The notes under the pieces: generated by a model
Seen by the model: the letters and a program-made list of their open reading frames with translations, nothing else
What the model was told of the DNA's origin: nothing
Databases searched by the model: none
Position numbers and translations under genes: made by a program
Shown here: piece after piece, positions 1 through 64,000 of the stretch
Numbering within the stretch: the first letter of the stretch is position 1
How the letters are laid out: every line of letters begins with the position of its first letter
Source: Candidatus Binatia bacterium
GTDB lineage: Bacteria; Eisenbacteria; RBG-16-71-46; SZUA-252
Length of the DNA stretch: 64,000 bases
NCBI GenBank assembly: GCA_035631035.1
Contig: DASQJL010000096.1
Location: forward strand, 1,234-65,233
Direction of reading: 5' to 3'

Positions 1-1201
1 GGCGGTCGGCCCGCTCGGCGGCCTCGCCGCCGGCGAACACGCGATTGAAATCGGAGCTCAGCTCCTGCCGCTCGAACGAGGCGAGGTTCTGCCCGCGCGC
101 GGCGGAGATGTCGAGACAGCGGAGCAGGAGCTCGAGCGCCTCGGAGCGGGTCAGGGCGTCGTCCGACCGTTCCGGGCCCTCCGCCTTCAGGACGGCCGTC
201 CCGGCGGCGCCGAACAGGGAGGCAAGCGCCCGGCAGAAGTCGCCCCGCGTGATCGCGTCGTCGGGTTCGAAGCGGCTCCCCTCGCCCGCCAGGATGCCGT
301 CGCGGCAGGCGGCCAGGGCGTAGCGCGTTTCCCACCCGCGCGGATCCAGGTCCTCGAAGCGGCGGACGTGATGCTCCAGAAACGCGACCGGGTCGACCGT
401 GGCGAGCAGCGCGAAGGTGCGGTCCTGGACGGTCGCGTTCTCCGCTTCCTCGGGGTCGAAGTCGTCGCCGGCCGAGGGGGCGGGCTCGGCGCTTCGGATC
501 TCGAGGTGGAGGTGGGGCGACGAGGCGCGTCCGGTGTTTCCGACCTGCGCGATGACCTGGCCCGCGGCGACCGCGTCGCCCCCGCGGACCCGGATCGAGC
601 CGGACTTCAGGTGGCCGTAGAGCGAATGCACGATCTGTCCGTCGGGGAGCGTGTGGCGGATCACGACGTAGTTGCCCCATCCCGTGCGCCACCGCGTCGT
701 GGTCCGGTACCGCGTCACCCACCGGGTCACCCGCTTCCTCTTCACGACCCGGGTCACCTTGACGTTCTTCGCGCTCCGCTCCCGGATCATCGCCCGCGCA
801 TCGGCCACCACGACGACCCCCGAAGCGACCGCGCGGACGGGCGATCCGCCGTGTCCGCACGAAAGATCCACCCCCTGGTGGGTGCGCTGCCCGTGCTTTC
901 CGTCGCGCACGACGAGATAGGAATCGGAGATGGTGAAGCCCGCGGACTCGCCCGGATGGGCTTGGGTGAAGTCGAGCTCGTCGCCGACGGGGTAGACGAA
1001 GGCGCCGGCGATCGGCTCGGCGCGCGATGCGGCGTTGGAGGAGGCGGCGTGGTCGGCCGCGAGCGCCGCGGGTGGAACGCAGGCAGCGAAGCCGACCGAC
1101 GCGGCGACGAGAATGAGCGCGGCCCGAAGCGTGACCCGCGAGGGCGTCCCGCGCCCCCGGTCACGAGCGGCCGGCGTTCTCGTGCGCCGCGCCGGCGGCA
1201 A
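1..1201 (-). CDS. M23/LytM-family metallopeptidase, lipoprotein-type N-terminus, C-terminal SLH-like repeats; the C-terminus runs off the window start
   Basis: My own translation of the minus strand is open from ~1201 to 1. It is absent from the ORF track because no stop lies inside the window. It reads HQGVDL, GNYVVIRH, VGNTGRASSPHLHLEIR (M23 zinc/catalytic motifs) and a lipobox-like VGFAAC. The tail has WETRYALAACRDGILAGEGSRFEPDDAITRGDF (SLH-like). A TTG start at 1201 lies 3 nt after the dac stop; the start is uncertain. Confidence 0.75.
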   Translation of the reverse strand, partial: MPPARRTRTPAARDRGRGTPSRVTLRAALILVAASVGFAACVPPAALAADHAASSNAASRAEPIAGAFVYPVGDELDFTQAHPGESAGFTISDSYLVVRDGKHGQRTHQGVDLSCGHGGSPVRAVASGVVVVADARAMIRERSAKNVKVTRVVKRKRVTRWVTRYRTTTRWRTGWGNYVVIRHTLPDGQIVHSLYGHLKSGSIRVRGGDAVAAGQVIAQVGNTGRASSPHLHLEIRSAEPAPSAGDDFDPEEAENATVQDRTFALLATVDPVAFLEHHVRRFEDLDPRGWETRYALAACRDGILAGEGSRFEPDDAITRGDFCRALASLFGAAGTAVLKAEGPERSDDALTRSEALELLLRCLDISAARGQNLASFERQELSSDFNRVFAGGEAAERADR

Positions 1202-1203
1202 CC

Positions 1204-2214
1204 CTATTGGTTCTCCACGGCGGGGTCGAGATCGCGATGGAGCGCGAAGCGGATGGTCCAGTCGAGAATCCGCTTGGCTTCGGCGAACCGAAGGGCGTTG
1301 CTGGGCGCTCCCAAGACGACAGCCGTGATTTCCGTTCCGGTCGGTGCCTGGATATTGGTGGCGAGGCAGTAGCCCGCTTCCTGGATGAACCCGGTCTTGC
1401 CCGCCGTGACGCGCCACTTGCTGCGCAGGAGCCGGTTCGTGTTGATCAGGAGGTGCAGGCGGCGGTTGGACGTGAAGGTGTACTGCTCCTTCTGCATGAT
1501 CGTGCTGACGATCTCATTGCTGGCGGCGGCGCGCAGGAGCTTGGCCACGGCCTGGGCGGTGGCGACGTTCTGCTCGCTCAGTCCCGTGGGCTCGACGAAG
1601 CGCGCGCCGGAAAGGCCGAGAGAGTCGGCCTTCACGTTCATCCGCCGCACGAACTCGCTGCGGTCGAGACCGCAGGTGCGCGCGAGCGCCTTGGCGGCCA
1701 CGTTGTCGGACGACATGAGCATGGCGTGAATCAGGTCGCGCACCGTGATCTCCTCGTGCGGACGGATGTGCGAGCGGCTGGAATTGCGAACGTCTTCCGG
1801 AAGGACCTCGACGACGCGGTCCCAATCGGGCGTGGTATCGAGCAGCACCAGGGCGCTGACCAGCTTGGTCAGGCTGGCGATCGGATAGACCCGTTCGGGA
1901 TTCTTCTGGAAGAGCACCTGGCCGCTGGCGTCCTCGACGTAGGCCGCTTTGACGTGGAGCCGGGGGATGCCGTAGGGGGTGATCGCCGGGAGACGGAGCA
2001 TGGCGACCTGGCGCCGCCGGCGAACCCTCAGCCGGTGGCGGGCCGACCTGGCGGCCGTCGCGCTGATGCGCGCCCGCCGGGAAGACCGCGAGGAGCGGGC
2101 AGCCGCGGAGGCATCACCGGTCTCGGCAACAAGCCCAAAAGCAATTGCGACACAGGCGATTACAGCGATCTTTCGAAGGCGGTGCGGAGAAGTCATAGCT
2201 CGGTCTGCCCTCAT
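1204..2214 (-). CDS. D-alanyl-D-alanine carboxypeptidase/endopeptidase (S11, PBP5/6-like)
   Basis: 336 aa with a signal-like N-terminus. SxxK (ASLTKL), SxN (SSDN) and KTG (AGKTGF) motifs occur in the correct order. Confidence 0.9.
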   Translation of the reverse strand: MRADRAMTSPHRLRKIAVIACVAIAFGLVAETGDASAAARSSRSSRRARISATAARSARHRLRVRRRRQVAMLRLPAITPYGIPRLHVKAAYVEDASGQVLFQKNPERVYPIASLTKLVSALVLLDTTPDWDRVVEVLPEDVRNSSRSHIRPHEEITVRDLIHAMLMSSDNVAAKALARTCGLDRSEFVRRMNVKADSLGLSGARFVEPTGLSEQNVATAQAVAKLLRAAASNEIVSTIMQKEQYTFTSNRRLHLLINTNRLLRSKWRVTAGKTGFIQEAGYCLATNIQAPTGTEITAVVLGAPSNALRFAEAKRILDWTIRFALHRDLDPAVENQ

Positions 2215-2346
2215 CCGTGAGTTACTCCCTGAATGACGGTTGGTGGAGAGACGGGGAAGGCGCCTCTCTCAGGGTTATCGGATGCGGCAGGCAGAACTGA
2301 AGGGGAAGTTCTAGCCTGACGGGCTCGGAAGCCCCTACTGGACAAG

Positions 2347-2376
2347 ATAATAGCATGGGTCCTGCCATCCTGTCTA
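2347..2376 (-). promoter_or_regulatory. Candidate sigma70 promoter of the dac/M23 operon
   Basis: The minus strand reads TAGACA, an 18-nt spacer, then an extended -10 TGcTATTAT. It lies ~140 nt upstream of the dac ATG in a locally AT-richer patch. Confidence 0.35.
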
Positions 2377-2400
2377 CCGGGCGGTTGCATCGGAGCACGG

Positions 2401-2440
2401 AATGAAGAAACGCGGCGCGCGTGGGTGGCGCGCGCCGCGT
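2401..2440 (-). terminator. Rho-independent terminator downstream of the PDZ-protein gene
   Basis: Perfect 12-bp GC stem (acgcggcgcgcg / cgcgcgccgcgt) with a 7-nt loop. On the minus strand it is followed by tttcttcatt. It lies 55 nt past the stop at 2496. Confidence 0.7.
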
Positions 2441-2495
2441 CATTCTCATGCGGTACAGTCCCTTACGGCCCCTCGCGTCTCAGGCCGTTCCGCTC

Positions 2496-3194
2496 CTAAT
2501 CGTCGTCGTCGCTGTCATTGTCCTTCGAGCGGTCGTTGTCATGATCGTCATCGTGCCCGTTCGAACGCTGCAGTTCCTGCCGCAGGGACTGGATCTCCTG
2601 CCGGAGCTCCCGGAGCTGGTCCCGGAGGTCCCGGATCTGCTGCTGAACGTCCCGGTCCTCCATCTGGGGCGGCATCGGGTGGTCGTCGTTGCTCGGGAAC
2701 CGGAGGTTGGGCATGCCCATCCCCGGCATCCCCTGCGGCCGCTCGCCCAGCTGGACGTTGACCGTGCGGAGCGAGCCCGAGCGCCAGAGCGTGATGCGGG
2801 TCCGGCTGCCCGGCGAGAGCCCGCGCACGACCTTGATCAGGTCCTGGGAGCTTTCGATCTTCTCGCGGTCCACTTCCGTGATCACGTCGCCGCGGCGGAC
2901 CCCCGCCCGATCCGCGGGACTGTCCTCCTCGACGCGGCTGACCAGGGCGCCCTCGTCGGTCGGAAGGCTGCGCGCCCGCTGGAGCGCGCGCGTGACGTCC
3001 TGGACCTGCACGCCCAGATAGCCGCCCTGCGCGTCGTCGCCGCCATAGATCCGGACCGTGCCCTGCCGGCCGTTGTCGGTATTGTCGTCGTCGTCGTCAT
3101 CCGCCCGCGCCGCCACCGGGGCGGTCAGGAGGGTGAGCGCCAGGCCGAGAGCCGCGAGGCTCCAGACCGGCCGCATGAACCGAGGCAATCTCAT
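2496..3194 (-). CDS. Secreted PDZ-domain protein with coiled-coil and poly-acidic C-terminal tail
   Basis: 232 aa with a signal peptide. PDZ-like core GYLGVQVQDV...SPADRAGVRRGDVITEVD. Followed by a QQQIRDLRDQLRELRQEIQSLRQELQ heptad-like stretch and a D/H/N-rich end. Confidence 0.8.
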   Translation of the reverse strand: MRLPRFMRPVWSLAALGLALTLLTAPVAARADDDDDDNTDNGRQGTVRIYGGDDAQGGYLGVQVQDVTRALQRARSLPTDEGALVSRVEEDSPADRAGVRRGDVITEVDREKIESSQDLIKVVRGLSPGSRTRITLWRSGSLRTVNVQLGERPQGMPGMGMPNLRFPSNDDHPMPPQMEDRDVQQQIRDLRDQLRELRQEIQSLRQELQRSNGHDDDHDNDRSKDNDSDDDD

Positions 3195-3297
3195 CGTGTT
3201 CCTCCGTAGCGAAAAATAGGGATGGGGTTGCGCCGCGCCTCACTCCGGTCTACCGCGAGGACCGGCCGAAGTTCCCGCCCTTCCTTGGACGGTGGAA

Positions 3298-4635
3298 CTA
3301 GTTGGCCGGTTGGAGCCGGAATGTCGAGCAGCCCGCCTTTCCGATGAAGGCGCCGATCGGACCACACGGCGCGCGAAGCGCGGGCGACAGGTCGCGGAGG
3401 GCGAAGTTGCCGTGCTCCGCGTCGCAGAAGAGCGGGTCCCCGACCCACGTGTTGACGGAGGGGAGCGCGCCGATGGCCCCTCCGGACGGATCCCAGATGA
3501 GGTTGCAGTCATATCGAGGAGACGTCTGCAGCCCCGTCACGGCGCGCTGACCATGATCCACCACAAAGATGTTTTTGCGCACCTCGGGAGAGACGTCGGT
3601 GAAGAAGAGGGTGGCGCCGTCTCCCTTGACCCTGTTCACGAAGAACGTGTTGCTCTGAAGCACCGGATTGACGTTGTTCATGCCGCGCCCGGCAATCCCC
3701 ATCGCCGCGGAGGCCGAGAGCGCCGAATTCTGGTTGAAGAGGCAGAGTCCCACGTTCATGCGCGAGTGATCGCACTGGATCGCGCCGGCCGTTCCGGCCT
3801 GATTCCTCTCGAACGTCGACCGCGAGACGTTGAACTCCGAGCCGCCCGCGATGCCCATCGCGCCTCCCGCCACGTCGGAGCTGTTCTCCTTGAAGGAGCA
3901 GCTCACGACGGTTCCCTGGCTCGAATCCTCGGCGGCGACGGCGCCGCCGATGGAACCGACCGCCCGGTTCCGCTCGAACACGAGGTTGCGGAGGGGGATG
4001 AGGAGCCGCGTATGGCTGAGCGAGATCGCGCCCCCTTCGTGCCCCTCGTTGTCGTAGAACTTCGATTCGAAGACACCCACCACCGAGTTGTTGGCGTCGA
4101 TGGCGCTCCCCTTGTTCTCCCGCAGGGTGCAATTGCCGATGGCGACCCCTTGCGAGTCCCAGATGGAGACGGCCGACTCCCAGTTGCCCGTGAAGACGCA
4201 GTTGGAAATCTGCACCATGCTGTCGCGAAGGCAGTAGATGCCGCCGCCGCTGTTCGAGTGGCCTCGCCGGATCGTGAAGCCCACGATGCTCATGCCGGTG
4301 ACCCCCTCGACATGCAGGACCCGAACGCTGTCCCTGCCGTCGAGCGTGGTCTTCTCGGCGCCCCCCAATGCGTAGAGCACGATCTTCTTCCTTACGGTGA
4401 ACGGCCCCCGGTAGACGCCGGGAGCGACCCAGACCGTGTCACCCGGCGCCGCCGCGTCGATCGCCGCCTGCAGCGTCTTGTGCTGGCGGGGAACGGGGCG
4501 TCGCTTGGCCGGGGCGTGGCGCGGCGCGGCGGCCGTCAGAACGAGCGCGAGCAGAAGGAGCACGGCGAGCGCGGTCGCGCTCGAGGCGCGGCTCTGGCGG
4601 CGGAGCGGATGCGTCGCACGGCGCCTAAGGGCCAA
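3298..4635 (-). CDS. Secreted right-handed parallel beta-helix repeat protein (pectate-lyase-fold / NosD-like)
   Basis: 445 aa with a signal peptide. It has repeated short G/N/S-rich turns (NCVFTGN, GNCTLREN, SKFYDNEG, LVFERNRA, CSFKENSS, STFERNQAG, CLFNQNSA) typical of PbH1 repeats. Confidence 0.75.
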   Translation of the reverse strand: MALRRRATHPLRRQSRASSATALAVLLLLALVLTAAAPRHAPAKRRPVPRQHKTLQAAIDAAAPGDTVWVAPGVYRGPFTVRKKIVLYALGGAEKTTLDGRDSVRVLHVEGVTGMSIVGFTIRRGHSNSGGGIYCLRDSMVQISNCVFTGNWESAVSIWDSQGVAIGNCTLRENKGSAIDANNSVVGVFESKFYDNEGHEGGAISLSHTRLLIPLRNLVFERNRAVGSIGGAVAAEDSSQGTVVSCSFKENSSDVAGGAMGIAGGSEFNVSRSTFERNQAGTAGAIQCDHSRMNVGLCLFNQNSALSASAAMGIAGRGMNNVNPVLQSNTFFVNRVKGDGATLFFTDVSPEVRKNIFVVDHGQRAVTGLQTSPRYDCNLIWDPSGGAIGALPSVNTWVGDPLFCDAEHGNFALRDLSPALRAPCGPIGAFIGKAGCSTFRLQPAN

Positions 4636-7489
4636 CCGCGCTCCCCGGGGCCGTGACCGACCCCGCCACCACCAGGGCGTAGCCGGAGGCGGGGCGCAGG
4701 TAGGCGCGCGCCGCCGCGGCGGCCGCCTCGCGCGTCACGCCGCGCACGATCGAAGTGTAGCGCTCGATGTAGTCCAGCCCCAATCCATAGACCTCCGCCG
4801 CCACCAGCTGCGAGGCGACGCCGGCGTTGGTCTCGAGACGAACCGGGAACACCCCGGTCAGATAATCCTTCGCGTCCTCCATCTCCGCGTCGGTCGGCCC
4901 CTGCTCCGCCATGCGGCGCACCTGCTCGAGGATGCTCGCGACCGCCCGGTCGGCGTTCGCGGGATTCGTCCCGGCGCGGATCGAGAGCGGCCCCGCGCCG
5001 ATGCCGGCCGCGAACGAGGAATAGACCCCGTACACCAGCCCCTGCTCGTCGCGCAGGCTGTTCATGAGCCGGCTGGAGAGCGAGCCCCCGCCGAGGATGT
5101 AGTTCATCACCATCGCCGCGTCGTAGTCGGGCGCGGTGCGGGGAATGCCGGGCACCGCGTAGACGACGTCGGTCTGCGATTTTCCCCTCATCGGCACGCG
5201 CAGCTCGAGCGTCGTCGCCGGGGCCGCCGCCTTCGGAACCTGGAACGGCGGCACCGGATCGAGCTTGGCCCATCCGCCGAAGGCGGCCCGCACCAGCTCC
5301 AGCGCGCGCTTGGGATCGACGTCGCCGACCAGGACCAGGATCGTGTTGTTGGGGCCGTAGTGGCTTCGGTGGAACGACGCCAGATCCTCGCGCGTGATCG
5401 CGCGGAGCGTGCTGTCGGTGCCCATCGGGTTCACGTGGTAGGGGTGCCCCTCGGGATACAGGAGGCCGTTCGCCCGGCGCGCCGCCACGCTGGCCGTCGA
5501 ATTCTCGGCGACCTGGTAGTCGGTGATCCGCTCCGCGCGGATCTTCTCCATCTTGTCCGCGGGGAAGGCGGGGTGCTGGAGGGCGTCGGCGAGCACGTCG
5601 AGCACCGTCGGGAGATCAGCGGAGAGCATCGTGGCCGAGATCGAAACCGTCTCGGACCCGCCGTCGAACGAGAGGTGGGCGCCCGCGCCCTCGATCGTCT
5701 CGGCGGTCTGGAGCGCCGTGCGCTTCGCCGTGCCCTGATCCAGCATCGCGGCGGTGAATCCGGCCAGCCCGCTCCGATCCGGCGGATCGTAGATGCCGCC
5801 CGCCTTGACGAGGCCCTGGAGGGAGATGGTCGGATTCGCCGGGTTGTTCCGCACGATCAGCGTGAGCCCGTTGGGGAGAACCGTGCGGTCGGGAGCCGCC
5901 CCGTGCATCACGCCGGCCGGCATGGCGGCCGCGCCCGGAGCGGCCGCACCCGTCCCACGCTCGTCCCGAGCCGCGGAGGCGGGAAGGCCGGGGAGCGCGC
6001 CGGCCGCCTCGTCGGGTCGGTAGTGGTCGACCCACCGCGAGGGGCCCGCCGCTCCGGCCGCCTCGGCGGGAGCGCCGTTCCCGGCCTCGGCCTGGTCTTC
6101 CGGCGTCGGGTCGTACCAGCCCACCGTGCGCGAGTTCTCCGTGAGATAGGTGCGCGCCACCCGCATCAGGTCCTCGGCGGTGACCGCGCGGACCCGCTCC
6201 ACATAGGTGTCCAGATAGCGCCAGGAAGCCACGGTGTTGTAGTACCCCAGCTGCTGCGCCAGGCTCCGGATCGAATCCTTGGAGTAGATGAACGAGGCCT
6301 CGACCTGCTTCTTCGCCCGCGCGAGCTCCTGGGGCGTGACCGGCTGGGTCTTGAGCCGATCGACCTCGGCGAGGAGTCCCGCTTCCAGGCGGTCCAGCTC
6401 GACCCCGGGCGCCGCCGTCGCCTGCGCGTTGAAGAGGAGCGGGTCGTGGCCGTTGTCGTTGCTCGCGTCCACCTCGGCCGCGAGCTTCTTCTCCACCAGC
6501 GCCTGGTAGAGGCGCGAGGTCTGGCCGTGGCCCAGGATGATCCCGAGCACGTCGAGGGCGTAGGTGTCGGGATGCGTCACCGCGGGATTTCTCCAGGCCA
6601 CGAGCAGGTAGCGGGTGTCGCCCGGCTTCCGGATCTTGAAGCGGCGCTCACCCATCTGCGGCGGCTCCACCGTGGTGACCGGCGGCGGCTCGGTTCCCTT
6701 CGGGACCGCTCCGAAGTACCGCTTCACCATCGCGAGGGCGGCCGGCGCGCTCACGTCGCCGACGACCACGACCGTCGCGTTGTTCGGCATGTAGTGGCTC
6801 TTGTAGTAGTCGCGGATCTGCTCCGTGCGGATCTGCTCGACGTCGGTGCGCCAGCCGATGGTGGGCCAGTGGTAGGGGTGCGCCTTGAAGGCCTGCGCCA
6901 TCGCTTCGAGATAGAGGGCGCGATGCGGATTGTCCTCGTTCCGCTCCAGCTCGGAGCGGACGACGGTCATCTCCAGGCGGTGCTCCTCGTCGGGGATCGT
7001 CGCGTGAATCATGCGGTCCGCCTCGATCTTCATCGCCATCTCCAGGCGGTCGCTCGCAAGGACCTCGAAGTAGGTCGTGTAGTCGAGCGACGTGCCCGCG
7101 TTGAACGTGGCGCCGTTCTTCTGGAGCAGCCGGGAGATCTCCCCCTTGCCGTAGGTGGGCGTCCCCTTGAACATCATGTGCTCGAGCAGATGGGAGATGC
7201 CGGTGATGCCGGCGCTCTCGTTCCGGGAGCCGACCTTGTACCAGACCATGAAGGCCGCCACCGGCGCCGTGTGAACCTCCTGGATCAACACCGTGAGCCC
7301 GTTGTCGAGGGTCGTCTCGAGCACGGGCGACTTCGCCGCTGGGGCTGTCATGGAACGTTTCCCTTTAGAAGTGGCGCCGGCGGAAGCCGGCGGTGCCTGG
7401 ATCGCCGTGAATGCGAGCAGGGAGAGGAGAAGTCCCGCTCCGCAAAGCCGTGGTGTGGCGCTCGGTCGAACGTTCGAAACCTGCCGCAT
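4625..7489 (-). CDS. Fused double-M16 (pitrilysin/insulinase-family) zinc protease; N-terminal half catalytic
   Basis: I trimmed the 1343-aa track ORF to the in-frame ATG at 7489 (MRQVSN..., signal peptide). HxxEH is present as GISHLLEHMMFKGT, followed by a second M16-like half without the motif. The region upstream of 7489 is antisense to the next gene. Confidence 0.88.
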   Translation of the reverse strand: MRQVSNVRPSATPRLCGAGLLLSLLAFTAIQAPPASAGATSKGKRSMTAPAAKSPVLETTLDNGLTVLIQEVHTAPVAAFMVWYKVGSRNESAGITGISHLLEHMMFKGTPTYGKGEISRLLQKNGATFNAGTSLDYTTYFEVLASDRLEMAMKIEADRMIHATIPDEEHRLEMTVVRSELERNEDNPHRALYLEAMAQAFKAHPYHWPTIGWRTDVEQIRTEQIRDYYKSHYMPNNATVVVVGDVSAPAALAMVKRYFGAVPKGTEPPPVTTVEPPQMGERRFKIRKPGDTRYLLVAWRNPAVTHPDTYALDVLGIILGHGQTSRLYQALVEKKLAAEVDASNDNGHDPLLFNAQATAAPGVELDRLEAGLLAEVDRLKTQPVTPQELARAKKQVEASFIYSKDSIRSLAQQLGYYNTVASWRYLDTYVERVRAVTAEDLMRVARTYLTENSRTVGWYDPTPEDQAEAGNGAPAEAAGAAGPSRWVDHYRPDEAAGALPGLPASAARDERGTGAAAPGAAAMPAGVMHGAAPDRTVLPNGLTLIVRNNPANPTISLQGLVKAGGIYDPPDRSGLAGFTAAMLDQGTAKRTALQTAETIEGAGAHLSFDGGSETVSISATMLSADLPTVLDVLADALQHPAFPADKMEKIRAERITDYQVAENSTASVAARRANGLLYPEGHPYHVNPMGTDSTLRAITREDLASFHRSHYGPNNTILVLVGDVDPKRALELVRAAFGGWAKLDPVPPFQVPKAAAPATTLELRVPMRGKSQTDVVYAVPGIPRTAPDYDAAMVMNYILGGGSLSSRLMNSLRDEQGLVYGVYSSFAAGIGAGPLSIRAGTNPANADRAVASILEQVRRMAEQGPTDAEMEDAKDYLTGVFPVRLETNAGVASQLVAAEVYGLGLDYIERYTSIVRGVTREAAAAAARAYLRPASGYALVVAGSVTAPGSAVGP

Positions 7490-7548
7490 TCCATCCTCCC
7501 GGGCGCCGCAGCGCTCAAGCGTAGCATGGGACGGCGCCGCCGCGGGCA

Positions 7549-8991
7549 TCAGACCCGCGCCAGCGCCGCGACGCACTCGATGTGCGCGGTGTGCGGAAAC
7601 ATGTCGACCGGCCGGACCCACGAGAGCCGATACCGTTCTTCGCAGAAGAGCGCGAGATCGCGCCCCAGGGTCGCCGGGTTGCACGAGACGTAGACGAGGC
7701 GCGGCGCGCCCATCTCGATCAGCCGCCGCGCCACGGCGGGATGGAGTCCCGCGCGCGGGGGGTCGACGAGCACCGCGTCCGGGGAGCCGCGCTCCTCGCG
7801 CAGCGCTTCGGCGGCTTCCGCCCGCACGAACCGGACGTTTTCGATCCCGTTCCGTTCGGCGTTTCGCCGCGCGTCGCGCACCGCCGCCTCGGAGGACTCG
7901 ATGCCGACCGCTTCCCGGGCACGGCGCGCGATCGGCAGCGTGAAGGTGCCGGTCCCCGAATAGACGTCGAGCACCCGCTCGTCGCCGCGAAGCTCCAGCC
8001 CCTCCATCGCGGTTTCCAGCAGGCGCTCCCCCTGTTCGGTGTTGGTCTGGAAGAAGGAGGCGGAGGAGATCTCGAAGACGAGATCCCCCAGGCGCTCCTC
8101 GATGCGGTCCCGCCCGGCAAGCACGCGCTCCTCCTCGCCCACCGCGATCTGCGCTTTCCGCCGCGTCAGGTTCAGCACGACGCTGGCGATCGACGGGAAG
8201 CCGGCGGTGATCCGCTCGGCGAATCCCGCGAAGGAGGGGTGCGGCGCCGAGGCGACCAGATTCACCATGACCTGCCCCGTACGGATCCCCTCGCGCACGG
8301 CGAGGAATCGGAGGAGTCCCGTGTGGCGGCGCGTGTCGTAGGGCTCGAGCCCTTCGGAGCGCGCCCAGGCGCGGGTCTCCGCGACGATCTCGCTCGCGAC
8401 CGGCCGGGCGATGTGGCAGCGGCCGAGGTCGAAGCTCCGGTCGAAGAACCCGCGGCGATGCAGCCCCAGCGTGAGCGCGCCGGAGGCGTCGCTGCCGAAG
8501 GAGAACTCCATCTTGTTCCGGTAGTGGAAGCGCTCCGGCGCCGGGACCACGGGGCGCACGGCGGCCGTGAGGCCCCCCAGGTGGGCGAGGCACTCCTCCA
8601 CCTGCCGCTCCTTGTGGCGGAGCTGCTCCGCGTAGTCGAGGTCCTGGAAGCGGCACCCGCCGCAGATCGGCACGTGCTCGCAGCGCGGCGTCACGCGCGC
8701 GGGGGAAGGACGGAGGACCGCCTCGGCCCGCGCCTCGGCGTACTGGCGCTTTCGGCGGAAGACGGTGGCGGCGACGCGGTCCCCCGGCAGCGCGTTCTCG
8801 ACGAAGATCACGAAACCGTCCACCTTCGCGAGCGCCGCTCCTCCGAAGGCGAGCCCGGTCACCTCCAGCTCCAGCCGGTCGCCTCGCCGGACGGTCGCGG
8901 CGGGGCTCGGGCGGGGGCCGGAATCGGCGAATTCCTGTGCCGGGACGGGATCGACTTCGGGGGTCACCTGGGAGCCCTCGCGGTGGGTCAC
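7549..8991 (-). CDS. 23S rRNA (uracil-5-)-methyltransferase, RumA/RlmD family (TRAM + Fe-S + SAM MTase)
   Basis: TRAM-like GDRLELEVTGLAFGGAALAKVDGFVIFV. Cys cluster RCEHVPICGGCRFQ. SAM motif VLDVYSGTGTF. Catalytic YVSCNPATL. The start is trimmed to GTG 8991 (alternative GTG 8967); the upstream part of the track ORF is compositional junk. Confidence 0.85.
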   Translation of the reverse strand: MTHREGSQVTPEVDPVPAQEFADSGPRPSPAATVRRGDRLELEVTGLAFGGAALAKVDGFVIFVENALPGDRVAATVFRRKRQYAEARAEAVLRPSPARVTPRCEHVPICGGCRFQDLDYAEQLRHKERQVEECLAHLGGLTAAVRPVVPAPERFHYRNKMEFSFGSDASGALTLGLHRRGFFDRSFDLGRCHIARPVASEIVAETRAWARSEGLEPYDTRRHTGLLRFLAVREGIRTGQVMVNLVASAPHPSFAGFAERITAGFPSIASVVLNLTRRKAQIAVGEEERVLAGRDRIEERLGDLVFEISSASFFQTNTEQGERLLETAMEGLELRGDERVLDVYSGTGTFTLPIARRAREAVGIESSEAAVRDARRNAERNGIENVRFVRAEAAEALREERGSPDAVLVDPPRAGLHPAVARRLIEMGAPRLVYVSCNPATLGRDLALFCEERYRLSWVRPVDMFPHTAHIECVAALARV

Positions 8992-9066
8992 GCCGAGGAG
9001 TTTACACCAAGCTCGAAGCCCAAGAACGGGCTTAGGGTAGCCCGTCCGGGGGCCGATAGGAGACGC

Positions 9067-16263: not shown

Positions 16264-19050
16264 CTAGGGGAGGATCGAGATCCGCTTTCCGAGCGAGACC
16301 TCGACGGCCTCGTCGGTGTCGTGCGTCCCTTCGGGAATGAGCCGCCAGATGCGCTCCACCCGCCCCTGGATGGAAAGGGCGGCATCGCCGAGGCCGGGCA
16401 CGCGCAGGAAGGAGATCTGGAGCCGGCCGCCCGCGCGGTCCTCGCTGCGACCCTGCAGCTCGTAGTCGCGGGAGATGTACGAGAGGAAGGGTGTCACGAG
16501 GAGGCGGCTCGGCGACGCCTCCCAGCGCACTTCGAGGGTTCCCTGGATCGTCATGTCTCTCAAGTGGAGGTCGCGGTTTTCGTCGCGCTCGATGCCGCCC
16601 GAGATCGTGCTCGTCACGCGGCCCGGATGGCGCCGCATCGACACGACGGAGCCCGCGAGCACGCGGCGCTTCACGTTGACGCCCTTCTCGTCGTCGAAGG
16701 TCCCCACGTCGAAGCGCGCGGTCGTCCGTCCGCCCATCGGCTCCGATGCCGTGAATTCGGTGGCGAGCCGGGTCTGGGTGAAGTCGGTCTGCGATCCGGT
16801 CTGCCGGATGCGGATGATCGAGGGCGAGACCCAGCTGTCCTGGTTGAGCGAGAACGTGGCCCCGGCGCTCATCCGCTCGGCCGTGACCGGCGGCGCGCCC
16901 GAGGAGGCGTCTTCGGGGCGCTCGCGCCGATAGTTGGCGAAGGCCTTCCAGCGAAGGACCGGGCGGGCCAGGTCCACCGCGAACCCCTTGCGGTCGGAGA
17001 TGGCGTAGGGGTTCAGGGCGGTGGCCAGCGAGGGCTGGTAGCGGAACGCCTCGGCGCGCGCCTGGAACCGCGCGACGGTCCCCGTGATCTCGCCCCGCGC
17101 CCCGGTGCGCGTGCGTCCGGTCTCCACGCCCGCGATCGTCCGGTGGCGCACGCTGGCGATGTCGGCGAGGAGGCTCCACCGCGCCAGGATCAGCGAGGCC
17201 GAGCCGCCGTAGATCACCCGCGCGTGGGTGGCCGTCTCCGCGCCGCCCGGGGTGGCGTCCTCGTGCGTGTAGCCGCCGTAGAGCGAGGCGCGCAGACGAT
17301 CGGGCAGGAGCACGCGCGTGAGCCGCGCCGCGTAGAGATCGGACCGCGCGTCCCGAAGCGGGCCGCCCGCCGAGCGGGGGTGCGATTCGAGCGCCATGTA
17401 GCCCTCGAACGTGCCGAGGGTGGGGCTGGTGAGCATCGCCTGGGAGGCGCGGCGCGGAACCGGGCTCGCGAGAAGGGGCGCCCCCGAAGCGAGCGCGGGA
17501 GCCAGATCGCCCCATTCCACCGCGGCGTGCGTCGACTGGTACCGCGCCAGGAATTGCTCCGGCGACGCGCTCCCGTTCTGCACGTCGTCGAAGCGGACGC
17601 GGCTCGTCACGCGCGCCTCCAGGCTCTTCGTCGCGGAGAGCCCATAGTGCCCGCGGAAGGACGCCCAGCCGGTGACCGCGCTCCCTTCGTCGCGGAACTC
17701 GGACCGGCCGTCCGCGAGCCACGTGCTCTGCAGGCTGACGCGCGACGTGTCGGGGAGGGCCGCCGGGGGCGCGGGACCGCGAGGCGTGAGCCCGTTCGCG
17801 GGCGGCGCCGAGAGGAACGTGATCGGCTGGGCGGCCACCGTCTGCGGCGACTCGACCACGAACTGCAGACGATGCTCGCCGAACCGCCGGGTAGGAATCG
17901 AGCCGCGGGTCTCCACGACCACCGGCCGCCCCGACTCCATGAACCCCTCCTCGAACGCCACCGCCTCGCCGTCCAGGTAAAAGACCGAGCGGAAGTACCC
18001 CGTCCCGTCGCCGATCACCACGGCGCGCGGCTTCAGCGTGTCGCCCGCGCCGAAAACCGCGCCCGGAAGGGGCCATTCGAGGACGGCCGAGCGGATCACG
18101 GCGTTTCCGGCCAGTGCCGGCGTGAGGGCGACGGTGACCGGGCCGTTGAACGCGTCGAGCGTGGCGGGAACCTGCGTCTCGTCGACTCCGAGATAGGTGA
18201 TGCGGAGCGCGAGCCGGCCGTCGGGTGATTGCCGCGCCACGTCGCCGGGGACGGTGACCGGCACGCTGACGGTCGCGATCCCCTCGCGAGGGATCACGAA
18301 CGCCACGGGCACGGTCACGTCGAGCGCCGGAGCGCCCAACGCATCGGCCGTGGGCCAGATCTCGATATGCGCCGACGTGAGGTTGACCGCGTTGCCGGAC
18401 GTTTCCTGGAAGGTGGTGGTCACCGGGGTCGGCTCGCCGGGGACCAGCGTGAGCGACGTGGGCTGGGAGATCCGCTTCACCACCGCCGGCGGGAAGGTGC
18501 GGAAGTAGACGATCGGCTGGTCTCCCGCGGTGGCCGAATCGGGAGGCGGCCCCACGATCAGATTCACGCGCATGCCGTGCTGGTGTCCGAGCGTCATCGG
18601 CTGGGTCGGCTTGATGAACACGGTGTCGCCCAGCGCCGACCAGGTCGGCGTGTTCAGGTTGAGGAGCACGCCGTTCAGGGAATCGAGATCCGCGACGGAG
18701 AAGATGCCGCGCTTGGAGGTCGCCTGGTCGAAGACGAAGTAGAGGGTCGCGTTGGCGGCGACGTGGTTGTCGCCATCGCGCGGATAGCTGTCGATCATGC
18801 GGGGGGGAAGCGCCGCGCCGGCGCCGGGAAGGGCCGGGGTCTTCGGGAGGAGCGCCGCCGGAGTCCCGAACGGAGTCGCGAACGGCCGCTCCGCACCGAT
18901 ATCCCTGGAGTGATCGCGCGCGGGTGCGGTCACCGCAGGCGCCCTGCCACGGGGCGCCGCGTCCGCTCGCGGCGTCGCGAGCGCCGCCATCGCGAGCAGG
19001 GTCAGGAACGCCGCTCCCTGGAGAGACCGGTGCCGAACGGCGGAACGCAT
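16264..19050 (-). CDS. Large secreted protein: N-terminal Ig-like/SbsA-like region plus C-terminal half with beta-barrel-like alternating pattern (possible outer-membrane protein)
   Basis: 928 aa with signal peptide FLTLLAMAALATPRADA. The N-terminal third resembles bacterial Ig-like domains (DGDNHVAANATLYFVFDQ). The C-terminal ~450 aa is rich in short amphipathic strands with Y/F/W/R. I recognised no enzymatic motif. Confidence 0.6.
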   Translation of the reverse strand: MRSAVRHRSLQGAAFLTLLAMAALATPRADAAPRGRAPAVTAPARDHSRDIGAERPFATPFGTPAALLPKTPALPGAGAALPPRMIDSYPRDGDNHVAANATLYFVFDQATSKRGIFSVADLDSLNGVLLNLNTPTWSALGDTVFIKPTQPMTLGHQHGMRVNLIVGPPPDSATAGDQPIVYFRTFPPAVVKRISQPTSLTLVPGEPTPVTTTFQETSGNAVNLTSAHIEIWPTADALGAPALDVTVPVAFVIPREGIATVSVPVTVPGDVARQSPDGRLALRITYLGVDETQVPATLDAFNGPVTVALTPALAGNAVIRSAVLEWPLPGAVFGAGDTLKPRAVVIGDGTGYFRSVFYLDGEAVAFEEGFMESGRPVVVETRGSIPTRRFGEHRLQFVVESPQTVAAQPITFLSAPPANGLTPRGPAPPAALPDTSRVSLQSTWLADGRSEFRDEGSAVTGWASFRGHYGLSATKSLEARVTSRVRFDDVQNGSASPEQFLARYQSTHAAVEWGDLAPALASGAPLLASPVPRRASQAMLTSPTLGTFEGYMALESHPRSAGGPLRDARSDLYAARLTRVLLPDRLRASLYGGYTHEDATPGGAETATHARVIYGGSASLILARWSLLADIASVRHRTIAGVETGRTRTGARGEITGTVARFQARAEAFRYQPSLATALNPYAISDRKGFAVDLARPVLRWKAFANYRRERPEDASSGAPPVTAERMSAGATFSLNQDSWVSPSIIRIRQTGSQTDFTQTRLATEFTASEPMGGRTTARFDVGTFDDEKGVNVKRRVLAGSVVSMRRHPGRVTSTISGGIERDENRDLHLRDMTIQGTLEVRWEASPSRLLVTPFLSYISRDYELQGRSEDRAGGRLQISFLRVPGLGDAALSIQGRVERIWRLIPEGTHDTDEAVEVSLGKRISILP

Positions 19051-19132
19051 ACGGATCAGGAGCGTCGTCTCCTCAGAGGCGCCGGGAATGGGGTTGCGGG
19101 ACCAGAGCGGCCAACCGTATCATGGAGGGTCT

Positions 19133-20272
19133 ATGGTGGCAAGAAAACGAACTGCGGCAACGACTTCGAGGCGCAAGGCGGCCGTTCGCAAGAAGCCGCT
19201 CTCCAGGCCCTTGGCGCGTCGGGGCGCTCCCTCGAAGCGCATTCCGGTCGCCGTGCTCGGCGCCACCGGAACGGTAGGGCAGCGCTTCATCCAGCTTCTC
19301 GAAAACCACCCCTGGTTCGAGCTGGCCGAGGTCATGGCCTCCGACCAGAGCGCCGGAAAGCGCTACGAAGAGGCGGCCGGAAGCCGCTGGAAGCTGCCGA
19401 CCGCGATTCCCGCCGCGGCGCGCGCCCTTCGGGTGAAGGGACCGCGCGAGCGCCTGACCTCGCACCTCCTCTTTTCCGCCTTGGACGCCTCGGTCGCCGG
19501 AGAGCTGGAGGAGCAATTCGCCCGCGCCGGACACCTGGTCTCCTCCAACGCGCGGAACCACCGGATGGATCCGCTCGTCCCGCTCGTCATCCCCGAGATC
19601 AACCGGGACCATCTGGAGATCCTCGACCGCCAGCCCTACGGCGACGGCGGCATCGTCACCAATCCGAATTGCTCCACGATCGTGCTCGCTCTCGCCCTGG
19701 CGCCGCTCCACCGCCGCTTCGGTGTCGAAGCGGTGATCGTGACCACGTTCCAGGCCACCAGCGGCGCCGGCTATCCCGGCGTGCCCTCGCTCGACATCCT
19801 TGGGAACGTCGTCCCGTTCGTTTCGGGGGAAGAGCCGAAGATGGAGAGCGAGACGCAGAAGATCCTGGGCAGCCTGAACGGACGCGGCTTCGAGCCGGCC
19901 ACGTTCGCGGTGAGCGCGCAGTGCCATCGCGTGCCCGTGATCGACGGCCACCTCGAAGCGGTGAGCCTGCGCCTCTCCGGCAGTCCCAGCAGGAAGCAGG
20001 TCGCCGAGACCCTGGCCGCCTTCCGCCCGCTCGCCAAGCTGGACCTGCCGAGCGCGCCCGCGGAGCCGATCGTGATTCGTACCGAGGAGGACCGTCCCCA
20101 GCCGCGCCTGGACGCCGACCGCGCGGGCGGCATGGGGGTCACCGTCGGCCGGCTCCGTCCCTGCCCGGTGCTTCAATGGAAATTCGAAGCGCTTGCGCAC
20201 AACACGATCCGCGGCGCCGCCGGCGCGGCGATCCTGAATGCGGAAATCCTGGTCCGTGACGGCCGTCTCTGA
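19133..20272 (+). CDS. asd: Aspartate-semialdehyde dehydrogenase with a basic N-terminal extension
   Basis: NAD-binding VAVLGATGTVGQRF. Active-site NPNCSTIVLALAL. C-terminal HNTIRGAAG. GGAGGG lies just upstream of ATG 19133 / GTG 19136; the track start 19088 is also possible. Confidence 0.9.
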   Translation: MVARKRTAATTSRRKAAVRKKPLSRPLARRGAPSKRIPVAVLGATGTVGQRFIQLLENHPWFELAEVMASDQSAGKRYEEAAGSRWKLPTAIPAAARALRVKGPRERLTSHLLFSALDASVAGELEEQFARAGHLVSSNARNHRMDPLVPLVIPEINRDHLEILDRQPYGDGGIVTNPNCSTIVLALALAPLHRRFGVEAVIVTTFQATSGAGYPGVPSLDILGNVVPFVSGEEPKMESETQKILGSLNGRGFEPATFAVSAQCHRVPVIDGHLEAVSLRLSGSPSRKQVAETLAAFRPLAKLDLPSAPAEPIVIRTEEDRPQPRLDADRAGGMGVTVGRLRPCPVLQWKFEALAHNTIRGAAGAAILNAEILVRDGRL

Positions 20273-20870
20273 GGCGCGTACGACGACCGCCGGCCGCGAC
20301 ATCGTGTTCGTGCGCCACGGCGAGACCGACTGGAATCGCGAGCGGCGGGTCCAGGGGTCCGAGGGTCCCGCGCTGAACGACGCCGGGCGGGACCAGGCCA
20401 AGGCGCTGGCGCGCTCCCTCTGGGAAGTTCCGCTGGCCGCCGTCTACACGAGCGCGCTTCCGCGCGCCCAGGAGACCGCCGCGTACGTGGCCGGGCCGCA
20501 CTCGCTCAACATCCACGTGGATCCCCGCCTGAACGAGATCCATCACGGCGCGTGGGAGGGACTCGCGGAAGAGGAGCTGCCCGACCTGGCGCTGTACCGC
20601 CGCTGGCGCGACGATCCGACCTCCTGCACCCTCCCCGGAGCCGAGCCGCTCGAGGCCGTGCACGAGCGCGCGGTCCTTGCGATGAAGGAGATCGTGGCGA
20701 AGCACCCCGGCAAAGAGGGGCTCATCGCCGTCGTAAGCCATCAGGTGGTGCTCGCGCTGCTCAAGTGCTACGTCCTGGACCAGCCCTGGAGCCGGATCCG
20801 GAAGAACGCGCTCGGCGTCGCGTCCTACGAAGTGCTGACCGTGGGCGAGGGGTTCCAGCCCCGGTCCTGA
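20238..20870 (+). CDS. Histidine phosphatase family protein (phosphoglycerate-mutase-like)
   Basis: Contains VFVRHGETDWN (RHG motif) and a later SH in VVSHQVV. The start is uncertain: ATG 20238 overlaps asd by 35 nt, and GTG 20256 is an alternative. Confidence 0.8.
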   Translation: MRKSWSVTAVSEARTTTAGRDIVFVRHGETDWNRERRVQGSEGPALNDAGRDQAKALARSLWEVPLAAVYTSALPRAQETAAYVAGPHSLNIHVDPRLNEIHHGAWEGLAEEELPDLALYRRWRDDPTSCTLPGAEPLEAVHERAVLAMKEIVAKHPGKEGLIAVVSHQVVLALLKCYVLDQPWSRIRKNALGVASYEVLTVGEGFQPRS

Positions 20871-20884
20871 CGAGGAGGAAAGCC

Positions 20885-21967
20885 GTGCGTTACCAAGAAT
20901 GGGTTTCCAGGGTCCTGATCGGGTGCGCCCCGCTCCTGCTCGCCGCCGTGCTCGGATGTCCCGCGCGGGCCACGCCTCCCGCGGCGGCCGCAGGCGACAG
21001 CATCGCATGCGTGCCGGTGATGGCCGACACCGGAATCGTCGACACCGATCCCACGCCCTCGCCCGACGGCAAGTGGCTCGCCTATACGAGCGGCCAGGAT
21101 TCCCTTCGCCAGATCTGGGTCAAGCCGATCGACGGCGCCGACCGCGGCCGCCAGATCACGCACGATCCCGCTTCGGCGCGCGCCATGACGCCGACCTGGG
21201 CGCCCGACTCGAAATCGCTCCTCTTCATCTCGACCCGCACGAAGGACTACAACATCTACAGCGCTCCCGTGGAGGGCGGCGAGGCACGCGCCATGTCGGA
21301 TGCGCGCGCGAGCAATCGCTTCGCGGTCTACGCCCCCGACGGAAAAGAGATCGTCTTCCCCTCCAATCGCCAGAAGCCGGGGCAGATCTGGGGCTTCGAC
21401 CTCTACGTGATGGACGCGGCGGGGGAGAAGGCGAAGGAGCGCCCGGCGCGGCGGCTGACGAGCAACAACGGCAGCCCCGGGCATCCGACCTGGTCTCCCG
21501 ACGGCAAGTGGATCGCCTACGTCGCGAAGCCGATCGATACGACGAAGGTCGTGCAGGTGGGGCCGGGCATGACGATGCAGCAAGGGCCGATGTTCACCGC
21601 GTACCACCTCTGGAAGATGCCCGCGGGGGGCGGCGCCGAGCAGCAGCTCACCGGCATAGGCACCGAGTCGCAGCCGACCGAGGAGATCTGGCCGACCTGG
21701 TCGCCCGACGGGAAGTGGATCGCGGTGCAGCGCCGCGTGGGGCCTACCGACGACGTCTGGGTCTACGAAGTGGCGACCGGCACGTTCTACCCGGTCACCT
21801 CCTTCGGCAACGCGGGAAAACCGACCTGGTCGCCGGACGGCAAATCGATCTGGTTCGTCCGCGTGAACGGGAAGGATCACGACATCTGGCTGGCGAAGAA
21901 CGTCACCGCCGCGACCCTTCGCGCCAAGGCGAAACGGGACCCGCGGACGGCGACCGCCGTCCGCTAG
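20885..21967 (+). CDS. TolB-like periplasmic beta-propeller (PD40/WD40-like repeats), lipoprotein-type signal
   Basis: Trimmed to GTG 20885, 7 nt after AGGAGG. Lipobox-like AAVLGC. The motif SPDGKW[LI]A[YV] / APDGKE recurs 6 or more times. Confidence 0.8.
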   Translation: MRYQEWVSRVLIGCAPLLLAAVLGCPARATPPAAAAGDSIACVPVMADTGIVDTDPTPSPDGKWLAYTSGQDSLRQIWVKPIDGADRGRQITHDPASARAMTPTWAPDSKSLLFISTRTKDYNIYSAPVEGGEARAMSDARASNRFAVYAPDGKEIVFPSNRQKPGQIWGFDLYVMDAAGEKAKERPARRLTSNNGSPGHPTWSPDGKWIAYVAKPIDTTKVVQVGPGMTMQQGPMFTAYHLWKMPAGGGAEQQLTGIGTESQPTEEIWPTWSPDGKWIAVQRRVGPTDDVWVYEVATGTFYPVTSFGNAGKPTWSPDGKSIWFVRVNGKDHDIWLAKNVTAATLRAKAKRDPRTATAVR

Positions 21968-22401
21968 CGCACCACGATCGTTCCGGTCATCCCCTTCTTC
22001 ATGTGGCTGTCCACGCCGCAGTAGAAGTCGTATTCCCCCGGCTTCGTCGGCGTGAAGCGCACGTGCTTCGTGTGGTTGAACGAGATGATCCCGACGCTCC
22101 GGTCGATGTCGATGCCGGCGTCGCGCGCGTCGCACGTCATGTTGTGCGGGGTGAAGAGCGGCTTGAAGTGGAGCGTCAGTTCGACCGGCTTCCCCGCTTC
22201 GACCGTGATGCGGTTGGGATCGAAATAGAACGAGTGGACGTTCACGTCCACGCGCTGCACGCCGTCGGCATCCGCGCGGGCGGTCGCTTCCCGCACGCCG
22301 ATCTTGGCTCCGGACGTACCGCACCCGGCTAGCGCCGCGGTCAGGGCCAGGGCGACCGTGGCCACGCTCCCCATTCCCCTGAAACGCTTCGATGGCTTCA
22401 T
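21964..22401 (-). CDS. Cupredoxin-domain lipoprotein (putative type-1 copper site)
   Basis: 145 aa with lipobox ALAGC. PHNMTC and YCGVDSHMKKGM supply a His/Cys/His/Met ligand pattern. Confidence 0.7.
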   Translation of the reverse strand: MKPSKRFRGMGSVATVALALTAALAGCGTSGAKIGVREATARADADGVQRVDVNVHSFYFDPNRITVEAGKPVELTLHFKPLFTPHNMTCDARDAGIDIDRSVGIISFNHTKHVRFTPTKPGEYDFYCGVDSHMKKGMTGTIVVR

Positions 22402-22423
22402 GGTTTCCCCTGTGAGCCCGCTC

Positions 22424-23686
22424 CTACGGAGCGCGGAAAATGAGGCACGCGTTGGTGCCTCCGAACCCGAACGAATTGGAGATCACGGTTCGAATCGTCT
22501 CATTCCGCCCGCCCCCGGCAACGTAATCCAGGTCACAGTCCGGATCGGGGACCCGGAGATTCACGGTGCGGGGAAGGTACCCCTCCGCCAGCGAGAGGGA
22601 GGCGATGGCGGCCTCGAACGCGCCCGACGCGCCGAGGGCGTGGGCATGCATCCCCTTGGTGCCGCTCACCGGGATGCGGCGGGCCCGGTCGCCGAAGACT
22701 TCCTTGATCGCAATCGTCTCGACCCGGTCGTTCATCGGCGTGGAGGAGCCGTGCGCGTTCACGTGCTCGATCTCCTCGGGCGACAGCCGCGCGTCCCGGA
22801 GTGCCAGGCGCATCGCGCGGATGGCGTCCCGCCCTTCGGGGTGTGGCGCCGTCATGTGATACGCGTCGTTGGTCGTGCCGAATCCGGCCACCTCGGCATA
22901 GATGCGCGTCCCCCGCGCCAGGGCGTGGCCCATCTCCTCGAGCACGAGAACCGCGGCGCCCTCGGCCATCACGAATCCGTCCCGCCGGGCGTCGAAGGGG
23001 CGCGAGGCCTCCGGGGGCTCGTCGTTCGAGGTCGACATCGCGCGGATCACCGCGAACGCCGTGAAGGTGAGGGGCGCGAGCGGCGCCTCGACGCCTCCGG
23101 CGAGGACCACCTTGGCCAGTCCGTCGCGGATCAGCCGAAGCCCCTCGCCGATCGCGATCGAGCCGGAGGCGCACGAGTTCGAGTTGCCGATGGCGGGGCC
23201 GCGCGAGCCGATCTCGATCGCCACCTGGCAGGCGCCGGCGCCGGCGAAGACGCGGAGCGCCAGGCTGGGCGGCACCGATCGCGGTCCCGCCTGGAGGAAC
23301 TGGGCGTGGTCGGCCTCGGCGGAGGGGACACCCCCCAGAGCGGAACCGATCGCGACGGCCGCGTCTTCGGGGTGCACCGCCCCGCGCCCGGTCCCGACGG
23401 CGATCCCCGCGTCGTCGAGGGCCATGCGGGAGGCGGCCACGGAGAACTGCGCGAACCGGTCCAGGCGGTGCCGTCGCTTTCCTTCGAAATGGGCGCCGGG
23501 ATCGAAGTCGGGCACCTCGCCCGCGATGCGCGTCCGGAGCGGCGAGGCGTCGAAGCGGGTGATCGGTCCGACGCCGCGGCGGCCCTCGCGGATCCCCTGC
23601 CAGAAGGCGGGCCGCCCCGTGCCGATCGGCGTGATCAGGCCGAAGCCGGTCACGGCGCAGCGATGGGCCGGCGGAGGGGCGATCAT
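22424..23686 (-). CDS. Beta-ketoacyl-ACP synthase II-like (KAS, FabF family)
   Basis: Active-site Cys in NSCASGS. His residues in HMTAPHP and NAHGSSTPMND. GTKGMHAHALGASG and C-terminal SNSFGFGGTNA also present. Confidence 0.88.
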   Translation of the reverse strand: MIAPPPAHRCAVTGFGLITPIGTGRPAFWQGIREGRRGVGPITRFDASPLRTRIAGEVPDFDPGAHFEGKRRHRLDRFAQFSVAASRMALDDAGIAVGTGRGAVHPEDAAVAIGSALGGVPSAEADHAQFLQAGPRSVPPSLALRVFAGAGACQVAIEIGSRGPAIGNSNSCASGSIAIGEGLRLIRDGLAKVVLAGGVEAPLAPLTFTAFAVIRAMSTSNDEPPEASRPFDARRDGFVMAEGAAVLVLEEMGHALARGTRIYAEVAGFGTTNDAYHMTAPHPEGRDAIRAMRLALRDARLSPEEIEHVNAHGSSTPMNDRVETIAIKEVFGDRARRIPVSGTKGMHAHALGASGAFEAAIASLSLAEGYLPRTVNLRVPDPDCDLDYVAGGGRNETIRTVISNSFGFGGTNACLIFRAP

Positions 23687-24186
23687 GCGGGCGCCTGGGC
23701 GTCCGCCGGAAGCGCGCCCCGGCCCGTCTCCGGCGCCTCGGCGAGCGACTTGAAGCGGCGGAGCGTCGCGCCCGCGATCGGCTCGATGAACTGCGGGGCG
23801 AGGACGCGCTCGGCGAGAAAACGGCCCATCGGCCGGGGGCCGAAGCGGAATTCGAGATCGTGCGTGATCGTCGCGCGGGTTCCTTCCCGCGCGCCGTCGC
23901 GCTCGGGCTGGAACGTCCAGAGGACGTCCATGCCGCGGGTCACGCCGCCCACGTGCCGGAAGCGGATCGTGCGGGAAGCGGCGTCGGGAGTCTGCTCCGC
24001 CTCCCAGAAGACCGGGATCGGGCCGCGGCGCGCGCTCATGCGCGCCCGCACGACGCTGCCGCTGCGCCCCGTCACCCGGACGTAGCGGTAGTGGGGGAGG
24101 AGCATCGGCCAGCGGTCGAGAGCGGCGACCAGCGGGAACACGCGGTCGGGGGGTGCCGCGATCCAGATGGAAACCGACGAGTGCAT
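23683..24186 (-). CDS. SRPBCC-superfamily protein (polyketide cyclase/dehydrase-like, START fold)
   Basis: 167 aa. N-terminal I.APPDRVFPLVAALDRWP pattern is typical of the SRPBCC/CoxG/cyclase family. Its stop overlaps the KAS start by 4 nt. Confidence 0.6.
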   Translation of the reverse strand: MHSSVSIWIAAPPDRVFPLVAALDRWPMLLPHYRYVRVTGRSGSVVRARMSARRGPIPVFWEAEQTPDAASRTIRFRHVGGVTRGMDVLWTFQPERDGAREGTRATITHDLEFRFGPRPMGRFLAERVLAPQFIEPIAGATLRRFKSLAEAPETGRGALPADAQAPA

Positions 24187-24204
24187 CGGATGACGTCCTT
24201 GCGT

Positions 24205-24639
24205 CTAGCGAACCCGGCGGGGAGGCTCGTTCCGGCGCATCCGCGAAGCCACGGCGTCGATCGAGACGCCGACCTGCTTCGCGATCGCCTTCCAGTCCTG
24301 GCCATCGCGGCGCATCTCCACGATCTGGTCGGGAAGCGTGGCCGACTGGCGTCTCGAGGCGCGCGCGAACCCGTACACCATGGCGATCTCGCCGTAGCCC
24401 AGCGCCCAGCCGTCGTGCCTCGCCCGCAGCGTGTCCTCGGGCATGGCGAGCTGGGCGGCCAGCTGTTTCACCACCCTGGCCTCGCCCTCGGGGGTCGATG
24501 CCTCGCGGTCGATGCGCGCCACGGAGCGCTGGATGCGCTGCAGGGCGGTCTCCTTGGTCGCGACGCCGGCGGCGGCCTGCGCGGGGAGCGCCGTGGCCAG
24601 GAGGAGCAGCGCGGCGATCACGTGCGAGCGAACGGGCAT
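24205..24639 (-). CDS. Secreted hypothetical protein with a C-terminal HTH-like stretch
   Basis: 144 aa with signal peptide ALLLLATALPAQAAA. The tail DGQDWKAIAKQVGVSIDAVASRMRR resembles a sigma-region-4/HTH helix pair. Confidence 0.5.
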   Translation of the reverse strand: MPVRSHVIAALLLLATALPAQAAAGVATKETALQRIQRSVARIDREASTPEGEARVVKQLAAQLAMPEDTLRARHDGWALGYGEIAMVYGFARASRRQSATLPDQIVEMRRDGQDWKAIAKQVGVSIDAVASRMRRNEPPRRVR

Positions 24640-24682
24640 GTCGAGATCCTCCCTGGAAGTGGAACGGCTCGGTCCCGGGACT

Positions 24683-26422
24683 CTAACGCAGGAACGCGAC
24701 TTTGCGGACCGCCGACCCTTCGGGCGTGGAGAGACGCATCCAGTAGACGCCGCTCGCGGCGGGCGAGCCGCCCTGGCCGCGTCCGTCCCAGGTGAGCGCG
24801 TGGGTGCCCGGCTCGGAGATCCGCTGCTCGATGGTGCGCACCAGCGCTCCGCGCGCGTCGAAGACCTGGACCCGGACCGGGCCGCTCGTTCGGGTCGTGA
24901 AGGCGATGCTCGCCGCGCCGCGCGCCGGATTTCCGGAAGCGATGCGGGCCGCGAGGGGGCCGCCGTCGATCGCGGCCGCGAGGCCGGTCGGTCCCACCGG
25001 GTGGCGCACGGCCTGGTCCAGCTGGATCAACCCGTTCCCATAGAGCGGGTCGAAGGCCCGGGTCGTCTGGAACCGGTTCACCGCCGTGGCCCGGAGCGTC
25101 TGCTCGATCGCGCCCTGGTCGCGGAGCCCCAGCGAGCGGAGGAGCGCCACCGCACCCGAAACGTGCGGTGCCGCGTTCGACGTGCCGAACTGCACGAAGA
25201 CGTCGAACGAATCGGGATTCGCGAGGGACCCGGCCGAGCGGTAGGGCTTGATGCTCAGCACGAAGATGCCGTCCTGGACATGGTCGCCGTTCACGTCGCC
25301 GAAATCGCCTCCGGGGGCCATGAAGTCGACGTCGGGCCCGTACGAGGAGTAGGCCGCGCGCGTGTCGTCGGGGCCCGTGGCGCCGACGGCGATGACGCCC
25401 GGGTATCCGGCGGGCAGGCTCACTTCCGGCGCGCCGAAATTGCCGGTGGCGGCCACGAGGATCGTGCCGCGGCGCTGCGCGTAGGTCACCGCGTCCTGCA
25501 GCGGGTTGAACATGTGCGCCAGGAAGCTCTCCCGGTATCCGAGAGCCCGGAACAGGCGCACCGGCGGGAAGCCGAGGCTCAGGTTGGCGATGTCGGCGCC
25601 CTGGTCGGCCGCGAGGCGGATCCCCTTGATGATCCACTCCATGTCCGAGTCGTTCCGGTAATCGATCACCTTGATCGGCAGGATCGTCACGCCGAAGGCG
25701 ATCCCCGCGCTGCCGGCCGTGTTGTTGGCCGCGCCCGCGGCGATCGTGGTGATGAACGTGCCGTGCCCGTTGTCGTCGTTGGGGTGGGCGTCCTCATGCA
25801 CGAAGTCCCAGCCGGGGAGGAAGGGCCCCGGAAGCTCAGGCGAGCGGCGGTACATGGTCACGCCCGGCTTGACGAAGGGGCGCTCGTATTCGGGAATCTC
25901 GTGATCTTCGTACGCCACGCCGGTGTCGATGATGGCGAGAACGACGTCGGGATGTCCGGTCACGACGTCCCAGGCGTCATAGGCGTGCACCGCGCGCAGG
26001 TTCCAGGCGAGATCGAAATGCGCGATGGTCGTGTCGTTGGGCGTGAAGAAGCCGCGCGCGTAGAGGTTCGGGGCCGCGTAGTCCACGTCGGCACGCGCGT
26101 TCCAGTGGTCCAGCATGTCGTCGACGGTCTGCCCCGGGGCGAGCCGGATCTTCACGAGACCGTCCGGCGTCACGTCGCTCGCCAGCTGGGCGCCCTCGGA
26201 CGCGGCTGCCGCCTGCCGCTGTGCGGCCGTGACCGATCCCTTGAACTGCACGAGCAGCTCGCCGGGGACGTATCCGGGTTGGTGGAATCCGGGCTCGAGC
26301 CCGACCGGGATCTCCCAGAGCCACGACTGCGCGACGGCGGGGGCAGGAGCAAGGAGGGAGAGCGCCGCGACGATCAGGACGGCGGTCGAGAGGCTGTCTG
26401 CAATCCACCGGAACCGGATCAT
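24683..26422 (-). CDS. Secreted subtilisin-like serine protease (S8) with I9-like propeptide and FlgD-Ig/T9SS-type C-terminal domain
   Basis: Asp AIIDTGV, His HGTFITTIAAG, Ser GTSNAAPHVSGAVALL. C-terminal GVYWMRLSTPEGSAVRKVAFLR. Trimmed to ATG 26422, which is preceded by GGAGG at 4-nt spacing. Confidence 0.88.
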   Translation of the reverse strand: MIRFRWIADSLSTAVLIVAALSLLAPAPAVAQSWLWEIPVGLEPGFHQPGYVPGELLVQFKGSVTAAQRQAAAASEGAQLASDVTPDGLVKIRLAPGQTVDDMLDHWNARADVDYAAPNLYARGFFTPNDTTIAHFDLAWNLRAVHAYDAWDVVTGHPDVVLAIIDTGVAYEDHEIPEYERPFVKPGVTMYRRSPELPGPFLPGWDFVHEDAHPNDDNGHGTFITTIAAGAANNTAGSAGIAFGVTILPIKVIDYRNDSDMEWIIKGIRLAADQGADIANLSLGFPPVRLFRALGYRESFLAHMFNPLQDAVTYAQRRGTILVAATGNFGAPEVSLPAGYPGVIAVGATGPDDTRAAYSSYGPDVDFMAPGGDFGDVNGDHVQDGIFVLSIKPYRSAGSLANPDSFDVFVQFGTSNAAPHVSGAVALLRSLGLRDQGAIEQTLRATAVNRFQTTRAFDPLYGNGLIQLDQAVRHPVGPTGLAAAIDGGPLAARIASGNPARGAASIAFTTRTSGPVRVQVFDARGALVRTIEQRISEPGTHALTWDGRGQGGSPAASGVYWMRLSTPEGSAVRKVAFLR

Positions 26423-26517
26423 GCGTCCTCCGCGGAAGGTCGGGGCGCGTTGCGGGCCCGCTGCGGTGTGCGATCCGGGGGGACGGCGGCACTCGGCGCG
26501 GAACGAGATGTCCATCA

Positions 26518-26526
26518 ATTCTAGCA
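26518..26526 (-). promoter_or_regulatory. Candidate extended -10 promoter element for the S8 protease gene
   Basis: The minus strand reads TGCTAGAAT ~90 nt upstream of ATG 26422. There is no good -35. Confidence 0.25.
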
Positions 26527-26567
26527 TACGTGCGCCGCACGCCGACGCGACGGGAAAACGCTCCGGG

Positions 26568-27635
26568 CTAGGCCAGCCGCTCCCCCGACTCGGGATCGAA
26601 GAGGACAGCACGGGAGGCATCGGGACGAAGCCGGATCGCCGCCCCCGGCGCCGGGGCGCTTTCGGAGGGCGGAATCCGGATCACCATCCTCCCCCAGTCG
26701 CCGCCCGCGTGGAGGAGGGACTCCCCGCCCAGGTGCTCCACCCGCTCCACGCGCGCCGCCATGTCCCCGCCGGACAGCGCGACCCCTTCGGGGCGGAGGC
26801 CGAGCAGAGCGCGCCCGGCCCGCGGACGCGCGGCCGCTCCCAGGTCCAGGCGCCAGCCGCTCGCCTGAAACGAGGCGCCGCCCGCGCCGCGCACCACCTC
26901 GCCCTCGATGAGGTTGATCGGCGGCTCCCCCACGAAGCGCGCGACGAAGAGGTCGCGCGGGTCGCGATAGACCGACTGCGGCGCCCCGATCTGCCGGACC
27001 TGCCCCGCGCGCATGACGGCGACCTGGTCGCCCAGCGACAGCGCCTCCTTCTGGTCATGGGTGACGTAGATCGACGTGGTGCGCGTCAGCCGGTGGAGGC
27101 GCGCCAGCTCCTCGCGGAGCTCCTGGCGGAGCTGGGCGTCCAGGCTGGAGAGCGGCTCGTCGAAGAGGTAGAGCCTGGGGCGGCGCACCAGCGCGCGGCC
27201 CACCGCGACCCGCTGGCGCTCGCCGCCGGAGAGCTCGCGGGGACGCTTCTGGAGATAGCGCGTGAGCCCCAGCGTCTCCGCCGCTTCCTTCACCCGGCGA
27301 TCGGTCTCCGCCTCCGGCGTCTTCCGCGCGCGGAGCCCCAGCCCCAGGTTCTCGGCGACCGTCATGTGCGGGTAGAGCGCGAGCCCCTGGAACACCATCG
27401 CCACGTCGCGGTCCTTGGGTTCGAGGCGGGTCACGTCGGACCCGTCCATGCGGATCGAGCCGGACGTGGGCATCTCCAGACCCGCGATGAGTCGAAGGAG
27501 GCTAGACTTGCCGCACCCGGAGGGACCGAGGATCGCGAGGAACGCGCCGTCCTCGAGCGCGAGGTCCACGCCATCCACGGCGCGGGTGCCGTTGGGATAG
27601 GTCAGCGTGAGCGCGGCGAGCGTGAGGGAAGCCAT
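26568..27635 (-). CDS. ABC transporter ATP-binding protein, MalK/UgpC/MsiK-like (carbohydrate-importer ATPase), no permease genes adjacent
   Basis: Walker A GPSGCGKSS. Signature LSGGERQRVAVGRAL. Walker B LYLFDEPLS. C-terminal TOBE-like regulatory domain. Confidence 0.88.
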   Translation of the reverse strand: MASLTLAALTLTYPNGTRAVDGVDLALEDGAFLAILGPSGCGKSSLLRLIAGLEMPTSGSIRMDGSDVTRLEPKDRDVAMVFQGLALYPHMTVAENLGLGLRARKTPEAETDRRVKEAAETLGLTRYLQKRPRELSGGERQRVAVGRALVRRPRLYLFDEPLSSLDAQLRQELREELARLHRLTRTTSIYVTHDQKEALSLGDQVAVMRAGQVRQIGAPQSVYRDPRDLFVARFVGEPPINLIEGEVVRGAGGASFQASGWRLDLGAAARPRAGRALLGLRPEGVALSGGDMAARVERVEHLGGESLLHAGGDWGRMVIRIPPSESAPAPGAAIRLRPDASRAVLFDPESGERLA

Positions 27636-27718
27636 GCGCGGCTACGGTAGCAGGCGATCGGGGGCCGTGCCAGCGTCCGCACGGCCCTTCTGCGAGGAAG
27701 GCACCCGGGGTGCGGCCG

Positions 27719-28228
27719 CTAGATCCTCCGCGAGTCGTACGCCCAGTGGAGCAGCGCCTGCCGCTGCCGGGGGCGGCAGGAGAGGTCCCTGCGGCGGCAG
27801 TTCTTCTCGATCTGCGCGGCGTGCCGGCGCACCGCGCGCCAGCGCCGGATCTGCCGCTCGTCGTCGGGGCAGCGACGCCCCGAGTAGTAGCGGCAGTACC
27901 ACTGGAACCAGCCGCGCGGATCCTCGCGGTAGATCCACCCCTTCTTCCTCCAGACCGAGAGCGGCTGCGACGCGTTCACGCCGAAGTAGTTGAGCGCCGG
28001 ATCGTGCCGCTCGGGACAGAGCTTGGCGAACCGGAACCAGTCGGCGGGGAATTCCGCGAGACAGTCGGTCATGTAGCGTCCGCCGAAGACGCCCAGCCGA
28101 AGGAGCTGCTTGGGGGTCAGCTCCGGGCGGAACTCGGGATGGAAGTTCCGCCCCATCGGCTCGGTGCGATGGTAGGCGTATCCTCGCTGCATCCGGTCGT
28201 TCACGACGATCCGCGCGCCGCGGGTCAT
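27719..28228 (-). CDS. Hypothetical W/R/C-rich protein
   Basis: Trimmed to ATG 28228 (MTRGARIVVNDRMQRGYAYH...). Ordinary composition, with WFQWYCRYYSGRRCPDDERQIRRW and NCRRRDLSC. I cannot name the family. Confidence 0.55.
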   Translation of the reverse strand: MTRGARIVVNDRMQRGYAYHRTEPMGRNFHPEFRPELTPKQLLRLGVFGGRYMTDCLAEFPADWFRFAKLCPERHDPALNYFGVNASQPLSVWRKKGWIYREDPRGWFQWYCRYYSGRRCPDDERQIRRWRAVRRHAAQIEKNCRRRDLSCRPRQRQALLHWAYDSRRI

Positions 28229-28241
28229 GATGACGCGCCAG

Positions 28242-29810
28242 TCAAGCGCGCGGCGACGGGGCCGGCTCGGCGCGACGGCCCAGCCGGGAAGCGAGGTCGC
28301 GCTCCCGGGACGCTGCCGAGGCATAGCCCTCGTGCTCCAGCACCAGGGCCTCGGCGCGATGGCTCCCCTCGTAGGCGGCGTCCACGCGCAGCATCGCCTC
28401 GGCGGCGTCGGAGGCGACCTCCCACGCTCCGGCCTCGCGCGCGAGGCGGCCCGCCCACTCCAGCTCGAAGAGCGTGAGCGCGCGCGCCGGATCGCCGCGT
28501 GAGGGCGCGCCGGCGGCCGCGTCCCGAACGGCCTGCTCCAGGGCGTCGGCGCGCGGCACGGTCGCGCCCGTCGCCGCGGGGATCGCCAGCGCTTCGCGAC
28601 GCGCGGCCTCGATCTCGCCCCGCATCTCCTCGTCACGCCGCAGGGCGCGCAGCGCCCAGGCGGCGCGGACGTGTCCCGCGACCCGGGTTGCCGAGGAGGG
28701 ATCGCGGGTCATCGCGCGGGCCAGCCGGAGCGCTTCGGCCCAGCGCCCGGCGGCGATCAGGTCGCCCGGCAGCTCGAGCGATTCGCGCGCGAGGAGCGTG
28801 GAGACCACCCCGTCCGGCGCATCCGGCCGCGCTCGTGGTGGCACCGTCCGACGTCCCTCGTCCTGGGCCACCGCGGCCATGAGATTCAGATTGTGGCTGT
28901 GGTGCCAGTCGTAGCGGGGCTCGATGCCTTCGTTCCGGTAGTAGGCGCGCTCCATGGCGTCGGCCCTCCGGAACTGCGCGACGGCTTCGGCGATCCGTCC
29001 CGCGCGCCGAAGCGCGTGCCCCCACATGTGCGCGGCATGCGGGATCGACGGCGCGAGGCGCGCGTATTCCGCGCCGTGAGCCAGCGCGCTGTCGGCGATC
29101 CCCAGCCCCTCGTAGGTGTGCGTCAGGAAATGGTGGGCCGAGGCGTGGTCGGGGATCAGCCGGAGCACGTGCCGGTAATAGGAGATCGAGGCCTCGGTCC
29201 CCAGCTGGCCGCGACCGGCCGGGCTCGGCTCCTCGGCGTTCCCGCGCAAGAGGAGGAGTCCGATGTCGTCGGGATCCGATGCGAGCGCCTCATCCAGGGC
29301 CTTCTTGTACGCGCGGAACTTCCGTTCGTTCTTGGGATCGTCCATGGCCTCGAGCTGCTTCGCGCGGATCGCGATGCGCCGCCGTTCGCGCGGGCTCGCC
29401 TCCGACTGCAGCGTCCGGGCGGCCGCCAGCTCCTGCTTCGCGGCCGAGGCGTCCTCCAGCCCCGTGAACGAGCGGCTCAGGCCGATGTGCGCCATGGCGA
29501 GGCGAGGATCGAGCCGGAGCGCCTGGTGGAACGATCGCGCGGCCTCCACCCAGACGTACGACTCCAGGTAGTCCAGCCCCTGATCGTAGAGGGCCTGGGC
29601 CTCCGAGGACGTCGTGGTGACCGGCTCATGCGAGTTGCCGATGCCGGAACGCAGCCCGACGGGGCGCTCGAGGATGGAATCGGGGACGCCCCCGTGCGCC
29701 CGGGCATCGGCGGGCGACGCCGGGGCCGCGCCGGCCGGAATCGCCGCGATCCAGAGGACGCAAACGGCGCCGATGCGGCGAAGGCAGCGATCGAGGGCAT
29801 TCGGGAACAT
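28242..29810 (-). CDS. Secreted TPR-repeat protein
   Basis: Trimmed to ATG 29810 (MFPNALDRCLRRIGAVCVLWIAAIPAGAA). Contains repeated TPR-like helices, e.g. EAQALYDQGLDYLESYVWVEAARSFHQALRLDPRLAMAHIGLS. Confidence 0.75.
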   Translation of the reverse strand: MFPNALDRCLRRIGAVCVLWIAAIPAGAAPASPADARAHGGVPDSILERPVGLRSGIGNSHEPVTTTSSEAQALYDQGLDYLESYVWVEAARSFHQALRLDPRLAMAHIGLSRSFTGLEDASAAKQELAAARTLQSEASPRERRRIAIRAKQLEAMDDPKNERKFRAYKKALDEALASDPDDIGLLLLRGNAEEPSPAGRGQLGTEASISYYRHVLRLIPDHASAHHFLTHTYEGLGIADSALAHGAEYARLAPSIPHAAHMWGHALRRAGRIAEAVAQFRRADAMERAYYRNEGIEPRYDWHHSHNLNLMAAVAQDEGRRTVPPRARPDAPDGVVSTLLARESLELPGDLIAAGRWAEALRLARAMTRDPSSATRVAGHVRAAWALRALRRDEEMRGEIEAARREALAIPAATGATVPRADALEQAVRDAAAGAPSRGDPARALTLFELEWAGRLAREAGAWEVASDAAEAMLRVDAAYEGSHRAEALVLEHEGYASAASRERDLASRLGRRAEPAPSPRA

Positions 29811-29926
29811 GCGAGAGACCACCGATGGACAGGTTCGGAACCGGGCGGGCGCGTGGCCCAACCTGTTTGGATGGAATCGCGACCGGGCGCGATTCAGCGA
29901 TTCCGAGGCCCTAAATGAGTGCGGGG

Positions 29927-31048
29927 CTATTTCTTCCGCGGCTCCTCCAGCCCCTCGTCCGGCCGCCGGTAGGTTCCGCTCCGGATCTGCCGCACCATCG
30001 CGACCAGCTCCTTCGCGGCGTGCCGCGTCTCCTCCTGGAATGCCGCGTCGCGGTCCAGGTCGTCGTGGCTGGTGGCGTAGGGCTCGTAGTAGCCGACGTA
30101 GCGATCGATTCCCGCGACGGGCCCGGCCGGGATCATCTCGAGATCGGTCATCCAGTCCACGAGAATCCGGCGCAGGTTCTCCGCGCCGGCCGCGTCCGCG
30201 TGCACGACCACCGAGAACGCGCGCCCGGCCAGATGCTTCGGGTAGGGCCACCCGGCCAGCTCGATCGCTTTCGCCCTGGCGGCATCCTTCCCGCGGGTCG
30301 TCGTCGGATCGGGATTCCCTCCGTCGGCGCAGACCAGGCGATCGATCATCAGCTTGAGCACGCTGGGCGACTGGTACCAGTTCACCGGCGTCACGATCAT
30401 CACGCCGTGCGCGGCGATCCACATCGGGTAGATGTCCGCCATCCAGTCGTTCACCTGGCCCAGCGCGTGGTTCGGGTAGCAGGAGCACGGCCAGTGGCAG
30501 AGCGGCTGCGCCGTCGAGACGCATGCCTTGCAGGGATAGATCACCAGATGCGCCTCGGCGGTGAGGCGGCTCAGATCCAGGAAGTCCACCTCCACGCCCG
30601 GCTCGCCGGCGATCGCCTCGCGCGCGATCTTCGTCAGGCGATAGGTCTTCGAGATCTCGCCGGGGCAGGTCTGGTCGGTGCGCGCCGAGGCGTTGATGAC
30701 GAGGATGCGCGAAGCGCCGGCGGGGTCGTCGTGCCGTTTCTGAGCCTCGAGGACGCGGCGCCGCGCATCGAGCCACTCCACGGGAAGGGGAAAGCTCGGG
30801 TCGGCGAACTCCGGGCCGGCCGGCTTCGTGCGCGGGCTCTTGCGATACTCGTGGTAGGCCTGCCACGCCACGTCGATGACGCGCTCCAGCTCGCCCGGGA
30901 TCTTCTCGAACGCGGGGTCGTAGGCGCGCGCCAGGATGCGCGCCCGGAAGGTCTCGCGATCCAGGTCGAACTTCTGGTCGCCCTTCACGACCCTTGGCTC
31001 CGGAGCGTCTCCGGCGCCGGCCGCCCTGCCGCTTTCGTCGCCCGTCAT
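29927..31048 (-). CDS. Flavodoxin-fold NAD(P)H-dependent oxidoreductase-like protein with an internal Cys cluster (iron-sulfur flavoprotein-like)
   Basis: 373 aa. ILVINASARTDQTCPGEISKT (FMN-reductase-type P-loop-like start) and IYPCKACVSTAQPLCHWPCSC. Confidence 0.6.
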   Translation of the reverse strand: MTGDESGRAAGAGDAPEPRVVKGDQKFDLDRETFRARILARAYDPAFEKIPGELERVIDVAWQAYHEYRKSPRTKPAGPEFADPSFPLPVEWLDARRRVLEAQKRHDDPAGASRILVINASARTDQTCPGEISKTYRLTKIAREAIAGEPGVEVDFLDLSRLTAEAHLVIYPCKACVSTAQPLCHWPCSCYPNHALGQVNDWMADIYPMWIAAHGVMIVTPVNWYQSPSVLKLMIDRLVCADGGNPDPTTTRGKDAARAKAIELAGWPYPKHLAGRAFSVVVHADAAGAENLRRILVDWMTDLEMIPAGPVAGIDRYVGYYEPYATSHDDLDRDAAFQEETRHAAKELVAMVRQIRSGTYRRPDEGLEEPRKK

Positions 31049-31052
31049 GGGG

Positions 31053-32573
31053 TCAGCTCTCCAGGGGTCTCGGGAAGGTCGTTGCGGCCGGAATGAGCTC
31101 CGCGTCGGGTCCCGGGTCGCGGCGGAGCAGCGTCGCGATCGCGATGCCGAACGAGAGCGCCTGGCCGACCAGCCCCACCATGAGGTCGGCTCGATCCGGC
31201 AGCGGGGGCGCCCCCACGATCAACGCCCACGCCAGCGCGAAGGCGATCACCAGCGGAACGCGGCCGCGAATGCCTCCCGCCAGGTACGTCAGCAGCCAGA
31301 GCGCCGTGACGGTGACGTAGGAGGAGGGGGCGAACGGCGCCCGCAACGAGGCGATCGTCAGGAGCGCGAGCCAGGTGCGCGCCTCGCCCACACGGCTCCG
31401 GAATCCGCGAGCGGCCCTCTGATTGAGCGCGAGGATCGCCAGGGTGAAGAGCCAGACCAACGCGAGGCCCACCCCCCGGCTCATCCCCGGCAGGCCGAGA
31501 AGGGCCAGCTTCGGGACCACGCTCGCGATCGAGAAGTTCCGCGACAGGAAGAAGACAGGCACGCCGGGCCGGTTCACGAAGGAGAACGCCTCGCCGGTGA
31601 CGATGCGCGGCACCTGGAACGTGAAGAAGTCCAGGAGCGGCTTCCACCCCACGACCGGGATCGAGAGGAGCGTGAACCCGGCGAGGAAGGCGACGCTCCA
31701 CCCGGCCGCCGGCCACTGGCGGCGCAGCGCCAGGTAGAGAAGGAACATCGCCGGAAAGACTTTCCCGAGGATCGCGAACGCGAGCAGGGCTCCGCCCAGT
31801 GCCGCGCGCCGCTCCTCGAACGCGATCATCGCCACCACGGTGAGGCCGACCGCCATCATGTGGAACTGCCCGAACTGGAGATCGAACATCGTCGGGATCG
31901 AGGCGAAGAGCAGGGGCAAAAGCAGCCCCGCCGTCAGCCCGTAGCGTCCGCCGACCCACGCGGCGAGGAGGAGAACGGCCGCCATCAGCGACACGGTCTG
32001 GAGCGCGAACCACGCGGCGCGAATCGCGTCGAAGGAGTTCGTGGCCGCGAGCGCCGCGCGCGGCAGCAGCAGGAAGGGCGACGGGTACTCGTACGGGTCC
32101 TCGATCCAGCGGCTCAGCCCCGCGACCGGAGAGGGAAATCCCGGCGCGCTGTCGACCGGCGCCGTGAAGGCGGGATACCAGCGCGGGTCGTAGATGTTCT
32201 CCTCGCCCCGGCGCGCGAGATCGGCGGCGTGCACGTAGGCGGACAGGCACTGGTGGTTCGAGACGAGCGGGTCGGGAATCGTGGAGCCCCAGAGCCTCGA
32301 GGAGTCGGCCATGAAGGCGGAGAGGCGGCCCATCTGCGCGATCGCCACGAGCGCGAGGAGAAGCCAGGCCGCGGCCACGAGCGGGCGCCGCCGGATGGCT
32401 CCGCGCAGCGATCCCGGAAGACGGCGGGCGCCCCACGGGAGGGCGGCGAAGCAGGCGATCAGGGCCGCGACGGCCAGCGGGACCGATGCCCGTGCCGCGA
32501 TCGGGACGATCACGGCGGCCGCGAGCGCGGAACCGAAGAAGGCGACGGTCCACTGCTCGAGGCTGGGGCGCAT
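31053..32573 (-). CDS. Polytopic membrane protein, GT-C-type glycosyltransferase-like (DUF2029/GT87-like)
   Basis: Trimmed to ATG 32573. At least 10 hydrophobic segments, with loop motifs as in membrane mannosyl/arabinosyl-transferase-like proteins. The family call is tentative. Confidence 0.6.
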   Translation of the reverse strand: MRPSLEQWTVAFFGSALAAAVIVPIAARASVPLAVAALIACFAALPWGARRLPGSLRGAIRRRPLVAAAWLLLALVAIAQMGRLSAFMADSSRLWGSTIPDPLVSNHQCLSAYVHAADLARRGEENIYDPRWYPAFTAPVDSAPGFPSPVAGLSRWIEDPYEYPSPFLLLPRAALAATNSFDAIRAAWFALQTVSLMAAVLLLAAWVGGRYGLTAGLLLPLLFASIPTMFDLQFGQFHMMAVGLTVVAMIAFEERRAALGGALLAFAILGKVFPAMFLLYLALRRQWPAAGWSVAFLAGFTLLSIPVVGWKPLLDFFTFQVPRIVTGEAFSFVNRPGVPVFFLSRNFSIASVVPKLALLGLPGMSRGVGLALVWLFTLAILALNQRAARGFRSRVGEARTWLALLTIASLRAPFAPSSYVTVTALWLLTYLAGGIRGRVPLVIAFALAWALIVGAPPLPDRADLMVGLVGQALSFGIAIATLLRRDPGPDAELIPAATTFPRPLES

Positions 32574-33061
32574 CAGAATCCGGTCTCGATCGGCTCCGAC
32601 GGCAACCCTCCTTCGATCAGGTCCGCGACCAGCGATCCCAGCCGCATCGGGGCGAATTCCTTCGATTCGGCCGGGAGCTCCGCGAGGGGCCACCAGCGGA
32701 GCTCGGCCATCGCCTCCCGCTCGGACGGCACCGGATTGCGCGAGGTGTCGGGCTCGAACCGATCGGCGCGGACCAGGTAGAAGTGCTCGCGCTCATTCAC
32801 CCACTGGCCGGCCCAGCGGTAGCGGCCGTGACGGACCCAGACCTGGGCGCCGATGTCGAGATCGCCTCGTCCCAGCTCTTCCTCCAGCTCCCGGCGCAGC
32901 GCTTCGCGGTGCGTCTCGCCGGGGGCGATGCCCCCTCCCGGCGTGATCCAGAGCCTCCGGTCCGGAACGACGAGGTGGATCAGGAGCAGCGCGGGATCGG
33001 GCGTCAGGATCAGCGCGCGCACGCACTCACGCAAGCGAAACGTCGGAGCGAACGCGGTCAT
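32573..33061 (-). CDS. NUDIX hydrolase
   Basis: Nudix box GGGIAPGETHREALRRELEEELG. Trimmed to ATG 33061. The stop shares 1 nt with the downstream start (TGATG). Confidence 0.85.
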   Translation of the reverse strand: MTAFAPTFRLRECVRALILTPDPALLLIHLVVPDRRLWITPGGGIAPGETHREALRRELEEELGRGDLDIGAQVWVRHGRYRWAGQWVNEREHFYLVRADRFEPDTSRNPVPSEREAMAELRWWPLAELPAESKEFAPMRLGSLVADLIEGGLPSEPIETGF

Positions 33062-33071
33062 GCGATGGCGT

Positions 33072-33860
33072 TCAGGGCCGCTTGCGGGCTTTCCAGACTT
33101 CCTCCGACGGCCACTGTCGCGCCCATTCCGCCGTGACGAAGGGATGGCGCGTGGTCGCGCCTTCCGGCGGGCGCACCTCGACGAGGTCCTCCACTTCGAA
33201 TCCGGCACCGCGCAGGATCCGGAACCATTCGCCGTGGCTCTTGTGGAACTCGACGCCCGAATCGCCGGGCCAGGCGATCCGCCCCATCCCGAACGCGGGG
33301 CGAAGAAGTCGCTCGCCGGCCGCCTCGGTTTCATCCTCCGGCATGCAGAGCATCAGGAGGAACGCGTTGGTCAGGAAGTGGAGCCGCCCGCCGGGTCGGA
33401 GGAGTCGCGCGGCCTCCGGCACCCATTGCTCCGGATCGGCCCAGAGACACGCCCCGTATTCGGAGATCGCGAAGTCGAACGATGCGTCCGGATAGGGGAC
33501 CGACTCCGCGTTGCCATGGACCAGCGGAAATTCGAGGCCGTGCTCGCGCTGAAGCCGGCGCGCGGTTTCGAGCTGCGTCTCGGAATTGTCGATGCCGACG
33601 ACGCGGGCGCCGCGGCGCGCGAGCCAGGAGGAAACGTACGCCGTGCCGCATCCCAGCTCGATCGCGTCGCGGCCCGAGAGGTCGTCCGGAAGCATTCCGA
33701 TCTCTCGCTCGGGAATGTTCCAGATGCCCCAGGTCGGCTCGCGCGCCGCCCAGTGGCGCTCGCCCGAGGCGACGTAATCGCTCGCTTTCTGGTCCCAGTA
33801 CGTCCGGTTGTGGAGGACGTGCTCCGGAAGCTCCGTCACACGCTTCCCGGTTACATCCAC
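33072..33860 (-). CDS. Class I SAM-dependent methyltransferase
   Basis: Motif I AIELGCGTAYVSSWLARRGARVVGID. 262 aa. Confidence 0.85.
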   Translation of the reverse strand: MDVTGKRVTELPEHVLHNRTYWDQKASDYVASGERHWAAREPTWGIWNIPEREIGMLPDDLSGRDAIELGCGTAYVSSWLARRGARVVGIDNSETQLETARRLQREHGLEFPLVHGNAESVPYPDASFDFAISEYGACLWADPEQWVPEAARLLRPGGRLHFLTNAFLLMLCMPEDETEAAGERLLRPAFGMGRIAWPGDSGVEFHKSHGEWFRILRGAGFEVEDLVEVRPPEGATTRHPFVTAEWARQWPSEEVWKARKRP

Positions 33861-34363
33861 GGCTCGTCCGCGGTCGGTCCATAGATCGAGGGCACCTTGC
33901 CTCCCGCCATGCGGAGGTAGATGGAGAACTGCCCTCGATGGTGGATCTGATCGTGGAGCAGGAACCAGCAGACGTTCATGCGCGGGATGTCGCCCATCTG
34001 TTTCGGGCCGACGAAGAAGCGGACCGTCTCTTGAAGTTTCTCCTCCGGCATCGACCGGATCAGGTTGCCGAACTCGCGATGGGCGTCCTCGACGGCCTCG
34101 ATCAGCTCGAACCAGGAGCTGGGCGCGGGCGGAGGGTTGCCCGAGGGGGCGCTGCTCGCAAACGCGTCGTTCATGAGCATCACGCCCAGGCCGCGTTCCA
34201 GCTTGAAGACCCAGGCCAGCTCGCGCGCGGTCTTCGACATGGCGTGGGGCCGGAGATCCAGCTTGTCCTCGGGGTAGGCGTGGAGGATACGCATGGTGCG
34301 CTGGTGCTCGTCTTCGTAGACGGCCAGGAACTGCTCTTTATGGGAATGGGTGATGGTCGCCAT
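33851..34363 (-). CDS. DinB-family (DinB/YfiT-like four-helix bundle) protein
   Basis: 170 aa. His triad context: LRPHAMSKTARELAWVF, HREFGNL, LLHDQIHHRGQFSIYLR. Confidence 0.75.
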   Translation of the reverse strand: MATITHSHKEQFLAVYEDEHQRTMRILHAYPEDKLDLRPHAMSKTARELAWVFKLERGLGVMLMNDAFASSAPSGNPPPAPSSWFELIEAVEDAHREFGNLIRSMPEEKLQETVRFFVGPKQMGDIPRMNVCWFLLHDQIHHRGQFSIYLRMAGGKVPSIYGPTADEPWM

Positions 34364-34476
34364 GGGGCAGGCTCCTAACGCCGCGCCCGGGGCGCGGACG
34401 GGAAGAGACTAGTTCGCGATCGATCGGAGCCGGGGGCTGCTCCCGGGTCGGAATCGGATCGTAACTCGATTGTCGC

Positions 34477-35061
34477 CTATGGGCGGGGCGGCTTGGAAGC
34501 GGGATAGAGGGTGCCCACCTGGCGCTCCCGATGGGCCGCGAACAGCGTTCGTTCGACCGCTCGCGCCGTGACGTCGAGCTCCGCCGCCACGCCCCGAAGC
34601 ACGTGGAGGAACTGGAACCACTGATCGAGGGTGAGCCCGGCGCCCCGGGCATTGCCCCGCACGGCGCCCATCGCGTGCAGCAGCTGCCACACGCGAATGT
34701 CGATCACGCCGTAGCGCCCGGGCTCGAGCATAGTGAGCACCGCGGAGGCCGAGGGGGCGGAGACGCCCCTCAGCGAGAGCAGGCGCTCGAAGCGCTCCCG
34801 CTCCTCCACGCTCCGGATCGCCGCTTCCGTGGCGGTGCGGACGCGGCGCGCGCCGTTTTCGCGGACGAGTCCCGTGGATCGCGGGGATTTCCAGCGGCAG
34901 ATCCGGATCAGCTCCCCCCTCGTGAGGTAGCCGCGGACGTTCGCGGGACGCACCGCTTCGATCAGGGAGGAAGTCGCCGGGTCCTCGACGGCGATCATCC
35001 GCTCCCGCACGAGCGCGATCAGGGAAGGTTCGGGGCGCGAGCCTGCGATCACGCCCCGCAT
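34477..35061 (-). CDS. Hypothetical protein with helix-hairpin-helix (HhH-GPD-like) motif
   Basis: 194 aa. LLSLRGVSAPSASAVLTMLEPGRYGVIDIRVWQLL fits the L..L.G[IV]..-A..[IV]L...-P...-[IV]D pattern of HhH DNA-binding/glycosylase folds. It lies 6 nt downstream of the DUF3037 gene. Confidence 0.5.
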   Translation of the reverse strand: MRGVIAGSRPEPSLIALVRERMIAVEDPATSSLIEAVRPANVRGYLTRGELIRICRWKSPRSTGLVRENGARRVRTATEAAIRSVEERERFERLLSLRGVSAPSASAVLTMLEPGRYGVIDIRVWQLLHAMGAVRGNARGAGLTLDQWFQFLHVLRGVAAELDVTARAVERTLFAAHRERQVGTLYPASKPPRP

Positions 35062-35067
35062 CCGCGG

Positions 35068-35466
35068 TCAGCTTCGCCGCGGCGTCCGGACCATCGTCTC
35101 GAGCAGGTGCTCGAGGAGTGCGGCCGGGTCCGTGCAGGCGCCGGTGTGGACGGCCGAGGTCTGGATGACCGTGCTGCGCGGCGCGGTGAGCCAGCGGAAG
35201 CGCTCCCGCTTCGAGAGGGCCCCGATCGGTCCCGCGGAGGGGCCGCCCGCGCAGATCGCGGGGAGGGTCGCCAAGTGGGCGCGGATCGTCGCAAGGTCGG
35301 CGCCGGGGTCCAGCGCGAGCAGCCGGCCCTCGTCCAGCTCGATGCGGGCCTCCAGGAAGTCGCTCGCCGGGCAGGAGACGATCGCTCCGGCATTGATGAA
35401 CTCCTCCCGCTCCACCTTCGGGACCACGCGGACGATGGCGTAATCGTACGGGCTAGGCTCGGGCAC
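35068..35466 (-). CDS. DUF3037-domain protein
   Basis: 132 aa. The N-terminal YDYAIVRVVPKVEREEFINAGAIVSC matches my recollection of the DUF3037 signature (Y.VLR.VP.VERGEF.N.GV). Its start overlaps the kinase gene by 14 nt. Confidence 0.65.
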   Translation of the reverse strand: MPEPSPYDYAIVRVVPKVEREEFINAGAIVSCPASDFLEARIELDEGRLLALDPGADLATIRAHLATLPAICAGGPSAGPIGALSKRERFRWLTAPRSTVIQTSAVHTGACTDPAALLEHLLETMVRTPRRS

Positions 35467-36217
35467 GGATCGCCTCTTCCAGGAAGGGCCGCGGCGTCTC
35501 CAGGCGGCGCGCCAGATACTTCACGTAGGCATCGCGATGCTCGGCGGCCGTCGCGAAGGGTGCGTCGACCAGCCAGGTGTCGGGGACCAGCGAGACGATG
35601 CGCCGCAGCTCGTCCGGAGTGACCCGCTTGTCCAGCGCGGCATCGGCTTCCTCCATCCGGGAGGCCGCGGGAAGGAGCACGTGGTCGCGAATCATCGGGA
35701 AGGGATCGCGGCTCCGCTCCAGCCAGTGCTCCCACGTGTGGTGGAAGTAGAGCGCCGATCCGTGGTCGATGAGCCACGTGCGCCGGTGCCACACGAGCAG
35801 GTTGGTATTGCGTGGCGTCCGGTCGATGTTCGTGACGAAGGCGTCGAACCAGACCACCAGGGATGCGAACCCCGGATCCGGCTTCTCCGCCACGGGATCG
35901 AACATGATCGAGCCCGGCAGGTAGTCGAGCGCCAGGTTCAGCCCGCCGCTCGCGCGGATCAGGTCCTGGATCTCCGGGTCGGGTTCCGTGCGCGCGAGGT
36001 CGGGGTCCAGCTCCACGAACACGATCTCCGGAACGGGAAGCCCGGCGGCGCGCGCGATCTCGCCGCACACGAGCTCCGCGATCAGCGCCTTGGCGCCATG
36101 TCCCGCGCCGCGGAACTTGAGCACGTACATGCCGTCGTCGTCGGCTTCGACGATCGCGGGCAGCGAGCCTCCCTCGCGGAGCGGGGTCACGTAGCGCGTG
36201 GCCGCGACCGTGCGCAT
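35453..36217 (-). CDS. Short HipA-like (HipA_C-type) Ser/Thr kinase-family protein
   Basis: 254 aa. Gly-rich YVLKFRGAGHGAKAL. Catalytic-loop-like VTNIDRTPRNTNLLV, followed by LIDHGSALYF (D.H..N / DxG analogues of HipA). Confidence 0.6.
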   Translation of the reverse strand: MRTVAATRYVTPLREGGSLPAIVEADDDGMYVLKFRGAGHGAKALIAELVCGEIARAAGLPVPEIVFVELDPDLARTEPDPEIQDLIRASGGLNLALDYLPGSIMFDPVAEKPDPGFASLVVWFDAFVTNIDRTPRNTNLLVWHRRTWLIDHGSALYFHHTWEHWLERSRDPFPMIRDHVLLPAASRMEEADAALDKRVTPDELRRIVSLVPDTWLVDAPFATAAEHRDAYVKYLARRLETPRPFLEEAIRARA

Positions 36218-36234
36218 CTAGAGGGCGCGCCGCG

Positions 36235-36705
36235 TCATCGGCCCAGGAACCTGTCGATCTGCCGGCGGTGCCGCAGCACGTGCACGATCGCGTGCTCGAA
36301 GAGCTGCTCGAAGTCATAGATCGGTCCCCAGCGAACGGTCATCTTCATCTCGGTGCATTCCTGGTCCGTCATCTCCCAGTGGCCCTCGAGGGTCTCGGCC
36401 ATGTAGGCGAGCGTCTTCCGCATCTCGGCCGGCGTATCGGCGCGGCGGACCGGTTCGTCCCACCGGACCACGGGCTCCTTCTTCCAGTGCGTCCGCATGT
36501 AGTTCGCGTAGCCGTACCCGGCTCGGACCACGTGCCTCATGATGGTCTGGATCGAGCGGCAATCCTCGTCCTGGGTCGTGGTGTCGCGGACCCGATCGAA
36601 CTCCTCATCCGAGATCCCCTCCAGAATCCGGATCAGCTCCGCCGAGGCGCGCTCGTACTCGTCCATCAACGCGCCGACGGGTCCCTTCCTGTAGGTCTTG
36701 GCCAC
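36235..36705 (-). CDS. DinB-family protein (second copy)
   Basis: Trimmed to GTG 36705, preceded by GGAGG at 4-nt spacing (alternative ATG 36666). Contains IMRHVVRAGYGY and C-terminal FEHAIVHVLRHRRQI. Confidence 0.7.
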   Translation of the reverse strand: MAKTYRKGPVGALMDEYERASAELIRILEGISDEEFDRVRDTTTQDEDCRSIQTIMRHVVRAGYGYANYMRTHWKKEPVVRWDEPVRRADTPAEMRKTLAYMAETLEGHWEMTDQECTEMKMTVRWGPIYDFEQLFEHAIVHVLRHRRQIDRFLGR

Positions 36706-36901
36706 GGCTCCTCCGCAAGGTGGTGTGTGGGCGGCGATTCTGGCCCAGGAACCGGCCGGAAGCCAAGGGCTGCTTCCAGCCATGGCCCTTCCCGGCGGTG
36801 AAGAATTCTCTGAGCGCGCCGATACCTTGGTAGCGCGCCGGGGGCCGGGGCTCCGCGTGGCGCGCCCTCGCCGCGACCCACCCTGCAACCGGAGCGAAAC
36901 C

Positions 36902-38173
36902 GTGGGCAAGAAGCACCGCTCGTTCAGGATATCGCTGCCCCCCGCCGTGGGCCGGATCGCGAAGGGGGCCCTCAAGAGCAAGCTCCTCATGGTGCTCGTG
37001 GGACTCTTCGTGCTCGGGTTCATCGCGGGAAAGCAGTCCGAGCCCGATCCCACCGGCGCGCCGTTCGAGGAGTTGTTCGAGAACCTGAGCGTCGTATCCT
37101 ACCGCGACTCTCCCTCGGACTCGGCCTCGCACTTCATGGTCGAGCTGTCCGCGCGCGGCAAGGTCTTCCGCGAGTACGACGTGGACGAGCAGCGTTTCGT
37201 GGAGCCCGCCCGCGGCCGCGACTACCGGCGCATGATCGGCGCCACTCGCTATGAGCCGCTCGTCGTGCGCGGCCACGTGGACCGCGGCTTCTGGCTGGAG
37301 CTGTCCAACCAGAAGAGCCCCGAGATCCTGCCCGACCAGTTCCAGGAGATGTACCAGACCACGCTGGACTACGTGAAACCGGTGTCGGTCATCGCCTCGA
37401 TCGCGGGGACGCTCTCCGGCTATTCCGTCGGATACCGCGCCGGCACGTGGGGCACCTCGCTCGCCAATCCCGCCGTGCAGAAGCGGGTGCTGTCGACCGC
37501 GGGCGTCGGGCGGATGATCACGCGCGAGGCCTGGCGCCGCGTGCTCCTGGAGCCCGTGGTGATGGGGCACGAGAGCGACCCCGAGCGGTTCGCCGCGGCG
37601 CGCGAGACCCAGCGGATCTACACGAACTTCTTCCGGCTCGCGCTGGCCGACAGCAACGACTTCATCCATGACGAGGCCCGGCGGCTCGACGCCGCGGGCT
37701 ACACGCGCGAGGCGATCGCCATGCTGGAGTTCACCTACTCGGCGCTGCGAGCGGCCGACGACACCGTGCACCTCGAGAGCGCCGATTTCCGGGCCGTCGA
37801 GGAATGGGCCAGCCTGATCGCGCACCGCGGCCACTGGGCGCCCACGTCGATCCCCGCATCGGGCGAGGCGCGCGTGCGCTACCTGGGGACCCTGGCCTAC
37901 TACGGCCTGACGCCGGTCGCCGACGACGCGCATCGGGTCTGGGTCGGGCCGCGCGTGCTGGTGAAGGATGGCGAGGAGGAGGGGTTCGTGGCGGACGAGA
38001 TCCCCTCGATCCGCGCCGCGTGTCCCTTGACGTGGCAGGACTGGCTGCGCCACGACACCACCGGGATGAGCAGCAACGAGTGGACGGCGCAGTGGATGAG
38101 GGAATCGAAGCAGCTCGCGCAGATGGTGAGTTTCGGAAAGCAGGTCGTGCGGCAGATGCAGCCCGCGCGGTAG
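36902..38173 (+). CDS. Membrane-anchored hypothetical protein (single N-terminal TM, ~380-aa soluble domain)
   Basis: Trimmed to GTG 36902 (VGKKHRSF...LLMVLVGLFVLGFIAG). Balanced, non-junk composition; I recognised no motif. Confidence 0.55.
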   Translation: MGKKHRSFRISLPPAVGRIAKGALKSKLLMVLVGLFVLGFIAGKQSEPDPTGAPFEELFENLSVVSYRDSPSDSASHFMVELSARGKVFREYDVDEQRFVEPARGRDYRRMIGATRYEPLVVRGHVDRGFWLELSNQKSPEILPDQFQEMYQTTLDYVKPVSVIASIAGTLSGYSVGYRAGTWGTSLANPAVQKRVLSTAGVGRMITREAWRRVLLEPVVMGHESDPERFAAARETQRIYTNFFRLALADSNDFIHDEARRLDAAGYTREAIAMLEFTYSALRAADDTVHLESADFRAVEEWASLIAHRGHWAPTSIPASGEARVRYLGTLAYYGLTPVADDAHRVWVGPRVLVKDGEEEGFVADEIPSIRAACPLTWQDWLRHDTTGMSSNEWTAQWMRESKQLAQMVSFGKQVVRQMQPAR

Positions 38174-38184
38174 GGCCCCGTCCG

Positions 38185-38568
38185 CTACGCGTCGCCCGTG
38201 GGAATGATCCCACGTCGCTCCACCATCAAGATCACGGTGCGCTCCGGGGCGCGCGTCCGGTGCACCACGCCCCTGGGCACCACGAATCCCTGCTGCGGCG
38301 ACAGCTCCACCGTGCGGCTCTCCAGGTCGATCAGCAGCCGGCCCTCCACCACGAAGAAGAACTCGTCCTCCTCGTCATGCTTGTGCCAGTGGTATTCCCC
38401 TCGGATCACGCCGAGTCGCACGACCGAATCGTTCACCTGGCAGAGGGTCTGGTTGTACCAGGGATGGGTGCAGGCGGCGGCGAGCGCGGAAACGTCGATC
38501 AGCTCCAAGGGCTCATAGCGCACGTCCATGTGCGTGTCGTAAGGGTAGTTCTTGGGGTCGTCGGCCAT
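38185..38568 (-). CDS. Cupin-domain protein
   Basis: Trimmed to ATG 38568. Cupin motifs GEYHWHKHDEEDEFFFVVEG and GFVVPRGVVHR. Divergent from lexA. Confidence 0.8.
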   Translation of the reverse strand: MADDPKNYPYDTHMDVRYEPLELIDVSALAAACTHPWYNQTLCQVNDSVVRLGVIRGEYHWHKHDEEDEFFFVVEGRLLIDLESRTVELSPQQGFVVPRGVVHRTRAPERTVILMVERRGIIPTGDA

Positions 38569-38628
38569 GCTCCACTCCTCGGGAAAAGGACAAGAACGGC
38601 TGAGGATACTCCTCGGCTGAGCCGCCCC

Positions 38629-38658
38629 CTTGACAACTGCACAAACGTTCACTATCTT
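38629..38658 (+). promoter_or_regulatory. lexA promoter with embedded candidate LexA operator (SOS box)
   Basis: cTTGACAacTGCACAAACGTTCAcTATCTT. -35 at 38630-38635, a 17-nt spacer, -10 at 38653-38658, dyad at 38638-38651. 26/30 identical to 41781-41810. Confidence 0.6.
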
Positions 38659-38669
38659 CCTTTTCAGCC

Positions 38670-39428
38670 ATGAAGAAGAAGCCCAACCCCAGCGGGGCCC
38701 GGGGAAAGCGGCCCCCCACGCGCACGCCCTCTCCCGAGGCGATCCTCTCCTACATCGAGGAGTCGCTTCGCGATACGGGCCGCCCGCCCACGATTCGGGA
38801 AATCGGAGCCGTCTTCGGGATCGCCTCCACCAATGGAGTCCGCTACCACCTCGATAAGCTGGAGCGGGAAGGCAGGATCCGGCGGGATCGATTCACCAGT
38901 CGAGGCATCGAAGTACAGTTGGCCGGCGGGCGCGGCGCGACGCATATGGACACCTTGCCCTCCATGTCGCCCGCGTTTCGCCGAGCCAACGTTCCTCGAG
39001 GGACTGTGGCTGGCGTCCCCGGTGGCCTTGAACGGGATCTCCTTGAAGTCCCCCTCCTGGGCCACGTCGCCGCCGGCGCGCCCCTCCTCGCCGAAGAGCA
39101 CATCGAGGACACCCTGACCCTCGACCCGGCGATGGTGCGGCCCGGCGGCAAGCACTTCGCCCTGCGGGTGCGCGGCGACAGCATGAAGAACGCCGGGATC
39201 CTGGACGGCGACGTGGTCATCGTCCGGCACGACACTCCCGTGAAGAGCGGCGAGATCGCCGTCGTGCTGATCGGCGACGAAGCCACCGTGAAGCGCTTCT
39301 TTCCGCGGCGCGACAAGCTCCTGCTATTTCCTGAAAACGAAGACTACGAACCGATCGAAGTGCGTCCGGCCGATCCCGACGTGCGGGTGGCGGGCAAGGT
39401 GGTGGGTGTATTTCGGAGGCTCGGCTGA
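38670..39428 (+). CDS. lexA: LexA repressor (with basic N-terminal extension and expanded linker)
   Basis: Winged-helix TIREIGAVFGIASTNGVRYHLDKLEREGRI. Cleavage site HVAAGAP. Ser in RGDSM and Lys in TVKRF. Confidence 0.92.
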   Translation: MKKKPNPSGARGKRPPTRTPSPEAILSYIEESLRDTGRPPTIREIGAVFGIASTNGVRYHLDKLEREGRIRRDRFTSRGIEVQLAGGRGATHMDTLPSMSPAFRRANVPRGTVAGVPGGLERDLLEVPLLGHVAAGAPLLAEEHIEDTLTLDPAMVRPGGKHFALRVRGDSMKNAGILDGDVVIVRHDTPVKSGEIAVVLIGDEATVKRFFPRRDKLLLFPENEDYEPIEVRPADPDVRVAGKVVGVFRRLG

Positions 39429-39724
39429 TGCTCCATGCGCGATCGTTTCCATCCGAGAGAGACGGCTACTTCATGATCGAGTCCATCCACGACCCCATCG
39501 AGGTCATCACCATGTTCTCCGGCGGAACGATGAAGCCGATCCGCTTCCGCTGGAAGAACAAGACCGTGCGCATCGCCAAGGTGACGGGGGACTGGGTCCG
39601 GCACGAGGGGGAGAACAAGGTCCACTACTTCGCGCTTCTCGCCGACAACGCGGACTACTACGAGATCCGCTACGACGCGCGCGAGATGACCTGGCAGCTC
39701 ACGCGGGTGTGGATGGAGGGGTAG
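39428..39724 (+). CDS. Hypothetical 98-aa protein translationally coupled to lexA
   Basis: The ATG overlaps the lexA TGA (TGATG). GGAGG lies 8 nt upstream. Ordinary composition (KPIRFRWKNKTVRIAKVTGDWVRHEGENKVHYFALLADNADYYEIRYD). I recognised no family. Confidence 0.6.
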   Translation: MLHARSFPSERDGYFMIESIHDPIEVITMFSGGTMKPIRFRWKNKTVRIAKVTGDWVRHEGENKVHYFALLADNADYYEIRYDAREMTWQLTRVWMEG

Positions 39725-40193
39725 CCCCGCTCCACGTCCACGAGCCGAGCAGGCGCTCACGCCGGCGCCCGGGCCAGCGGCGGAACTCCTCGGACGGAAC
39801 GAACCCGAGCAGGCTGTCGCAGTCCTGGCGCCGGATGAAGCGGACCCACCCCGACAGCGGTTCCCGAACGAGAACGACACGGCCGGCGAAGATCTCCTCC
39901 AGCGCTCCGATGACGGCGCCGAGGATGGCTCCATCGGACGCCGCGCCCCAGACCAGGATCTTCTCGGCGGGACCGGGAGGGACGCCGTCGTCGTAGGCGA
40001 TCGTCGCCCCCTCCTCGTAGAGGTCGGCGCGAAGCTCATGTCCGGGGCGGCCCGGCACCGGCAGACGGACCGACATGTGGACCGTCATGGAATCCACGCT
40101 CGGGTCCAGCTCCGGATGAAGGGCCCGTAGACGCGCGGCCAGGAGCGTCGCGACCCGGCGGGTCTGCTCGGTCAGGGTGAGCGCGTGCTTCAA
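39699..40193 (-). CDS. Hypothetical protein
   Basis: Trimmed to TTG 40193, which overlaps the HAD stop (TTGA). 164 aa, no motif recognised. The start is uncertain. Confidence 0.45.
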   Translation of the reverse strand: MKHALTLTEQTRRVATLLAARLRALHPELDPSVDSMTVHMSVRLPVPGRPGHELRADLYEEGATIAYDDGVPPGPAEKILVWGAASDGAILGAVIGALEEIFAGRVVLVREPLSGWVRFIRRQDCDSLLGFVPSEEFRRWPGRRRERLLGSWTWSGATPPSTPA

Positions 40194-40939
40194 GGGATCG
40201 CGCCCTCGTCGACATGCCCCGGGGCATGTCGCAGCTCGGACAGGCTGCGCACGATGCGATCGGGGCGTACGTCGCTGCCCGATGGGATCCCCGCGCCTCC
40301 TCGGTCGATCCAGATGGCGTAGATCCCGAGGCGCTGCGGGGCGGCGACGTCCCATTCGAGATTGTCCCCGGCCATCCAGGTCTCGTGCGGCGCGGCCTGC
40401 AGCTCGTCCAGCGCGATCCGGTACACGCGCGGATCGGGCTTGCCGTAACCCAGCTCCCCCTCGATCAGAACCAAATCGAAGAGCTCGGCCAGCTGAAAGC
40501 GCACCACCTTGCTCCTCTGGGCAGCCGCGGCGCCGTTCGTGAGGAGGGCCAGCCTGCGGCCGCTCTGCTTGAACCAGCGCACGGTCTCGATCGCATCCTC
40601 CAGCGGCTGGAGGCCCAGGTGCCGCTGGGCGCGATAGTGCTCCGCGATCTTCTCGGCCAGCTCCGGCGACTCGAGCCCGATCTCCACGAGCGAAGCGCGT
40701 ACGACCTCCCGCCGCGCGGCATCCAGGTCCAGGCGCCCCTCCCGATGGCGCTCGGGATCGGACCAGAACCACGCGCGCGTTTTCTCGATGACGGCGTGGA
40801 GCGCGGAGGGATCGACCGCGCCCAGCTCGTCGCGGTGGGCGCGGCAGGCCTCCAACCAGCAGTGGGAGACGTTGCCGCTGTCGTCGAGGATCGTGTCGTC
40901 GAGATCGAGGAGGACGGCCTTGGGAAGGGCTCCGGTCAC
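40190..40939 (-). CDS. HAD-superfamily hydrolase
   Basis: Motif I VLLDLDDTILDD. Motif II LLTNG. Motif IV-like MAGDNLEWD. Confidence 0.85.
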   Translation of the reverse strand: MTGALPKAVLLDLDDTILDDSGNVSHCWLEACRAHRDELGAVDPSALHAVIEKTRAWFWSDPERHREGRLDLDAARREVVRASLVEIGLESPELAEKIAEHYRAQRHLGLQPLEDAIETVRWFKQSGRRLALLTNGAAAAQRSKVVRFQLAELFDLVLIEGELGYGKPDPRVYRIALDELQAAPHETWMAGDNLEWDVAAPQRLGIYAIWIDRGGAGIPSGSDVRPDRIVRSLSELRHAPGHVDEGAIP

Positions 40940-40949
40940 GGGCGCCGTC

Positions 40950-41750
40950 TCAAGCCCTGCTCCCGCGCACGGCCCACGCGCGCGCGATCAGGTGGATCGA
41001 GCCGTCCGCCTCGACCGGCAGCCGCGAGCGGATTCGGTCCCGCAGCGCGCCCCGGCGCGCCTCTTCCAGCGACATGGCGTAGCCCGGCGCGGGGCCCTGG
41101 CCGCCGAGGAAGGGGGACCAGTAGTCGTCGAAATCGCGAAACACGGTCGGGACGTCGATCGCACGCGTCCGGACGTCGCTCAGGTGCCCTCCGGAAAATA
41201 CATCGGCGAGCGCCTCGGGGTGGCAGAGCGGGAATCGGGTCCCTTCGTCCAGCTCGCGGGCCGCGGGATCGAGGGCGATGGCGGCGTCCCAGAAATGCCG
41301 GAGCAGCTCCATGCGCCCCGAGTAGTCCCAGACATAGGCCGCGGCGACGCCTCCGGGGCGGAGCGCGCGAGACATCTCGCCCACGGCGAGTGCCGGCTCC
41401 GGAACGAAGTTGAGGAGCAGGGCGGAAACCGCTGCGTCCACCGAGGCGTCCTCGACCGGAAGCGATCGGGCGTCGCCCACCTCGAACGTCGCGACCGTGC
41501 GCTCCCCGATGCGCGCACGGGCGTAGTCGACGTACGCGGGGGAGGCGTCGATGCTCCGCACCGACCGGGGGCTGGAGCGATCGAGAAGGGTCTGGGTCAA
41601 GGCACCGGTGCCGCACCCGACGTCGAGCCAGGCCCTGCCCGGCGGCACGTCGAGCCACGCGAGGAATTCGGGGGCCACGCGACGGCTCCATCGGCCGACG
41701 AAGGGCTCGTAGAGGTCGCCCGCGGCCCAGACGTCTTCGGGGGTCATCAC
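40950..41750 (-). CDS. Class I SAM-dependent methyltransferase
   Basis: Motif I WLDVGCGTGALTQ. 266 aa. Divergent from dinB. Confidence 0.85.
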   Translation of the reverse strand: MMTPEDVWAAGDLYEPFVGRWSRRVAPEFLAWLDVPPGRAWLDVGCGTGALTQTLLDRSSPRSVRSIDASPAYVDYARARIGERTVATFEVGDARSLPVEDASVDAAVSALLLNFVPEPALAVGEMSRALRPGGVAAAYVWDYSGRMELLRHFWDAAIALDPAARELDEGTRFPLCHPEALADVFSGGHLSDVRTRAIDVPTVFRDFDDYWSPFLGGQGPAPGYAMSLEEARRGALRDRIRSRLPVEADGSIHLIARAWAVRGSRA

Positions 41751-41780
41751 GACAGTTTACTTGCCCCTTGCGGGCGCCAT

Positions 41781-41810
41781 CTTGACAACTGCACAAATGT
41801 GCAATATCGT
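41781..41810 (+). promoter_or_regulatory. dinB-operon promoter with embedded candidate LexA operator (perfect palindrome)
   Basis: cTTGACAacTGCACAAATGTGCAaTATCGT. -35 at 41782-41787, a 17-nt spacer, -10 at 41805-41810. The palindrome TGCACA-AA-TGTGCA lies at 41790-41803. Confidence 0.6.
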
Positions 41811-41882
41811 AGTCGTGTGACCTGCTTGAGGCGCCTCGCCAGTCCTCGATCGTGGAACGCAGAGCCCTGGGAGTGACCTTCC

Positions 41883-43154
41883 GTGCGGATCGTGGCGCAC
41901 ATCGACATGGATGCCTTTTTCGCCTCGGTCGAGGAGAAGCTGAACCCGCGGCTCGCGGGAAAGCCGCTGGTCGTGGGAGGGTCCAGGGACAGCCGCGGGG
42001 TCGTCTCGGCGGCCAACTACGCGGCGCGTCCGTACGGGATCCACGCCGGCATGCCGATTGCCGAGGCGGTGCGCCTCTGTCCTGAAGCGGCCTTCATCGA
42101 AGGCGACCCCAGGAAGTACGTTCACATCTCTCTCCAGATCCTCGACACGCTGAAAGACTTCACCCCCATCGTCGAGCCGTTCAGCATCGACGAGGCGTTC
42201 CTCGACCTGACCGCGGTGGAGCGTCTTCGTCCTCGAACGGAAGACGGCGACCACGAGACCTGCCTGAACGCGGCGATCCCGCTCGCCCAGGCGATCCAGC
42301 GCGCGGTGCATCGGCGCGTGGGGCTGACGGCCTCGATCGGGATCGCCCCCAACAAGTACGTCGCCAAGATGGGGAGCGGCCTCCGGAAGCCGAACGGGCT
42401 CACGGTGCTCTCGATCCGCCGCTTTCGCGAGATCTTCGAATCGAAGCCGGTCAACGAGCTGTGGGGGATCGGAGAGAAGACGGCGGCTTCGCTCGCCACA
42501 CTCGGCATCCGCACGGCGGGGCAGCTCGCCCGCTTTCCCCGGGAGTTCCTGACCTATCATTTCGGGCTGAGCGGCGATCACATGCAGGATGCCGCGCGGG
42601 GCGACGACGAATCCGAGGTGGTGCCCTACTTCGAAGGGGTGCCGGTCAAGTCGATGGGGCACGAGTACACGCTGCCGGAGGACGTGTCGGATCGCGAGCG
42701 CATCCGCGCGCACCTCCTCCGCCTGAGCGATCAGGTGGGCCGACGCCTTCGCGTCGACGGATACCTGGGCCGTGTGATCGCGGTGAAGTTCCGCAATGCG
42801 CGCTTCAAGACCACCATCCGCCAGCGCGCGCTGGCCGAGGTGACCGACGACGAGAACGTCATCTATGGCACCGCGTGCATCCTCCTCGACGAGAACTGGG
42901 ACGGAAAGCCGCTGCGCCTGGTCGGCGTCTCGGTGTCGGACCTCGTCTCGGCGCAGGGATTCCATCAGCACGATCTCTTCTCCACCGACGAGCGCCGGCG
43001 AAGAATGACCGAGGCTGCGGATTCGCTGCGGAACAAGTTCGGGGACGCGGTCCTGGTGCGGGCGGGAGCGCTGGATCATGGCGACACGCAGCGCCTCTCT
43101 CGTGAGGGAGCCAGTCGGAGTCTCGTCCGGGTCCTCGCCGACGAGCGACGATGA
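41883..43154 (+). CDS. dinB: DNA polymerase IV (Y-family)
   Basis: GTG start. IAHIDMDAFFASVEE, SIDEAFLDLT, IGIAPNKYVAKM, LWGIGEKT. Confidence 0.92.
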   Translation: MRIVAHIDMDAFFASVEEKLNPRLAGKPLVVGGSRDSRGVVSAANYAARPYGIHAGMPIAEAVRLCPEAAFIEGDPRKYVHISLQILDTLKDFTPIVEPFSIDEAFLDLTAVERLRPRTEDGDHETCLNAAIPLAQAIQRAVHRRVGLTASIGIAPNKYVAKMGSGLRKPNGLTVLSIRRFREIFESKPVNELWGIGEKTAASLATLGIRTAGQLARFPREFLTYHFGLSGDHMQDAARGDDESEVVPYFEGVPVKSMGHEYTLPEDVSDRERIRAHLLRLSDQVGRRLRVDGYLGRVIAVKFRNARFKTTIRQRALAEVTDDENVIYGTACILLDENWDGKPLRLVGVSVSDLVSAQGFHQHDLFSTDERRRRMTEAADSLRNKFGDAVLVRAGALDHGDTQRLSREGASRSLVRVLADERR

Positions 43155-44143
43155 GCGACCGACCCAAGATCGTGCTCGGCACCTCGGGATGGTCCTTCAA
43201 GGACTGGGTGGGGCCCTTCTATCCGCCCGGCACGAATCGGGCGCACATGCTGGACTACTACGCGGGCGAGTTCCAGGCGGTCGAGGTGAACTCCACCTAT
43301 TACCGGATTCCGCACTGGCGCACGTTCGAGGCGATCGCGAAGAAGACGCCTCCCGGGTTCGAGATCGTCGTGAAGACGCACCACGACATGACGCACCTGC
43401 GCTCCCGCGAGCCCGATCTCTACCGGGACTTCGAGCGCTCCATCCAGCCGCTGCTCGAGGCGGGGAAGCTCACGGGGATCCTCGCGCAATTCCCCTACGC
43501 GTTCCGGCGCACGCGTGAAAACGAGGAGTTTCTTCACGCCCTGCCCGACCTCCTCGGCCGATGGGTACCGCTCTTCGTGGAGTTCCGCCACCGGTCCTGG
43601 GTGGACGACGCCGTCTTTCAGGATCTCCAGAAGGAGGGCCTTGGCTACGTCAGCGTGGACGAGCCGGACCTTCCGGGCCTGGTCCCGCCGATCGCGCGCC
43701 GCACGGGGCCGATCGGGTACGTCCGCTTTCATGGCCGGAACAAGGAGAAGTGGTGGGGGGCCGAGTCGCGCGATCGAGGGGCGCCCGACGGGCCGGGAGT
43801 GAAGCGGGATGCCGCGAAGAGCGCAACGCCCGATGACAGGGGCAAGGCCCGCACGCGAGTCCGCGCCGGTGCGGACTTGGGCCCGCTCTTCAGCGGCACT
43901 CCCGACCATCCCGCCGAGGCGCCACCCTTGCCGGCTCCGCCCGCCTCCGAGCCGCGCACGTCCAGCACGCGCTACGACTGGTCCTACACCGAAGAGGAGC
44001 TGCGCGAGTGGATGGACAAGATCCGTGAGATGACGCAGCAGGCCAAGAAGACGTTCGTCTTCTTCAACAACTGCCACGTGGGGCAGGCGGCGACCAGCGC
44101 CAAGCTGATGCGGAAGCTGCTCGAGGGGGAGGGGATGCTGTGA
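43151..44143 (+). CDS. DUF72 (YecE-like) protein with a ~70-aa low-complexity insertion
   Basis: The ATG overlaps the dinB stop (ATGA). GTSGWSFKDWVGPFYP, VEVNSTYYRIP, EFRHRSW, RYDWSYTEEEL. The insert GAESRDRG...EPRTSST lies between the last two blocks. Confidence 0.8.
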   Translation: MSDRPKIVLGTSGWSFKDWVGPFYPPGTNRAHMLDYYAGEFQAVEVNSTYYRIPHWRTFEAIAKKTPPGFEIVVKTHHDMTHLRSREPDLYRDFERSIQPLLEAGKLTGILAQFPYAFRRTRENEEFLHALPDLLGRWVPLFVEFRHRSWVDDAVFQDLQKEGLGYVSVDEPDLPGLVPPIARRTGPIGYVRFHGRNKEKWWGAESRDRGAPDGPGVKRDAAKSATPDDRGKARTRVRAGADLGPLFSGTPDHPAEAPPLPAPPASEPRTSSTRYDWSYTEEELREWMDKIREMTQQAKKTFVFFNNCHVGQAATSAKLMRKLLEGEGML

Positions 44144-44168
44144 GCCGGGGCGCGAGCGGAGCGGGGAC

Positions 44169-46676
44169 ATGACGGGCGGGGGTGTCGCGGGGGGAAGCGA
44201 TTTCGTCCACGGGCCGGGACTCTTCGACGCCGAGCGCGGCGAGCGCGGGCCGCGTTCCGGCGCTCCCGAGACCCTGGACGAGTACGAGGCGCTCCTGCAG
44301 GCGCTCACCTCGCGGGACCGTCGATTTGTCCACGGTCCCTACGGGCTCCGCCGCCGTCCGAACGAGCTGGTGCACCTGGAGCGCCTCCCGGCCCGGCCCG
44401 CCGTGTACGGCGACCTCGCCGAGCCTCTGCCGCAAGCGCTCCAGGGCGTGCTACGCGAGGCGGGCATCGAACGCCTCTACACCCACCAGGCCCAGGCGGT
44501 GGATCTCGCGCGCTCCGGCGCGAACGTCGCCGTCGCAACGGGCACCGCGTCGGGGAAGTCGCTCGCCTATCACCTGCCGATCCTCGAGCGGCTCCTCCTC
44601 CAGCCGGGCGCCACCGCGCTCTACCTGTTTCCGACCAAGGCCCTCGCCCAGGACCAGCTGCGCGGCCTCCTGCGCTTCGCCGCGGCGTCTCCAGCGCTCG
44701 GGCGCGCGCTCGCGACCGGCACCTACGACGGAGACACTCCCGGCGAGTCGCGCCGCAAGCTCCGCGAGCGCGCCAACGCGATCCTCACGAACCCCGACAT
44801 GCTCCACCAGGGGATCCTCCCGTACCACTCCCGATGGAGCCGGATCTTCTCCAACCTGCGCTACGTCGTGGTGGACGAGATGCATACCTATCGCGGCGTG
44901 TTCGGGTCCCACGTCGCCAACGTGCTCCGACGGCTGAAGCGGATCGCGCGCCACTACGGCGCCGATCCCCGCTTTCTTCTGAGCTCCGCCACCATTCGAA
45001 ATCCGCGCGAGCTGGCGGAGTCGCTGGTCGGGGAGCCGGTCCGTGTCGTGGACGAGGATGGCGCGCCCCGCGGACCCAAGCTCTTCGCGTTCTGGAATCC
45101 CAGACATGCCGGTCCCGAGCAGGCGGGCGCGCGAACCTCCACGTCGATCGAAGCCGAGCGCATCCTGGTCTCGCTCATCCGGCGGCAGGTCGCCTCGATC
45201 GCGTTCACGCGGTCGCGCGTCTCCGCCGAGCTGATCTACCGCTACGCGCGCGAGCAGCTGGAGGAGCGGGGGCGCCGCCGCGCCGAGAAGGCCGAGGGCG
45301 GGGCGGTCCCGCTCGCCGACCGGCTGAGTCCCTACCGCGGCGGCTACCTTCCCGAGGAACGGCGCGCCATCGAGCGCCGCCTCTTCGACGGGGACCTCCT
45401 CGGCGTCATCTCGACGAACGCGCTCGAGCTGGGGATCGATGTCGGGTCGCTGGACGCGGCCGTGCTCGTCGGCTTCCCCAACACCATCGCGAGCACCTGG
45501 CAGCAGGCGGGGCGCGCGGGCCGCTCGCAGGCGCCGTCGCTCGCGATCGTCGTCGCCTACGACGATCCGATCGATCAGTACCTGATGCGCCACCCCGAGT
45601 ACTTCTTCGCGCAATCGCCGGAGAGCGCCGTCGTGGATCCTTCCAACCCCTACGTGCTCGCGTCGCACCTCGCCTGCGCCGCGCACGAGCTGCCGCTCTC
45701 GCGCGCCGACGAGGTCTGGTTCGGGCCGAGGGCCGAGGCGCTCGGGCGCCTGCTGGAAGAGGAAGGCACCGTCAAGTCGCTCGACGGCCTCCGTTACTGG
45801 TCTTCGTCCGAATATCCGGCGGGGCGGGTCAACCTGCGCACCATCTCCGACGACACCTACACCATCCTCGAGCGGAAGCCCGGCGCTCCGGAAGCGGAGG
45901 CGAGGACCCTGGCCACGGTGGACGCGATCAGCGCGCCGGAGCTGATCTACCCCGAGGCGATCTATCTGCACGAGGGAGACACCTGGTTCGTGCGCGAGCT
46001 GGACCTGCAGCAGAAGGTCGCCTACGTCGAGCGGCAGGAGGTGGACTACTACACGCAGCCGGTGCTGGACACGCGGCTGCGGCTGACCGAGACCCGCGAA
46101 ACGAAGCGCTGCGGCGAGTGCGAGGTGGGCCTGGGGACAGCGAACGTCTCCTGGGCCACCGTCGCCTTCAAGAAGATCCGCTTTCGGAGTCTCGATGCCA
46201 TCGGCTATCACCCGCTCGATCTCCCCCGCCTGAACCTGGACACGGTGGCGCTCTGGATCCGCCCCGACGAGTCGGCGCGCGCGGCGGTGCGCGTGAAGGG
46301 GATGAATCCCGCCGAGGGGATGTCGGGACTCCGCAATCTGCTCGTCACGCTGCTTCCGCTTCACGCCATGTGCGACCGGCCGGACCTGGGAGGCGTCCTC
46401 GACAGCGCGAACCTCGGCGAGCAGGCGATCTTCCTCTACGACCGCTACCCGGGCGGGCTGGGCTACGCGGAGCGCGGCTACGCCATCGTGGACGACCTCC
46501 TGCGCGCGACGCTCCGCATGATCGAGGACTGCCCCTGCGAGATCGGGTGTCCCTCGTGCGTCGGCCTCCCGGTCCTCCGCCCCGCGCAGCAGCAGGACTA
46601 CGACCTGCACGGCGGCTGGCCCATCCCGAACAAGGCCGCCACGGAGGCGCTGCTCCGGCGCCTTCTCGGGGCCTGA
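44169..46676 (+). CDS. DExH-box helicase with C-terminal DUF1998-type Cys cluster (MrfA/YprA-like)
   Basis: Motif I ATGTASGKS. Motif II VVDEMHTYRG. Motif VI QQAGRAGR. C-terminal CPCEIGCPSCVG. Confidence 0.85.
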   Translation: MTGGGVAGGSDFVHGPGLFDAERGERGPRSGAPETLDEYEALLQALTSRDRRFVHGPYGLRRRPNELVHLERLPARPAVYGDLAEPLPQALQGVLREAGIERLYTHQAQAVDLARSGANVAVATGTASGKSLAYHLPILERLLLQPGATALYLFPTKALAQDQLRGLLRFAAASPALGRALATGTYDGDTPGESRRKLRERANAILTNPDMLHQGILPYHSRWSRIFSNLRYVVVDEMHTYRGVFGSHVANVLRRLKRIARHYGADPRFLLSSATIRNPRELAESLVGEPVRVVDEDGAPRGPKLFAFWNPRHAGPEQAGARTSTSIEAERILVSLIRRQVASIAFTRSRVSAELIYRYAREQLEERGRRRAEKAEGGAVPLADRLSPYRGGYLPEERRAIERRLFDGDLLGVISTNALELGIDVGSLDAAVLVGFPNTIASTWQQAGRAGRSQAPSLAIVVAYDDPIDQYLMRHPEYFFAQSPESAVVDPSNPYVLASHLACAAHELPLSRADEVWFGPRAEALGRLLEEEGTVKSLDGLRYWSSSEYPAGRVNLRTISDDTYTILERKPGAPEAEARTLATVDAISAPELIYPEAIYLHEGDTWFVRELDLQQKVAYVERQEVDYYTQPVLDTRLRLTETRETKRCGECEVGLGTANVSWATVAFKKIRFRSLDAIGYHPLDLPRLNLDTVALWIRPDESARAAVRVKGMNPAEGMSGLRNLLVTLLPLHAMCDRPDLGGVLDSANLGEQAIFLYDRYPGGLGYAERGYAIVDDLLRATLRMIEDCPCEIGCPSCVGLPVLRPAQQQDYDLHGGWPIPNKAATEALLRRLLGA

Positions 46677-46709
46677 CGCGCGCCGCGCCGCGCGCCGGAG
46701 ACAGGCCCG

Positions 46710-47714
46710 ATGCTCTCCAAGACACTCCGGGACAGGATCGGGGGGCTGCTCCGGCAAGGCGCTCTGGACATTCCGGTCCCGCACGGGAACGGAGATTCGA
46801 ATGGCCATGCGGCCGCGCCCCCGCTGTTCACCCCCGAGCCGCGTCGCCACTTCGTCGCGACGGGGATCGAGGAGATCCTTCCCGGCGGCGTGATCGAGAC
46901 CGCGCAGGGGACCGTCTTCGCGCATGAGCGGCTCTACACCGATCTGGGAGAGCGTCCCGTACCCCTCCTCCGCCGGCTGGCCGAGCTCTGCGCCTACCCC
47001 GGGTGCGCGCCGGAGCGCCATGGAACGGGTCCACACTGGGTCGAGATCCCCGGCGTCGACTGCCCCTATCCCGCGCTCCCGGAACGCGCGCGCGCGCGCC
47101 GGCGCCGGCCGCGGGATCTGGCGGAGGCGACGGGCCTTCACGACCCTCCGGAGCAGGGGATGTTTCGCCGGTTCGGATACCGGCGCGTGCTCTACTTGGA
47201 CATCGAAACGTGCGGGCTCTCGGCGGCGCCGGTGTTCCTGGTCGGGCTCTGCATGGTGGGGGAGCGGAATCTCATCCTGCGCCAGCTCTTCGCGCGGGAC
47301 TACGCCGAGGAGCGGGCGCTCCTGGTGGAGCTCAAGCGCCTGGCCGGGGAGCACGACTTCCTCGTGACCTTCAACGGCAAGGCGTTCGACGTGCCCTTTC
47401 TTCGCGACCGCGCCGTGCATCACCGCCTCGATCCGCCGATCGCGATGCCCCACCTGGACCTGCTCTGGATGGCGCGCCGGCGCTGGAAGGATCTCCTTCC
47501 GGACTGCAAGCTGAAGACGATCGAATGGCGGGTGCTCCGGCGGAGGCGCGCGGGCGACGTGGGAGGATCGGAGATCCCCGGGCTCTACCACGACTACGTG
47601 AAGCGGGGCGAGGCCCACCGGCTGCTTCCGGTGTTCCATCACAACCTGCTCGACGTGGTCGCGATGGTGGAGCTGACGCCGGTCATCTTCGACCCGGATG
47701 TCGGGATCTACTAG
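46710..47714 (+). CDS. RNase H-fold DEDD-type exonuclease (MrfB/YprB-like)
   Basis: Exo I YLDIETCGL. Exo II TFNGKAFDVPFL. Exo III HHNLLDVVAM. Confidence 0.75.
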   Translation: MLSKTLRDRIGGLLRQGALDIPVPHGNGDSNGHAAAPPLFTPEPRRHFVATGIEEILPGGVIETAQGTVFAHERLYTDLGERPVPLLRRLAELCAYPGCAPERHGTGPHWVEIPGVDCPYPALPERARARRRRPRDLAEATGLHDPPEQGMFRRFGYRRVLYLDIETCGLSAAPVFLVGLCMVGERNLILRQLFARDYAEERALLVELKRLAGEHDFLVTFNGKAFDVPFLRDRAVHHRLDPPIAMPHLDLLWMARRRWKDLLPDCKLKTIEWRVLRRRRAGDVGGSEIPGLYHDYVKRGEAHRLLPVFHHNLLDVVAMVELTPVIFDPDVGIY

Positions 47715-47769
47715 AGAGCGGCGACGCGAGCGAGTGATCGAGGAGCGGGAGAGGAGCGGGACGGGGTCC

Positions 47770-48342
47770 CTAGGAGGAGCTTCGCGCGCCCCACATCTCG
47801 CGCGTGAGCTCGAAGCGGAGCGAGCCGGGATCGGACGGGGCCTCGTTCGCCCGCACGAAGCCGTTCTTCTCGAGGACCCGCTGGGAAGGGCGCCCCTCCG
47901 GCAGCGTCTCGGCGACGACGCGGCGTACGCGCGGGTCGCTAAAGGCCCACGCCAGCGTGGCCCCCACCGCCTCCGTGGCCAGCCCTCTCCCGTAGTACTC
48001 CTCCACGATGGAGTACCCGATCTCGATCGTCCCGCGGGGGTCGGGCGGTCCCTTGAAGCCGCCCCCTCCGATCAGGAGCGGCCGCCGCTCCGGCGCGCCC
48101 GCCTGGGGCCGCACCAGCCAGGACCAGCCCAGGAACCCGACCGCCTCGGGGTGCTCCTCCAGCCGGCGGCAGAGGAAGTCGCGCCCCTCCTGGTCGTTCT
48201 CCCCGGGGGGCCAGGCCCCGTGGATCTCGGCCCCCAGCAGACGGGCCAGCTCGGCGCGGTCGGCCGCCTCCGCCCGGGCGATGGCCGGGGTGGAGGCGAT
48301 CAGGAAGAGGCGCTCGGTTTGGAGTTGGATCGACTCGGTCAC
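47770..48342 (-). CDS. GNAT N-acetyltransferase (RimJ/RimL-like)
   Basis: 190 aa. YYGRGLATEAVGATLAWAF and SQRVLEKNGFV. Confidence 0.8.
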   Translation of the reverse strand: MTESIQLQTERLFLIASTPAIARAEAADRAELARLLGAEIHGAWPPGENDQEGRDFLCRRLEEHPEAVGFLGWSWLVRPQAGAPERRPLLIGGGGFKGPPDPRGTIEIGYSIVEEYYGRGLATEAVGATLAWAFSDPRVRRVVAETLPEGRPSQRVLEKNGFVRANEAPSDPGSLRFELTREMWGARSSS

Positions 48343-48453
48343 GACATTATCCTTTCATGCGTACCGAATCTCGGCAACCCAGGAACCACGGCAGGTCCTC
48401 GTTCCATCGAAGTACGATCGCGTCACCCCACAACCCGGAAGGAGTCTTCCCCC

Positions 48454-48990
48454 ATGAAACGCCATCTGCTTGCATTGGGAGTCCTCGCTCTCGCCATGTC
48501 GGCGGCCCCCGCGCTGGCCGACGACGCCGCCACCCCGGCCCAGCCGGACAACGCAGCCCAGATGGCCCAGCCGGCCGCGGCCCAGCACGTGGTCTACGCC
48601 GCCAAGGACCTCAAGTGGATGGATGGCCCCCCGGGTCTCCCCGCGGGCGCCAAGTTCACGGTTCTCGCCGGAAACCCGATGGCGCCGGGGATCTACACGA
48701 TTCGCGCGATGTTCCCCGCCGGCTACAAGATCCCGGCGCACTTCCACGCCGCCGATGAGAACGTCACCGTGATCGCCGGCGAGTTTGGGATCGGCATGGG
48801 CGACGCCCTGGACATGGCGAAGGGCGATGTCATGAGCTCGGGCGGCTTCACGTCGCTTCCGGCCGGCATGCACCACTTCGCCTGGACCAAGAAGGGCGCC
48901 ACGGTCCAGATCCACGGCATGGGGCCGTTCTCGATCACCTACCTGAATCCTTCCGAGGATCCGCGGAACGCCAAGGAAGCCGCCAAGTAA
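48454..48990 (+). CDS. Secreted cupin-like protein
   Basis: Trimmed to ATG 48454 (RBS GGAAGGAG upstream). Signal peptide ALGVLALAMSAAPALA. Contains PAHFHAADENVTVIAGEF and MHHFAW. Confidence 0.7.
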   Translation: MKRHLLALGVLALAMSAAPALADDAATPAQPDNAAQMAQPAAAQHVVYAAKDLKWMDGPPGLPAGAKFTVLAGNPMAPGIYTIRAMFPAGYKIPAHFHAADENVTVIAGEFGIGMGDALDMAKGDVMSSGGFTSLPAGMHHFAWTKKGATVQIHGMGPFSITYLNPSEDPRNAKEAAK

Positions 48991-49014
48991 CCGTATCCGT
49001 CCGTTGACGCCGAA

Positions 49015-49077
49015 GCGGCGGGGCCGACGTCGTCGAAGGTTCGACTCGACGTCGGGACCCCGCCGTCTTCGTTTCTC
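49015..49077 (+). terminator. Rho-independent terminator after the secreted cupin gene
   Basis: Long imperfect GC hairpin (gcggcggggccgacgtcg ... cgacgtcgggaccccgccg) followed by tcttcgtttctc. Confidence 0.65.
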
Positions 49078-49455
49078 CCGCTAAACCCTGCCGCTACCTT
49101 GTACCGCCACTGGCCCGTCGATTGCTTTCCGTCCCGCTCGCTCCGTCGCCACGACGCGCCCCTGCTTGCGCGTACGGCACGGCGCGACCCGCCGGAACGG
49201 CGGCATCGCGGCTTGGATTGGGGAAGCGGCTCGCGTCGCAAGGGATCGCGCGCCGCAACCGGGAGGCTCTGCCGAGGGACGGAGGCTCGCGGGATGGGTT
49301 TGCCCTGCCGCCTTGCGCCGAGGGAGTCCGCGCGGGGGCAGCGCGCGGCGAGGGTCCGGTCCCACCTTCCACCAGCCATCACGCCTGGGCCCCGCCGCGA
49401 TCAAATCCGGGATCAGCGGCTCACGCCCGCTTCCGCGGCCTTTGGCCGCGGTGGA

Positions 49456-51525
49456 TCAGTACACGCGCACCGGCAGGATCACCATCGCCAGTCCGTGGAA
49501 CGCGAGACGCCGCTGGAGGGCGACGCAGGTCTGGTTGTGGAGCCAGCGAACGATGCTCCCCTCCTTCTGGAACACGAGCTGGCCGGCGAAGGTGACGCTG
49601 CGCGGGAACTGCTCCTGGACCTGGATGCAGAGCTGCTCCAGCTCGTCCACGATGTCGGTGCCGAGCGCCAGGCGCTGCTCGGCGGGGATGCCCAGCTTCC
49701 GCGCGAACTCGACGTACTTCCGGAGCTCCGCCTCCGTGCTGGCGCGAAGCGCCTCGATCTCCTCGGCGCCCTTGAACTGGCCGGAATCGATGGCGCCGAC
49801 CGAGATGAAGATCACCTGCTTGAACTGCCCTGGGAAGACCCGGAACAGGTTCAGGAGCGTGTGAATCCCCAGCCCGCCGAACGAGGTCACGGTGAGCACC
49901 GCGGTGTTCGCGTTCTTCTTCAGCGGCGCCTGCGTGGGCTCGCTCGCGGGCAGCGGCACGGTCGTGAGCGCCTGGTCCAGCCGGTGCAGGCTCTGGTTCG
50001 TACGGACGTAGTGGCGGCGGATCAGGACGCACCCCATGGCCAGAATCGCCGTGGTGAGCAGCGTGGCCCAGCCGCCCTCGGTGAACTTGAAGTAAACGGT
50101 GCCGCACAGGAGGAGCCCGGTCACCGCGAAGCCCAGCGAGCTGATGAAGAGGGCGCGCTTCCACGACTGCCCCTCGCGCCGGAGATTCAGGGCGTCCCGG
50201 CACATGCCGAGCTGCGCGAGCGAGAAGGTCAGGAAGACGTTGATCGAGTAGAGCACGACCAGCAGGTGGACCGCCCCCTGGGTCGCGGCCAGCACGATCG
50301 CGGCGGAGATGGCCATGAAGAGCACGCCGTTCGAGGTGACCAGCCGCTCGGAGAGGCTGGAGAACCGCGAGGGTACCCACCGGTCGAACGCCATGTAGAC
50401 CAGGACGCGCGGCCCGCCCAGGAAGCCGGTCTGCGCCGCGACGAAGAGGAGCGCGCCCGAGGAGATCAGCGTGATCGCGACCAGCGCATGGCCCAGGCTG
50501 CTCCCCGGCGGGAAGACCTGGCCCGAGATCGCGGCGAAGAGAACCGCATTGAGGGTTCGGCCCGGCACCGGCCGCACCTGGTAGAGCAGGTAGCCGAACA
50601 GGATCCCGCCCGCGATGAGCGCGAGCGAGACCGCCATGTAGCGCATCGTGATCTTCGCGGTCTCGACCTTGGGATCGCGCAGCATCGGCACGCCGTTCGA
50701 GACCGCCTCGATCCCCGTGTACGTGCCGCCGCCCAGGGTGAAGGCGCGGAAGAGGATCATGAGAAGACCCACCCAGCCGATCTGCTGGACCGCCACCGAG
50801 GACTGCTCGTGGAGGTGGTTCCACTCGATCGGCACCTGGTGCGCGCTCGAGACGATCCCCGTCACCAGACCCGCGGCGTGGGTCACGATGAAGAGGAGGA
50901 AGATCGGCGAGATCAGCGACACCGACTCCCGGACGCCGCGCAGGTTCAGGAGCGTGAGCGCGCCGAGGAGCAGGAACGTGAAGGGAAGCTTCACGAACTG
51001 GTACTGGGTGGGGAGCACGCTGAAGAGCTGGTCGCTGCAGCTGGCCAGCGAGATCGCCACGGTGAGCACGTAATCCACGAGGAGCGCGCTTCCGGAGGCG
51101 AGCCCGGCCCCCGGTCCGAGCAGCTTGGTCGCGACCACGTAGCCGCCGCCGCCGGCGGGGAAGCGCTCGATGATCCGCTGGTAGCTGGCCGCGATCACGA
51201 AGACGGTGAACGCGGTGAGCAGCGCCAGGGGGATCGCCAGGAAGACATTCCCCTCCAGCGCGAGCCACGCCGCCTCGGGGCCATACGCCGACGACGAGAG
51301 GCCGTCCGCGCCCAGTCCGACCCAGGCGAGGAAGGCGGCAAGGGAGATCTTGTGGAACAGCGCCGGGTCGGTGAACGCGCGCGCGGGTCCGATGATGGCC
51401 GCGAAGAAGCGCTTGGCGAAACGGATGGGCGCCGGCTCGACGATCGTGCCGACCGGAGGCTCAGGCGGCAGCGCGGGGATCTGGTGTCCCGGGTCCGGTT
51501 CTTCCTGGTGGGGTTGCTCGGGCAT
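49456..51525 (-). CDS. APC-superfamily permease with C-terminal cytoplasmic domain (KimA-like architecture)
   Basis: 689 aa with at least 11 TM segments. N-terminal LGADGLSSSAYGPEA resembles the SDALSSVAYGTE block of KimA-type K+ transporters. The C-terminal ~200 aa is soluble. Confidence 0.7.
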   Translation of the reverse strand: MPEQPHQEEPDPGHQIPALPPEPPVGTIVEPAPIRFAKRFFAAIIGPARAFTDPALFHKISLAAFLAWVGLGADGLSSSAYGPEAAWLALEGNVFLAIPLALLTAFTVFVIAASYQRIIERFPAGGGGYVVATKLLGPGAGLASGSALLVDYVLTVAISLASCSDQLFSVLPTQYQFVKLPFTFLLLGALTLLNLRGVRESVSLISPIFLLFIVTHAAGLVTGIVSSAHQVPIEWNHLHEQSSVAVQQIGWVGLLMILFRAFTLGGGTYTGIEAVSNGVPMLRDPKVETAKITMRYMAVSLALIAGGILFGYLLYQVRPVPGRTLNAVLFAAISGQVFPPGSSLGHALVAITLISSGALLFVAAQTGFLGGPRVLVYMAFDRWVPSRFSSLSERLVTSNGVLFMAISAAIVLAATQGAVHLLVVLYSINVFLTFSLAQLGMCRDALNLRREGQSWKRALFISSLGFAVTGLLLCGTVYFKFTEGGWATLLTTAILAMGCVLIRRHYVRTNQSLHRLDQALTTVPLPASEPTQAPLKKNANTAVLTVTSFGGLGIHTLLNLFRVFPGQFKQVIFISVGAIDSGQFKGAEEIEALRASTEAELRKYVEFARKLGIPAEQRLALGTDIVDELEQLCIQVQEQFPRSVTFAGQLVFQKEGSIVRWLHNQTCVALQRRLAFHGLAMVILPVRVY

Positions 51526-51559
51526 ATATAAGCGGCGAATCCTACACCCGCCGGGCTCA

Positions 51560-51596
51560 TAAAAACACGCCCCGGCGCTACCCGCGTCGGGGCGTC
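51560..51596 (-). terminator. Rho-independent terminator of the csp gene
   Basis: The minus strand reads gacgccccg-(loop)-cggggcgt followed by gtttttat, 22 nt after the stop. Confidence 0.7.
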
Positions 51597-51617
51597 AGGT
51601 TACAGGGGGCGTTCGGC

Positions 51618-51821
51618 TCAGACCGGAGTCACGTTGGCGGCCTGCTTTCCCTTGGGCCCCTCCACGATCTCGAACTCCACCACCTGCCCCTCGGACAGGG
51701 TCTTGAAGCCCTCACCCTGGATCGCCGAGTAGTGGACGAAGACGTCCTCGCCGCCGGCCTGCTGGATGAATCCGAATCCCTTGGCCTCGTTGAACCACTT
51801 CACCGTTCCCCGCTTGCGCAT
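51618..51821 (-). CDS. Cold-shock protein (CspA family)
   Basis: 67 aa. RNP1 KGFGFI and RNP2 VFVHYS. Confidence 0.95.
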
Positions 51822-52113
51822 CGAGCGTTCACCTCCCTCCGAGGGACGCGGAAGCGCCCCTTGCGCCGCGCCGAATACGCCAGGAGCCGTCGCGGGGCAC
51901 AGCCGTATCCCCCCGCGACGGCTCCGGACCGTCGGCCAGCCTAGTCGTCTTCGGTGCGTCCTTCGGATTTCGCTTCAGCGTTCGTGCACCGGGTCGTGCT
52001 TTGAATCGTGCCGCGTGCCAGCGCTGAAGCCGGATGACGAGTGCGAGGCAACACTGATGCAGGATTTCAAAGCGTTGTCCTGCCGGGCCGCGCCAAGGGC
52101 CCGGACGCGACGG

Positions 52114-52142
52114 ACCGTAGACCCGCCCTCCGGGGCTGTCAA
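52114..52142 (-). promoter_or_regulatory. Candidate promoter of the csp gene (long 5' UTR)
   Basis: The minus strand reads TTGACA, a 17-nt spacer, then TACGGT. This implies a ~285-nt leader. Confidence 0.35.
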
Positions 52143-52198
52143 ACCGAAAGTTTCGACTTCGAGCGGACCCACCGGCGCGCGCGTATCGCGATGCGTCT

Positions 52199-53893
52199 TC
52201 AACGCGTCTGGAGGGAGCGCAGACCGCGGGCGGCGCCCTCCCACGCGATGCGCCCGTCGGTGCGGAACTGGTAGCGCGGATGGCGGCGCAGGAAGGAAAC
52301 CGCGGCCTCGTTCTGGAAGACCCCCGTGGGTTCTGCGGGACCCGCCTTCCGGAAGAGGGTATAGCCGGCGCCCCCTTCGTAGAGGAAGTCGATCGTGGCG
52401 ACCCGGTAGATGCGGTCGTCGTCGAGCGGATGGCCGTTCACGCGGATGTCCGACGCGTAGTCGCCGCTGATCGAGAACCGCACGCCGCTCACCTGGGCGA
52501 AGTCGCTCTTGCCCAGGCGCCGCGCCGCGAAATCCAGGAGCCGCCGGAGGTCGTCGCCGCGCATCGGCACGACGACGATCGTGTTGTCGAAGGGGAACGT
52601 GGAGTAGACGTCCGCCACGGTGACCGGCCCCCGCGGAATCGGAGCGCGGATCCCGCCCGTGTTCATGATGCCGACCTCGGCGCCCGCCGTCTCGCGAAGG
52701 ACCTCGGCCGCGAAGTTCCCGATCGCGGTCTCCACGTCGTCGCGCTGCGGGGTCGGCACCCGCACGCTCGATTCGTACACCGTGGCCCCCATCGCCACGG
52801 TCACCGAGTCGGCCACCGGCCGGAGGAGCGCCGCGATTGTGGAATCCTCGCCATCCTGGGGCCGCACCCGCAGGAGCTCGTAGGAGAACCCGGCGGGCCG
52901 CCCCTGGGCGAGGTAGAGGACGCTTCGTCCGACACGATCGCCCCAGGCCCCGGTCTGCACGATCGGCACGCCCGCGAGTCCGGGAGCCGTTCCGTTCCCG
53001 GCGAAGAGCGGCTCGTCGAGGCGCGTGTGGCTGTGCCCCCCCACGATGAGGTCGATGCCGGGGACGCGCCGCGCGAGCTCCTGGTCGGCGTCCACGCCGA
53101 GGTGCGTCAGGGCGATCACGTAGTCCGCCTGCCCGCGAAGGAGGGGCACGAACCATCGCGCGGCCTCGATCGGATCGGAGACGGCGACGCCCCGGTTGGC
53201 GCTGATGCGCACGATGTTGACGAGGCTCCCCGTGGTGAGGCCGAGGATCGCGATCCGCTTCCCGCGCCACGAGCGGATGAGGTAGGGCTTGGCCAGGAAC
53301 CGGAGCGACGCCGTGCTCGACACGGGCGCGCCCCCGATCCAGCGCGCGCCCCGGCGGACCTCGGGGGGCGGAGCGTCTCCCAGGCTCGACGCCCAGCTGC
53401 TGTCCGCCGCGGCGAACACGTTCGCGCTCAGGACCGGATACTCGGCGAGCGGGCGCAGGGCGAGCCACGCCGCGGGGCCGTCGTCGAGGTCGTGATTGCC
53501 GAGGGCGACCGCGTCGTAGCGCATTGCGGACATCGCGCGGGTGTCGGGGACGCCGCGGAACAGGTTATAGGCGGGCGTCCCCTGGACGATGTCGCCCGCG
53601 TCCAGCAGGAGCAGGTCCGGGTCGCGCATCCGCTCGCGCTCGATCAGCGCCGCGCGCGCGGCCGCTCCGCCGACCAGCGTCGCCTCGCTGCGATGGAAGG
53701 GGAGCAGATGGGAGTGCACGTCGTTCGAATGGAGCACGACGAGCGAGTCCGCGATGGGGCGCGGGGGGGATTCCGGCAAGGCCGCGCCCGGCGCTGCCGC
53801 GGCAATCAGGGCCGCGGCGGTCAGCGCAAACCCGAAAATTAAGCAGCGATACGGAGTTCCGGCTGCGGGCAAACGCCTCAAATGGCTTGACAC
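52199..53893 (-). CDS. Bifunctional metallophosphatase/5'-nucleotidase (UshA-like), secreted
   Basis: LHSNDVHSH, DAGDIVQG, GNHDLD and GGHSHT, followed by a C-terminal 5'-nucleotidase domain. Confidence 0.88.
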   Translation of the reverse strand: MSSHLRRLPAAGTPYRCLIFGFALTAAALIAAAAPGAALPESPPRPIADSLVVLHSNDVHSHLLPFHRSEATLVGGAAARAALIERERMRDPDLLLLDAGDIVQGTPAYNLFRGVPDTRAMSAMRYDAVALGNHDLDDGPAAWLALRPLAEYPVLSANVFAAADSSWASSLGDAPPPEVRRGARWIGGAPVSSTASLRFLAKPYLIRSWRGKRIAILGLTTGSLVNIVRISANRGVAVSDPIEAARWFVPLLRGQADYVIALTHLGVDADQELARRVPGIDLIVGGHSHTRLDEPLFAGNGTAPGLAGVPIVQTGAWGDRVGRSVLYLAQGRPAGFSYELLRVRPQDGEDSTIAALLRPVADSVTVAMGATVYESSVRVPTPQRDDVETAIGNFAAEVLRETAGAEVGIMNTGGIRAPIPRGPVTVADVYSTFPFDNTIVVVPMRGDDLRRLLDFAARRLGKSDFAQVSGVRFSISGDYASDIRVNGHPLDDDRIYRVATIDFLYEGGAGYTLFRKAGPAEPTGVFQNEAAVSFLRRHPRYQFRTDGRIAWEGAARGLRSLQTR

Positions 53894-53915
53894 AAGTCGC
53901 GCCTCTCCCTATAGT
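53887..53915 (+). promoter_or_regulatory. Strong sigma70-type promoter
   Basis: TTGACA (53887-53892), a 17-nt spacer, then TATAGT (53910-53915). Confidence 0.6.
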
Positions 53916-53921
53916 TACAGT

Positions 53922-54078
53922 TGGCAAGGCTCAGTCGGTCCGTGCTCGGCGGAGTATCGGCAGCTACGAGTGACAATGCAGTCATCTCCCCAACTCCCGT
54001 CATGCTTCCGTACGCCAAAAGCCCACGGTTCCCGCAGGAGGCCCCCACGGTACTCACCCGGTGGGGGCGTTTTTGTTT
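53922..54078 (+). ncRNA. Candidate ~155-nt leader RNA / small RNA bounded by a promoter and an intrinsic terminator, upstream of the zinc-ribbon/csp operon
   Basis: It lies between the promoter above and the terminator at 54041-54078. No convincing ORF. Locally lower GC. I recognised no RNA family. Confidence 0.4.
54041..54078 (+). terminator. Intrinsic terminator/attenuator inside the 5' region of the zinc-ribbon/csp operon
   Basis: gcccccacgg-tactcac-ccggtgggggc followed by gtttttgttt. The RBS GGAGG and ATG 54110 follow 30 nt later. Confidence 0.65.
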
Positions 54079-54109
54079 CATCCAGCAGTGAGTGCGTCTC
54101 GGAGGCTTC

Positions 54110-54436
54110 ATGGCTGACGTGGACAAGGTAATCAAATGTCGCGACTGTGGTGAAGAGTTCGTCTTCACGGTTGGGGAGCAGAACTTCTACAAGGATCGTG
54201 GCTTTCAGCACGAACCCACGCGGTGCCGCCGCTGCCGGGACGAGAAGAAGCGCGCCTCCGGCGGTCCGGTATCGGCTGCCCCGGTGTCGAACGCGGCCCC
54301 TCGGGAGTTCCACGAGGCCGTCTGCTCGTCCTGCGGCCAGATGACGCAGGTTCCATTCCGTCCCACCCCGGGAAAGCCGGTATACTGCAGGGACTGCTTT
54401 CAGAACGTCCGGTCCACGCGAGGCATGAACGTCTAG
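54110..54436 (+). CDS. Zinc-ribbon protein (two CxxC...CxxC units; zf-trcl-like)
   Basis: Trimmed to ATG 54110 (GGAGG 4 nt upstream). [34 protein letters not shown] and CSSCGQ...YCRDCF. Confidence 0.8.
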
Positions 54437-54506
54437 GCGAACGACCTTTCACCCACGTCATACCCTCATCCCGATCGTTTTCACGCCGAAAGGAGGGGCC
54501 CCGAAC

Positions 54507-54719
54507 TTGAGACACCGCGGCTCAGTCAAGTGGTTCAGCGAGTCCAAGGGTTACGGGTTCATTCAGGAGGATTCGGGAGAAGAGTTCTTCGTCCATCATT
54601 CCGCGATCGTCGCCGACGGCTTCCGCACGCTGAACGAGGGAGAGGTCGTCGAGTTCGACCCGACGGAGGATCAGAACCGAGGCAAGCAGGCCACCAACGT
54701 GGTCCGCGTGCAGCACTAG
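54507..54719 (+). CDS. Cold-shock protein (CspA family), TTG start
   Basis: 70 aa. RNP1 KGYGFI and RNP2 FFVHHS. AGGAGG lies 10 nt upstream. Confidence 0.9.
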
Positions 54720-54763
54720 AAGGCCGGCGGGGGAAGCCCCGCCGCACGACGACGATGGTCCAG

Positions 54764-54797
54764 GACCCCGGCGCGCTCCCGCCGGGGTTCGTTTTTT
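54764..54797 (+). terminator. Rho-independent terminator of the zinc-ribbon/csp operon
   Basis: gaccccggcg-cgctc-cgccggggtt followed by cgttttttgg. Confidence 0.7.
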
Positions 54798-54859
54798 GGC
54801 GCGGATAGAGTAGAGTTTTCGGGTACCCCCAACCATCTCGCCGGAGGATTCGAAACCGA

Positions 54860-57625
54860 ATGCGCTTTGCTCCCATCGCCCTGACCACGGCTGCCGTCCT
54901 GATCGCGACCGCCGCCCTGGGACCCGCCGGTCCCGCCGTCGCCGCGCCGAACCTGATCCGCACCCTTCCCAACAAGATGACGGTCATCGTCCGGGAGAAC
55001 CGTTCGCGCCCGCTCGCCACGGTCCAGGTCTGGATCGACGCGGGAAGCCGCGACGAGACCCGCAGCGAGCGGGGGGCCGCCTCGGTGCTCTCGTATCTTC
55101 CGTACGAGGAGACCTCCGCCCGGAAGCGCGGCGAAGTCCACAAGGAAGCGGAGTCCTTCGGCGGCACCCTGGGAAGCGAGTCGGGCTACTCCAGCATCAT
55201 CTACAACATGACGGTGCCCGCGCGGTACCTGAGCCGGGCGGTCGATATCCTGAGCGACGCCGTCCTCCATCCCTCCTTCAACCAGTACACGCTGGAGCAG
55301 TCGGTGGCCAAGGCGCGCCGGGAGTCCCGCGGCGTCCTGAGCGCGGCCGGCGGCGTCAGCCTGAACACGCTCCGGGAGTCGCTCTACGGCGACACGCCTC
55401 CCGGGACGCCGCTCCATGCGCCCGAGCTGGAGGTGGCGGCGCTCACGCTCCCGATCGTCCAGCGCTACTACAAGGAGAACTTCGTCGCCGACAGGATCAC
55501 GGTGGTCGTGGTCGGCGACATCGAGGCCGAACCCGTGGCCGATCAGATCGCGGCGGCCTTCAAGGACGTGCCCACCGGCAAGTCGCGCCCGCACCCGCGC
55601 GTCGCCCCGCCCAAGGAGCTCAAGGATCCCATCGTGCGCTCGGTGCCCAACCCGCCCGACGCCGACGGCTCGGTCGTGGCCGCGGGATTCCGCGCACCGC
55701 TCTGGGGCACCGCCGACGCAACCGCGCTCGACGTCCTGCTCGCCGTGCTCGTCGACGCTCCCGGCTCGCGGCTCGAGCGCCGGCTGCGCGAGGGGGGCAA
55801 CGACTTCGGAGCGGCCGCGGCCCAGCGCTCGTTCGGACCCGATCCGGGGTCGGTGGCCCTGGTCCTCTCGGCAGACCCCGCGCGGATGCCCGATGCGGAG
55901 GGGATCCTGGTTCAGGAGATCGAGAAGATTCGCGCGCAGCCGGTCACGGCCGAGGAGTGCCAGGCCGCCATCCGCTCCATTCTCACGCGCGAGCTGATGT
56001 CGCGCTCGGAGCTCTGGGGACTGGGGCGCGCCACCGCGCTCGCCTATTACCAGGGGCGTCCCGGCGCCGACGAGGTGTACGCGCAGCGCGTGAGCGCGGT
56101 GCGGCCCGAGGACCTGTCCGGAGTCGCGCGCAAGTATCTCGACTGGAAGAACGGCGCCGTCGTCGAGATGATGTCTCGGCGCACGGCCGACAGCCTCGGC
56201 ATCGCCAAGGAGTTCCCGAAACGGTTCCAGGAGAAGCTCTCGCTGTACCAGGGCACCTACCGCAGCGGCCCGCTCGCCACGGCGAGCACCGATGAGGAGC
56301 GCCGCGCGCGCATCGACCAGCCGCTCGCTTCGATCTCCCGGGATCCCTTCGATGCGGGGCGCGGCCGCGTGGAGCGCGCCAGGCTCGCGGGCGGCATCCG
56401 GCTCCTGACCGGCCAGGACCGAAGCGCCCCCGGCGTGACGGTGGCGGTCTATCTGAACGGCGGCGTGCGCTGGGAGAACGACAAGAACAACGGCATCACC
56501 TCGCTCGTCCGCGAGACGCTCTTCAATACGAACGACCCCAAGCGGAACGGCCTCGCCTACCGGCAGTCGCTCTCCCTCCTGGGATCGTTCACGCCCTACC
56601 AGGATCGGGACATGTGGGGGGTCTCGCTCGCGGTGCCCTCGTCCGACTGGAAGGAAGCGCTCAACCGGATCGGCGCGATGATGTCCCACCCGGACCTGGA
56701 CTCGGTGACGGTGGATGCCACGCGGATCCTGCTCCTCACCGCCCTCGACAAGTGGATGGAAGACGACGCGGCCCAGCGGCAGCGGCTCATCTTCGCGACG
56801 AAGTACCAGGTGAGCGGCTACCGGCTTCCCGGCGTGGGGAACAAGGTGAACCTCATCTCGCTTCCGACGTCGGCGATCGCGGCCTATTACCGGAAGTTCG
56901 TGGTGAAGCCGAACCTGTTCGTCGCGGTCTTCGGCGACGTGAACCCCTCCGAGGTCGGTCCCGCGGTGGAGGAGGCGTTCCGCGACGTGAGCGCGGGACC
57001 CTTCAACCCGGGCGAGCCGCCCATGGATCTGCCGTTCCCCGGCTTCCGCGAGAAGTGGGAGCTGGGCGCGGGCTCGCTCACCACCATTCAGCTCGCCTTC
57101 AACGGCCCCCCGGCAAACAGCCCGGACATGCCCATTTTCTACGTCGTGAACTCGCTGCTCTCGGGACCGTACGGCTGGTTCCAGAAGTACGTCATGGCCG
57201 AGCCGACGGCGCAGAGCGCGAACTCGATCGTGGCGCAGGCGATCGACGAGTCTCCGATCATCGCCTCGCTCACCATCGGCGGCTCGGTGGAGGAGGAGGC
57301 GATGGTCAAGCTGCTCTTCCGGCAGTTCAAGAAGGTCGCCGGGATGGAGCTGATCGGCCCCGATCTGGATCAGGACCTCCGGAACGCGAAGACGCACGCC
57401 ATCGGCAGCTTCTACGGAACGTTCACGACGAATACGTCCCGCGCCTTCCAGTGGGCTCGCGCCGACCTGTTCGGGCTTCCGCCCGACGACCTGCTGGCGC
57501 TCCCCTCCAAGATGGACGCGGTGACTCCGGGCGATCTCCTGCGGGTCGGGACGCGCTACTTCCAGCGCGGAGACTGGGAGAAGGCGCCGTACGCCATCGC
57601 GGAGACGCGGCCCGGCGGCTGGTAG
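54860..57625 (+). CDS. Fused double-M16-fold protein lacking the HxxEH zinc motif in both halves (probably non-catalytic)
   Basis: 921 aa with a signal peptide. M16 topology: IDAGSRDE...FGGTLGSESGYSS. SVLSY and SLVRE occupy the positions where HxxEH is expected. Confidence 0.8.
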   Translation: MRFAPIALTTAAVLIATAALGPAGPAVAAPNLIRTLPNKMTVIVRENRSRPLATVQVWIDAGSRDETRSERGAASVLSYLPYEETSARKRGEVHKEAESFGGTLGSESGYSSIIYNMTVPARYLSRAVDILSDAVLHPSFNQYTLEQSVAKARRESRGVLSAAGGVSLNTLRESLYGDTPPGTPLHAPELEVAALTLPIVQRYYKENFVADRITVVVVGDIEAEPVADQIAAAFKDVPTGKSRPHPRVAPPKELKDPIVRSVPNPPDADGSVVAAGFRAPLWGTADATALDVLLAVLVDAPGSRLERRLREGGNDFGAAAAQRSFGPDPGSVALVLSADPARMPDAEGILVQEIEKIRAQPVTAEECQAAIRSILTRELMSRSELWGLGRATALAYYQGRPGADEVYAQRVSAVRPEDLSGVARKYLDWKNGAVVEMMSRRTADSLGIAKEFPKRFQEKLSLYQGTYRSGPLATASTDEERRARIDQPLASISRDPFDAGRGRVERARLAGGIRLLTGQDRSAPGVTVAVYLNGGVRWENDKNNGITSLVRETLFNTNDPKRNGLAYRQSLSLLGSFTPYQDRDMWGVSLAVPSSDWKEALNRIGAMMSHPDLDSVTVDATRILLLTALDKWMEDDAAQRQRLIFATKYQVSGYRLPGVGNKVNLISLPTSAIAAYYRKFVVKPNLFVAVFGDVNPSEVGPAVEEAFRDVSAGPFNPGEPPMDLPFPGFREKWELGAGSLTTIQLAFNGPPANSPDMPIFYVVNSLLSGPYGWFQKYVMAEPTAQSANSIVAQAIDESPIIASLTIGGSVEEEAMVKLLFRQFKKVAGMELIGPDLDQDLRNAKTHAIGSFYGTFTTNTSRAFQWARADLFGLPPDDLLALPSKMDAVTPGDLLRVGTRYFQRGDWEKAPYAIAETRPGGW

Positions 57626-57627
57626 GC

Positions 57628-58578
57628 TTGATCCCACAGCCTGTCGCCCTGATCGTCACGGTGCGAAACGAGGAGGCGTCGATCGACGCGCTCCTCGATT
57701 CGCTTCTGGGCGGATCGCGCCCTCCCGACGAGATCGTCGTCGCCGACGGCGGCTCGACCGACCGGACCGTGGAGCGGCTCCGCGCTCGCGCGGCCTCGGA
57801 TCCCCGCGTGCGCTTCCTCGTGGCGCCGGGAAACCGCTCGGTGGGACGGAACGCCGCGGTCCGCGCCGCCCAGGCGTCGATCATCGCGTGCACCGACGCG
57901 GGCGTGCGGGTGGAGCCCGACTGGCTGGAGCGGATCACGGCGCCCTTCGCCGATCCCGGCGTCGACGTGGTCGCCGGCTTCTACCGCTCCGCCGGAGAGA
58001 CCTGGTTCGAGCGCGCCGCCGGCGTGGTCTCCGCGCCGCGCCTCGAGGAGGTGGACCGGGAGCGCTTCCTCCCCTCCACCCGCTCCGTCGCCTTCCGCCG
58101 CGCCGCGTGGGAGCGCGTTCACGGCTTCGACGAGCGCTGGGATCACAACGAGGACACCCCGTTCGCCCTCGCCCTGAAGCGGGACGGCTGCCGCTTCGCG
58201 TTCGCTCCCGATGCCGTCGTGCACTGGCGGCCGCGGGGCGACCTTCGGAGCTTCTGGCGCCAGCACCGGCGCTTCGGCTACGGCGACGGGGAGTCGGGCG
58301 TGCAGGGGTCGTTCTACGGTAGGATCGCCGCGAAGTACGTCCTGGCCCTGGCGTTGCTCGTGGCCGGGGCCTGGTTCCGCCCGGCGTGGTGGGCCCTGGG
58401 AGCGGGCGCGCTCCTGTTCGTGCTGGGGCAGGGCCATCGCGGGCGGGGTCGCCTGCCGGCGCCCGCCGCGCTCGTCCTCGTGCCCGCGCTCAAGACGGTG
58501 TACGACGCCGCCTATCTCTGGGGATACGCGCGCGGGATCGCGAGTCGTCGCGGCCCGGGCGCGATGAAGCCGGCGTAG
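57628..58578 (+). CDS. Family 2 glycosyltransferase with C-terminal TM segments
   Basis: Trimmed to TTG 57628, 3 nt after the M16 stop. ALIVTVRNEE, VVADGGSTDRT and ACTDAG. Confidence 0.8.
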   Translation: MIPQPVALIVTVRNEEASIDALLDSLLGGSRPPDEIVVADGGSTDRTVERLRARAASDPRVRFLVAPGNRSVGRNAAVRAAQASIIACTDAGVRVEPDWLERITAPFADPGVDVVAGFYRSAGETWFERAAGVVSAPRLEEVDRERFLPSTRSVAFRRAAWERVHGFDERWDHNEDTPFALALKRDGCRFAFAPDAVVHWRPRGDLRSFWRQHRRFGYGDGESGVQGSFYGRIAAKYVLALALLVAGAWFRPAWWALGAGALLFVLGQGHRGRGRLPAPAALVLVPALKTVYDAAYLWGYARGIASRRGPGAMKPA

Positions 58579-58608
58579 CGCGCCGCGGATCGAGGGGGAG
58601 GAACGCCC

Positions 58609-58962
58609 GTGTATGAACCTCGCCACAAGAAACCGATCTCCCGCCGGCAGTTCGCCTTGCGCGTTCTGCACAGCGCGGGGCTCGCGCTTCCCCTCGTGCT
58701 TCTCTCGCTGGCCGGCGGGATGGCGGGCTACATGCTGCTGGAGAAGCTCTCCTGGGCCGACGCCTTCCTGAACGCGGCGATGCTCCTCGGAGGGATGGGG
58801 CCGGTGGCACCGTTGCGCACCGAAGCGGGGAAGATCTTCGCGGGCGTCTACGCGCTCTACGCGGGACTCATCTTCCTCATCGCCGCAGGCCTCGTGCTCG
58901 CCCCCTTCTTCCATCGCGTGCTCCACCGCTTCCACTGGGAACAGGACCGGGGGCGGTCGTGA
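58609..58962 (+). CDS. Small 2-TM membrane protein with pore-helix-like segment (ion-channel-like, degenerate filter)
   Basis: 117 aa. TM1 LALPLVLLSLAGGMAGYMLL. LSWADAFLNAAMLLGGMGPV sits where K+ channels have S..DA.YF...T.TTVGYGD. TM2 IFAGVYALYAGLIFLIAAGLVL. Confidence 0.5.
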   Translation: MYEPRHKKPISRRQFALRVLHSAGLALPLVLLSLAGGMAGYMLLEKLSWADAFLNAAMLLGGMGPVAPLRTEAGKIFAGVYALYAGLIFLIAAGLVLAPFFHRVLHRFHWEQDRGRS

Positions 58963-59513
58963 TGAGCGGCGGCACCGCGACCGGGGCGCCGGATCGCCTG
59001 GAGATCCCCATGGCGAAAGGCACGCTGGTGCGATTTTTCCTGACCTCCCTCCTGGCGGTCGCCGGATGCATCGCCATGCTGCTCCTGACCCAAAACCGTC
59101 CCTCGCTGACCCACTCCATCTTCCGGGTCGTCGCGTTCGTCGGGATCGTCTTCTTTGGGGTGACGGCTCTCTACGCGGGGAAGCGCCTCTTCGATCCGAC
59201 CCCGGGTCTGATCCTCGACCCGGAGGGGCTCGTGGATCATTCGAACGCCGTCGGCGCCGGGCGCGTCCGCTGGGCCGAGATCCGGGAGATCCGGGTCACC
59301 CAGTCCGTGCGGCAGCGTTTCCTGACCGTGATCGTGGACGATCCCGAACGTTTCCTCCGGCGCGGCAACGCCATGACGCGAAAAGTGGCGGCGGCGAATC
59401 ACCGGCTGGCGGGAAGCCCGATCAACATCACGGCGCGCACGCTCGCGATCCCTTTCGACGAGCTCGTCACCCGCACCTCCGAGTTCTATCGGCACTACGG
59501 AAAGCGGGCGTGA
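58959..59513 (+). CDS. Membrane-anchored protein with a PH-like (bPH-type) soluble domain
   Basis: 184 aa, two N-terminal TM segments then LILDPEGLVDHSN...VRWAEIREIRV. The start overlaps the upstream stop (GTGATG). The family call is tentative. Confidence 0.5.
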   Translation: MMSGGTATGAPDRLEIPMAKGTLVRFFLTSLLAVAGCIAMLLLTQNRPSLTHSIFRVVAFVGIVFFGVTALYAGKRLFDPTPGLILDPEGLVDHSNAVGAGRVRWAEIREIRVTQSVRQRFLTVIVDDPERFLRRGNAMTRKVAAANHRLAGSPINITARTLAIPFDELVTRTSEFYRHYGKRA

Positions 59514-59538
59514 CGGAGCCCGACCGGAGGCGGCGGCG

Positions 59539-59946
59539 ATGAGCGGGCCCGCCCCGCACGTCGACCGGATTCTGGAGACGGCGCTCTACGTCGAGGATCC
59601 GGACCGATCGGCGCGCTTCTATCAGGAGCTGTTTGGGTTCGAGGCGGTCTACGCGGGTCCCCGGCTCACGGCGCTCGCCGTGCCGGGACATCAGATCCTC
59701 CTCCTCTTCAAGAAGGGCGCGTCGTCCGGCCTCTCCAAGATCCCGCACGACGGATCGGGGGAGCTGCACGTCGCGTTCGCGATCGCGGCGCCATCGCTCG
59801 AGGCGTGGGAGGCGCGCCTGCACGAGAAGAAGATCCCGATCGTGGAGAAGACGGAGTGGGAGCGTGGAGGCACCAGCCTCTACTTCCGCGATCCCGACGG
59901 CCACCTGATCGAGCTGGCGACCCCGGGGCTCTGGACGAACTACTGA
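59539..59946 (+). CDS. VOC-family (glyoxalase/bleomycin-resistance/dioxygenase) protein
   Basis: 135 aa. ILETALYVEDPDRSARFYQELFGF ... HVAFAI ... SLYFRDPDGHLIEL. Confidence 0.8.
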   Translation: MSGPAPHVDRILETALYVEDPDRSARFYQELFGFEAVYAGPRLTALAVPGHQILLLFKKGASSGLSKIPHDGSGELHVAFAIAAPSLEAWEARLHEKKIPIVEKTEWERGGTSLYFRDPDGHLIELATPGLWTNY

Positions 59947-59971
59947 TCCTGTCCTGAGGCTTCGGGACCCG

Positions 59972-64000: not shown

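What the first reader, a model, noticed from the sequence alone, without database searches (positions are those of the whole stretch)
34477..36217. Three-gene module: short HipA-like kinase, DUF3037 protein, HhH-like protein, with no HipB partner
- Seen: three minus-strand genes are tightly packed. The kinase stop and DUF3037 start overlap by 14 nt, and the gap to the third gene is 6 nt.
- The 254-aa first product has a Gly-rich loop (FRGAGHGAKA) and a catalytic-loop-like NIDRTPRNTNLL + IDHG, but it is far shorter than canonical HipA (~440 aa).
- The second product begins YDYAIVRVVPKVEREEFINAGAIV, the DUF3037 signature as I recall it.
- The third carries an HhH-type motif (LRGVSAPSASAVLTML...VIDIRVW).
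- No HTH/HipB-like antitoxin is present. The triad is flanked by two DinB-family (metal-dependent four-helix-bundle) genes.
- Established: HipA kinases are toxins that phosphorylate translation factors; DUF3037 is uncharacterised.
- Inference: this looks like a non-canonical kinase-based toxin-antitoxin or stress/defence module, in which DUF3037 and/or the HhH protein replaces HipB. I recall HipA-like/DUF3037 adjacency recurring in other genomes but cannot verify that here.
Basis: partly seen in the sequence, partly recalled or inferred. Interest (0 to 1): 0.7.

Follow-up and report, generated by a model that had tools for sequence, protein, structure and literature searches.

The report
Two-gene kinase cassette plus unrelated neighbour
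The three genes exist, but only the first two (a small HipA-like kinase and its DUF3037 partner) form a conserved unit, a shortened relative of the published HipAD / DS-6 / PDC-M66 anti-phage toxin-antitoxin pair; the third gene is an unrelated DNA-glycosylase-like gene that is adjacent only in this lineage.

Summary
There are three minus-strand genes: a kinase at 35453-36217, DUF3037 at 35068-35466 (14-nt overlap), and ORF3 at 34477-35061 (6-nt gap). There is no HTH gene, and DinB-family genes lie on both sides. Pfam confirms HipA_2 (5e-19) and DUF3037 (4e-45). ORF3 has an HhH-GPD glycosylase-like fold.

The "triad" reading fails. The kinase sits directly upstream of DUF3037 in 55/55 related loci with enough room, but an ORF3 homologue follows in only 1/53. 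Conversely, only 3/80 species-representative genomes with an ORF3 homologue have the pair beside it. In one 5.7-Mb contig the pair and ORF3 lie about 2.9 Mb apart. A close relative has DinB-ORF3-DinB with no pair. ORF3 is about 69% nt identical to close relatives, where the pair and both flanks are 88-97%.

The pair is already published as PDC-M66 / DS-6 / HipAD. There the kinase is needed for phage defence and deleting the DUF3037 gene is toxic. The window's version is a distant homologue (26% and 19% identity). Its DUF3037 protein (132 aa) lacks the roughly 150-aa C-terminal domain of the validated partners. This short form is abundant, very conserved, and usually sits among ordinary metabolic genes, so a toxin-antitoxin or defence role is inferred, not shown. 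Interest is low to moderate.

The parts
35453..36217 (-). HipA_2-family Ser/Thr kinase (254 aa), the predicted toxin/effector of the two-gene cassette
   Evidence: Pfam PF20613 E=5.4e-19. PADLOC PDC-M66A E=3.7e-22. PHROG 3162 E=3e-26. 26% identical (E=7e-13) to the annotated HipA toxin of phage PhiR5_1. K34, E48, D132, N137 and D151 are invariant from the window to the phage protein.
35068..35466 (-). Short (132 aa) DUF3037-only protein, the predicted neutralising partner (antitoxin) of the kinase
   Evidence: Pfam PF11236 E=4.1e-45, full model 1-118. PADLOC PDC-M66B E=8e-7, but only profile positions 3-66 of 281. 19% identical (E=1e-7) to the N-terminal DUF3037 domain of phage HipD. AF2 model pLDDT 88, with no significant PDB fold match.
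35453..35466 (-). 14-nt overlap between the kinase stop and the DUF3037 GTG start (probable translational coupling)
   Evidence: The same overlap or a gap of 10 nt or less is seen in related loci, in cultured-organism records and in the phage hipAD pair (4-nt overlap).
34477..35061 (-). ORF3: an HhH-GPD (Ogg/MutY-like) glycosylase-fold protein. It is a neighbour, NOT part of the conserved cassette.
   Evidence: Pfam OGG PF21790 E=4.6e-4, below the gathering score. AF2 pLDDT 90. All top Foldseek PDB hits are Ogg2/OGG1/MutY, prob 0.99-1.0, TM 0.44-0.48. The family profile aligns D121 to MutY catalytic D138. It is next to the pair in only 3/80 and 1/53 loci.
36235..36700 (-). Upstream DinB_2-family gene. 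The true start is probably near 36700; the ORF as listed runs to 37053. It is a flank, probably co-transcribed.
   Evidence: Pfam DinB_2/DinB on residues 132-266 of the listed ORF. Its stop is 17 nt before the kinase ATG. In relative L005 the same gene is followed after 4 nt directly by ORF3.
33851..34363 (-). Downstream DinB-family gene, a flank separated from ORF3 by 113 nt
   Evidence: Pfam DinB E=4.2e-10. Present in L005 but absent in L003 and L004.

Best explanation
The finding joins two separate things.

(1) Genes 1 and 2 are a self-contained two-gene cassette: a minimal HipA_2-family Ser/Thr kinase followed by, and translationally coupled to, a DUF3037 protein. It is a short-form homologue of the published HipAD / DS-6 / PDC-M66 system. 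By analogy, the kinase is a growth-arresting toxin. The DUF3037 protein binds and silences it through its conserved N-terminal core (Y9, P16, E22, N25, G27). Loss or displacement of the partner, for example on phage infection, frees the kinase to phosphorylate an essential but unknown target, which arrests growth or aborts infection. This version has no DNA-binding C-terminal domain on the partner, so any autoregulation must work differently.

(2) Gene 3 is an independent HhH-GPD glycosylase-like gene. It keeps the catalytic Asp and has Pro at the Lys position, so it is predicted to be monofunctional or only DNA-binding. It belongs to the local DNA-damage-response neighbourhood. The cassette lies between it and the upstream DinB gene only in this lineage.

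Shown here: gene anatomy, family assignments, pair-only conservation and the independence of ORF3. Inferred: toxicity, neutralisation, trigger and target.
For: Pair is the unit:
- The kinase is directly upstream of DUF3037 in 55/55 metagenome loci with at least 700 nt of room.
- No other gene family recurs beside the pair; the best is present in 9 loci.
- The same two-gene layout occurs in Parabacteroides, Chondrinema, Streptomyces, Blastocatellia and other contigs.

ORF3 is independent:
- 3/80 species genomes with ORF3 have the pair beside it, and 1/53 pair loci have ORF3 downstream.
- One 5.7-Mb contig has the pair at about 2.13 Mb and ORF3 at about 5.06 Mb.
- The syntenic relative L005 has DinB, a 4-nt gap, ORF3, then DinB, with no pair.
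- ORF3 is 69% nt identical to L003/L004, against 88-97% for the pair and both flanks.
- L171 and L172 have an unrelated amidase gene overlapping the DUF3037 stop instead.

Homology to the validated system:
- PADLOC PDC-M66A/B hits.
- Phage PhiR5_1 hipA/hipD next to cI, with HipA_2 at 1e-76 and DUF3037 at 8e-24.
- Kinase catalytic residues are invariant.
- Literature: deleting HipA abolishes defence and deleting DUF3037 is toxic (PMC12548924); a catalytic mutant of DS-6A loses defence, and AF3 predicts an A-B complex (PMC13092281).

The pair is accessory: it shows presence/absence among relatives whose flanks are 80-83% identical.
Against: - Homology to the tested systems is distant (26% and 19% identity). 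The partner lacks the roughly 150-aa C-terminal domain present in every validated example.
- No short-form pair has been tested, as far as the searched literature shows.
- The short form is unusually conserved for a toxin-antitoxin or defence system: the top 120 hits are 73-93% identical for the kinase and 72-96% for DUF3037, with sources naming several phyla.
- It mostly sits among ordinary metabolic genes, not in defence islands or mobile elements. There is no tRNA in the window and no integrase or transposase among the genes scanned.
- I could not reproduce the link to canonical HipA by sequence: HipA_C E=0.16, hhalign probability 0.2, and no HipA hit in the PDB.
Confidence: 0.6

Rival explanations
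1. The short-form HipA_2/DUF3037 pair is not a toxin-antitoxin or defence module. It is a conserved, non-lethal regulatory kinase with a partner or substrate (stress or metabolic signalling), kept by purifying selection in many soil and gut bacteria.
For: - Very high conservation: the kinase is 73-78% identical to hits that sources name as Blastocatellia, Saccharimonadia and Acidobacteriota, and the top 120 DUF3037 hits are 72-96% identical.
- Contexts are ordinary metabolic genes (pyrE/argH/gltA in Parabacteroides, ccrA in Streptomyces, a peptidase and a PQQ-repeat protein, cobalt transport, amidase) with no defence genes.
- The partner lacks the DNA-binding domain that validated systems use for HipB-like behaviour.
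Against: - It belongs to the same Pfam, PADLOC and PHROG families as the validated toxic/defensive pairs, with the same gene order and coupling.
- It shows presence/absence among close relatives.
- About 75% identity across phyla is more easily explained by horizontal spread of a cassette than by vertical housekeeping descent (inference).
- There is no conserved genomic position.
Confidence: 0.25
2. One reading: a genuine three-gene module in which the HhH protein (ORF3) supplies the DNA-binding or regulatory (HipB-like) function that the short DUF3037 protein lacks.
For: - The 6-nt gap, same strand.
- The same order in L003, L004, L083, L084 and L134, and with a 467-nt gap in L006.
- One 318-aa protein, P0023, fuses DUF3037 to an ORF3-like domain.
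- ORF3 has a DNA-binding fold, and the short DUF3037 has no DNA-binding domain.
Against: - 52/53 short-form pairs with downstream room lack ORF3, and 77/80 ORF3 genes lack the pair.
- The two are 2.9 Mb apart in one genome.
- ORF3 is 69% nt identical where the pair is 91-97%.
- There is no similarity between ORF3 and the HipD C-terminal domain.
- The family sizes differ roughly tenfold: 751 hits against 6909 and at least 8000.
- Tight spacing is the norm in this genome. Other lineages have a different gene overlapping the DUF3037 stop.
- P0023 is a single sequence on a 2.3-kb contig. The loss of one stop codon across a 6-nt gap would explain it.
Confidence: 0.06
3. A mechanistic variant: the pair is a 'split HipA' like HipT/HipS. 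DUF3037 plays the role of the HipA N-terminal subdomain (HipS) and blocks the kinase active site.
For: - The kinase (254 aa) lacks the HipA N-terminal region.
Against: - Foldseek finds no HipS/HipA match.
- hhalign of the DUF3037 profile against E. coli HipA gives probability 0.26.
- The gene order is reversed relative to hipS-hipT.
Confidence: 0.08

Closest known systems
HipAD / DS-6 / PADLOC PDC-M66 (HipA_2 kinase plus DUF3037 protein; Brenes & Laub 2025, cited in PMC13092281; DefensePredictor PMC13092281; Retron-Sda1 locus PMC12548924; annotated hipA/hipD in Escherichia phage PhiR5_1, PV340545)
   Same: Same two Pfam families, same order (kinase first, then DUF3037), overlapping genes, no HipB, and conserved kinase catalytic residues.
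   Different: The partner here is 132 aa (DUF3037 domain only), against 275-281 aa with an extra C-terminal domain (DUF1829 or DNA-binding-like). Identity is only 26% and 19%. The location is chromosomal, beside DNA-repair and metabolic genes, not in a prophage immunity region. It is untested.
Canonical HipBA (E. coli K-12 hipBA)
   Same: A kinase toxin of the protein-kinase-like clan. Pfam/KINtaro group PF20613 with PF07804 (10.64898/2026.09.18.752743). The general logic is a kinase held in check by a cognate partner.
   Different: There is no HipB HTH antitoxin and no HipA_N/Couple_hipA region. The kinase is 254 aa, not 440. The toxin gene comes first. No sequence similarity to HipA was detectable here.
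HipBST (HipT kinase plus HipS antitoxin plus HipB)
   Same: A truncated kinase neutralised by a small non-HTH protein.
HhH-GPD DNA glycosylases (Ogg2 of M. jannaschii, S. solfataricus and T. maritima; MutY) - applies to ORF3 only
   Same: A helix-hairpin-helix followed by a conserved Asp (D121, aligned to MutY D138). An all-helical two-lobed fold. The top structural hits are all Ogg or MutY.
   Different: The similarity is weak (Foldseek E about 0.03, TM below 0.5; Pfam OGG below threshold). The catalytic Lys position of bifunctional Ogg enzymes is an invariant Pro (P103). The family-specific WKSPR motif has no known counterpart.

Membership tests
HipAD / DS-6 / PDC-M66 | Kinase of the HipA_2 family (PF20613 / PDC-M66A) | tested here: met
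   PF20613 E=5.4e-19, above the gathering score. PDC-M66A E=3.7e-22, covering 11-250 of 270.
HipAD / DS-6 / PDC-M66 | A DUF3037-domain protein encoded immediately downstream on the same strand | tested here: met
   PF11236 E=4.1e-45. 14-nt overlap. The arrangement is conserved in 55/55 loci.
HipAD / DS-6 / PDC-M66 | The partner carries a C-terminal domain after DUF3037 (DUF1829 or DNA-binding-like; about 275-281 aa in total) | tested here: not met
   The window protein is 132 aa and ends where the HipD C-terminal domain begins. Only positions 3-66 of the 281-position PDC-M66B profile are matched.
HipAD / DS-6 / PDC-M66 | Intact kinase catalytic residues (a catalytic mutant abolishes defence in DS-6) | tested here: met
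   K34, E48, D132, N137 and D151 are invariant across short forms and the phage HipA.
HipAD / DS-6 / PDC-M66 | The kinase is toxic, DUF3037 neutralises it, and the pair protects against phage | not testable with these tools
   Known only for distant homologues (PMC12548924, PMC13092281).
Canonical HipBA | HipA_C (PF07804) with HipA_N/Couple_hipA domains | tested here: not met
   HipA_C E=0.16, 12 bits against a cutoff of 30.5. hhalign against E. coli HipA gives probability 0.2. The profile finds no HipA in the PDB.
Canonical HipBA | An upstream HTH antitoxin, HipB | tested here: not met
   Only 17 nt lie upstream of the kinase. No Pfam hit on any overlapping or antisense ORF.
HipBST | A HipS-like (HipA N-subdomain 1) antitoxin | tested here: inconclusive
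   [not shown]
HhH-GPD DNA glycosylase superfamily (ORF3) | An HhH motif followed by a conserved catalytic Asp, in the HhH-GPD fold | tested here: met
   Foldseek top hits 3fhg, 3knt, 3n0u, OGG1 and MutY, prob 0.99-1.0 but E about 0.03 and TM 0.44-0.48. The profile alignment places invariant D121 on MutY D138.
Ogg-type bifunctional glycosylase/lyase (ORF3) | A catalytic Lys in the HhH motif; Pfam OGG (PF21790) above threshold | tested here: not met
   The position equivalent to the catalytic Lys is an invariant Pro103 (assigned from known MutY S120 / OGG1 K249 numbering, my own knowledge). PF21790 scores 20.4 bits, below the 27-bit cutoff, and covers only the C-terminal third.

The most novel reading that the evidence does not exclude
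The short-form HipA_2/DUF3037 pair may be a distinct class and not just a truncated HipAD. In that reading it is a minimal kinase-plus-inhibitor cassette that has spread horizontally across many phyla with unusually strong sequence constraint. Its partner has a fold with no solved relative and no DNA-binding domain. It would work either through a HipS-like active-site block or as a non-defence stress-signalling switch. Current defence-finder models, built on the long form, probably under-detect it.
Probability: 0.25. Interest if true: 0.55.

Novelty: new variant of a known kind. Interest (0 to 1): 0.3.

Why it matters
- It corrects a plausible but wrong three-gene model. In this compact, GC-rich genome tight spacing is uninformative, and only comparative context separates the module from its neighbour.
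- All validated HipAD/DS-6 examples are long-form. The environmental majority seen here is a DUF3037-only short form: all top 120 of 6909 hits are 128-150 aa.
- That short form has no experimental data, is very conserved, and lies outside defence islands.
- Testing one such pair would show whether the DUF3037 core alone is enough to neutralise the kinase. It would also show whether the family's role is really phage defence.

Tried and rejected
- **Canonical HipA link by sequence.** The kinase alone and a 23-sequence profile against the PDB gave no HipA hit. hhalign against E. coli K-12 HipA gave probability 0.2. Pfam HipA_C gave E=0.16. The "HipA-like" label therefore rests on Pfam/KINtaro curation.
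- **ORF3 as a detached HipD C-terminal domain.** hhalign gave probability 0.2, so I rejected this.
- **A metal site in DUF3037.** C32, H64, C72, H107 and C111 are invariant among close homologues but not across phyla or in HipD. Rejected as a family-wide feature.
- **A conserved third gene beside the pair.** Clustering 875 flanking ORFs found none. The same analysis around ORF3 also found none.
- **NCBIfam.** No hits for any of the five proteins scanned.
- **Promoter and terminator scan of 33700-37300.** Nothing found.
- **tRNAs in the window.** None.
- **ORF3 in phage records.** No tblastn hit, although it matches PHROG 24538.
- **Literature.** Searches for "HipAD" and "HipD" returned only unrelated papers or nothing. 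Brenes & Laub 2025 is not in the searchable library, so I cite it through PMC13092281.
- **Error corrected.** My first codon count for DUF3037 used the wrong frame. redid it correctly.
Full report
**1. The observation**

The 14-nt overlap and the 6-nt gap are correct. The GTG at 35466 is the only possible start upstream of the invariant Y7-D8-Y9. All the quoted motifs are present. GC3 of 0.88-0.94 marks all three as real genes with the same codon bias as their neighbours.

Pfam gives HipA_2 (PF20613, 5.4e-19), DUF3037 (PF11236, 4.1e-45, full length), and DinB/DinB_2 for both flanking genes. No HTH gene is hidden in other frames. Two qualifications apply:
- The upstream DinB gene is just as tightly packed, with 17 nt before the kinase ATG.
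- Tight spacing is the norm here. 48% of same-strand neighbours in the window are 20 nt or less apart.

**2. The pair is already known**

PADLOC-DB matches PDC-M66A (3.7e-22) and PDC-M66B (8e-7). The literature shows the following:
- DUF3037 is "strongly associated" with HipA-like kinases, and PADLOC calls the pair PDC-M66.
- In the Retron-Sda1 locus, deleting the kinase abolished defence and deleting DUF3037 was toxic (PMC12548924).
- DS-6, renamed HipAD (Brenes & Laub 2025), needs the kinase catalytic residue. Its partner DS-6B is DUF3037 plus DUF1829 (PMC13092281).
- A tblastn search of phage records found Escherichia phage PhiR5_1 with annotated "HipA toxin" (249 aa) and "HipD antitoxin" (275 aa) directly after cI. 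These are HipA_2 (1e-76) and an N-terminal DUF3037 (8e-24).
- The window's proteins are 26% (7e-13) and 19% (1e-7) identical to them.

**3. The triad is not a module**

Starting from ORF3:
- Its family has 751 detectable members of about 185-195 aa, all unnamed, with strongly conserved WKSPR and GVSxPxASAxLTxLxPxRYGVIDIRVWQ motifs.
- A scan of one genome per species returned 80 loci. Only L003, L004 and L006 have the kinase and DUF3037 within 6 kb.

Starting from DUF3037:
- In 80 metagenome loci, the kinase is directly upstream in 55/55 loci with at least 700 nt of room.
- An ORF3 homologue is downstream in 1/53 loci with at least 600 nt of room. L083 and L084, which have less room, also carry it. 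All three have DUF3037 at least 85% identical to the window's, so they belong to its own lineage.

No other family recurs beside the pair or beside ORF3.

Direct counter-examples:
- A 5.70-Mb Blastocatellia contig carries the pair at about 2.13 Mb (L165) and its ORF3 homologue at about 5.06 Mb (L049).
- The syntenic relative L005 (the same contig stretch as L002) has flanks 80-83% identical to the window. It reads DinB, a 4-nt gap, ORF3, then DinB, with no pair.
- L171 and L172 have an amidase gene overlapping the DUF3037 stop instead.
- Cultured Parabacteroides, Chondrinema and Streptomyces have the two-gene unit among pyrE/argH/gltA, a TonB-dependent receptor gene, or ccrA. None of these extra loci contains ORF3.

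Identity to the close relatives L003 and L004:

| Gene | nt identity to L003 / L004 |
|---|---|
| Kinase | 97.5% / 90.7% |
| DUF3037 | 93.6% / 91.6% |
| Upstream DinB | 89.7% / 91.8% |
| Methyltransferase | 87.9% / 88.3% |
| ORF3 | 69.3% / 69.7% |

ORF3 also has many more synonymous differences. Its history is therefore separate from the pair's and fits allele replacement.

The only evidence for a link is one 318-aa DUF3037-ORF3 fusion protein on a 2.3-kb contig (P0023). The loss of one stop codon across the 6-nt gap would produce it.

**4. What ORF3 is**

- Its AF2 model is confident (pLDDT 90). Every top Foldseek PDB hit is an HhH-GPD glycosylase (SsOgg, MjOgg, Tm1821, OGG1, MutY). The scores are modest: E about 0.03, probability 0.99-1.0, TM 0.44-0.48.
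- The family profile aligns its HhH-GPD segment to MutY. The invariant D121 falls on catalytic D138, and the invariant P103 falls at the position of the Lys used by bifunctional enzymes.
- It shows no similarity to the HipD C-terminal domain.
- The surrounding window is rich in DNA-damage genes: LexA, DUF6504, a Y-family polymerase, an MrfA-like helicase, NUDIX and two DinB-fold proteins.
- ORF3 is best read as a local repair-type gene, probably a monofunctional glycosylase of unknown specificity (inference).

**5. The short-form pair**

- The kinase keeps K34, E48, D132, N137 and D151, which are invariant from the window to the phage HipA. It should therefore be active.
- The DUF3037 protein shares the family core with HipD (Y9, P16, E22, N25, G27, F90, Q102) but stops where the HipD C-terminal domain of about 150 aa begins. 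Only 64 of 281 PDC-M66B profile positions are matched.
- The short form dominates the databases. There are 6909 DUF3037 hits, the top 120 all 128-150 aa, and at least 8000 kinase hits.
- It is unusually conserved. The kinase is 73-78% identical to proteins that sources name as Blastocatellia, Saccharimonadia and Acidobacteriota.
- Its contexts are mostly metabolic. The window has no tRNA and no integrase, transposase or known defence gene among those scanned.

**6. Mechanism and rivals**

- **Most likely (0.6):** a kinase toxin neutralised by direct binding of the DUF3037 core and released on a trigger such as phage infection. This is the HipAD logic without a DNA-binding module. ORF3 is a bystander.
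- **Main rival (0.25):** the short form is a conserved, non-lethal regulatory pair. This is argued from its conservation and housekeeping contexts.
- **Triad model:** about 0.06.
- **HipS-like mechanism:** about 0.08.

**7. Verdict**

The real feature is a two-gene cassette. It is a short-partner variant of a known, recently validated family and sits next to an unrelated glycosylase-like gene. Interest is low to moderate (0.3). The untested, abundant and highly conserved short form is the only part that might repay experiments.

Noticed in passing
window 34477-35061 compared with L003:1363-1941 and L004:6001-6555: ORF3 is only about 69% nt identical to close relatives, while the genes on both sides are 88-97% identical. 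It also has a large excess of synonymous differences. Together with the presence or absence of the downstream DinB gene (33851-34363), this marks a small variable islet between the upstream DinB gene and the methyltransferase gene.
   Followed up: partly
window 38670-46676: A cluster of DNA-damage-response genes: LexA (38670-39428, +), DUF6504 (39428-39724, +), a Y-family polymerase (41883-43154, +), DUF72 (43151-44143, +) and an MrfA-like DEAD/MZB helicase (44169-46676, +). A HAD hydrolase (40190-40939, -) and a second methyltransferase (40950-41750, -) lie between DUF6504 and the polymerase.
   Followed up: no
protein P0023 (JGI contig of 2347 nt; not in the window): A single 318-aa protein that fuses a DUF3037 domain to an ORF3-like domain (61% identical to ORF3). 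It probably arose by loss of the stop codon across the 6-nt gap, or from a sequencing error.
   Followed up: partly
[not shown]
   Followed up: partly
L171:7761-9108 and L172:7761-9751: In two related metagenome contigs an amidase gene overlaps the DUF3037 stop codon by 23 nt and 4 nt, with a DJ-1/PfpI gene upstream. This is another lineage-specific gene packed tightly behind the pair.
   Followed up: no
window 36698-38173 (+): A conserved 423-491 aa protein with no Pfam hit, divergent from the DinB-kinase operon. A homologue sits at the same position in relative L005 (4065-5336).
   Followed up: no
L173:6250-6336: A 29-aa fragment 62% identical to part of the kinase lies about 700 nt upstream of the intact pair. 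It may be a remnant of an earlier copy.
   Followed up: no
window 32573-33334 and 33072-33860 (-): The listed NUDIX ORF (253 aa; the domain covers residues 103-222) overlaps the methyltransferase ORF by about 260 nt, so its true start is probably further downstream. The methyltransferase ORF and the downstream DinB ORF overlap by 10 nt.
   Followed up: no

Follow-up and report, generated by a model that had tools for sequence, protein, structure and literature searches.

Two 30-nt modules in the window (the whole 64-kb stretch of DNA analysed here, with a GC content of 69.6%) are very probably sigma-70-type promoters with a predicted LexA operator in their spacer. The first module, cttgacaactgcacaaacgttcactatctt (38629-38658, + strand), is located upstream of lexA, and the second one, cttgacaactgcacaaatgtgcaatatcgt (41781-41810, + strand), upstream of dinB. 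An earlier note on this DNA had proposed that the spacer dyads are LexA operators. This proposal has gained support from three observations: the dyad recurs before lexA in 28 of the 28 relatives with upstream DNA, a second copy is found at split clusters, and the operator co-varies with the LexA recognition helix. For the uncultured phylum Eisenbacteria, SOS control would be described here for the first time, on purely computational grounds.

Modules and genes of the window

Re-reading of the sequence gave the two 30-mers as the earlier note had placed them, with 26 of 30 positions identical, four differences and the same first 17 nt. They also have the common architecture claimed for them, i.e., TTGACA, a 17-nt spacer and then TATCTT (lexA) or TATCGT (dinB). 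In the lexA module, the -35 hexamer TTGACA is at 38630-38635, the candidate operator TGCACAAACGTTCA at 38638-38651 and the -10 hexamer TATCTT at 38653-38658; in the dinB module, the corresponding elements are TTGACA at 41782-41787, TGCACAAATGTGCA at 41790-41803 and TATCGT at 41805-41810. The candidate operator of dinB (TGCAC-AAAT-GTGCA) is a perfect palindrome and that of lexA (TGCAC-AAAC-GTTCA) has one half-site mismatch, in agreement with the previous description.

A consensus promoter scan of positions 36000-49000 detected exactly two sigma-70-like sites, namely these modules (10/12 each; 0.8 sites expected). The shared 17-mer occurs at two places in the window even if up to three mismatches are allowed, and none of 100 shuffles gave two or more. 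As had been noted by eye, there is no third copy of the module in the 64-kb window, and weaker operators were not found there either: 16 two-mismatch matches are present (about 29 expected), none of them with promoter context. The count of the bare 10-position dyad in the 64-kb window is not significant, as it was equalled or exceeded in 32 of 100 shuffles; the modules owe their significance to their context and to their conservation in other genomes. A chance likeness of two unrelated intergenic regions, which might be argued from this non-significant count, has a negligible likelihood. The 17-nt identity was reached by 0 of 100 shuffles, and the module is kept in dozens of genomes (see below); the conservation data thus already refute chance. 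The palindrome was also considered as an RNA hairpin, and this reading was rejected because the dyad is located upstream of the predicted transcription start.

The assignment of the flanking genes as lexA (38670-39428, + strand) and dinB (41883-43154, + strand) holds, with Pfam and NCBIfam scores above cut-off. The lexA gene encodes a protein of 252 aa with LexA_DNA_bind and Peptidase_S24 domains (TIGR00498, 182.7 bits; cut-off 110.95). It possesses the Ala-Gly cleavage site (A135-G136), the catalytic Ser/Lys dyad (S171 and K208) and the recognition helix STNGVRYHL (Y59); by these sequence features, together with its wHTH and S24 domains, the window LexA is of the cleavable type. The start of the following gene, encoding a small DUF6504 protein of 98 aa (39428-39724, + strand; Pfam PF20114), overlaps the lexA stop codon (ATGA), and this gene is presumably co-transcribed with lexA. 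The ATG of lexA is 11 nt past the -10 hexamer, a distance that varies between 8 and 12 nt in the aligned promoters of L001-L028, and is not preceded by a Shine-Dalgarno sequence. Therefore, the lexA mRNA is probably leaderless or near-leaderless throughout the phylum, with a predicted start near 38665-38670 in the window.

Between the two parts of the cluster, genes for a HAD-family hydrolase (40190-40939) and a SAM methyltransferase (40950-41750), both assigned with Pfam, are located on the - strand. This insert (40190-41750) is outside the SOS unit. Downstream of the second module, dinB (DNA polymerase IV, 423 aa; Pfam IMS, IMS_C and IMS_HHH) begins with a GTG start after GGAG, and its product scores 307.9 bits on the Pol IV equivalog NF002677 (PRK02406; cut-off 256). 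It is followed on the + strand by a DUF72 gene (43151-44143; Pfam PF01904), which overlaps the dinB stop codon with its start and is syntenic in relatives, and by a gene for an MrfA-like DEAD/DEAH helicase with a C-terminal MrfA Zn-binding domain (44169-46676; Pfam DEAD, Helicase_C, WHD_HRQ1 and MZB; the TIGR03817 match of 759.5 bits is under its cut-off of 874.1). The final gene of the cluster encodes an MrfB-like exonuclease of the RNase_H_2 (DnaQ-like) superfamily (46710-47714, + strand; Pfam PF13482) and is syntenic in L110 and L133. The boundaries of these four genes are overlapping or closely spaced. Canonical SOS genes (recA, uvrA etc.) are absent elsewhere in the 64-kb window, and recA was not found in the 1.41 Mb of DNA examined.

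The window LexA is longer than typical LexA (252 vs. ~205 aa). It has a basic N-terminal extension (residues 1-22, MKKKPNPSGARGKRPPTRTPSP) ahead of helix 1 and an unusually long linker of ~45 residues (about 83-127) between the DNA-binding and protease domains. Both modules are located in short divergent intergenic regions, i.e., 38569-38670 (~100 nt, on the side of a cupin gene) and 41750-41883 (132 nt, on the methyltransferase side); for the cupin gene facing lexA, the ATG at 38569 is the more plausible start. Palindromic operators could also act on these divergent genes (methyltransferase and cupin); no minus-strand promoter was detected in the two regions in the promoter scan of 36000-49000.

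Conservation upstream of lexA and splits of the SOS cluster

The window LexA is 62-93% identical to LexA of 29 genomes, nearly all of which are labelled Candidatus Eisenbacteria (Candidatus Eiseniibacteriota in NCBI, a candidate phylum of uncertain placement). The earlier note had named a lack of dyad conservation at lexA of related genomes as grounds for refutation; a TGCAC-N4-GT(G/T)CA dyad is, however, present 28-37 nt ahead of the lexA start in each of the 28 loci of the Eisenbacteria type that have upstream DNA. The 29th locus, L029, has just 29 nt of upstream DNA and is outside this count. In the window and in the same 28 of 28 relatives, the dyad sits between the -35 and -10 hexamers of lexA. 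In a dyad-anchored alignment, CCCCTTGACAAC-TGCACAAATGTGCA-sTATCyT is almost invariant, and the DNA directly 5' of it is unalignable. The information content per column (29 distinct lexA upstream regions) is 1.90 bits for the dyad and 1.64 bits for the module, with 0.22 bits for the 5' flank and 0.55 bits for the 3' flank. Promoter spacers normally drift freely. The stronger conservation of the spacer dyad relative to the -35 and -10 hexamers therefore points to a protein-binding site.

The Eisenbacteria consensus, TGCAC-N4-GTGCA, is a perfect palindrome (29 lexA promoters and 13 second sites, with GCAC/GTGC half-sites). Compared with it, the GTTCA half of the window lexA site is a derived state of a small subclade (window and L001-L003), and so is its AAAC spacer, which is shared by the window, L001-L003 and also L004-L006.

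The lexA loci L001, L002, L004, L015, L023 and L025 are clearly of the Eisenbacteria type (LexA identity 62-92%, identical module) and were deposited as Omnitrophota, Bacteroidota, Limnocylindrales, Acidobacteriota, Binatia and Hyphomicrobiales; these labels probably reflect binning contamination or mislabelling. In a second group labelled Eisenbacteria (L043, L044, L046), LexA is 45% identical to the window LexA, and two tandem perfect operators, TGCACATGTGTGCA and TGCACAGATGTGCA (5782-5818 / 5812-5848), are located 23 bp apart at a distance of ~140-165 nt on the 5' side of lexA; a TTGACT promoter contains the first operator.

The presence of two modules in the window can be understood from the gene order in relatives. 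According to a tblastn map, 12 relatives (L005, L016-L019, L021-L024, L026-L028) possess an unsplit, co-oriented lexA-DUF6504-dinB-DUF72-mrfA cluster with a single module, and in most of them the intergenic gaps are 10 nt or less. At every interrupted cluster, a second full module is present ahead of the distal part. It precedes dinB in the window, in L002, L003, L004, L006, L007, L014 and L029 and in the metagenome contigs L087, L091, L100 and L121, and it precedes DUF6504 in L008, L011 and L013; L129 is a further metagenome contig with a second module at a split cluster. In L091, there are separate modules before DUF6504 and before dinB. Among the inserts, at least four mutually dissimilar groups can be distinguished: the HAD hydrolase insert (window, L002, L003, L004 and L006), which is absent from the unsplit relatives; that of L007, L014, L091, L100 and L121; that of L008, L011 and L013, located between lexA and DUF6504; and that of L029, which is unique. 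As the insert groups are unrelated, the cluster has been split independently several times, the distal genes each time having their own cassette, and the twin modules of the window are there because an ancestral single cluster was split by insertion. These independent splits with a copied cassette represent a natural experiment and argue for selection on damage-inducible Pol IV and the MrfAB-like pair.

In the Eisenbacteria loci and the window (356 kb of locus DNA plus the window, ~420 kb), sites embedded in a promoter are confined to positions ahead of lexA, DUF6504 or dinB. A mobile element was considered as the source of the copies and was rejected because they occur at SOS genes only. The module might also be a small repeat, or a cassette with a strong constitutive promoter, whose palindrome has no regulatory role and is kept only through being copied along with the promoter; the similarity indeed spans the whole promoter beyond the dyad, and the cassette was evidently copied several times. 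However, the dyad is its most conserved part (at 1.90 bits per column, across proteins down to 62% identity), the copies within ~420 kb are at SOS-type genes only, the module was not found in viral contigs, and in other phyla the half-sites change along with the LexA helix (see below). We thus regard a constitutive cassette as very unlikely indeed, and the dyad as a predicted operator.

Probable link between the box and LexA in Eisenbacteria and other phyla

LexA autoregulates and commonly controls dinB (PMC8565304). The candidate operator is found not only at lexA but also before other DNA-damage genes, i.e., dinB-DUF72-mrfA-mrfB in the window and dinB or DUF6504 in relatives. Variants of the module are present at lexA outside of Eisenbacteria as well. 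In MAGs of Ignavibacteria, Latescibacterota, Zixibacteria, Calditrichota, Gemmatimonadaceae and Fibrobacteria, the promoter of lexA consists of TTGACA, 2-3 nt, TGMAC-N4-GNGCA and sTAT, and the lexA loci of Thermoleophilia and Firmicutes in the same data set have classical CGAAC-N4-GTTCG boxes.

The type of box goes together with the recognition helix of LexA. Helix 3 reads SSSTVHxHL in the lineages with Cheo boxes (the SSSTVH helix accompanies CGAAC/GTTCG boxes in L068, L069, L075, L078 and L058) and STNGVRxxL in all lineages with TGMAC-N4-GNGCA boxes. The residue after NGVR is Tyr in 73 of the 75 TGCAC/GTGCA loci (among 105 lexA loci with the module), an association that is inflated by shared ancestry; with the TGAAC, GGGCA and GAGCA variants, Thr, Gln, Ser, Ala, Leu or Met is found there. 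The association of helix and operator includes mid-GC lineages that had been picked by their DNA pattern alone. Tyr versus Thr/Ser/Gln after NGVR thus provides a testable hypothesis for a shift of LexA specificity by one base.

In principle, the spacer dyad could be read by another repressor instead of LexA, i.e., by the DUF6504 protein or by another factor, linked to lexA or not. The role of LexA at the dyad is predicted from comparative evidence, and DUF6504 is extremely conserved and almost always present in the same cluster. Nevertheless, another repressor appears quite unlikely for several reasons. The box is present at lexA with no DUF6504 gene in the cluster in L092, L096, L113, L126 and L133 (lexA-dinB-mrfA) and in L201-L204. 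Its half-sites co-vary with the recognition helix of LexA, and in geometry it agrees with the Cheo-type LexA boxes that Thermoleophilia and Firmicutes of the same data set have at lexA. Furthermore, the structural model predicts DUF6504 to be all-beta, with no recognisable DNA-binding fold. For LexA itself as the predicted reader of the dyad, the Fibrobacterota loci L201-L204 are informative, as the box is located there at lexA though the next gene is a TonB-domain gene or a protease gene and not dinB.

A metagenome scan with TTGACNNNTGCACAAATGTGCA revealed at least 83 sites on at least 80 contigs with 37-70% GC. Among the 83 sites listed, the first downstream gene is lexA in ~28-31 cases, DUF6504 in 6 and dinB in 4-5; 23 of these listed sites precede a gene for a small zinc-ribbon protein that heads an operon with a Hel308-like helicase and a Lon protease, 4 directly precede a similar helicase gene, 2 a sigma-70-family gene and 1 an HD-domain gene, and the rest are at contig ends or have no ORF behind them. 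The identical box also accompanies the clusters of mid-GC lineages, which are of the type lexA-dinB-mrfA(-mrfB) or lexA-DUF6504-dinB-DUF72-mrfA, and the motif is therefore not specific to Eisenbacteria. The idea of a lineage-specific LexA motif in the earlier note has thus to be abandoned, as metagenome contigs with GC contents between 37 and 70% bear the identical module and several phyla have variants of it. In fact, one promoter-operator design is common to lexA of several FCB-related phyla, and this extends the line of LexA-box evolution that leads from Gram-positives to Fibrobacter.

In lower-GC lineages (e.g., L083, 4870-10500; L154, 381-6170), the identical module precedes the three-gene operon mentioned above; further contigs with this zinc-ribbon/helicase/Lon operon are, among others, L147, L117, L152, L094, L123 and L137. 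Its first gene encodes a protein of 55-131 aa with a C-terminal zinc ribbon (CP[DE]C..GM[IV]RQG.C..CP.CG[FY].SC) and no Pfam match, and the other two genes encode a Hel308-like DEAD helicase of ~880 aa and a Lon protease of ~830 aa. By its gene order and promoter, this operon looks like an undescribed SOS-controlled module. The same box was detected before the sigma-70-family gene in L105 (983-1004, - strand) and L159 (4908-4929, + strand) and before the gene for an HD-domain phosphohydrolase in L107 (728-749, + strand), all three contigs being from mid-GC organisms.

Comparison with described LexA boxes and a model of regulation

The LexA box of Fibrobacter succinogenes is reportedly TGCNCN4GTGCA, as said to have been determined by Mazon et al. 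(2004, Microbiology 150:3783) by EMSA and footprinting. To this reported consensus, the dinB operator TGCACAAATGTGCA fits in every specified position and the lexA operator with one mismatch. Hence the motif is, contrary to the suggestion of the earlier note, probably not an undescribed one, since the F. succinogenes box as reported equals it. The reported F. succinogenes box and the Eisenbacteria box are both 14-bp palindromes with a 4-nt spacer, located in a lexA promoter and in an FCB-related part of the tree. A protein search that started from a Fibrobacteria LexA gave environmental Fibrobacterota only, and four of these loci (L201-L204) were read. Fibrobacterota MAGs have the TTGACA-NN-dyad-GTAT layout, the GTGCA right half and the STNGVR helix in common with Eisenbacteria. 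However, they belong to another phylum than the window (Candidatus Eiseniibacteriota), their LexA is ~39% identical to that of the window and has Ser rather than Tyr after NGVR, and the left half-site is degenerate (TGTAC, TGTTC, TAACT and TAATT in the four environmental loci L201-L204). In the Fibrobacterota loci L201, L202 and L204 (~40-70 nt before lexA) and in L203, an additional ACTGCAC directly precedes the -35 hexamer. With GTGCAGTA beside the -10 hexamer as its partner, this element gives rise to a long-range inverted repeat, TACTGCAC-N20-GTGCAGTA, which brackets the promoter.

The Cheo (Gram-positive) LexA box of Firmicutes and Actinobacteria is GAAC-N4-GTTC (PMC4951493). The boxes of the window resemble it in their inverted half-sites of 4-5 nt, the 4-nt spacer, the invariant AC...GT core, the overlap with the promoter and the location at lexA and dinB; furthermore, the window lexA site bears one GTTCA half (the right half is GTTC in the window and L001-L003). 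The half-sites of Eisenbacteria are, however, GCAC/GTGC and not GAAC/GTTC, and the helix is STNGVRYHL and not SSSTVHxHL. As half-site consensus and LexA helix differ, the Eisenbacteria box falls outside the strict definition of a Cheo box. The earlier note had described a Cheo-like variant with GCAC/GTKC half-sites; the geometry (5-nt inverted half-sites with a 4-nt spacer) stands, whereas the half-site consensus has to be corrected to TGCAC-N4-GTGCA, the GTTC half being derived. The only other LexA motif from the FCB group that we found in the searchable literature is the one of Balneolaeota, TTACACATATTTTWTACATA, a direct repeat of ~20 bp whose regulon includes lexA, Pol IV, helicase and recA genes (PMC7739468). 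Balneolaeota are likewise an FCB-group phylum with a conventional LexA and with lexA, Pol IV and a helicase in the regulon, but their ~20-bp direct repeat differs from the 14-bp palindrome of Eisenbacteria.

In the searchable literature, we found no work linking Eisenbacteria with LexA or SOS and none mentioning DUF6504, and text searches for the motif gave no relevant match. The Eisenbacteria box is well supported by the comparisons above as an SOS box of the Fibrobacter/Cheo-derived type, i.e., an ordinary kind of control, in a phylum whose SOS system was previously undescribed. Newly added here are the explanation of the twin modules by independent splits, the conserved SOS cluster and the co-variation of helix and operator; the current understanding is not overturned by these findings. 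In Bacillus subtilis, MrfAB are a helicase and exonuclease pair for the repair of mitomycin damage. By domain content alone, the window pair is similar to it (an MZB-domain helicase followed by an RNase_H_2-family exonuclease), but differs in being joined with dinB and DUF72 in a predicted LexA-controlled cluster.

The regulation can be modelled on established LexA biology (PMC8565304). A LexA dimer bound to the dyad would occupy the spacer that separates the two promoter hexamers (-35 and -10) and would exclude RNA polymerase. After DNA damage, RecA-ssDNA filaments would trigger LexA self-cleavage at A135-G136 (with S171 and K208), and the emptied operators would allow transcription of two units, lexA-DUF6504 and dinB-DUF72-mrfA-mrfB. 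The ancestral lexA-DUF6504-dinB-DUF72-mrfA-mrfB cluster was split in the lineage of the window by the opposite-strand hydrolase and methyltransferase genes, and the distal half would have kept LexA control via its own copy of the promoter-operator cassette. We infer LexA binding, polymerase occlusion, damage induction and the transcription units from the computational analysis. The imperfect lexA operator with its GTTCA half may bind LexA more weakly than the perfect dinB operator.

A wider proposal is that lexA-DUF6504-dinB-DUF72-mrfA-mrfB is the whole LexA regulon of Eisenbacteria, without recA and uvr genes, that DUF6504 is an obligatory, so far unrecognised partner of Pol IV and that the cassette is portable and was copied at the breaks. 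Taken together, these points are rather doubtful. If true, such a self-contained cluster would unite translesion synthesis and MrfAB-type repair under one regulon. DUF6504 was proposed as an obligatory partner because its conservation exceeds that of LexA or DinB: the Eisenbacteria loci share 79-98% identity in DUF6504 and 62-93% in LexA. A function of DUF6504 as an accessory factor for Pol IV would be a speculation. We found 19 close homologues of DUF6504 and no sequence relative in the PDB; its AlphaFold model is all-beta (pLDDT 63.6) and gave no Foldseek match with E < 0.5. The gene, which lies between lexA and dinB and is more conserved than both, is also present in L016 (6735-7028), L119 (5411-5659) and L125 (237-485).

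Follow-up and report, generated by a model that had tools for sequence, protein, structure and literature searches.

Directly behind lexA in the window analysed here (the whole 64-kb stretch of DNA, from a Candidatus Eisenbacteria genome) lies a 98-codon open reading frame, and its position raises the question of what a small protein made together with the SOS repressor would do, and with which partners. The features on which the question turns are as follows, the frame itself being called imuB-C from here on.

38670-39428, plus strand: lexA, 252 aa (LexA_DNA_bind and Peptidase_S24 domains; TIGR00498, E 6e-54, 182.7 bits against a cut-off of 110.95)
39415-39419, plus strand: GGAGG, Shine-Dalgarno sequence of imuB-C, within the lexA 3' end, 8 nt before the ATG
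39428-39724, plus strand: imuB-C, 98-aa standalone ImuB-C/DUF6504 protein (PF20114 match, dN/dS 0.16, AF2 model)

Coding status and translation start

The layout given in the original prediction holds in every detail: the ATG at 39428 overlaps the lexA TGA (39426-39428) by a single base, the A being common to both (TGATG), the GGAGG stands 8 nt 5' of it, and a minus-strand ORF ending at 39699 produces a 26-nt overlap with the 3' end of imuB-C. Another 31 contigs, almost all of them carrying the label Candidatus Eisenbacteria, contain intact orthologues, and in the locus set gathered with a close-clade query the length of exactly 98 codons and the intact frame recur in 32/32 other loci read (31 distinct sequences). 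Together with a pooled dN/dS of 0.16, the check that had been proposed for it, these orthologues show imuB-C to be a real gene, and the view that its translation is coupled to that of lexA is supported. Variable columns are distributed over the three codon positions as 41/25/77, and the GC content at these positions (0.53/0.38/0.93) resembles that of real genes in this 70% GC window. High-GC genomes do yield many long chance ORFs, dozens of which are listed in the window, and a spurious, non-functional frame downstream of lexA was accordingly considered; it is refuted by the comparative data (the dN/dS value, the 98 codons invariant in 32 other loci, the GC3 of 0.93 and GC2 of 0.38) as well as by the above-threshold Pfam match, the confident fold prediction and the synteny kept across phyla that are described below, and its probability is practically nil.

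The protein consists of a 15-residue N-terminal extension specific to the clade and an 83-residue beta-barrel core. For the Eisenbacteria clade, a start at 39428 rather than at the internal ATG 39473 is supported by the dN/dS of the extension itself (0.18) and by the retention of the ATG and GGAGG in every locus, the string cggagg being found at this position in 33/33, including detached copies without lexA upstream.

Family assignment

The product had been listed as unknown and as carrying no recognisable motif. The HMM search that had been suggested leads to a different view, since the product matches Pfam DUF6504 (PF20114) above the curated threshold (26.7 against 24.2 bits; E 6.9e-6; residues 19-94 on profile positions 5-101 of 103), and we are highly confident that the frame encodes a member of the standalone ImuB-C family. 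PF20114 is also matched by 54 of 76 diverse relatives, with no other family recurring. A profile search collected 513 family clusters at 50% identity, mostly of 80-86 aa; the family proteins are about 83 residues long, and most are without the 15-residue extension; a 1346-aa repeat protein from the same kind of search (P0041) was rejected as a summed low-complexity artefact. A further member is ANA41728, an 84-aa protein encoded between lexA and a polymerase gene on the Geobacter anodireducens plasmid pSD, which was found by tblastn (E 2e-3 against 7.3 Gb) and scores 71 bits with the family HMM. The standalone family has been described by Aravind (2013) and by Timinskas and Venclovas (2019), with Geobacter GSU0042 as prototype; our literature search returned no paper naming DUF6504.

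Homology between imuB-C and the domain at the C-terminus of ImuB, a component of the mutasome formed by ImuA, ImuB and DnaE2 in Mycobacterium, Caulobacter, Pseudomonas and rhizobia, is moderately supported, by sub-threshold or moderate scores obtained with one ImuB. In hhalign, the last 109 residues of the ImuB of Sinorhizobium meliloti (S. meliloti) pSymA aligned over their last 90 residues with the family profile (probability 79%, E 1.5e-5), and DUF6504 is the sole Pfam family on residues 429-499 of this protein, at E 0.0064, below threshold. The ImuB itself is genuine, being flanked by ImuA and DnaE2 in a verified imuA-imuB-dnaE2 cassette. The likeness extends to the motifs IEVI and P..F.W+, to the terminal Trp and to regulation by LexA. 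A word-indexed protein search with the 76-sequence profile gave 33 matches, with ImuB proteins not among them, and tblastn of the window DinB against plasmids, in which UmuC/DinB matches predominate, did not lead to ImuB.

Conserved residues and predicted fold

The C-terminal Trp, W89, is invariant in 76/76 sequences, and W42, W56, F30 and P37 are further conserved positions; basic residues reach at least 60% in columns 39, 45, 48, 51 and 93. Residues at the conserved positions are either basic or aromatic, or else Pro or Gly; neither a catalytic triad nor any other catalytic signature is present, and the Trp/basic pattern agrees with the ImuB-C description in PMC3765255. The AF2 model computed from a 25-sequence alignment is all-beta, with six strands spanning residues 14-97 and a pLDDT of 87.3; with 10 near-identical sequences as input the pLDDT is 63.6. 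Fold searches with this model returned no PDB neighbour, in agreement with the term "novel fold" applied to ImuB-C in PMC12926913, and a search of solved-structure sequences with the clade profile gave nothing at E up to 10. The protein is of about 12 kDa and electrically neutral (pI 6.9).

Promoters, LexA operators and SOS control

Two promoter-operator units bear on the expression of imuB-C and of the polymerase gene dinB further downstream.

38630-38658, plus strand: sigma-70-type promoter of lexA/imuB-C, TTGACA-17 nt-TATCTT, 10/12 consensus positions
38638-38651, unstranded: LexA operator (SOS box), reading TGCACAAACGTTCA and departing from the clade palindrome TGCACAAATGTGCA as a variant of it, within the promoter spacer
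41782-41810, plus strand: second promoter, TTGACA-17 nt-TATCGT, serving the detached dinB (promoter scan)
41790-41803, palindromic site: second LexA operator, perfect palindrome TGCACAAATGTGCA (motif search of the 64 kb)

The promoter scan of 38400-42000, for which shuffles give an expectation of 0.3, yields these two sites and no more, and no further LexA-box site exists within the 64 kb; the two promoters have near-identical 28-nt cores. No other promoter-like and no terminator-like site was found between the lexA promoter and imuB-C. From sequence and comparison, imuB-C is predicted to be the second cistron of a transcript that starts at the lexA promoter, and to be translated by coupling to lexA; LexA would consequently repress it, and DNA damage would induce it together with new LexA.

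The comparison bears out the operator control that had been proposed, as well as the conservation beside lexA: imuB-C stands directly after lexA, behind the same box, in 20/31 Eisenbacteria genome loci, and has its own box when detached. In the 33 loci checked, a LexA box accompanies imuB-C, lexA and dinB in whatever arrangement they occur. Wherever lexA is seen, the box occupies the corresponding position upstream of it, with the single exception of L039, a contig that begins about 30 nt before the LexA match, where the operator position is unreadable. Where imuB-C is detached from lexA (7 loci), its own TGCACAAATGTGCA box is located 71-124 nt upstream, and detached dinB copies likewise carry their own box (L016, L018, L019, L020, L024, L028, L032 and L039). 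The operator form TGCAC-N4-GTGCA resembles what we take to be the Fibrobacter LexA box; no mention of the string TGCNCN4GTGCA was found in our literature search.

Gene order and the downstream genes

The genes that follow imuB-C in the window are listed below.

39699-40193, minus strand: 164-aa ORF, no family match (Pfam)
40190-40939, minus strand: HAD hydrolase (Pfam)
40950-41750, minus strand: class I methyltransferase (Pfam)
41883-43154, plus strand: dinB-type Y-family polymerase, 423 aa, presumed partner (IMS 1.7e-47, IMS_C 3.8e-29)
43151-44143, plus strand: DUF72 gene, its start overlapping the dinB stop (Pfam)
44169-46676, plus strand: MrfA-like helicase (Pfam)
46710-47714, plus strand: RNase_H_2/MrfB-like nuclease (Pfam)

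In the window the lexA-imuB-C pair is intact, and dinB is placed 2.1 kb downstream, past the three opposite-strand genes (39699-41750), with its own promoter and LexA box. Of the 31 Eisenbacteria loci, 13 have dinB starting 10 nt past imuB-C, L017 being one of these, and lexA, imuB-C and dinB are contiguous there; another 10 have dinB at a distance of 0.9-6.5 kb downstream. In L005 and L006 the whole series lexA, imuB-C, dinB, DUF72 and helicase is contiguous. The opposite-strand block is present in L016, as in the window; L017 lacks it, and the imuB-C of this close relative shares 97% identity with that of the window and is followed by dinB after 10 nt. In 7 loci imuB-C is a lone SOS gene; 3 of these retain either lexA upstream or dinB at 3.3-6.5 kb downstream, and the flanks of the other 4 contain neither. 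As read from these sequences, the ancestral Eisenbacteria operon is lexA-imuB-C-dinB-DUF72-helicase. In the genome of the window, on this reading, three foreign-strand genes were inserted after imuB-C, splitting this operon, and a duplicate of the promoter with its operator (41782-41810) kept dinB under SOS control.

The polymerase looks active: it scores 161.5 bits with IMS and 101.7 bits with IMS_C, its catalytic motifs DMDAFFASVE and SIDEAFLD are intact, and it carries a QHDLF clamp-type motif. It is 45% identical to the cassette polymerase of the Geobacter plasmid pSD. Its C-terminal tail, MTEAADSLRNKFGDAVLVRAGAL, is similar to the RecA N-terminus, and the pattern DE+RR+MxEAxDSLRxxFGDxxLVRAG is kept in all Eisenbacteria DinBs; the tail is collinear with residues 4-32 of E. 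coli RecA, in a weak match (probability 35%, E 4e-4). DUF4113 gave no match in the window DinB and a below-threshold one (E 5.9e-4) in the polymerase of a distant cassette (L012). The DUF72, MrfA-like and MrfB-like genes (43151-47714) are apparently part of the same SOS operon as dinB. The 64-kb window is without recA, and imuA and dnaE2 are seen neither there nor in the sequence flanking related loci.

Contexts in distant lineages and likeness to known systems

Across phyla, the recurrent partner of the family is a Y-family translesion polymerase gene directly downstream. Among relatives from other lineages, 27-33% identical, the order lexA-X-IMS or X-IMS (X being the imuB-C relative) is found in 6 of 11 distinct contexts, and in one lineage (L008) imuB-C and the polymerase gene share an operon from which lexA is transcribed divergently. 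Elsewhere the neighbour of imuB-C is DUF72, in some cases together with a helicase, and a polymerase is absent (L050 and L051/L052), and some other-lineage copies adjoin nothing related to repair; the polymerase may therefore not be the only partner. PMC3765255 further reports the gene beside Ku/ligase, SplB photolyase and SRAP.

A lexA-imuB-C-polY module, and its damage-induced single transcript in Geobacter, are on record in PMC6511836 and PMC3765255; features associated with the module are a polymerase with intact catalytic residues and a RecA-N-terminus-like tail motif, and a genome lacking imuA, for which RecA is assumed to stand in. The standalone module as reported resembles that of the window in its small, all-beta protein of about 80 residues, its invariant C-terminal Trp and its SOS box. 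It has been reported from delta-proteobacteria, Deferribacteres, Planctomycetes and Clostridia, whereas the window host belongs to Candidatus Eisenbacteria. Differences lie in the conserved 15-residue N-extension, in the TGCAC-N4-GTGCA operator and in the continuation of the operon into DUF72 and MrfA/B-like genes; furthermore, unlike the "GeoPolY-like" module (PMC6511836), the window operon is split, with dinB 2.1 kb away. Within ImuB, this domain forms a fusion with an inactive polymerase, whereas in the window it is a separate protein paired with an active-looking one; in the models of PMC12926913, the fused domain contacts DnaE2's PHP domain as well as the RecA homologue ImuA. The Deinococcus cassette likewise encodes, in an operon under LexA control, an ImuB-C protein of 80 residues that stands alone, but its Y-family protein is inactive, DnaE2 is present and imuB-C follows the polymerase gene; the window has an active-looking polymerase and no dnaE2, and its imuB-C comes after lexA.

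With UmuD' (Pol V) and YolD/YqjX (PolY2 of Gram-positives), which are small, beta-rich accessory subunits of SOS polymerases and not homologous to imuB-C, the comparison is one of functional analogy only, a small SOS protein standing beside a Y-family polymerase with a RecA-N-terminus-like tail. The imuB-C product has no Peptidase_S24 or YolD match in Pfam and no SH3-like fold neighbours, and the ImuB-C barrel differs from the SH3 barrel of UmuD'/YqjX (PMC12926913).

Proposed role and alternative explanations

On the evidence of gene context and of the likeness to ImuB, we infer that the imuB-C product is an SOS-induced, non-catalytic accessory subunit or adaptor of a Y-family polymerase, possibly acting together with RecA, and place the probability of this role at roughly 0.55. 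In the window it would work with the DinB-type polymerase encoded at 41883-43154.

The role first suggested, that of a checkpoint effector of the SulA, YneA or DinI type or of a LexA/RecA modulator, would have the protein produced in stoichiometry with LexA and acting on RecA filaments, LexA cleavage or division. The tight translational coupling to lexA kept in 20/31 loci speaks for such a role, as does the fact that several loci retain imuB-C as an SOS gene by itself, with no polymerase next to it; in addition, the fused mycobacterial ImuB-C helps to bind ImuA in AlphaFold models (PMC12926913), which makes RecA binding conceivable. However, the resemblance to SulA, YneA and DinI ends at their being likewise small and SOS-induced: Pfam and NCBIfam reveal no similarity to them or to RecX, the fold searches none to SulA, YneA or DinI, and on the data as a whole a SulA- or DinI-like reading was rejected; the suggestion has no specific support. 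Membrane or division-related features are absent from the product, the family is homologous to a domain of a polymerase complex, and its context is one of polymerases and repair enzymes rather than of division or RecA-filament control. Moreover, lexA and imuB-C are separable in Eisenbacteria, imuB-C then keeping only the operator, and in the L008 lineage it is the polymerase, not the divergent lexA, with which imuB-C shares an operon. A checkpoint or modulator role is quite improbable.

A possible, though rather doubtful, explanation is the damage-recognition or general recruitment module proposed by Aravind (2013), in which the barrel would attach to DNA that is damaged or forms a stalled fork, or else to a common hub, RecA or Pol III alpha for instance, and thereby bring in several SOS repair enzymes (DinB, DUF72, MrfA/B-like or Lhr-like helicases) and not specifically the polymerase. 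The pairing with DUF72 in L050 and L051/L052, the DUF72 and MrfA/MrfB-like genes of the Eisenbacteria operon, the lone SOS-boxed copies and the contexts with Ku/ligase, photolyase and SRAP given in PMC3765255 are consistent with it, but the protein is neutral and has no recognisable nucleic-acid-binding fold, the domain has been modelled in protein-protein contacts only, those with ImuA and with the DnaE2 PHP domain (PMC12926913), and the polymerase is still the commonest neighbour (6/11 distant contexts). A related idea, which we consider unlikely, is that the Eisenbacteria protein is a general SOS adaptor, docked on a hub and recruiting whichever repair enzyme is co-induced (DinB, DUF72, MrfA/B-like or Lhr-like helicases and nucleases), instead of a dedicated polymerase subunit. 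The hub could be the free end of the RecA filament or, by analogy with the binding of ImuB-C to the DnaE2 PHP domain, the replicative Pol III alpha through its PHP domain. Such an adaptor would explain why lone imuB-C keeps its own LexA box in 7/31 loci, why imuB-C is tied more often to lexA than to dinB, and why copies in other lineages pair with DUF72 or a helicase and no polymerase.

Conclusions

The gene behind lexA is a further member of the known standalone ImuB-C family and not a new checkpoint protein, and the annotation "ImuB-C/DUF6504 family SOS protein" should replace "hypothetical". Standalone ImuB-C proteins are widespread as SOS genes beside error-prone polymerases, and in mycobacteria the fused ImuB-C is essential to damage-induced mutagenesis and the evolution of drug resistance. 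The lexA-imuB-C-polY module is now extended to Candidatus Eisenbacteria, an uncultivated soil phylum, in which about 30 related genomes offer a natural experiment, lexA, imuB-C and dinB having been separated in several ways. Every detached gene keeps the same LexA box, a comparative result that argues strongly for imuB-C being itself an SOS gene, and an obligate one, and the recurrent links with DUF72 and MrfA/B-like genes suggest candidate partners beyond the polymerase.

Organization and control of the locus

The imuB-C gene lies directly after lexA, in a stretch with the following features.

38630-38658, plus strand: sigma-70-like lexA promoter TTGACA-17-TATCTT (consensus scan)
38638-38651: LexA box TGCACAAACGTTCA, inside the spacer of that promoter
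38670-39428, plus strand: lexA, with LexA_DNA_bind and Peptidase_S24 domains (TIGR00498, E 6e-54)
39415-39419, plus strand: GGAGG, 8 nt upstream of the imuB-C ATG
39428-39724, plus strand: imuB-C, 98 codons
39699-40193, minus strand: convergent 164-aa ORF, whose TTG start overlaps the stop of a HAD gene

The last base of the lexA TGA (39426-39428) is the first base of the imuB-C ATG, and the minus-strand ORF ending at 39699 creates a 26-nt 3' overlap with imuB-C; on re-reading, all the sequence facts in the original prediction concerning the ORF, junction, overlap and operator proved correct. A consensus scan of 38400-42000 returned two sigma-70-like promoters (0.3 expected) and no promoter-like or terminator-like site between the 38630-38658 promoter and imuB-C, so that the gene would be expressible only from the LexA-controlled promoter, as second cistron. 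Judged from sequence and comparison, imuB-C is translationally coupled to lexA and stands under a LexA operator that stays with the gene through rearrangements; the one-base overlap and the box within the promoter spacer thus uphold the proposal of co-translation with lexA under SOS control.

The lexA ATG (38670) lies only 11 nt past the -10 hexamer and lacks a Shine-Dalgarno sequence (38653-38672), so its mRNA is probably leaderless or nearly so; the coupled imuB-C, unlike lexA, has a strong GGAGG. Upstream of the SOS locus, two minus-strand genes form a unit (35068-36217) with a 14-nt overlap, one encoding a HipA_2-like kinase (35453-36217), the other a DUF3037 protein (35068-35466).

Coding evidence and start codon

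By coding signature and conservation, imuB-C is a real gene. Its GC by codon position (0.53/0.38/0.93) has the pattern typical of real genes in this window, whose overall GC is 69.6%, and its variable columns fall 41/25/77 on the three codon positions. A protein search yielded 98-aa homologues at 80-89% identity, and a genome scan 31 loci at 77-98%, nearly all labelled as Candidatus Eisenbacteria MAGs; each of the 32 other loci read has an open frame of exactly 98 codons. Placement beside lexA is likewise conserved, the lexA end and the imuB-C start being only a few bases apart in 20 of the 31 loci, and a pooled Nei-Gojobori dN/dS of 0.16 (31 of the other loci plus the window), not near 1, agrees with the original reading of a genuine gene.

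Searched with a profile, 1.84 billion representatives yielded 513 clusters of relatives, most of 80-86 aa and most beginning at the position of Met16 (ATG 39473 in the window), which marks the first 15 residues as a clade-specific extension. Purifying selection acts on this extension too (dN/dS 0.18), and the ATG at 39428 and its GGAGG are kept in every locus, even where lexA is no longer upstream; together these observations favour 39428 as the start used in the Eisenbacteria clade. Three related database entries (P0012, P0013 and P0016) are frameshifted or fused, P0016 beginning as a LexA C-terminus before switching into the ImuB-C frame; they are artefacts that stem from gene calling where the two genes overlap or from misassembly.

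A standalone ImuB-C protein

The original prediction recognised no motif in the product. It matches Pfam DUF6504 (PF20114) at 26.7 bits, above the curated threshold of 24.2, as do 54 of 76 diverse relatives, with no other family recurrent. An AlphaFold2 model (25-sequence alignment, pLDDT 87.3) has six long beta strands; conserved positions are F30, P37, F40, W42, W56, G61 and the invariant W89, and columns 39, 45, 48, 51 and 93 are basic. The ImuB-C domain described by Aravind et al., with Geobacter GSU0042 as prototype and a relationship to the ImuB C-terminus, comprises about 80 all-beta residues with a conserved C-terminal Trp and basic residues, and its standalone form is encoded most often with DinB and LexA (PMC3765255); length, beta content, Trp and basic residues all agree with the window protein. 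[quoted passage not shown]

Direct links to both systems were recovered. When 72,556 plasmids were searched by tblastn with the window protein, just two gave a match, Geobacter anodireducens pSD and Pelobacter propionicus pPRO1. The pSD match is an 84-aa "hypothetical protein" directly after the LexA gene (71 bits with the family HMM), and after it comes a Y-family polymerase gene that seems to be truncated and shares 45% identity with the window DinB. That frame (3761-4606 of the pSD locus) is absent from the plasmid gene table, aligns only to DinB residues 2-297 and may be a pseudogene. In the imuA-imuB-dnaE2 cassette of S. meliloti pSymA (DnaE2 1370 bits on NF004225), the family HMM matches the last 90 residues of ImuB and nowhere else; DUF6504 is the sole Pfam family matching this tail, at a sub-threshold E of 0.0064, and hhalign aligns the family to it with 79% probability (E 1.5e-5), the IEVI, P..F.W+ and terminal Trp motifs being collinear. 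Taken with the DUF6504 match, the Geobacter and ImuB links identify ORF 39428-39724 as a member of the standalone ImuB-C family, with a probability of about 0.9.

Gene order and operators

In the remaining Eisenbacteria loci, lexA lies about 0.4 kb (2/31) or 1.7-3.2 kb (3/31) upstream, is absent from the flank (4/31) or is cut off by the contig end (2/31). The dinB start falls 10 nt past imuB-C in 13 of 31 loci and 0.9-6.5 kb downstream in 10, and L005 and L006 preserve the contiguous order lexA-imuB-C-dinB-DUF72-helicase. In the window, as in L016, three minus-strand genes (the 164-aa ORF without family, a HAD hydrolase and a methyltransferase) separate imuB-C from the following genes.

41782-41810, plus strand: second promoter, its 28-nt core identical to that of the lexA promoter but for three positions
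41790-41803: dinB LexA box, a perfect palindrome inside the second promoter
41883-43154, plus strand: dinB, with DMDAFFASVE and SIDEAFLD catalytic motifs and strong IMS and IMS_C matches
43151-44143, plus strand: DUF72 gene (Pfam)
44169-46676, plus strand: MrfA-type helicase (Pfam DEAD/Helicase_C/WHD_HRQ1/MZB)
46710-47714, plus strand: MrfB-like, exonuclease-resembling protein (Pfam RNase_H_2 superfamily)

Because L017, whose imuB-C is 97% identical to that of the window, has a contiguous operon, comparison indicates that the window split is recent and derived. Only L015 and L016, the two nearest relatives, were found to share the 164-aa ORF (87% identity), which has no Pfam or NCBIfam match. 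Contigs L015, L019, L020, L036, L037 and L043, most with flanking lexA and/or dinB and an imuB-C 77-98% identical, carry MAG labels of Omnitrophota, Bacteroidota, Limnocylindrales, Acidobacteriota, Hyphomicrobiales and Binatia, and are most simply mis-binned Eisenbacteria contigs.

The distribution of operators is the strongest regulatory evidence. Upstream of lexA, every locus with a readable site (the L039 contig begins too close) has the palindrome TGCACAAATGTGCA or a version of it with one or two bases changed; every imuB-C separated from lexA (7/7 loci) is preceded by a copy of its own at 71-124 nt, and detached dinB genes have copies too. The lexA and dinB promoters (38626-38660, 41778-41812) share the core TTGACAACTGCACAAA[C/T]GT[T/G]CA[C/A]TATC, and promoter and operator were apparently duplicated when the three opposite-strand genes split the operon. 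The lexA-to-imuB-C gaps of about 0.4 kb in L041 (7565-8001) and L043 (1499-1914) contain no new LexA box. The clade box, TGCAC-N4-GTGCA (window 38638-38651 and 41790-41803; L001-L043), matches the kind of box reported for LexA of Fibrobacter succinogenes, as would fit the membership of Eisenbacteria in the FCB group.

Overlapping or tight junctions connect the genes at 41883-47714, which look like one LexA-controlled operon combining a translesion polymerase with an MrfAB-like repair pair; the MrfA/MrfB names are taken from B. subtilis, Pfam giving domain names only. Behind its QHDLF clamp-type motif, DinB carries the tail DERRRRMTEAADSLRNKFGDAVLVRAGAL, conserved in all Eisenbacteria orthologues. 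It aligns collinearly, at a weak hhalign score (probability 35%, E 4e-4), to residues 4-32 of E. coli RecA, the oligomerisation motif that Timinskas and Venclovas traced using DUF4113 (PMC6511836). A distant cassette polymerase has a tail matching DUF4113 below threshold (E 5.9e-4). The DinB tail is consistent with the PolY/ImuB-C/RecA module of these authors.

Proposed role and alternatives

By analogy with the fused ImuB domain and, functionally, with UmuD', imuB-C would serve as a non-catalytic accessory subunit or adaptor of an SOS-induced Y-family polymerase, probably acting with RecA, a role towards which we lean. Among 11 distinct distant contexts from other lineages, with relatives only 27-33% identical, six show lexA, the ImuB-C relative and an IMS polymerase in order, or the latter two with lexA divergent. 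Two others pair the relative with DUF72, one preceded by an Lhr-like helicase, and three have no repair neighbours. DUF72 directly follows the ImuB-C gene on the unrelated metagenome contigs L050 (2509-3789), L051 (1-3795; preceded by an Lhr/Ski2-like helicase) and L052, which have no polymerase or lexA near it, and in the Eisenbacteria operon it comes after dinB, so that it may be a second recurrent partner of ImuB-C.

These DUF72 and helicase contexts, along with lone SOS-boxed imuB-C copies, speak for the main rival, a broader recruitment or damage-sensing role, which we nevertheless regard as unlikely. Still less probable is the original suggestion of a checkpoint effector of the SulA, YneA or DinI kind or a LexA/RecA modulator: the fused ImuB-C domain does touch the RecA homologue ImuA in models, but the idea has no specific support.

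Significance

The function of standalone ImuB-C proteins has never been shown experimentally (PMC8072749), so that the window locus adds a useful point of comparison and is not in itself a discovery. Computational work described the kind as early as 2013, and knowledge of the Geobacter operon dates from 2003; the new elements are Eisenbacteria as host, a 15-residue N-extension that is conserved within this phylum, the splitting of the operon together with the duplication of its promoter and operator, and DUF72 and MrfA/MrfB-like genes as further members of the operon.

Follow-up and report, generated by a model that had tools for sequence, protein, structure and literature searches.

The window analysed here, a 64 kb stretch of DNA from an uncultured soil bacterium of the Candidatus Eisenbacteria, contains a dinB gene followed in the same direction by genes for a DUF72 protein, a helicase of the MrfA type and an exonuclease of the MrfB type, with one sigma-70-like promoter upstream of the four (Table 1). 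Direct reading of the sequence shows dinB and the DUF72 gene overlapping in an ATGA (43151-43154). The two gaps that follow measure 25 nt and 33 nt, each with a GGAG, and 55 nt separate the stop of the exonuclease gene from that of a convergent GNAT acetyltransferase gene. The arrangement had been described in an earlier note, made without database searches, and its co-directional genes, overlap, gaps and convergent neighbour held in every detail. So did its single promoter/operator: between 41000 and 48600, both strands considered, the dinB promoter is the sole sigma-70-like site (0.3 expected), with the sequence TGCACAAATGTGCA in its spacer. Promoters or terminators between the genes, which the note had named as a concern, were not found by sequence prediction, transcript data being absent; of the two terminator-like matches, one falls within dinB on the minus strand and the other within mrfB, a number at chance level (2.5 expected).

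Table 1. Features of the locus, in window coordinates.
Feature	Position	Strand	Description
lexA promoter and putative LexA operator	38630-38658	+	sequence, pattern match; architecture equals dinB promoter
lexA	38670-39428	+	252 aa; NCBIfam TIGR00498, 182.7 bits (cutoff 110.95); Pfam LexA_DNA_bind and Peptidase_S24
DUF6504 gene	39428-39724	+	98 aa; 1-nt overlap with lexA stop (TGATG)
Opposite-strand block	39699-41750	-	unknown ORF, HAD hydrolase (40190-40939), SAM methyltransferase (40950-41750); not part of the system
dinB promoter and putative LexA operator	41782-41810	+	TTGACA, 17 nt, TATCGT
dinB	41883-43154	+	423 aa; Pfam IMS, IMS_HHH, IMS_C
DUF72 gene	43151-44143	+	330 aa; PF01904, E 2.7e-58, match in two stretches
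DUF72 insert	43760-43969	+	aa 204-273, 70 aa, between KEKWWG and RYDWSY
mrfA/yprA-type SF2 DExH helicase gene	44169-46676	+	835 aa; Pfam DEAD, Helicase_C, WHD_HRQ1, MZB
mrfB-type DEDDh 3'-5' exonuclease gene	46710-47714	+	334 aa; Pfam RNase_H_2
GNAT acetyltransferase gene	47770-48342	-	convergent; marks the operon's 3' boundary

The dinB promoter is composed of a -35 element TTGACA (41782-41787), the perfect palindrome TGCACAAATGTGCA (41790-41803) and a -10 element TATCGT (41805-41810). The lexA gene lies 3 kb upstream of the cassette, and its own promoter (TTGACAAC-TGCACAAACGTTCA-CTATCTT) is near-identical, with TTGACA at 38630-38635, the box TGCACAAACGTTCA at 38638-38651 and TATCTT at 38653-38658; in both promoters the box is placed between TTGACA and TATCNT at 17-nt spacing. 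The exact palindrome occurs once in the window, the only comparable site being that of the lexA promoter. A search allowing one mismatch returned 15 sites against 14.9 expected, which is chance level, and only the lexA and dinB sites among them are credible operators. In the GTDB loci of 80 related genomes (1.096 Mb), perfect TGCAC-N4-GTGCA was found 53 times, in every case directly upstream of lexA, DUF6504 or dinB and in the context CTTGACAAC-box-GTATCNT; about one was expected by chance, and shuffles gave 0-4. Where inserted genes separate dinB from lexA-DUF6504, counting only related loci with the upstream region of dinB on the contig, dinB has kept its own box (L003-L006, L009, L012, L018, L021, L029 and L047), perfect except for one mismatch in L005.

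Because the window's lexA promoter carries an almost identical box and 53/53 perfect boxes stand in that promoter context, the palindrome is understood as very probably the LexA operator, on comparative evidence and with binding inferred in the absence of binding data. The LexA control claimed in the earlier note is strongly supported on these same grounds. TGCAC-N4-GTGCA fills the spacer between -35 and -10, and LexA bound there would block RNA polymerase; DNA damage, through RecA-stimulated self-cleavage of LexA, would then be inferred to derepress the lexA-DUF6504 and dinB units together. Alternatively, the palindrome could be bound by a regulator other than LexA, or have arisen by chance within a strong promoter. 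In favour of this, LexA binding lacks experimental support. The Eisenbacteria box matches the Fibrobacter-type LexA box, reportedly TGCNC-N4-GTGCA (Mazón et al. 2004). Against the alternative, lexA's own promoter contains the box in every examined genome whose cluster begins with lexA, the box is conserved perfectly while its flanks drift, and such sites make up all 53 perfect occurrences in 1.1 Mb. Autoregulation of LexA is, moreover, the rule in characterised SOS systems. We consider the alternative very unlikely.

The LexA protein has the Ala-Gly cleavage site (AAG, 134-136), the serine motif GDSM (169-172) and the lysine motif VKR (207-209). Many Eisenbacteria possess a contiguous lexA–DUF6504–dinB–DUF72–mrfA–mrfB, and the opposite-strand block of the window is missing from the contiguous loci L007, L011, L017, L020, L023, L024 and L026. 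Comparative evidence thus shows the two units of the window to be halves of an ancestral six-gene operon, split by the opposite-strand genes, with dinB having its own operator copy. The four-gene cassette proposed earlier is corrected in this respect: it is the distal part of the ancestral unit, and lexA and DUF6504 had been missed. Co-transcription of the cassette is supported by its junctions and by a tight spacing that is conserved across genomes. Among relatives whose genes adjoin directly, the spacing runs from -17 to 69 nt between dinB and DUF72 and from -12 to 59 nt between DUF72 and mrfA, the latter with a single outlier of 674 nt (L022). That dinB-DUF72-mrfA-mrfB constitute a single LexA-repressed (SOS) operon is very likely, LexA binding and damage induction being inferred without expression data.

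DinB exceeds the NCBIfam cutoff for Pol IV (NF002677, 307.9 bits; cutoff 256) and exhibits IMS and IMS_C domains with the palm motifs DMDAFFASVE (8-17) and SIDEAFLD (101-108); it is a Y-family Pol IV with a little-finger domain and intact catalytic carboxylates. Its QHDLF (aa 362-366), of clamp-binding type, is followed by the RecA-NT-like MTEAADSLRNKFGDAVLVRAG (aa 375-395), and an alignment shows the positions of the RecA-NT-like and xLF motifs to be conserved among operon-linked PolYs. Both motifs are assigned by resemblance to published ones, with no binding data. The operon shares with LexA-regulated mutagenesis cassettes (lexA–imuA–imuB–dnaE2, umuDC, dinB–yafNOP) a LexA operator in the promoter and the joining, in one operon, of a Y-family polymerase to small accessory genes, and in the classical cassettes lexA is often first, as its S24 peptidase counterpart is in imuA–imuB–dnaE2 of a Rhodanobacter plasmid. 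The window operon differs from them in lacking ImuA or UmuD, in having a DinB that is catalytically intact by sequence, and in adding DUF72 and a helicase/exonuclease excision pair, which we did not find described there in the literature searched.

Published modules of PolY with stand-alone ImuB-C (+RecA, ±DnaE2) place a small beta-rich protein beside a PolY that carries a clamp-binding and then a RecA-NT-type motif (PMC12926913), and the window shows a comparable arrangement, the two motifs of its DinB being assigned by resemblance, where DUF6504 is small, all-beta and without a PDB relative. Its gene context matches these modules, and two loci with DUF6504, an active PolY and DnaE2 (L120, L131) match the published DnaE2B–PolY–ImuB-C composition. 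However, hhalign of the DUF6504 alignment A3 against two ImuB proteins was non-significant (probability <1%, best segment at the extreme ImuB C-terminus), Pfam did not place PF20114 on these two proteins, and the main text of PMC12926913 contains neither DUF72 nor MrfAB. An exhaustive HMM search gave 708 DUF6504 representatives; word-index searches returned Eisenbacteria-like proteins only. DUF6504 as a stand-alone ImuB-C-like polymerase accessory subunit remains a possibility, a lead only.

The helicase matches B. subtilis YprA (6znp) over query residues 67-802 (E 4.3e-187). With its SF2 DExH core (DEMH, aa 236-239), winged-helix domain and C-terminal four-cysteine MZB (DUF1998; CPCEIGCPSC, aa 788-797), it is a full-length MrfA/YprA homologue, for which a function in mitomycin-C repair is inferred. 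The exonuclease aligns with the MrfB core (8un9, E 6e-18). Its N-terminal helix is conserved and its linker variable; the C-terminal part is a DnaQ-like DEDDh core with Exo I LDIETCG (163-169), Exo II NGKAFDVPF (222-230) and Exo III HHNLLDV (310-316). B. subtilis MrfB has a C-terminal TPR domain (PMC11194089). Pfam found none in the window protein, which runs on for only 11 residues after the exonuclease core (the alignment reaches residue 322-323 of 334), and we have therefore filed it as an MrfB-like core rather than a full architectural orthologue. The helicase and Exo I-III motifs named in the earlier note were thus confirmed, whereas its MrfA/MrfB identities held over full length for the helicase and for the core only of the exonuclease. 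As in B. subtilis, the exonuclease gene lies next to the helicase gene and follows it, and the conserved N-terminal helix fits the model of MrfA docking that has been published, although the N-terminal region is longer. A PPLF in this region, resembling a GPLF of the DUF72 protein, was rejected as a shared motif for lack of conservation in close orthologues. Unlike B. subtilis MrfAB as described, the window's pair belongs to a LexA operon with dinB and DUF72; two MrfAB papers (PMC11194089, bioRxiv 10.1101/426304) do not mention LexA, and "SOS" appears once, unrelated, in only one of them.

The pair could also be read as a YprA-family anti-phage or mobile-element system, comparable to DISARM, Druantia or ARMADA, and some relatives do have an HNH endonuclease gene inserted beside mrfA. 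This is very improbable, given that the helicase aligns with B. subtilis MrfA end to end and is paired with an MrfB-type exonuclease, a combination that published work puts on the DNA-repair branch. The pair also shares LexA control with dinB, and Pfam revealed no defence partner at the locus, be it a methylase, a PLD nuclease or another.

The DUF72 protein scores above the Pfam gathering threshold and adopts the TIM-barrel fold of 1vpq/1vpy. It shares 44% identity and the fold with Thermotoga TM1631; against the YecE model it scores 26 bits (cutoff 412), hence is no YecE orthologue, and E. coli YecE belongs to a separate subfamily. Residues S15, N47, Y50, Y51, K75, H82, Q113 and R146 are invariant (alignment A1) and align with TM1631 Ser10, Asn44, Tyr47, Tyr48, Lys72, His79, Gln114 and Arg145, which were modelled as DNA contacts in a study predicting TM1631 to be an endonuclease (PMC3828134). 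The window protein is accordingly predicted, by model, to be a TIM barrel of the xylose-isomerase/Endo IV superfamily with the putative DNA-phosphate-holding residues of TM1631. The absence of an active-site metal from DUF72 crystal structures (PMC3828134) speaks against a DNA enzyme. What sets the window protein apart within PF01904, besides its SOS operon, is the insert, found at 70 aa as the earlier note had estimated, which is low-complexity (rich in A, P, G, R and D), not present in TM1631 and disordered in the AlphaFold model. It contains a conserved motif [DE][LYF]GPLF (GPLF: aa 244-247, 43880-43891), restricted to the clade with tight dinB-DUF72-mrfA linkage.

A gene-neighbourhood check of the kind suggested earlier shows that the synteny recurs: dinB immediately precedes DUF72 in 54 of the 68 loci that could be assessed, mrfA follows DUF72 in 22 of 61, and the gene order of the window is found in at least 22 species-level genomes. 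More widely, at least six diverged DUF72 clusters are linked to Y-family polymerases or lexA, in differing gene orders and with at least three operator types. In well-flanked metagenome loci a PolY gene lies within 4.2 kb of DUF72 in 17/34, repair neighbours being missing at about half, and DUF72 also occurs in other polymerase operons of damage-inducible type (e.g., lexA–DUF72–inactive PolY–DnaE2). Enrichment of DUF72 near polB2/LexA operons has been reported (PMC11791011). Since most DUF72–PolY operons lack MrfAB, DUF72 cannot be MrfAB-specific. The dedicated module of the earlier note, which linked DUF72 to a TLS polymerase and MrfAB alike, is hence corrected: the constant partner of DUF72 in these operons is the Y-family polymerase, with MrfAB an add-on in one clade. 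The DNA-repair context proposed for DUF72 is supported and extends to other polymerase operons, its pathway function remaining an inference. That many DUF72 genes have no repair neighbours stands against a repair role.

Two further readings deserve consideration. The first denies DUF72 a nuclease activity and makes it a mutasome component comparable to UmuD, ImuA or ImuB-C, with a structural or regulatory part in the translesion polymerase complex; MrfAB would be an SOS passenger without relation to it, confined to one clade. In its support, the constant neighbour of DUF72 is not MrfAB but a Y-family polymerase, accompanied by DnaE2 or not; the lexA–DUF72–iPolY–DnaE2 arrangement puts DUF72 at imuA's place in classical cassettes (cf. 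Rhodanobacter); and the conserved GPLF in a disordered insert resembles a protein-docking motif. Against it, residues conserved throughout the family gather at the barrel's C-terminal face, the active-site location of TIM barrels, which is enzyme-like; a recent systematic AlphaFold survey of PolY/DnaE2 complexes has no DUF72 among the subunits (PMC12926913); and many DUF72 genes are unlinked to a polymerase. We regard this reading as unlikely. The second, a "grab-bag" operon whose genes share LexA control but function independently, is supported by the compositional fluidity of SOS regulons (PMC4951493), by the splitting, extension and HNH invasion of the operon in various lineages, and by the presence of mrfAB in only a subset of loci. 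It too appears unlikely in view of the translational coupling of dinB and DUF72 through the ATGA overlap, and of the adjacency of DUF72 to PolY in independent lineages with differing gene orders, which co-regulation alone leaves unexplained.

The explanation we prefer on balance, an SOS operon serving a lesion-processing pathway whose function is inferred, assigns DinB to lesion bypass or gap filling, probably aided by DUF6504 as an ImuB-C-like subunit. A role for DUF72 on damaged DNA, in partnership with translesion polymerases, is favoured by a modest margin, its biochemical function being inferred; the protein would be a lesion-processing enzyme, most likely an endonuclease or phosphodiesterase, that creates or cleans a 3'-OH strand end beside the lesion for the polymerase to extend. 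In the mrfAB clade, MrfA and MrfB, a helicase and an exonuclease that both work 3'-5', would use the end made by DUF72 and strip the damaged strand. The published MrfAB model has no incision step, and MrfB strongly prefers free DNA ends, with linear preferred over nicked DNA and only very slight activity on nicked plasmid (bioRxiv 10.1101/426304), so that a simple nick may not suffice as entry point. DUF72 is a candidate for the missing step, the source of the DNA end for MrfB; that it is specifically an incision nuclease feeding MrfAB is no more than an inferred possibility. Mitomycin-type adducts are attached to guanine at N2, and lesions of the N2-dG kind are those for which DinB-type polymerases are specialised; as a module against bulky adducts of the minor groove, the cassette therefore makes chemical sense. 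The proposed logic resembles that of Endonuclease IV and UVDE, in which a lesion-proximal nick starts UvrABC-independent excision, whereas DUF72 shares only ~7-12% identity with these enzymes, lacks their metal cluster in crystals and has no known biochemical activity.

A bolder and tentative reading sees TM1631-like DUF72 as a widespread SOS-inducible lesion-processing enzyme, the missing incision or end-cleaning partner of DinB, of iPolY–DnaE2 and, in Eisenbacteria, also of MrfAB, with DUF6504 as a stand-alone subunit of ImuB-C type. If true, it would imply that bulky adducts are removed without UvrABC, by a pathway of the form "nick, unwind, resect, fill". DUF72 is a large family, including E. 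coli YecE and Thermotoga TM1631, with solved structures and unknown function, and the repeated occurrence of its TM1631-like members inside LexA-controlled polymerase operons of independent lineages is the strongest functional lead obtained here. In addition, the study defines a probable LexA operator for the candidate phylum Eisenbacteria, TGCAC-N4-GTGCA, and extends the catalogued range of SOS mutagenesis and repair cassettes by a new gene composition. A description of the dinB-DUF72-mrfAB cassette was not found in the literature searched, as the earlier note had supposed; the repair role of DUF72 is partly precedented by two earlier hints (PMC3828134, PMC11791011).

Plasmid contexts of DUF72 are mixed and anecdotal. 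No repair-related neighbours were seen in Agrobacterium and Oceanithermus, and an "RNase H-like" neighbour in Deinococcus, considered as a possible MrfB, was rejected as not MrfB-like. DUF72 lies near SRAP in Deinococcus, and near a ligase fragment and imuA in Paraburkholderia.

Sequence and comparative evidence together show the dinB–DUF72–mrfA–mrfB cassette to be one LexA-type operon, the downstream half of a conserved unit headed by lexA, with LexA binding and induction as yet untested. An open reading frame listing, combined with Pfam and NCBIfam scans of the window, gives four co-directional genes (see the table), of which mrfA encodes the helicase and mrfB the exonuclease. The junctions claimed in the earlier note, namely an ATGA overlap of dinB with DUF72, gaps of 25 and 33 nt at the other two boundaries and a convergent GNAT gene, all held when read from the sequence, and the sequence motifs named there were all found in the proteins. 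Each of the two gaps contains GGAG, and the stop codons of mrfB and the GNAT gene are 55 nt apart. A consensus scan of 41000-48600 returned one sigma-70-like promoter on both strands together (0.3 expected) and no intergenic terminator-like site; the two terminator-like sites it did report, one within dinB on the minus strand and the other within mrfB, are at chance level (2 versus 2.5 expected).

Features of the cassette and of the lexA region, in window coordinates
Feature	Position	Strand	Description
Cupin gene	38185-38568	minus	diverges from lexA promoter
lexA with own operator, then DUF6504 gene	38630-39724		DUF6504 98 aa; 1-nt overlap TGATG
One-mismatch box	38638-38651		TGCACAAACGTTCA
SAM methyltransferase gene	40950-41750	minus	diverges from dinB promoter
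Promoter	41782-41810		TTGACA, 17 nt, TATCGT
Perfect palindromic box	41790-41803		TGCACAAATGTGCA
dinB	41883-43154	plus	IMS, IMS_HHH, IMS_C domains (Pfam); NCBIfam Pol IV NF002677, 307.9 bits (cutoff 256)
dinB/DUF72 overlap	43151-43154		ATGA
DUF72	43151-44143	plus	PF01904, E 2.7e-58, match in two stretches
GPLF peptide of DUF72 insert	43880-43891		aa 244-247
Modelled DNA contacts of TM1631 in window DUF72			Ser10, Asn44, Tyr47, Tyr48, Lys72, His79, Gln114, Arg145 = S15, N47, Y50, Y51, K75, H82, Q113, R146
Helicase (mrfA-type)	44169-46676	plus	Pfam DEAD, Helicase_C, WHD_HRQ1, MrfA zinc-binding domain MZB
Exonuclease (mrfB-type)	46710-47714	plus	Pfam RNase_H_2
GNAT gene	47770-48342	minus	convergent; closes cassette

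The perfect palindrome lies within the spacer of the dinB promoter, and a one-mismatch version sits in a near-identical promoter (TTGACAAC-box-CTATCTT) 12 nt upstream of lexA; one-mismatch matches as such occur in the window at chance level (15 found, 14.9 expected). The lexA gene is identified by NCBIfam TIGR00498 (182.7 bits, cutoff 110.95), and its product has the Ala-Gly cleavage site together with the Ser and Lys motifs. One promoter/operator design common to the repressor gene and the polymerase operon is a signature of SOS autoregulation. The box also matches TGCNC-N4-GTGCA, the LexA box type reported for Fibrobacter (Mazón et al. 2004). Scanning a DUF72 alignment against one genome per GTDB species yielded 80 loci (1.096 Mb), nearly all from Eisenbacteria MAGs, which contain 53 perfect TGCAC-N4-GTGCA sites compared with 0-4 in shuffled sequence. 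All 53 have the context CTTGACAAC-box-GTATCNT, so that the box fills the -35/-10 spacer, and all 53 are directly upstream of the unit's lead gene, be it lexA, DUF6504 or dinB. Where dinB is split from lexA–DUF6504 and its upstream region is on the contig, it has kept a box of its own, perfect except in one close relative of the window (L005, one mismatch). The comparative evidence is thus strong that this box serves as the LexA operator of Eisenbacteria, and it indicates that selection maintains LexA control of dinB–DUF72(–mrfAB), with neither binding nor induction tested. Against this distribution, the alternative that the box is bound by a regulator other than LexA is all but excluded.

Homologues of the window's DUF72 protein bear the name Candidatus Eisenbacteria, and the identical sequence is found on two metagenome contigs with matching gene order. 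Gene orders in the 80 loci, established by tblastn with the window's proteins, fall into three arrangements. Many genomes (e.g., L007, L011, L017, L020, L023, L024, L026) have contiguous, co-directional lexA–DUF6504–dinB–DUF72–mrfA–mrfB, and L027, L028 and L031 share this order but have a further gene, for an HNH endonuclease, separating mrfA from DUF72. Opposite-strand genes come between DUF6504 and dinB in the relatives nearest to the window (L003-L006) and in several further lineages (L009, L012, L018, L021, L029, L047); they include genes for a HAD hydrolase and a methyltransferase and, elsewhere, for GNATs and a Tag glycosylase. More distant Eisenbacteria have DUF6504–dinB–DUF72 without mrfAB. 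Given enough upstream sequence, dinB directly precedes DUF72 in 54 of 68 loci, and mrfA follows within 2.5 kb in 22 of 61. Directly adjacent pairs are separated by -17 to 69 nt (dinB–DUF72) and by -12 to 59 nt (DUF72–mrfA), with a single outlier of 674 nt (L022).

Two side observations concern these loci. The gene between DUF72 and mrfA, of ∼1.4 kb and seen in one Eisenbacteria subclade (L027 11083-12210; also L028-L031, L047, L049), has only a weak HNH endonuclease signature in L027 and looks like a mobile insertion within the operon. Eisenbacteria-type cassettes of high identity also occur in MAGs that GTDB labels differently (L003, L005, L006, L010, L015, L054, L080, under Omnitrophota, Bacteroidota, Limnocylindrales, Hyphomicrobiales, Acidobacteriota, Binatia and Udaeobacter), probably from binning contamination rather than horizontal transfer.

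Residues 67 to 802 of the helicase align with B. subtilis YprA/MrfA (PDB 6znp, E 4.3e-187), the four-cysteine cluster included. The exonuclease matches the catalytic core of MrfB (8un9, E 6e-18) and has the DEDDh residues; unlike B. subtilis MrfB (PMC11194089) it lacks a C-terminal TPR domain, since the protein stops right after the core. Its N-terminal helix (MLSKTLRDRIGGLLR) is kept among orthologues, which fits the published AlphaFold-Multimer model wherein the N-terminus of MrfB docks on MrfA. That the cassette might be a defence system is all but excluded: in a recently published survey of YprA-family proteins, MrfB-paired helicases belong to the DNA-repair branch and fall outside those concerned with defence. 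DinB keeps its catalytic carboxylates, and in it QHDLF (362-366) precedes a RecA-NT-like segment (375-395), a layout described for Y-family polymerases (PolY) associating with RecA and ImuB-C (PMC11791113, PMC12926913).

The window DUF72 protein is 44% identical to Thermotoga TM1631 (PDB 1vpq, E 7e-54), which Konc et al. 2013 (PMC3828134) predicted to be a damage endonuclease from a modelled DNA complex. Eight of the modelled DNA-contact residues named in that study are invariant across the Eisenbacteria clade. An insert of 70 aa sits precisely at the junction of TM1631 residues 219 and 220. The model that AlphaFold built from 32 aligned sequences has a mean pLDDT of 76.7, with a confident barrel and disorder at residues 208-271. 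Homologues differ in the length and sequence of the insert, which carries a conserved [DE][LYF]GPLF peptide only in the clade whose dinB, DUF72 and mrfA are tightly linked. This peptide may act in docking, to the clamp or to MrfA, and a likeness to clamp-binding xLF motifs is offered as a suggestion only. One homologue (P0119) has SLDLF at the same position.

Beyond Eisenbacteria, metagenome contigs were scanned with a deliberately broad DUF72 alignment having TM1631 as its first sequence, giving 80 loci at 33-47% identity to TM1631 and 29-73% GC. Among the 34 flanked by at least 1.5 kb on each side, a same-strand Y-family polymerase gene occurs within 4.2 kb in 17 and lexA lies upstream in 10; about half show no polymerase link. 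New architectures include a tight four-gene operon, lexA–DUF72–PolY–DnaE2 (e.g., L152 at 5176-10984, Pfam-confirmed), whose PolY in L152 has lost the catalytic Asp and Glu residues. DUF72 there holds the position of imuA in classical mutagenesis cassettes. A non-catalytic mutasome subunit could be imagined from such a position; we regard this reading of DUF72 as unlikely. Other architectures are DUF6504–active PolY–DnaE2–DUF72 (L120, L123, L131), lexA–dinB–DUF72 without DUF6504 (L089, box TGCACATTTGTTCA) and a UmuD-like protein–PolY…DUF72 (L166). The repeats upstream of lexA differ among these operons (TTTACAT direct repeats, or CACAC-ATTT-GTGTG), pointing to different LexA lineages. When 130 sequences were clustered, the polymerase-linked genes fell into at least six clusters separated at ∼55% identity, with unlinked clusters between them; this DUF72 subfamily therefore associates with SOS polymerases repeatedly and not by a single inherited accident. 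The view of the cassette as a 'grab-bag' SOS operon of functionally unrelated genes appears unlikely alongside such recurrence. E. coli YecE belongs to a different DUF72 subfamily.

Several observations on these contigs stand apart. Operons of lexA–DUF72–(catalytically dead PolY)–DnaE2 were also noted in L135, L142-L145, L148-L156 and L159 (lineages unidentified, 45-70% GC), and spans of the DUF6504-like–active PolY–DnaE2–DUF72 type in L120 (884-6756), L131 (1328-6753) and L123 (62-68% GC); the published DnaE2B–PolY–ImuB-C module has so far been reported only from Actinobacteria. TTTACAT direct-repeat arrays with ∼10-11 bp spacing overlap TTGACA-like hexamers upstream of lexA in L135, L144, L148, L151, L153 and L156 and are probably a different type of LexA operator. 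In L152 a palindrome, CACACATTTGTGTG, takes their place, lying between TTGACA and a -10-like element. Plasmid contexts of DUF72 are mixed: it lies near an SOS-response-associated peptidase (SRAP) gene in Deinococcus taeanensis (L084), and in Paraburkholderia sprentiae (L086) it neighbours a DNA ligase fragment as well as imuA, an anecdotal fit to the repair theme.

In the mechanism we propose, DNA damage would trigger LexA cleavage and joint induction of DinB (with DUF6504), DUF72, MrfA and MrfB. Mitomycin forms N2-guanine adducts in the minor groove, the class of lesion that DinB also prefers. No incision step is included in the published MrfAB model, and MrfB favours free ends over nicked substrates (bioRxiv 10.1101/426304), hence our proposal that DUF72 supplies the strand end. 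It would make or clean that end where the lesion lies; MrfA and MrfB would next unwind the damaged strand and resect it, leaving a gap for DinB to fill or bypass. Since DUF72 is found beside polymerases even without MrfAB, its core role must relate to the polymerase step, and we infer MrfAB to be a clade-specific extension of a DUF72–polymerase unit. The cassette offers a candidate for the step that the MrfAB pathway lacks, and a handle on the uncharacterised DUF72 family. Its kind, an SOS translesion/repair cassette, is known; its composition is new. The full-text literature searched contains no paper linking DUF72 with MrfA/MrfB, ImuB or DnaE2, none treating Eisenbacteria and LexA together, and no mention of DUF6504. 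Repair hints for DUF72 are partly precedented, by the TM1631 endonuclease prediction (PMC3828134) and by a published comment on the enrichment of DUF72 and SRAP genes around polB2 operons that have LexA (PMC11791011).

DUF6504, translationally coupled to lexA through the TGATG overlap, scores above the Pfam gathering threshold for PF20114 and is a confident all-beta protein without a PDB relative. In Eisenbacteria and other lineages its gene lies ahead of Y-family polymerase genes. Its place upstream of RecA-NT-bearing PolYs, sometimes with DnaE2, agrees with that of the 'stand-alone ImuB-C' subunit, reported as a beta-barrel that also has no relative in the PDB (PMC12926913). Compared directly by profile with two ImuB proteins, DUF6504 gave no significant match, so the identity with ImuB-C remains a possible lead, not a result.

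The intergenic regions at the divergent cupin and methyltransferase genes are only ∼100-130 nt long and hold the LexA boxes, and so these genes might possibly respond to LexA too. In L009, an Eisenbacteria-scan locus, a methyltransferase gene is likewise divergent from dinB and adjoins a Tag 3-methyladenine glycosylase gene. Upstream of lexA (window ∼33850-36700; L001 701-3555) are a HipA_2–DUF3037 pair and two DinB/YfiT-like (PF05163/PF12867) metalloenzyme genes, the latter not polymerases in spite of the family name.

Follow-up and report, generated by a model that had tools for sequence, protein, structure and literature searches.

CspA, CspC and CspE of Escherichia coli antiterminate transcription at rho-independent terminators. 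The E. coli cspA, cspG and cspI mRNAs carry two-state thermometers in their 5′-UTRs, and switches of this kind are reshaped by Csp chaperones (PMC13271884, PMC9947658), proteins whose binding sites are YYR or U-rich motifs (PMC9947658). Leaders of csp mRNAs have been well studied in a few bacteria, mainly enterobacteria. The leader described here is a new RNA motif within this known class, and a solution unrelated to those studied so far; it belongs to the Eisenbacteria, a soil phylum without cultured members that to our knowledge is known solely from metagenome-assembled genomes.

The leader lies in a 64-kb stretch of DNA, which we analysed whole and call the window; positions count from its first letter, and all features are on the forward (+) strand. 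Like the E. coli cspA family of thermometers (cspA, RF01766; cspG; cspI), the locus combines a strong promoter with a long (~160-200 nt), structured csp-mRNA leader, in which the Shine-Dalgarno sequence (SD) can enter alternative long-range pairings and for which Csp proteins are plausible remodellers in trans (PMC13271884, PMC9947658). In contrast to that family, to which it has no sequence or structure similarity (cmscan, E ≤ 10), it belongs to an operon of the Eisenbacteria whose first gene encodes a zinc-ribbon protein rather than a Csp, and it has a hairpin that resembles a terminator, a U-tract after this hairpin, and a candidate pseudoknot between the hairpin loop and the segment preceding the SD.

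The order of its parts, from a promoter through a structured region of ~120 nt to a G+C-rich hairpin and U-tract tens of nucleotides before the SD, is also that of intrinsic-terminator attenuators, such as the protein-mediated L20 leader of Bacillus subtilis infC-rpmI-rplT (PMC1865079). The present leader differs from these in having no covarying antiterminator and in the predicted pairing of the terminator loop with downstream RNA, which is not a classical attenuator feature. With SD-occluding thermometers and H-type pseudoknots at ribosome-binding sites it shares a GGAGG complementary to a conserved CU-rich anti-SD, as well as a hairpin loop that pairs with a downstream strand. Classical RNA thermometers, however, open on warming, whereas a csp operon is expected to need the opposite logic, and the present leader differs from them further in its two candidate anti-SDs and several SD-like decoys.

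Promoter, operon and conservation of the leader

Positions 53887-54109 very probably comprise the promoter and the folded, cis-acting 5′ leader (~190 nt) of the zinc-ribbon/csp operon. The promoter (53887-53917) consists of TTGACA (−35, 53887-53892) and TATAGT (−10, 53910-53915) separated by 17 nt, and matches the consensus at 11 of 12 positions. It is the sole sigma-70-like site between 52000 and 57000, where 0.1 would be expected, and this interval held no other recognisable promoter for the operon. Among orthologs the −35 element lies within the invariant TTGACACAA and the −10 element is kept as TATAGTTA; in an alignment of 24 orthologs the former and much of the latter are invariant, and TTGAC[AT] occurs 200-270 nt 5′ of the ATG in each of the 73 loci with sufficient upstream sequence. 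Transcription would be expected to start near 53922. The G+C content is 55-62% in the leader and ~70-76% in neighbouring coding DNA.

The SD (GGAGG, 54101-54105) precedes the first gene (54110-54436), which encodes a 108-aa protein with two treble-clef zinc-ribbon domains (PF13451, 4.7e-21; PF23477, 2.7e-18; TIGR04272). The second gene (54507-54719) encodes a 70-aa cold-shock-domain protein (PF00313, 1.5e-23) that is CspE/CspC-like; its TTG start and its SD are conserved among orthologs. NCBIfam names CspE a 'transcription antiterminator', and a second Csp is encoded in the window at 51621-51824. An intrinsic terminator at 54763-54797 closes the operon. A sequence-only reading of this DNA had already named the promoter, the SD and ATG of the zinc-ribbon gene at 54110, the csp start at 54507 and a terminator beyond it, and each of these was recovered here.

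We collected 76 orthologous loci, all Eisenbacteria-like, which reduce to 63 distinct leaders. The leader stands directly 5′ of the same zinc-ribbon/csp gene pair in 76 of 76 loci; csp always comes after the zinc-ribbon gene in the 24 loci from Eisenbacteria genomes, and the same architecture was found in these 24 of 24 and in 52 of 54 metagenome pattern matches. Each of the 63 distinct leaders keeps the promoter, the hairpin and the T-rich tail, and the ribosome-binding site is conserved too. Because both genes sit behind the same leader in every locus, with predicted co-transcription, this widespread and uncharacterised treble-clef zinc-ribbon family appears tied to Csp biology, and the leader could serve as a marker motif for the annotation of Eisenbacteria genomes.

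A covariance model of the 3′ domain found one copy in the 64-kb window and no match upstream of zinc-ribbon genes at 56 loci of other phyla; its other matches were ordinary terminators only. The cmscan comparison with Rfam that the sequence-only reading had proposed returned no family, cspA (RF01766) included: the whole window held no match at the gathering thresholds of Rfam 15, and at E ≤ 10 the interval 53750-54900 gave chance matches only, the best within the leader being sR084 with 17.7 bits, where the gathering score is 95. The folding energy of the whole leader is ordinary relative to shuffled sequence (z = −0.22 for 158 nt, z = +0.17 for 204 nt). Thus, conservation and covariation, not predicted stability, set this leader apart. 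The papers we could search held nothing pertinent on the zinc-ribbon family, on cold shock in Eisenbacteria or on csp/zinc-ribbon operons.

The terminator-like hairpin and its loop

The G+C-rich hairpin with a T-tract that the sequence-only reading had placed before the zinc-ribbon gene is indeed present, as hairpin A (54041-54068, closed by G54041-C54068) followed by the tract TTTTTGTTTC (54070-54079). The stem (CCCCCAC/GTGGGGG plus GG/CC) has 8-10 pairs and a free energy of −19.9 kcal/mol when folded alone; its 5′ arm spans 54041-54050, its loop 54051-54057 and its 3′ arm 54058-54068. The same reading had asked whether such hairpins are conserved in orthologous leaders, and this one is: its positions are paired in 90.8-92.7% of cases, and four to five of the nine pairs show compensatory changes. 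None of 500 shuffles did as well, controls slid along the alignment reached 39-55% paired, and exchanging arms between orthologs gave 0 of 20000 permutations as good as the cognate arrangement.

With a G+C-rich stem of at least 5 bp, a short loop and an adjoining U-tract, hairpin A has the sequence features of an intrinsic terminator. It also resembles the operon's own 3′ terminator, which has a stem and tail of the same style, is the second-best match of the leader covariance model in the window (11.4 bits) and likewise has an interrupted tail, UUCGUUUUUU. The tract in the window holds 7 T in 8. Among the 63 orthologs it never falls below 4 T in 8 and reaches at least 5 in 49; the window and 11 other orthologs have a near-canonical tail (6-8 T in 8), and the remaining 51 of 63 have only 4-5. 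Because the U-tract is interrupted in most orthologs (UUCGUGUUUUC), termination may be weak or absent, and we put the chance that polymerase really terminates or pauses at hairpin A at about even. The tract may serve as the U-tract of a terminator, may make polymerase pause, or may offer Csp or ribosomal protein S1 a place to bind.

A terminator-based attenuator, the mechanism that the sequence-only reading preferred, is thus partly upheld: there is a cis leader with a conserved hairpin and T-rich tail, but no conserved antiterminator. The upstream segments we tried showed no pairing that covaries with either arm (17255 of 20000 permutations as good for the 5′ arm with the 3′ strand of P1, a hairpin described below; 7141 of 20000 for the 3′ arm). 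Among upstream segments, that same P1 strand pairs best with the 5′ arm, at −4 to −17 kcal/mol, which is weaker than hairpin A itself. A classical 1:2 / 2:3 / 3:4 attenuator built from the two P1 strands and the two hairpin arms was rejected on the same grounds, as it offers complementarity but no covariation. Without a conserved antiterminator, a classical switch made of RNA only is unsupported. A second candidate switch had been seen in the motif cccacgg, two copies of which were thought able to compete for the 3′ arm. The downstream copy is where it was reported (54044-54050) and the upstream one begins a nucleotide earlier (54022-54028, not 54023). This upstream copy occurs only in the window's closest relatives (L001, L006 and L008) and is absent from the ortholog alignments of other clades, and CCCACGG occurs 12 times in the window, where 18 would be expected; we therefore dropped the repeat as a switch.

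The loop of hairpin A contains a second conserved element. L (A-CUCACC, 54052-54058; consensus CTCRCC at 54053-54058) is complementary to L′ (AGUGAG-U, 54087-54093; consensus GGYGAG at 54087-54092), which lies 7 nt 5′ of the SD. In the window the pairs are A52-U93, C53-G92, U54-A91, C55-G90, A56-U89 and C57-G88 (last two digits of each position), and C58·A87 is mismatched. Across orthologs the six core pairs are paired in 98.4% of cases, with exchanges among A-U, G-C and G-U and no A·C. As a caveat, the pattern by which metagenome loci were fetched demanded CTCRCC and GYGRG; it nevertheless permitted the A·C combination that was never observed. The middle pair (alignment columns 17:61) is G-U in 25, A-U in 17 and G-C in 11 sequences with no mismatch, pair 19:59 is flipped from C-G to G-C in two orthologs (L005 and L007), and the seventh pair occurs as C-G, A-U, U-A, U-G and G-C. 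RNAalifold recovers this helix in three independent alignments. A local hairpin between L′ (GUGAG) and CUUCAU at the start codon, which appears in some minimum-free-energy (MFE) folds, was discarded, being broken by the GGCGAG and CUCCAUG variants.

The predicted pairing of the hairpin loop with the pre-SD segment is newly found, and would join RNA on both sides of the putative terminator. A loop that covaries with a 3′ strand, together with feasible loop geometry, points to an H-type pseudoknot: the hairpin loop has 7-9 nt of which 6-7 are paired, the first loop has 1-3 nt, and the linker crossing the first stem has 18-28 nt (up to 42 in one ortholog, L094). Hairpin A and the loop helix may coexist, or they may alternate, as in a fold (fold B) in which the 5′ arm of the hairpin is paired with the SD. 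It is unusual for a hairpin resembling a terminator to be wired in this way, through its loop, to the site of ribosome binding.

Predicted occlusion of the ribosome-binding site and proposed mechanism

The ribosome-binding site (54094-54109) consists of the pre-SD GCGUCU, the SD region CGGAGGC (54100-54106, with GGAGG invariant) and the spacer UUC, and is predicted to be occluded: the mean accessibility of the SD is 0.16 over full-length ortholog leaders and 0.03 in the window. One candidate partner is a central anti-SD (54004-54015), in which GCUUCCG (54004-54010) is complementary to CGGAGGC and ACGC (54012-54015) to GCGU (54094-54097). C54008 and C54009 are invariant in orthologs, the pairs are present in both the MFE and the centroid folds of the window, and the duplex has a free energy of −17.9 kcal/mol, with a comparable duplex in nearly every ortholog. 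The other candidate is the C-rich 5′ arm of hairpin A, which is also complementary to the SD (94.8% paired across orthologs). In swap tests on the 7 nt flanking the SD, 679 of 20000 permutations did as well as the cognate set for the central anti-SD and 342 of 20000 for the hairpin arm; the SD itself is invariant, and because it never varies, support for both partners is weak.

A GGAGG directly 5′ of hairpin A (54037-54041) resembles the SD and is conserved, as GGAG or GGAAG, only in the window's clade (seven-sequence alignment). As a decoy it might engage the C-rich anti-SD blocks; alternatively, its partner might be CUUC (54106-54109). In the fold of the 158-nt truncated RNA it is paired with CUCC (53994-53997).

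With a probability of roughly 0.6, we read the element as a composite cis leader, in which a leaky terminator or pause hairpin is combined with a pseudoknotted fold that occludes the SD. Polymerase starting near 53922 would meet hairpin A and the U-rich tract, which look like an ordinary intrinsic terminator in this organism, and some transcripts would probably end or pause there, giving an RNA of ~155 nt. Because the operon has no other promoter, its genes would be expressed from read-through transcripts only. In the read-through RNA the 20 nt before the start codon would be fully engaged, AGUGAG(U) (54087-54093) with the hairpin loop in an H-type pseudoknot, and GCGU plus the SD CGGAGGC (54094-54106) with the CU-rich anti-SD at 54004-54015 or with the C-rich hairpin 5′ arm, so that the ribosome-binding site would be closed by default and would have to be opened.

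The likeliest openers would be low temperature, Csp-type RNA chaperones or both; in the cold, a fold formed during transcription would persist as a trapped state, a mechanism proposed for E. coli cspA mRNA. That either is the signal remains a tentative suggestion, somewhat against the odds. Equilibrium folding showed no temperature-dependent opening of the SD (accessibility 0.16, 0.17 and 0.17 at 37, 25 and 10 °C), and a cold response would thus need kinetics or proteins. In common with Csp-mediated antitermination, the operon encodes a CspE/CspC-like protein and the hairpin is flanked by pyrimidine-rich single-stranded RNA, a putative Csp site type. Csp antitermination of its own operon would amount to a positive feedback loop, an uncommon arrangement, and the literature that could be searched does not describe, for the Eisenbacteria group, a csp operon that regulates itself through a terminator in its leader. 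The leader offers a compact, testable model for the coupling of termination or pausing with translation initiation in one RNA. A bolder version, which we regard as quite unlikely, is a dual-function terminator: the pre-SD strand of read-through transcripts would dock on its loop (a toehold), a single hairpin would thereby govern both premature termination and closure of the ribosome-binding site, and the abundant ~155-nt RNA, with its pyrimidine tracts and conserved single-stranded blocks, would titrate Csp or the zinc-ribbon protein of the operon, making an Eisenbacteria-specific homeostat for cold or RNA chaperones.

The composite reading has to be weighed against a purely translational leader, a thermosensor or chaperone switch in which hairpin A would be not a terminator but the first stem of a pseudoknot or a sequestor of a second anti-SD, the U-rich linker would pause polymerase or recruit Csp or S1, and regulation would rest wholly on SD accessibility. 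We consider this unlikely but deserving of attention. It accommodates the imperfect U-tract of 51 of 63 orthologs and the lack of an antiterminator, no long-range features are better conserved than the loop/pre-SD helix and the SD complementarity, and the E. coli cspA, cspG and cspI leaders act at translation (PMC13271884, PMC9947658). Against it stand the near-canonical tail of the window and 11 orthologs, the same interrupted tail style in the operon's true terminator, and T-richness kept right after the stem in every ortholog.

If the ~155-nt RNA were itself the product, it could pair with targets in trans or soak up Csp or other RNA-binding proteins like a sponge. Other bacteria are known to have riboswitch or leader RNAs that, once terminated, act in trans. 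An independent or dual-function sRNA of this kind would suit the strong promoter of its own, the terminator-like end and the conserved blocks at 53951-53983 that have no assigned partner, but we find it improbable. The element lies directly 5′ of zinc-ribbon/csp in 76 of 76 loci, with 31 nt between the tract and the ATG and hence no room for a separate operon promoter, and the 64-kb window contains a single copy of it, whereas the zinc-ribbon loci of other phyla gave none. Moreover, the hairpin loop covaries with RNA beyond the putative 3′ end, which argues that the element works at least partly in the read-through transcript. The preference of the sequence-only reading for a cis element is thereby strengthened, and the leader is most likely an undescribed cis-regulatory RNA rather than a free-standing small RNA.

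The 5′ part of the leader

Upstream of hairpin A, the hairpin P1 (UCCGU/GCGGA, 53939-53953; extended to ~53928-53965 in the MFE fold) is found in all clades with varying sequence. Swapping its halves between orthologs gave −8.56 ± 0.27 kcal/mol, compared with −9.40 kcal/mol for the cognate halves, and 29 of 20000 permutations were as low. The most conserved 5′ block in the alignments, GGAGUAUC-GGCAGCWACGAGUG..GCAGU (53951-53983), has the consensus GGCAGCAACGAGYGGAAYNCAGUG; the window is partly degenerate here, with GUGACAAU in place of GUGGAAU. Pairing of this block (GYGGAA) with the central UUCC, as an anti-anti-SD, is plausible in many clades but was set aside (2096 of 20000 in the swap test; −6.1 kcal/mol in the window). 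Two elements shape the middle of the leader in most clades: a closing helix, GUAGCA/UGCUAC, and a hairpin, AACGAG/CUCGUU, which by compensatory change is AACGAU/AUCGUU in L118 and L127.

This layout, from conserved 5′ blocks to a terminator-like hairpin and SD pairing, with a closing helix and hairpin in most clades, would also fit a metabolite or ion riboswitch in which the 5′ two-thirds form an aptamer and the hairpin and SD pairing the expression platform. We regard a riboswitch as very improbable, as no Rfam family was matched even at E ≤ 10, conservation of the central domain is poor and the window's clade has most of it replaced, no antiterminator overlaps the putative aptamer, and a csp and a zinc-ribbon gene suggest no ligand.

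The description of the ~155 nt as having no credible ORF holds, the one mechanical candidate being a 56-aa TTG ORF (53921-54091) that has no Pfam match and whose start, frame and length differ from ortholog to ortholog. Ribosome-mediated attenuation through a leader peptide such as this one can hardly be at work: open frames do cross the leader in most orthologs, many of them stopping at the TGA within GGTGAG, but start codon, start position, frame and length vary, GGCGAG, present in 11 of 53 distinct leaders, provides no stop codon, the lengths of indels are not divisible by three, and the candidate starts have no SD. Finally, an all-against-all scan of alignment columns for further covarying helices returned mostly pairings of C-runs with G-runs.

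Distribution and layout of the zinc-ribbon/csp leader

We sought relatives of this operon with the zinc-ribbon protein, one genome per species, and thus independently of the RNA sequence. The 24 loci found this way encode zinc-ribbon proteins that are 69-100% identical and are nearly all labelled Candidatus Eisenbacteria; in 24/24, csp lies 3′ of the zinc-ribbon gene and the leader lies 5′ of it, with a −35 element TTGACACAA and a −10 element TATAGTTA located ~220-245 nt before the ATG. A DNA pattern drawn from the leader's 3′ portion, which demanded CTCRCC and GYGRG yet permitted an A·C combination, matched 54 metagenome contigs, 52 of them true orthologs. Removing duplicates left 63 distinct leaders. 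No such leader was present at 56 zinc-ribbon loci checked in other phyla, and the motif occurs once in the 64-kb window. These comparisons of sequence establish the leader as a lineage-specific, conserved, cis-acting RNA of the operon, and we put the probability that it is a cis-regulatory leader at about 0.85.

In the window, the plus-strand promoter (TTGACA, 53887-53892; 17 nt; TATAGT, 53910-53915) has 11/12 matches and is the sole such site that a promoter scan found in 52000-57000 (0.1 expected). The RNA would start at ~53922, downstream of the −10 element, and the leader extends to 54109, including a Shine-Dalgarno sequence (SD; GGAGG, 54101-54105). On the same strand follow the zinc-ribbon gene (ATG at 54110, 31 nt past the T-tract of the leader; 108 aa, two treble-clef zinc-ribbon domains, PF13451, PF23477, TIGR04272), the csp gene (TTG start at 54507; 70 aa, cold-shock domain, PF00313) and a terminator (54763-54797). 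The sequence-only reading had located promoter, hairpin, genes and terminators correctly, except that the first of two cccacgg motifs begins at 54022, not 54023.

Seven loci with the same leader and a zinc-ribbon gene 70-100% identical to the Eisenbacteria ones (L004, L006, L007, L008, L009, L010, L023) carry the labels Limnocylindrales, Omnitrophota, Hyphomicrobiales, Bacteroidota, Binatia, Dormiibacterota and Acidobacteriota, and are probably mis-binned contigs in metagenome-assembled genomes. Outside Eisenbacteria, the Thermincola locus L026 (3001-3812) has a csp ~360 nt downstream of the zinc-ribbon gene, and the other 23 distant full-length loci (L025-L048) have none within 3 kb, which makes the pairing of the two genes chiefly an Eisenbacteria trait.

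The −35 9-mer TTGACACAA is invariant across all orthologs, more than the hexamer requires, and occurs once in the 64-kb window. A small palindrome, CTTG-ACA-CAAG (53886-53896), contains the hexamer, and A/T-rich CAAAT lies just upstream; judging from sequence, these could form an operator or a UP-like element. The upstream neighbour, a divergent 5′-nucleotidase ORF (52199-53893, minus strand), overlaps the −35 box, so its promoter must share DNA, on the opposite strand, with the promoter or leader of the csp operon; a TTG near 53872 is probably its true start. All 8 aligned orthologs keep both the TTG start of csp and the GAAAGGAGGGG before it unchanged, and the remainder of their 70-nt intergenic spacer (region 54437-54509) varies; this conserved non-ATG start may itself be regulatory.

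The terminator-like hairpin and its loop

By predicted stability, the leader is no different from shuffled sequence (z = −0.22 and +0.17), so any functional claim must rest on comparative evidence. Such evidence supports the GC-rich hairpin and T-tract noted in the sequence-only reading. The hairpin (G54041-C54068, plus strand) pairs CCCCCAC with GUGGGGG, plus GG with CC, and is directly followed by the T-rich tail UUUUUGUUUC (54070-54079). When 53 distinct 3′ domains were aligned with MAFFT, its nine stem pairs were 90.8% paired, a value matched by 0/500 shuffles (slid controls, 39-54%), and four changed on both sides (6:25 C-G/U-A, 8:22 G-C/A-U, 9:21 C-G/U-A, and 7:23). A covariance-model alignment gave 92.7% paired and five such pairs. 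Exchanging 3′ arms between orthologs cost 2.4 kcal/mol on average, and 0/20000 permutations equalled the cognate arms.

At least five T occur in the 8 nt past the stem in 49/63 orthologs (minimum 4; window 7); the tail is near-canonical in the window's clade, and the U-tract is interrupted in most other orthologs. The leader is 55-62% G+C, and the flanking coding DNA ~70-76%. The operon 3′ terminator shares this style of stem and tail and is the second-best match of the leader covariance model. Given the stem covariation, T-rich tail and this likeness, the hairpin resembles a normal intrinsic terminator for this organism. The stem of the operon 3′ terminator, CCCCGGCG/CGCCGGGG, is nearly the consensus leader stem; it scored 11.4 bits against the leader 3′-domain model, and the operon terminators at L087 3918-3988 and L110 7534-7604 each scored 21.3 bits.

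The hairpin loop, CUCRCC (54053-54058), is complementary to GGYGAG (54087-54092), whose 3′ end lies 7 nt short of the SD. RNAalifold found this helix in three different alignments, with its six core pairs 98.4% paired. The R:Y pair is G-U in 25 sequences, A-U in 17 and G-C in 11, and A·C in 0; the terminal C-G becomes G-C in L005 and L007, and a seventh pair, present in ~40% of sequences, takes five different forms. The geometry fits an H-type pseudoknot (loop of 7-9 nt, 6-7 paired; linker of 18-28 nt).

Predicted occlusion of the ribosome-binding site

In the window MFE and centroid folds, a CU-rich central block (54004-54015) would act as an anti-SD: GCUUCCG (54004-54010) pairs with CGGAGGC (54100-54106) and ACGC (54012-54015) with GCGU (54094-54097), with the hairpin nested inside. 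Throughout the family this block keeps its CC unchanged, and a similar duplex (−5.5 to −18.5 kcal/mol) exists in almost every ortholog, often with flanks that differ on both strands. In the alternative fold B, the SD pairs instead with the hairpin's C-rich 5′ arm (18 pairs in the window, GGAGGCCCCCACGGUACUCACC against AGUGAGUGCGUCUCGGAGGCUUC). Predicted thermodynamic ensembles prefer the hairpin in ~3/4 of orthologs, the window among them (0.93), and fold B in ~1/5. Swap tests of the 7 nt before the SD gave 679/20000 for the central block and 342/20000 for the hairpin 5′ arm; GGAGG itself never varies, so covariation cannot choose between these SD partners. Mean predicted SD accessibility was 0.16, unchanged from 37 to 10°C. 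The hairpin, loop helix and central pairing are mutually compatible in the models and jointly would lock all 20 nt of 54087-54106. Elsewhere in the leader, CUCCCGUCA (53993-54001) is complementary to zinc-ribbon codons 3-5 (UGACG-U-GGA, 54115-54123) and is paired with them in the window 204-nt MFE fold.

Candidate mechanisms and the 5′ part of the leader

Because the genes have no promoter of their own, expression requires passing the hairpin, and a terminator (or pause site) that is leaky or modulated by a factor is then the simplest reading. In read-through mRNA the pseudoknot and anti-SD would close the ribosome-binding site. From sequence features, we consider the odds of real termination or pausing at the hairpin to be even. 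E. coli cspA, cspG and cspI leaders are two-state thermometers whose co-transcriptional fold is kept in the cold and whose RNA is remodelled by Csp proteins (PMC13271884, PMC9947658). By analogy, low temperature and chaperones of the Csp type, among them the operon's own Csp, would be likely inputs; temperature or Csp as the signal is a tentative assignment. Structured csp leaders and attenuators are a known functional kind; the leader family, and a terminator loop wired to the pre-SD strand, are new, and our literature search found no mention of the leader in searchable papers.

A purely translational switch, in which SD pairing alone sets expression, seems unlikely. A trans-acting or dual-function sRNA is improbable: the loop can pair with the pre-SD strand only in transcripts that extend past the hairpin, so the element works in cis in read-through mRNA, as the sequence-only reading had preferred. 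We give very little weight to a riboswitch; the Rfam 15 search which that reading had proposed returned no family for the region, even at E ≤ 10. Least credible is a leader peptide, since no ORF is conserved among orthologous leaders; a 56-codon TTG ORF does span the window leader, yet it is unconserved, in keeping with the initial view that no credible ORF is present.

The switch first proposed, in which two cccacgg copies compete for the terminator 3′ arm, did not hold up: beyond the window's closest kin the pair of copies is not kept, and the window shows no enrichment of the heptamer. Among upstream segments, the G-rich strand on the 3′ side of P1, a hairpin at 53939-53953, pairs best with the hairpin 5′ arm, which gives a trp-like 1:2/2:3/3:4 layout; this candidate antiterminator showed no covariation (17255/20000) and was rejected as unsupported. 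P1 itself is supported by the swap test (29/20000). The 5′ two-thirds of the leader evolve fast, and contain a strongly conserved block, GGCAGCAACGAGYGGAAYNCAGUG, for which a pairing search yielded no proven partner. In most clades, a closing helix is present together with a hairpin from duplicated CAACGAG, and L118 and L127 show a compensatory AACGAU/AUCGUU; neither element occurs in the window's clade, which has an SD-like GGAGG (54037-54041) instead.

The window also holds a second csp (51621-51824, minus strand), 60% identical to the operon's Csp and preceded by a 377-nt non-coding stretch (to 52198, minus strand) with TTGACA at 52138-52143. Its leader folds far better than shuffled sequence (z = −3.16), with a ~15-bp perfect hairpin around 51893-51945 and a paired SD predicted, and probably represents a second structured csp leader, distinct from that of the operon.
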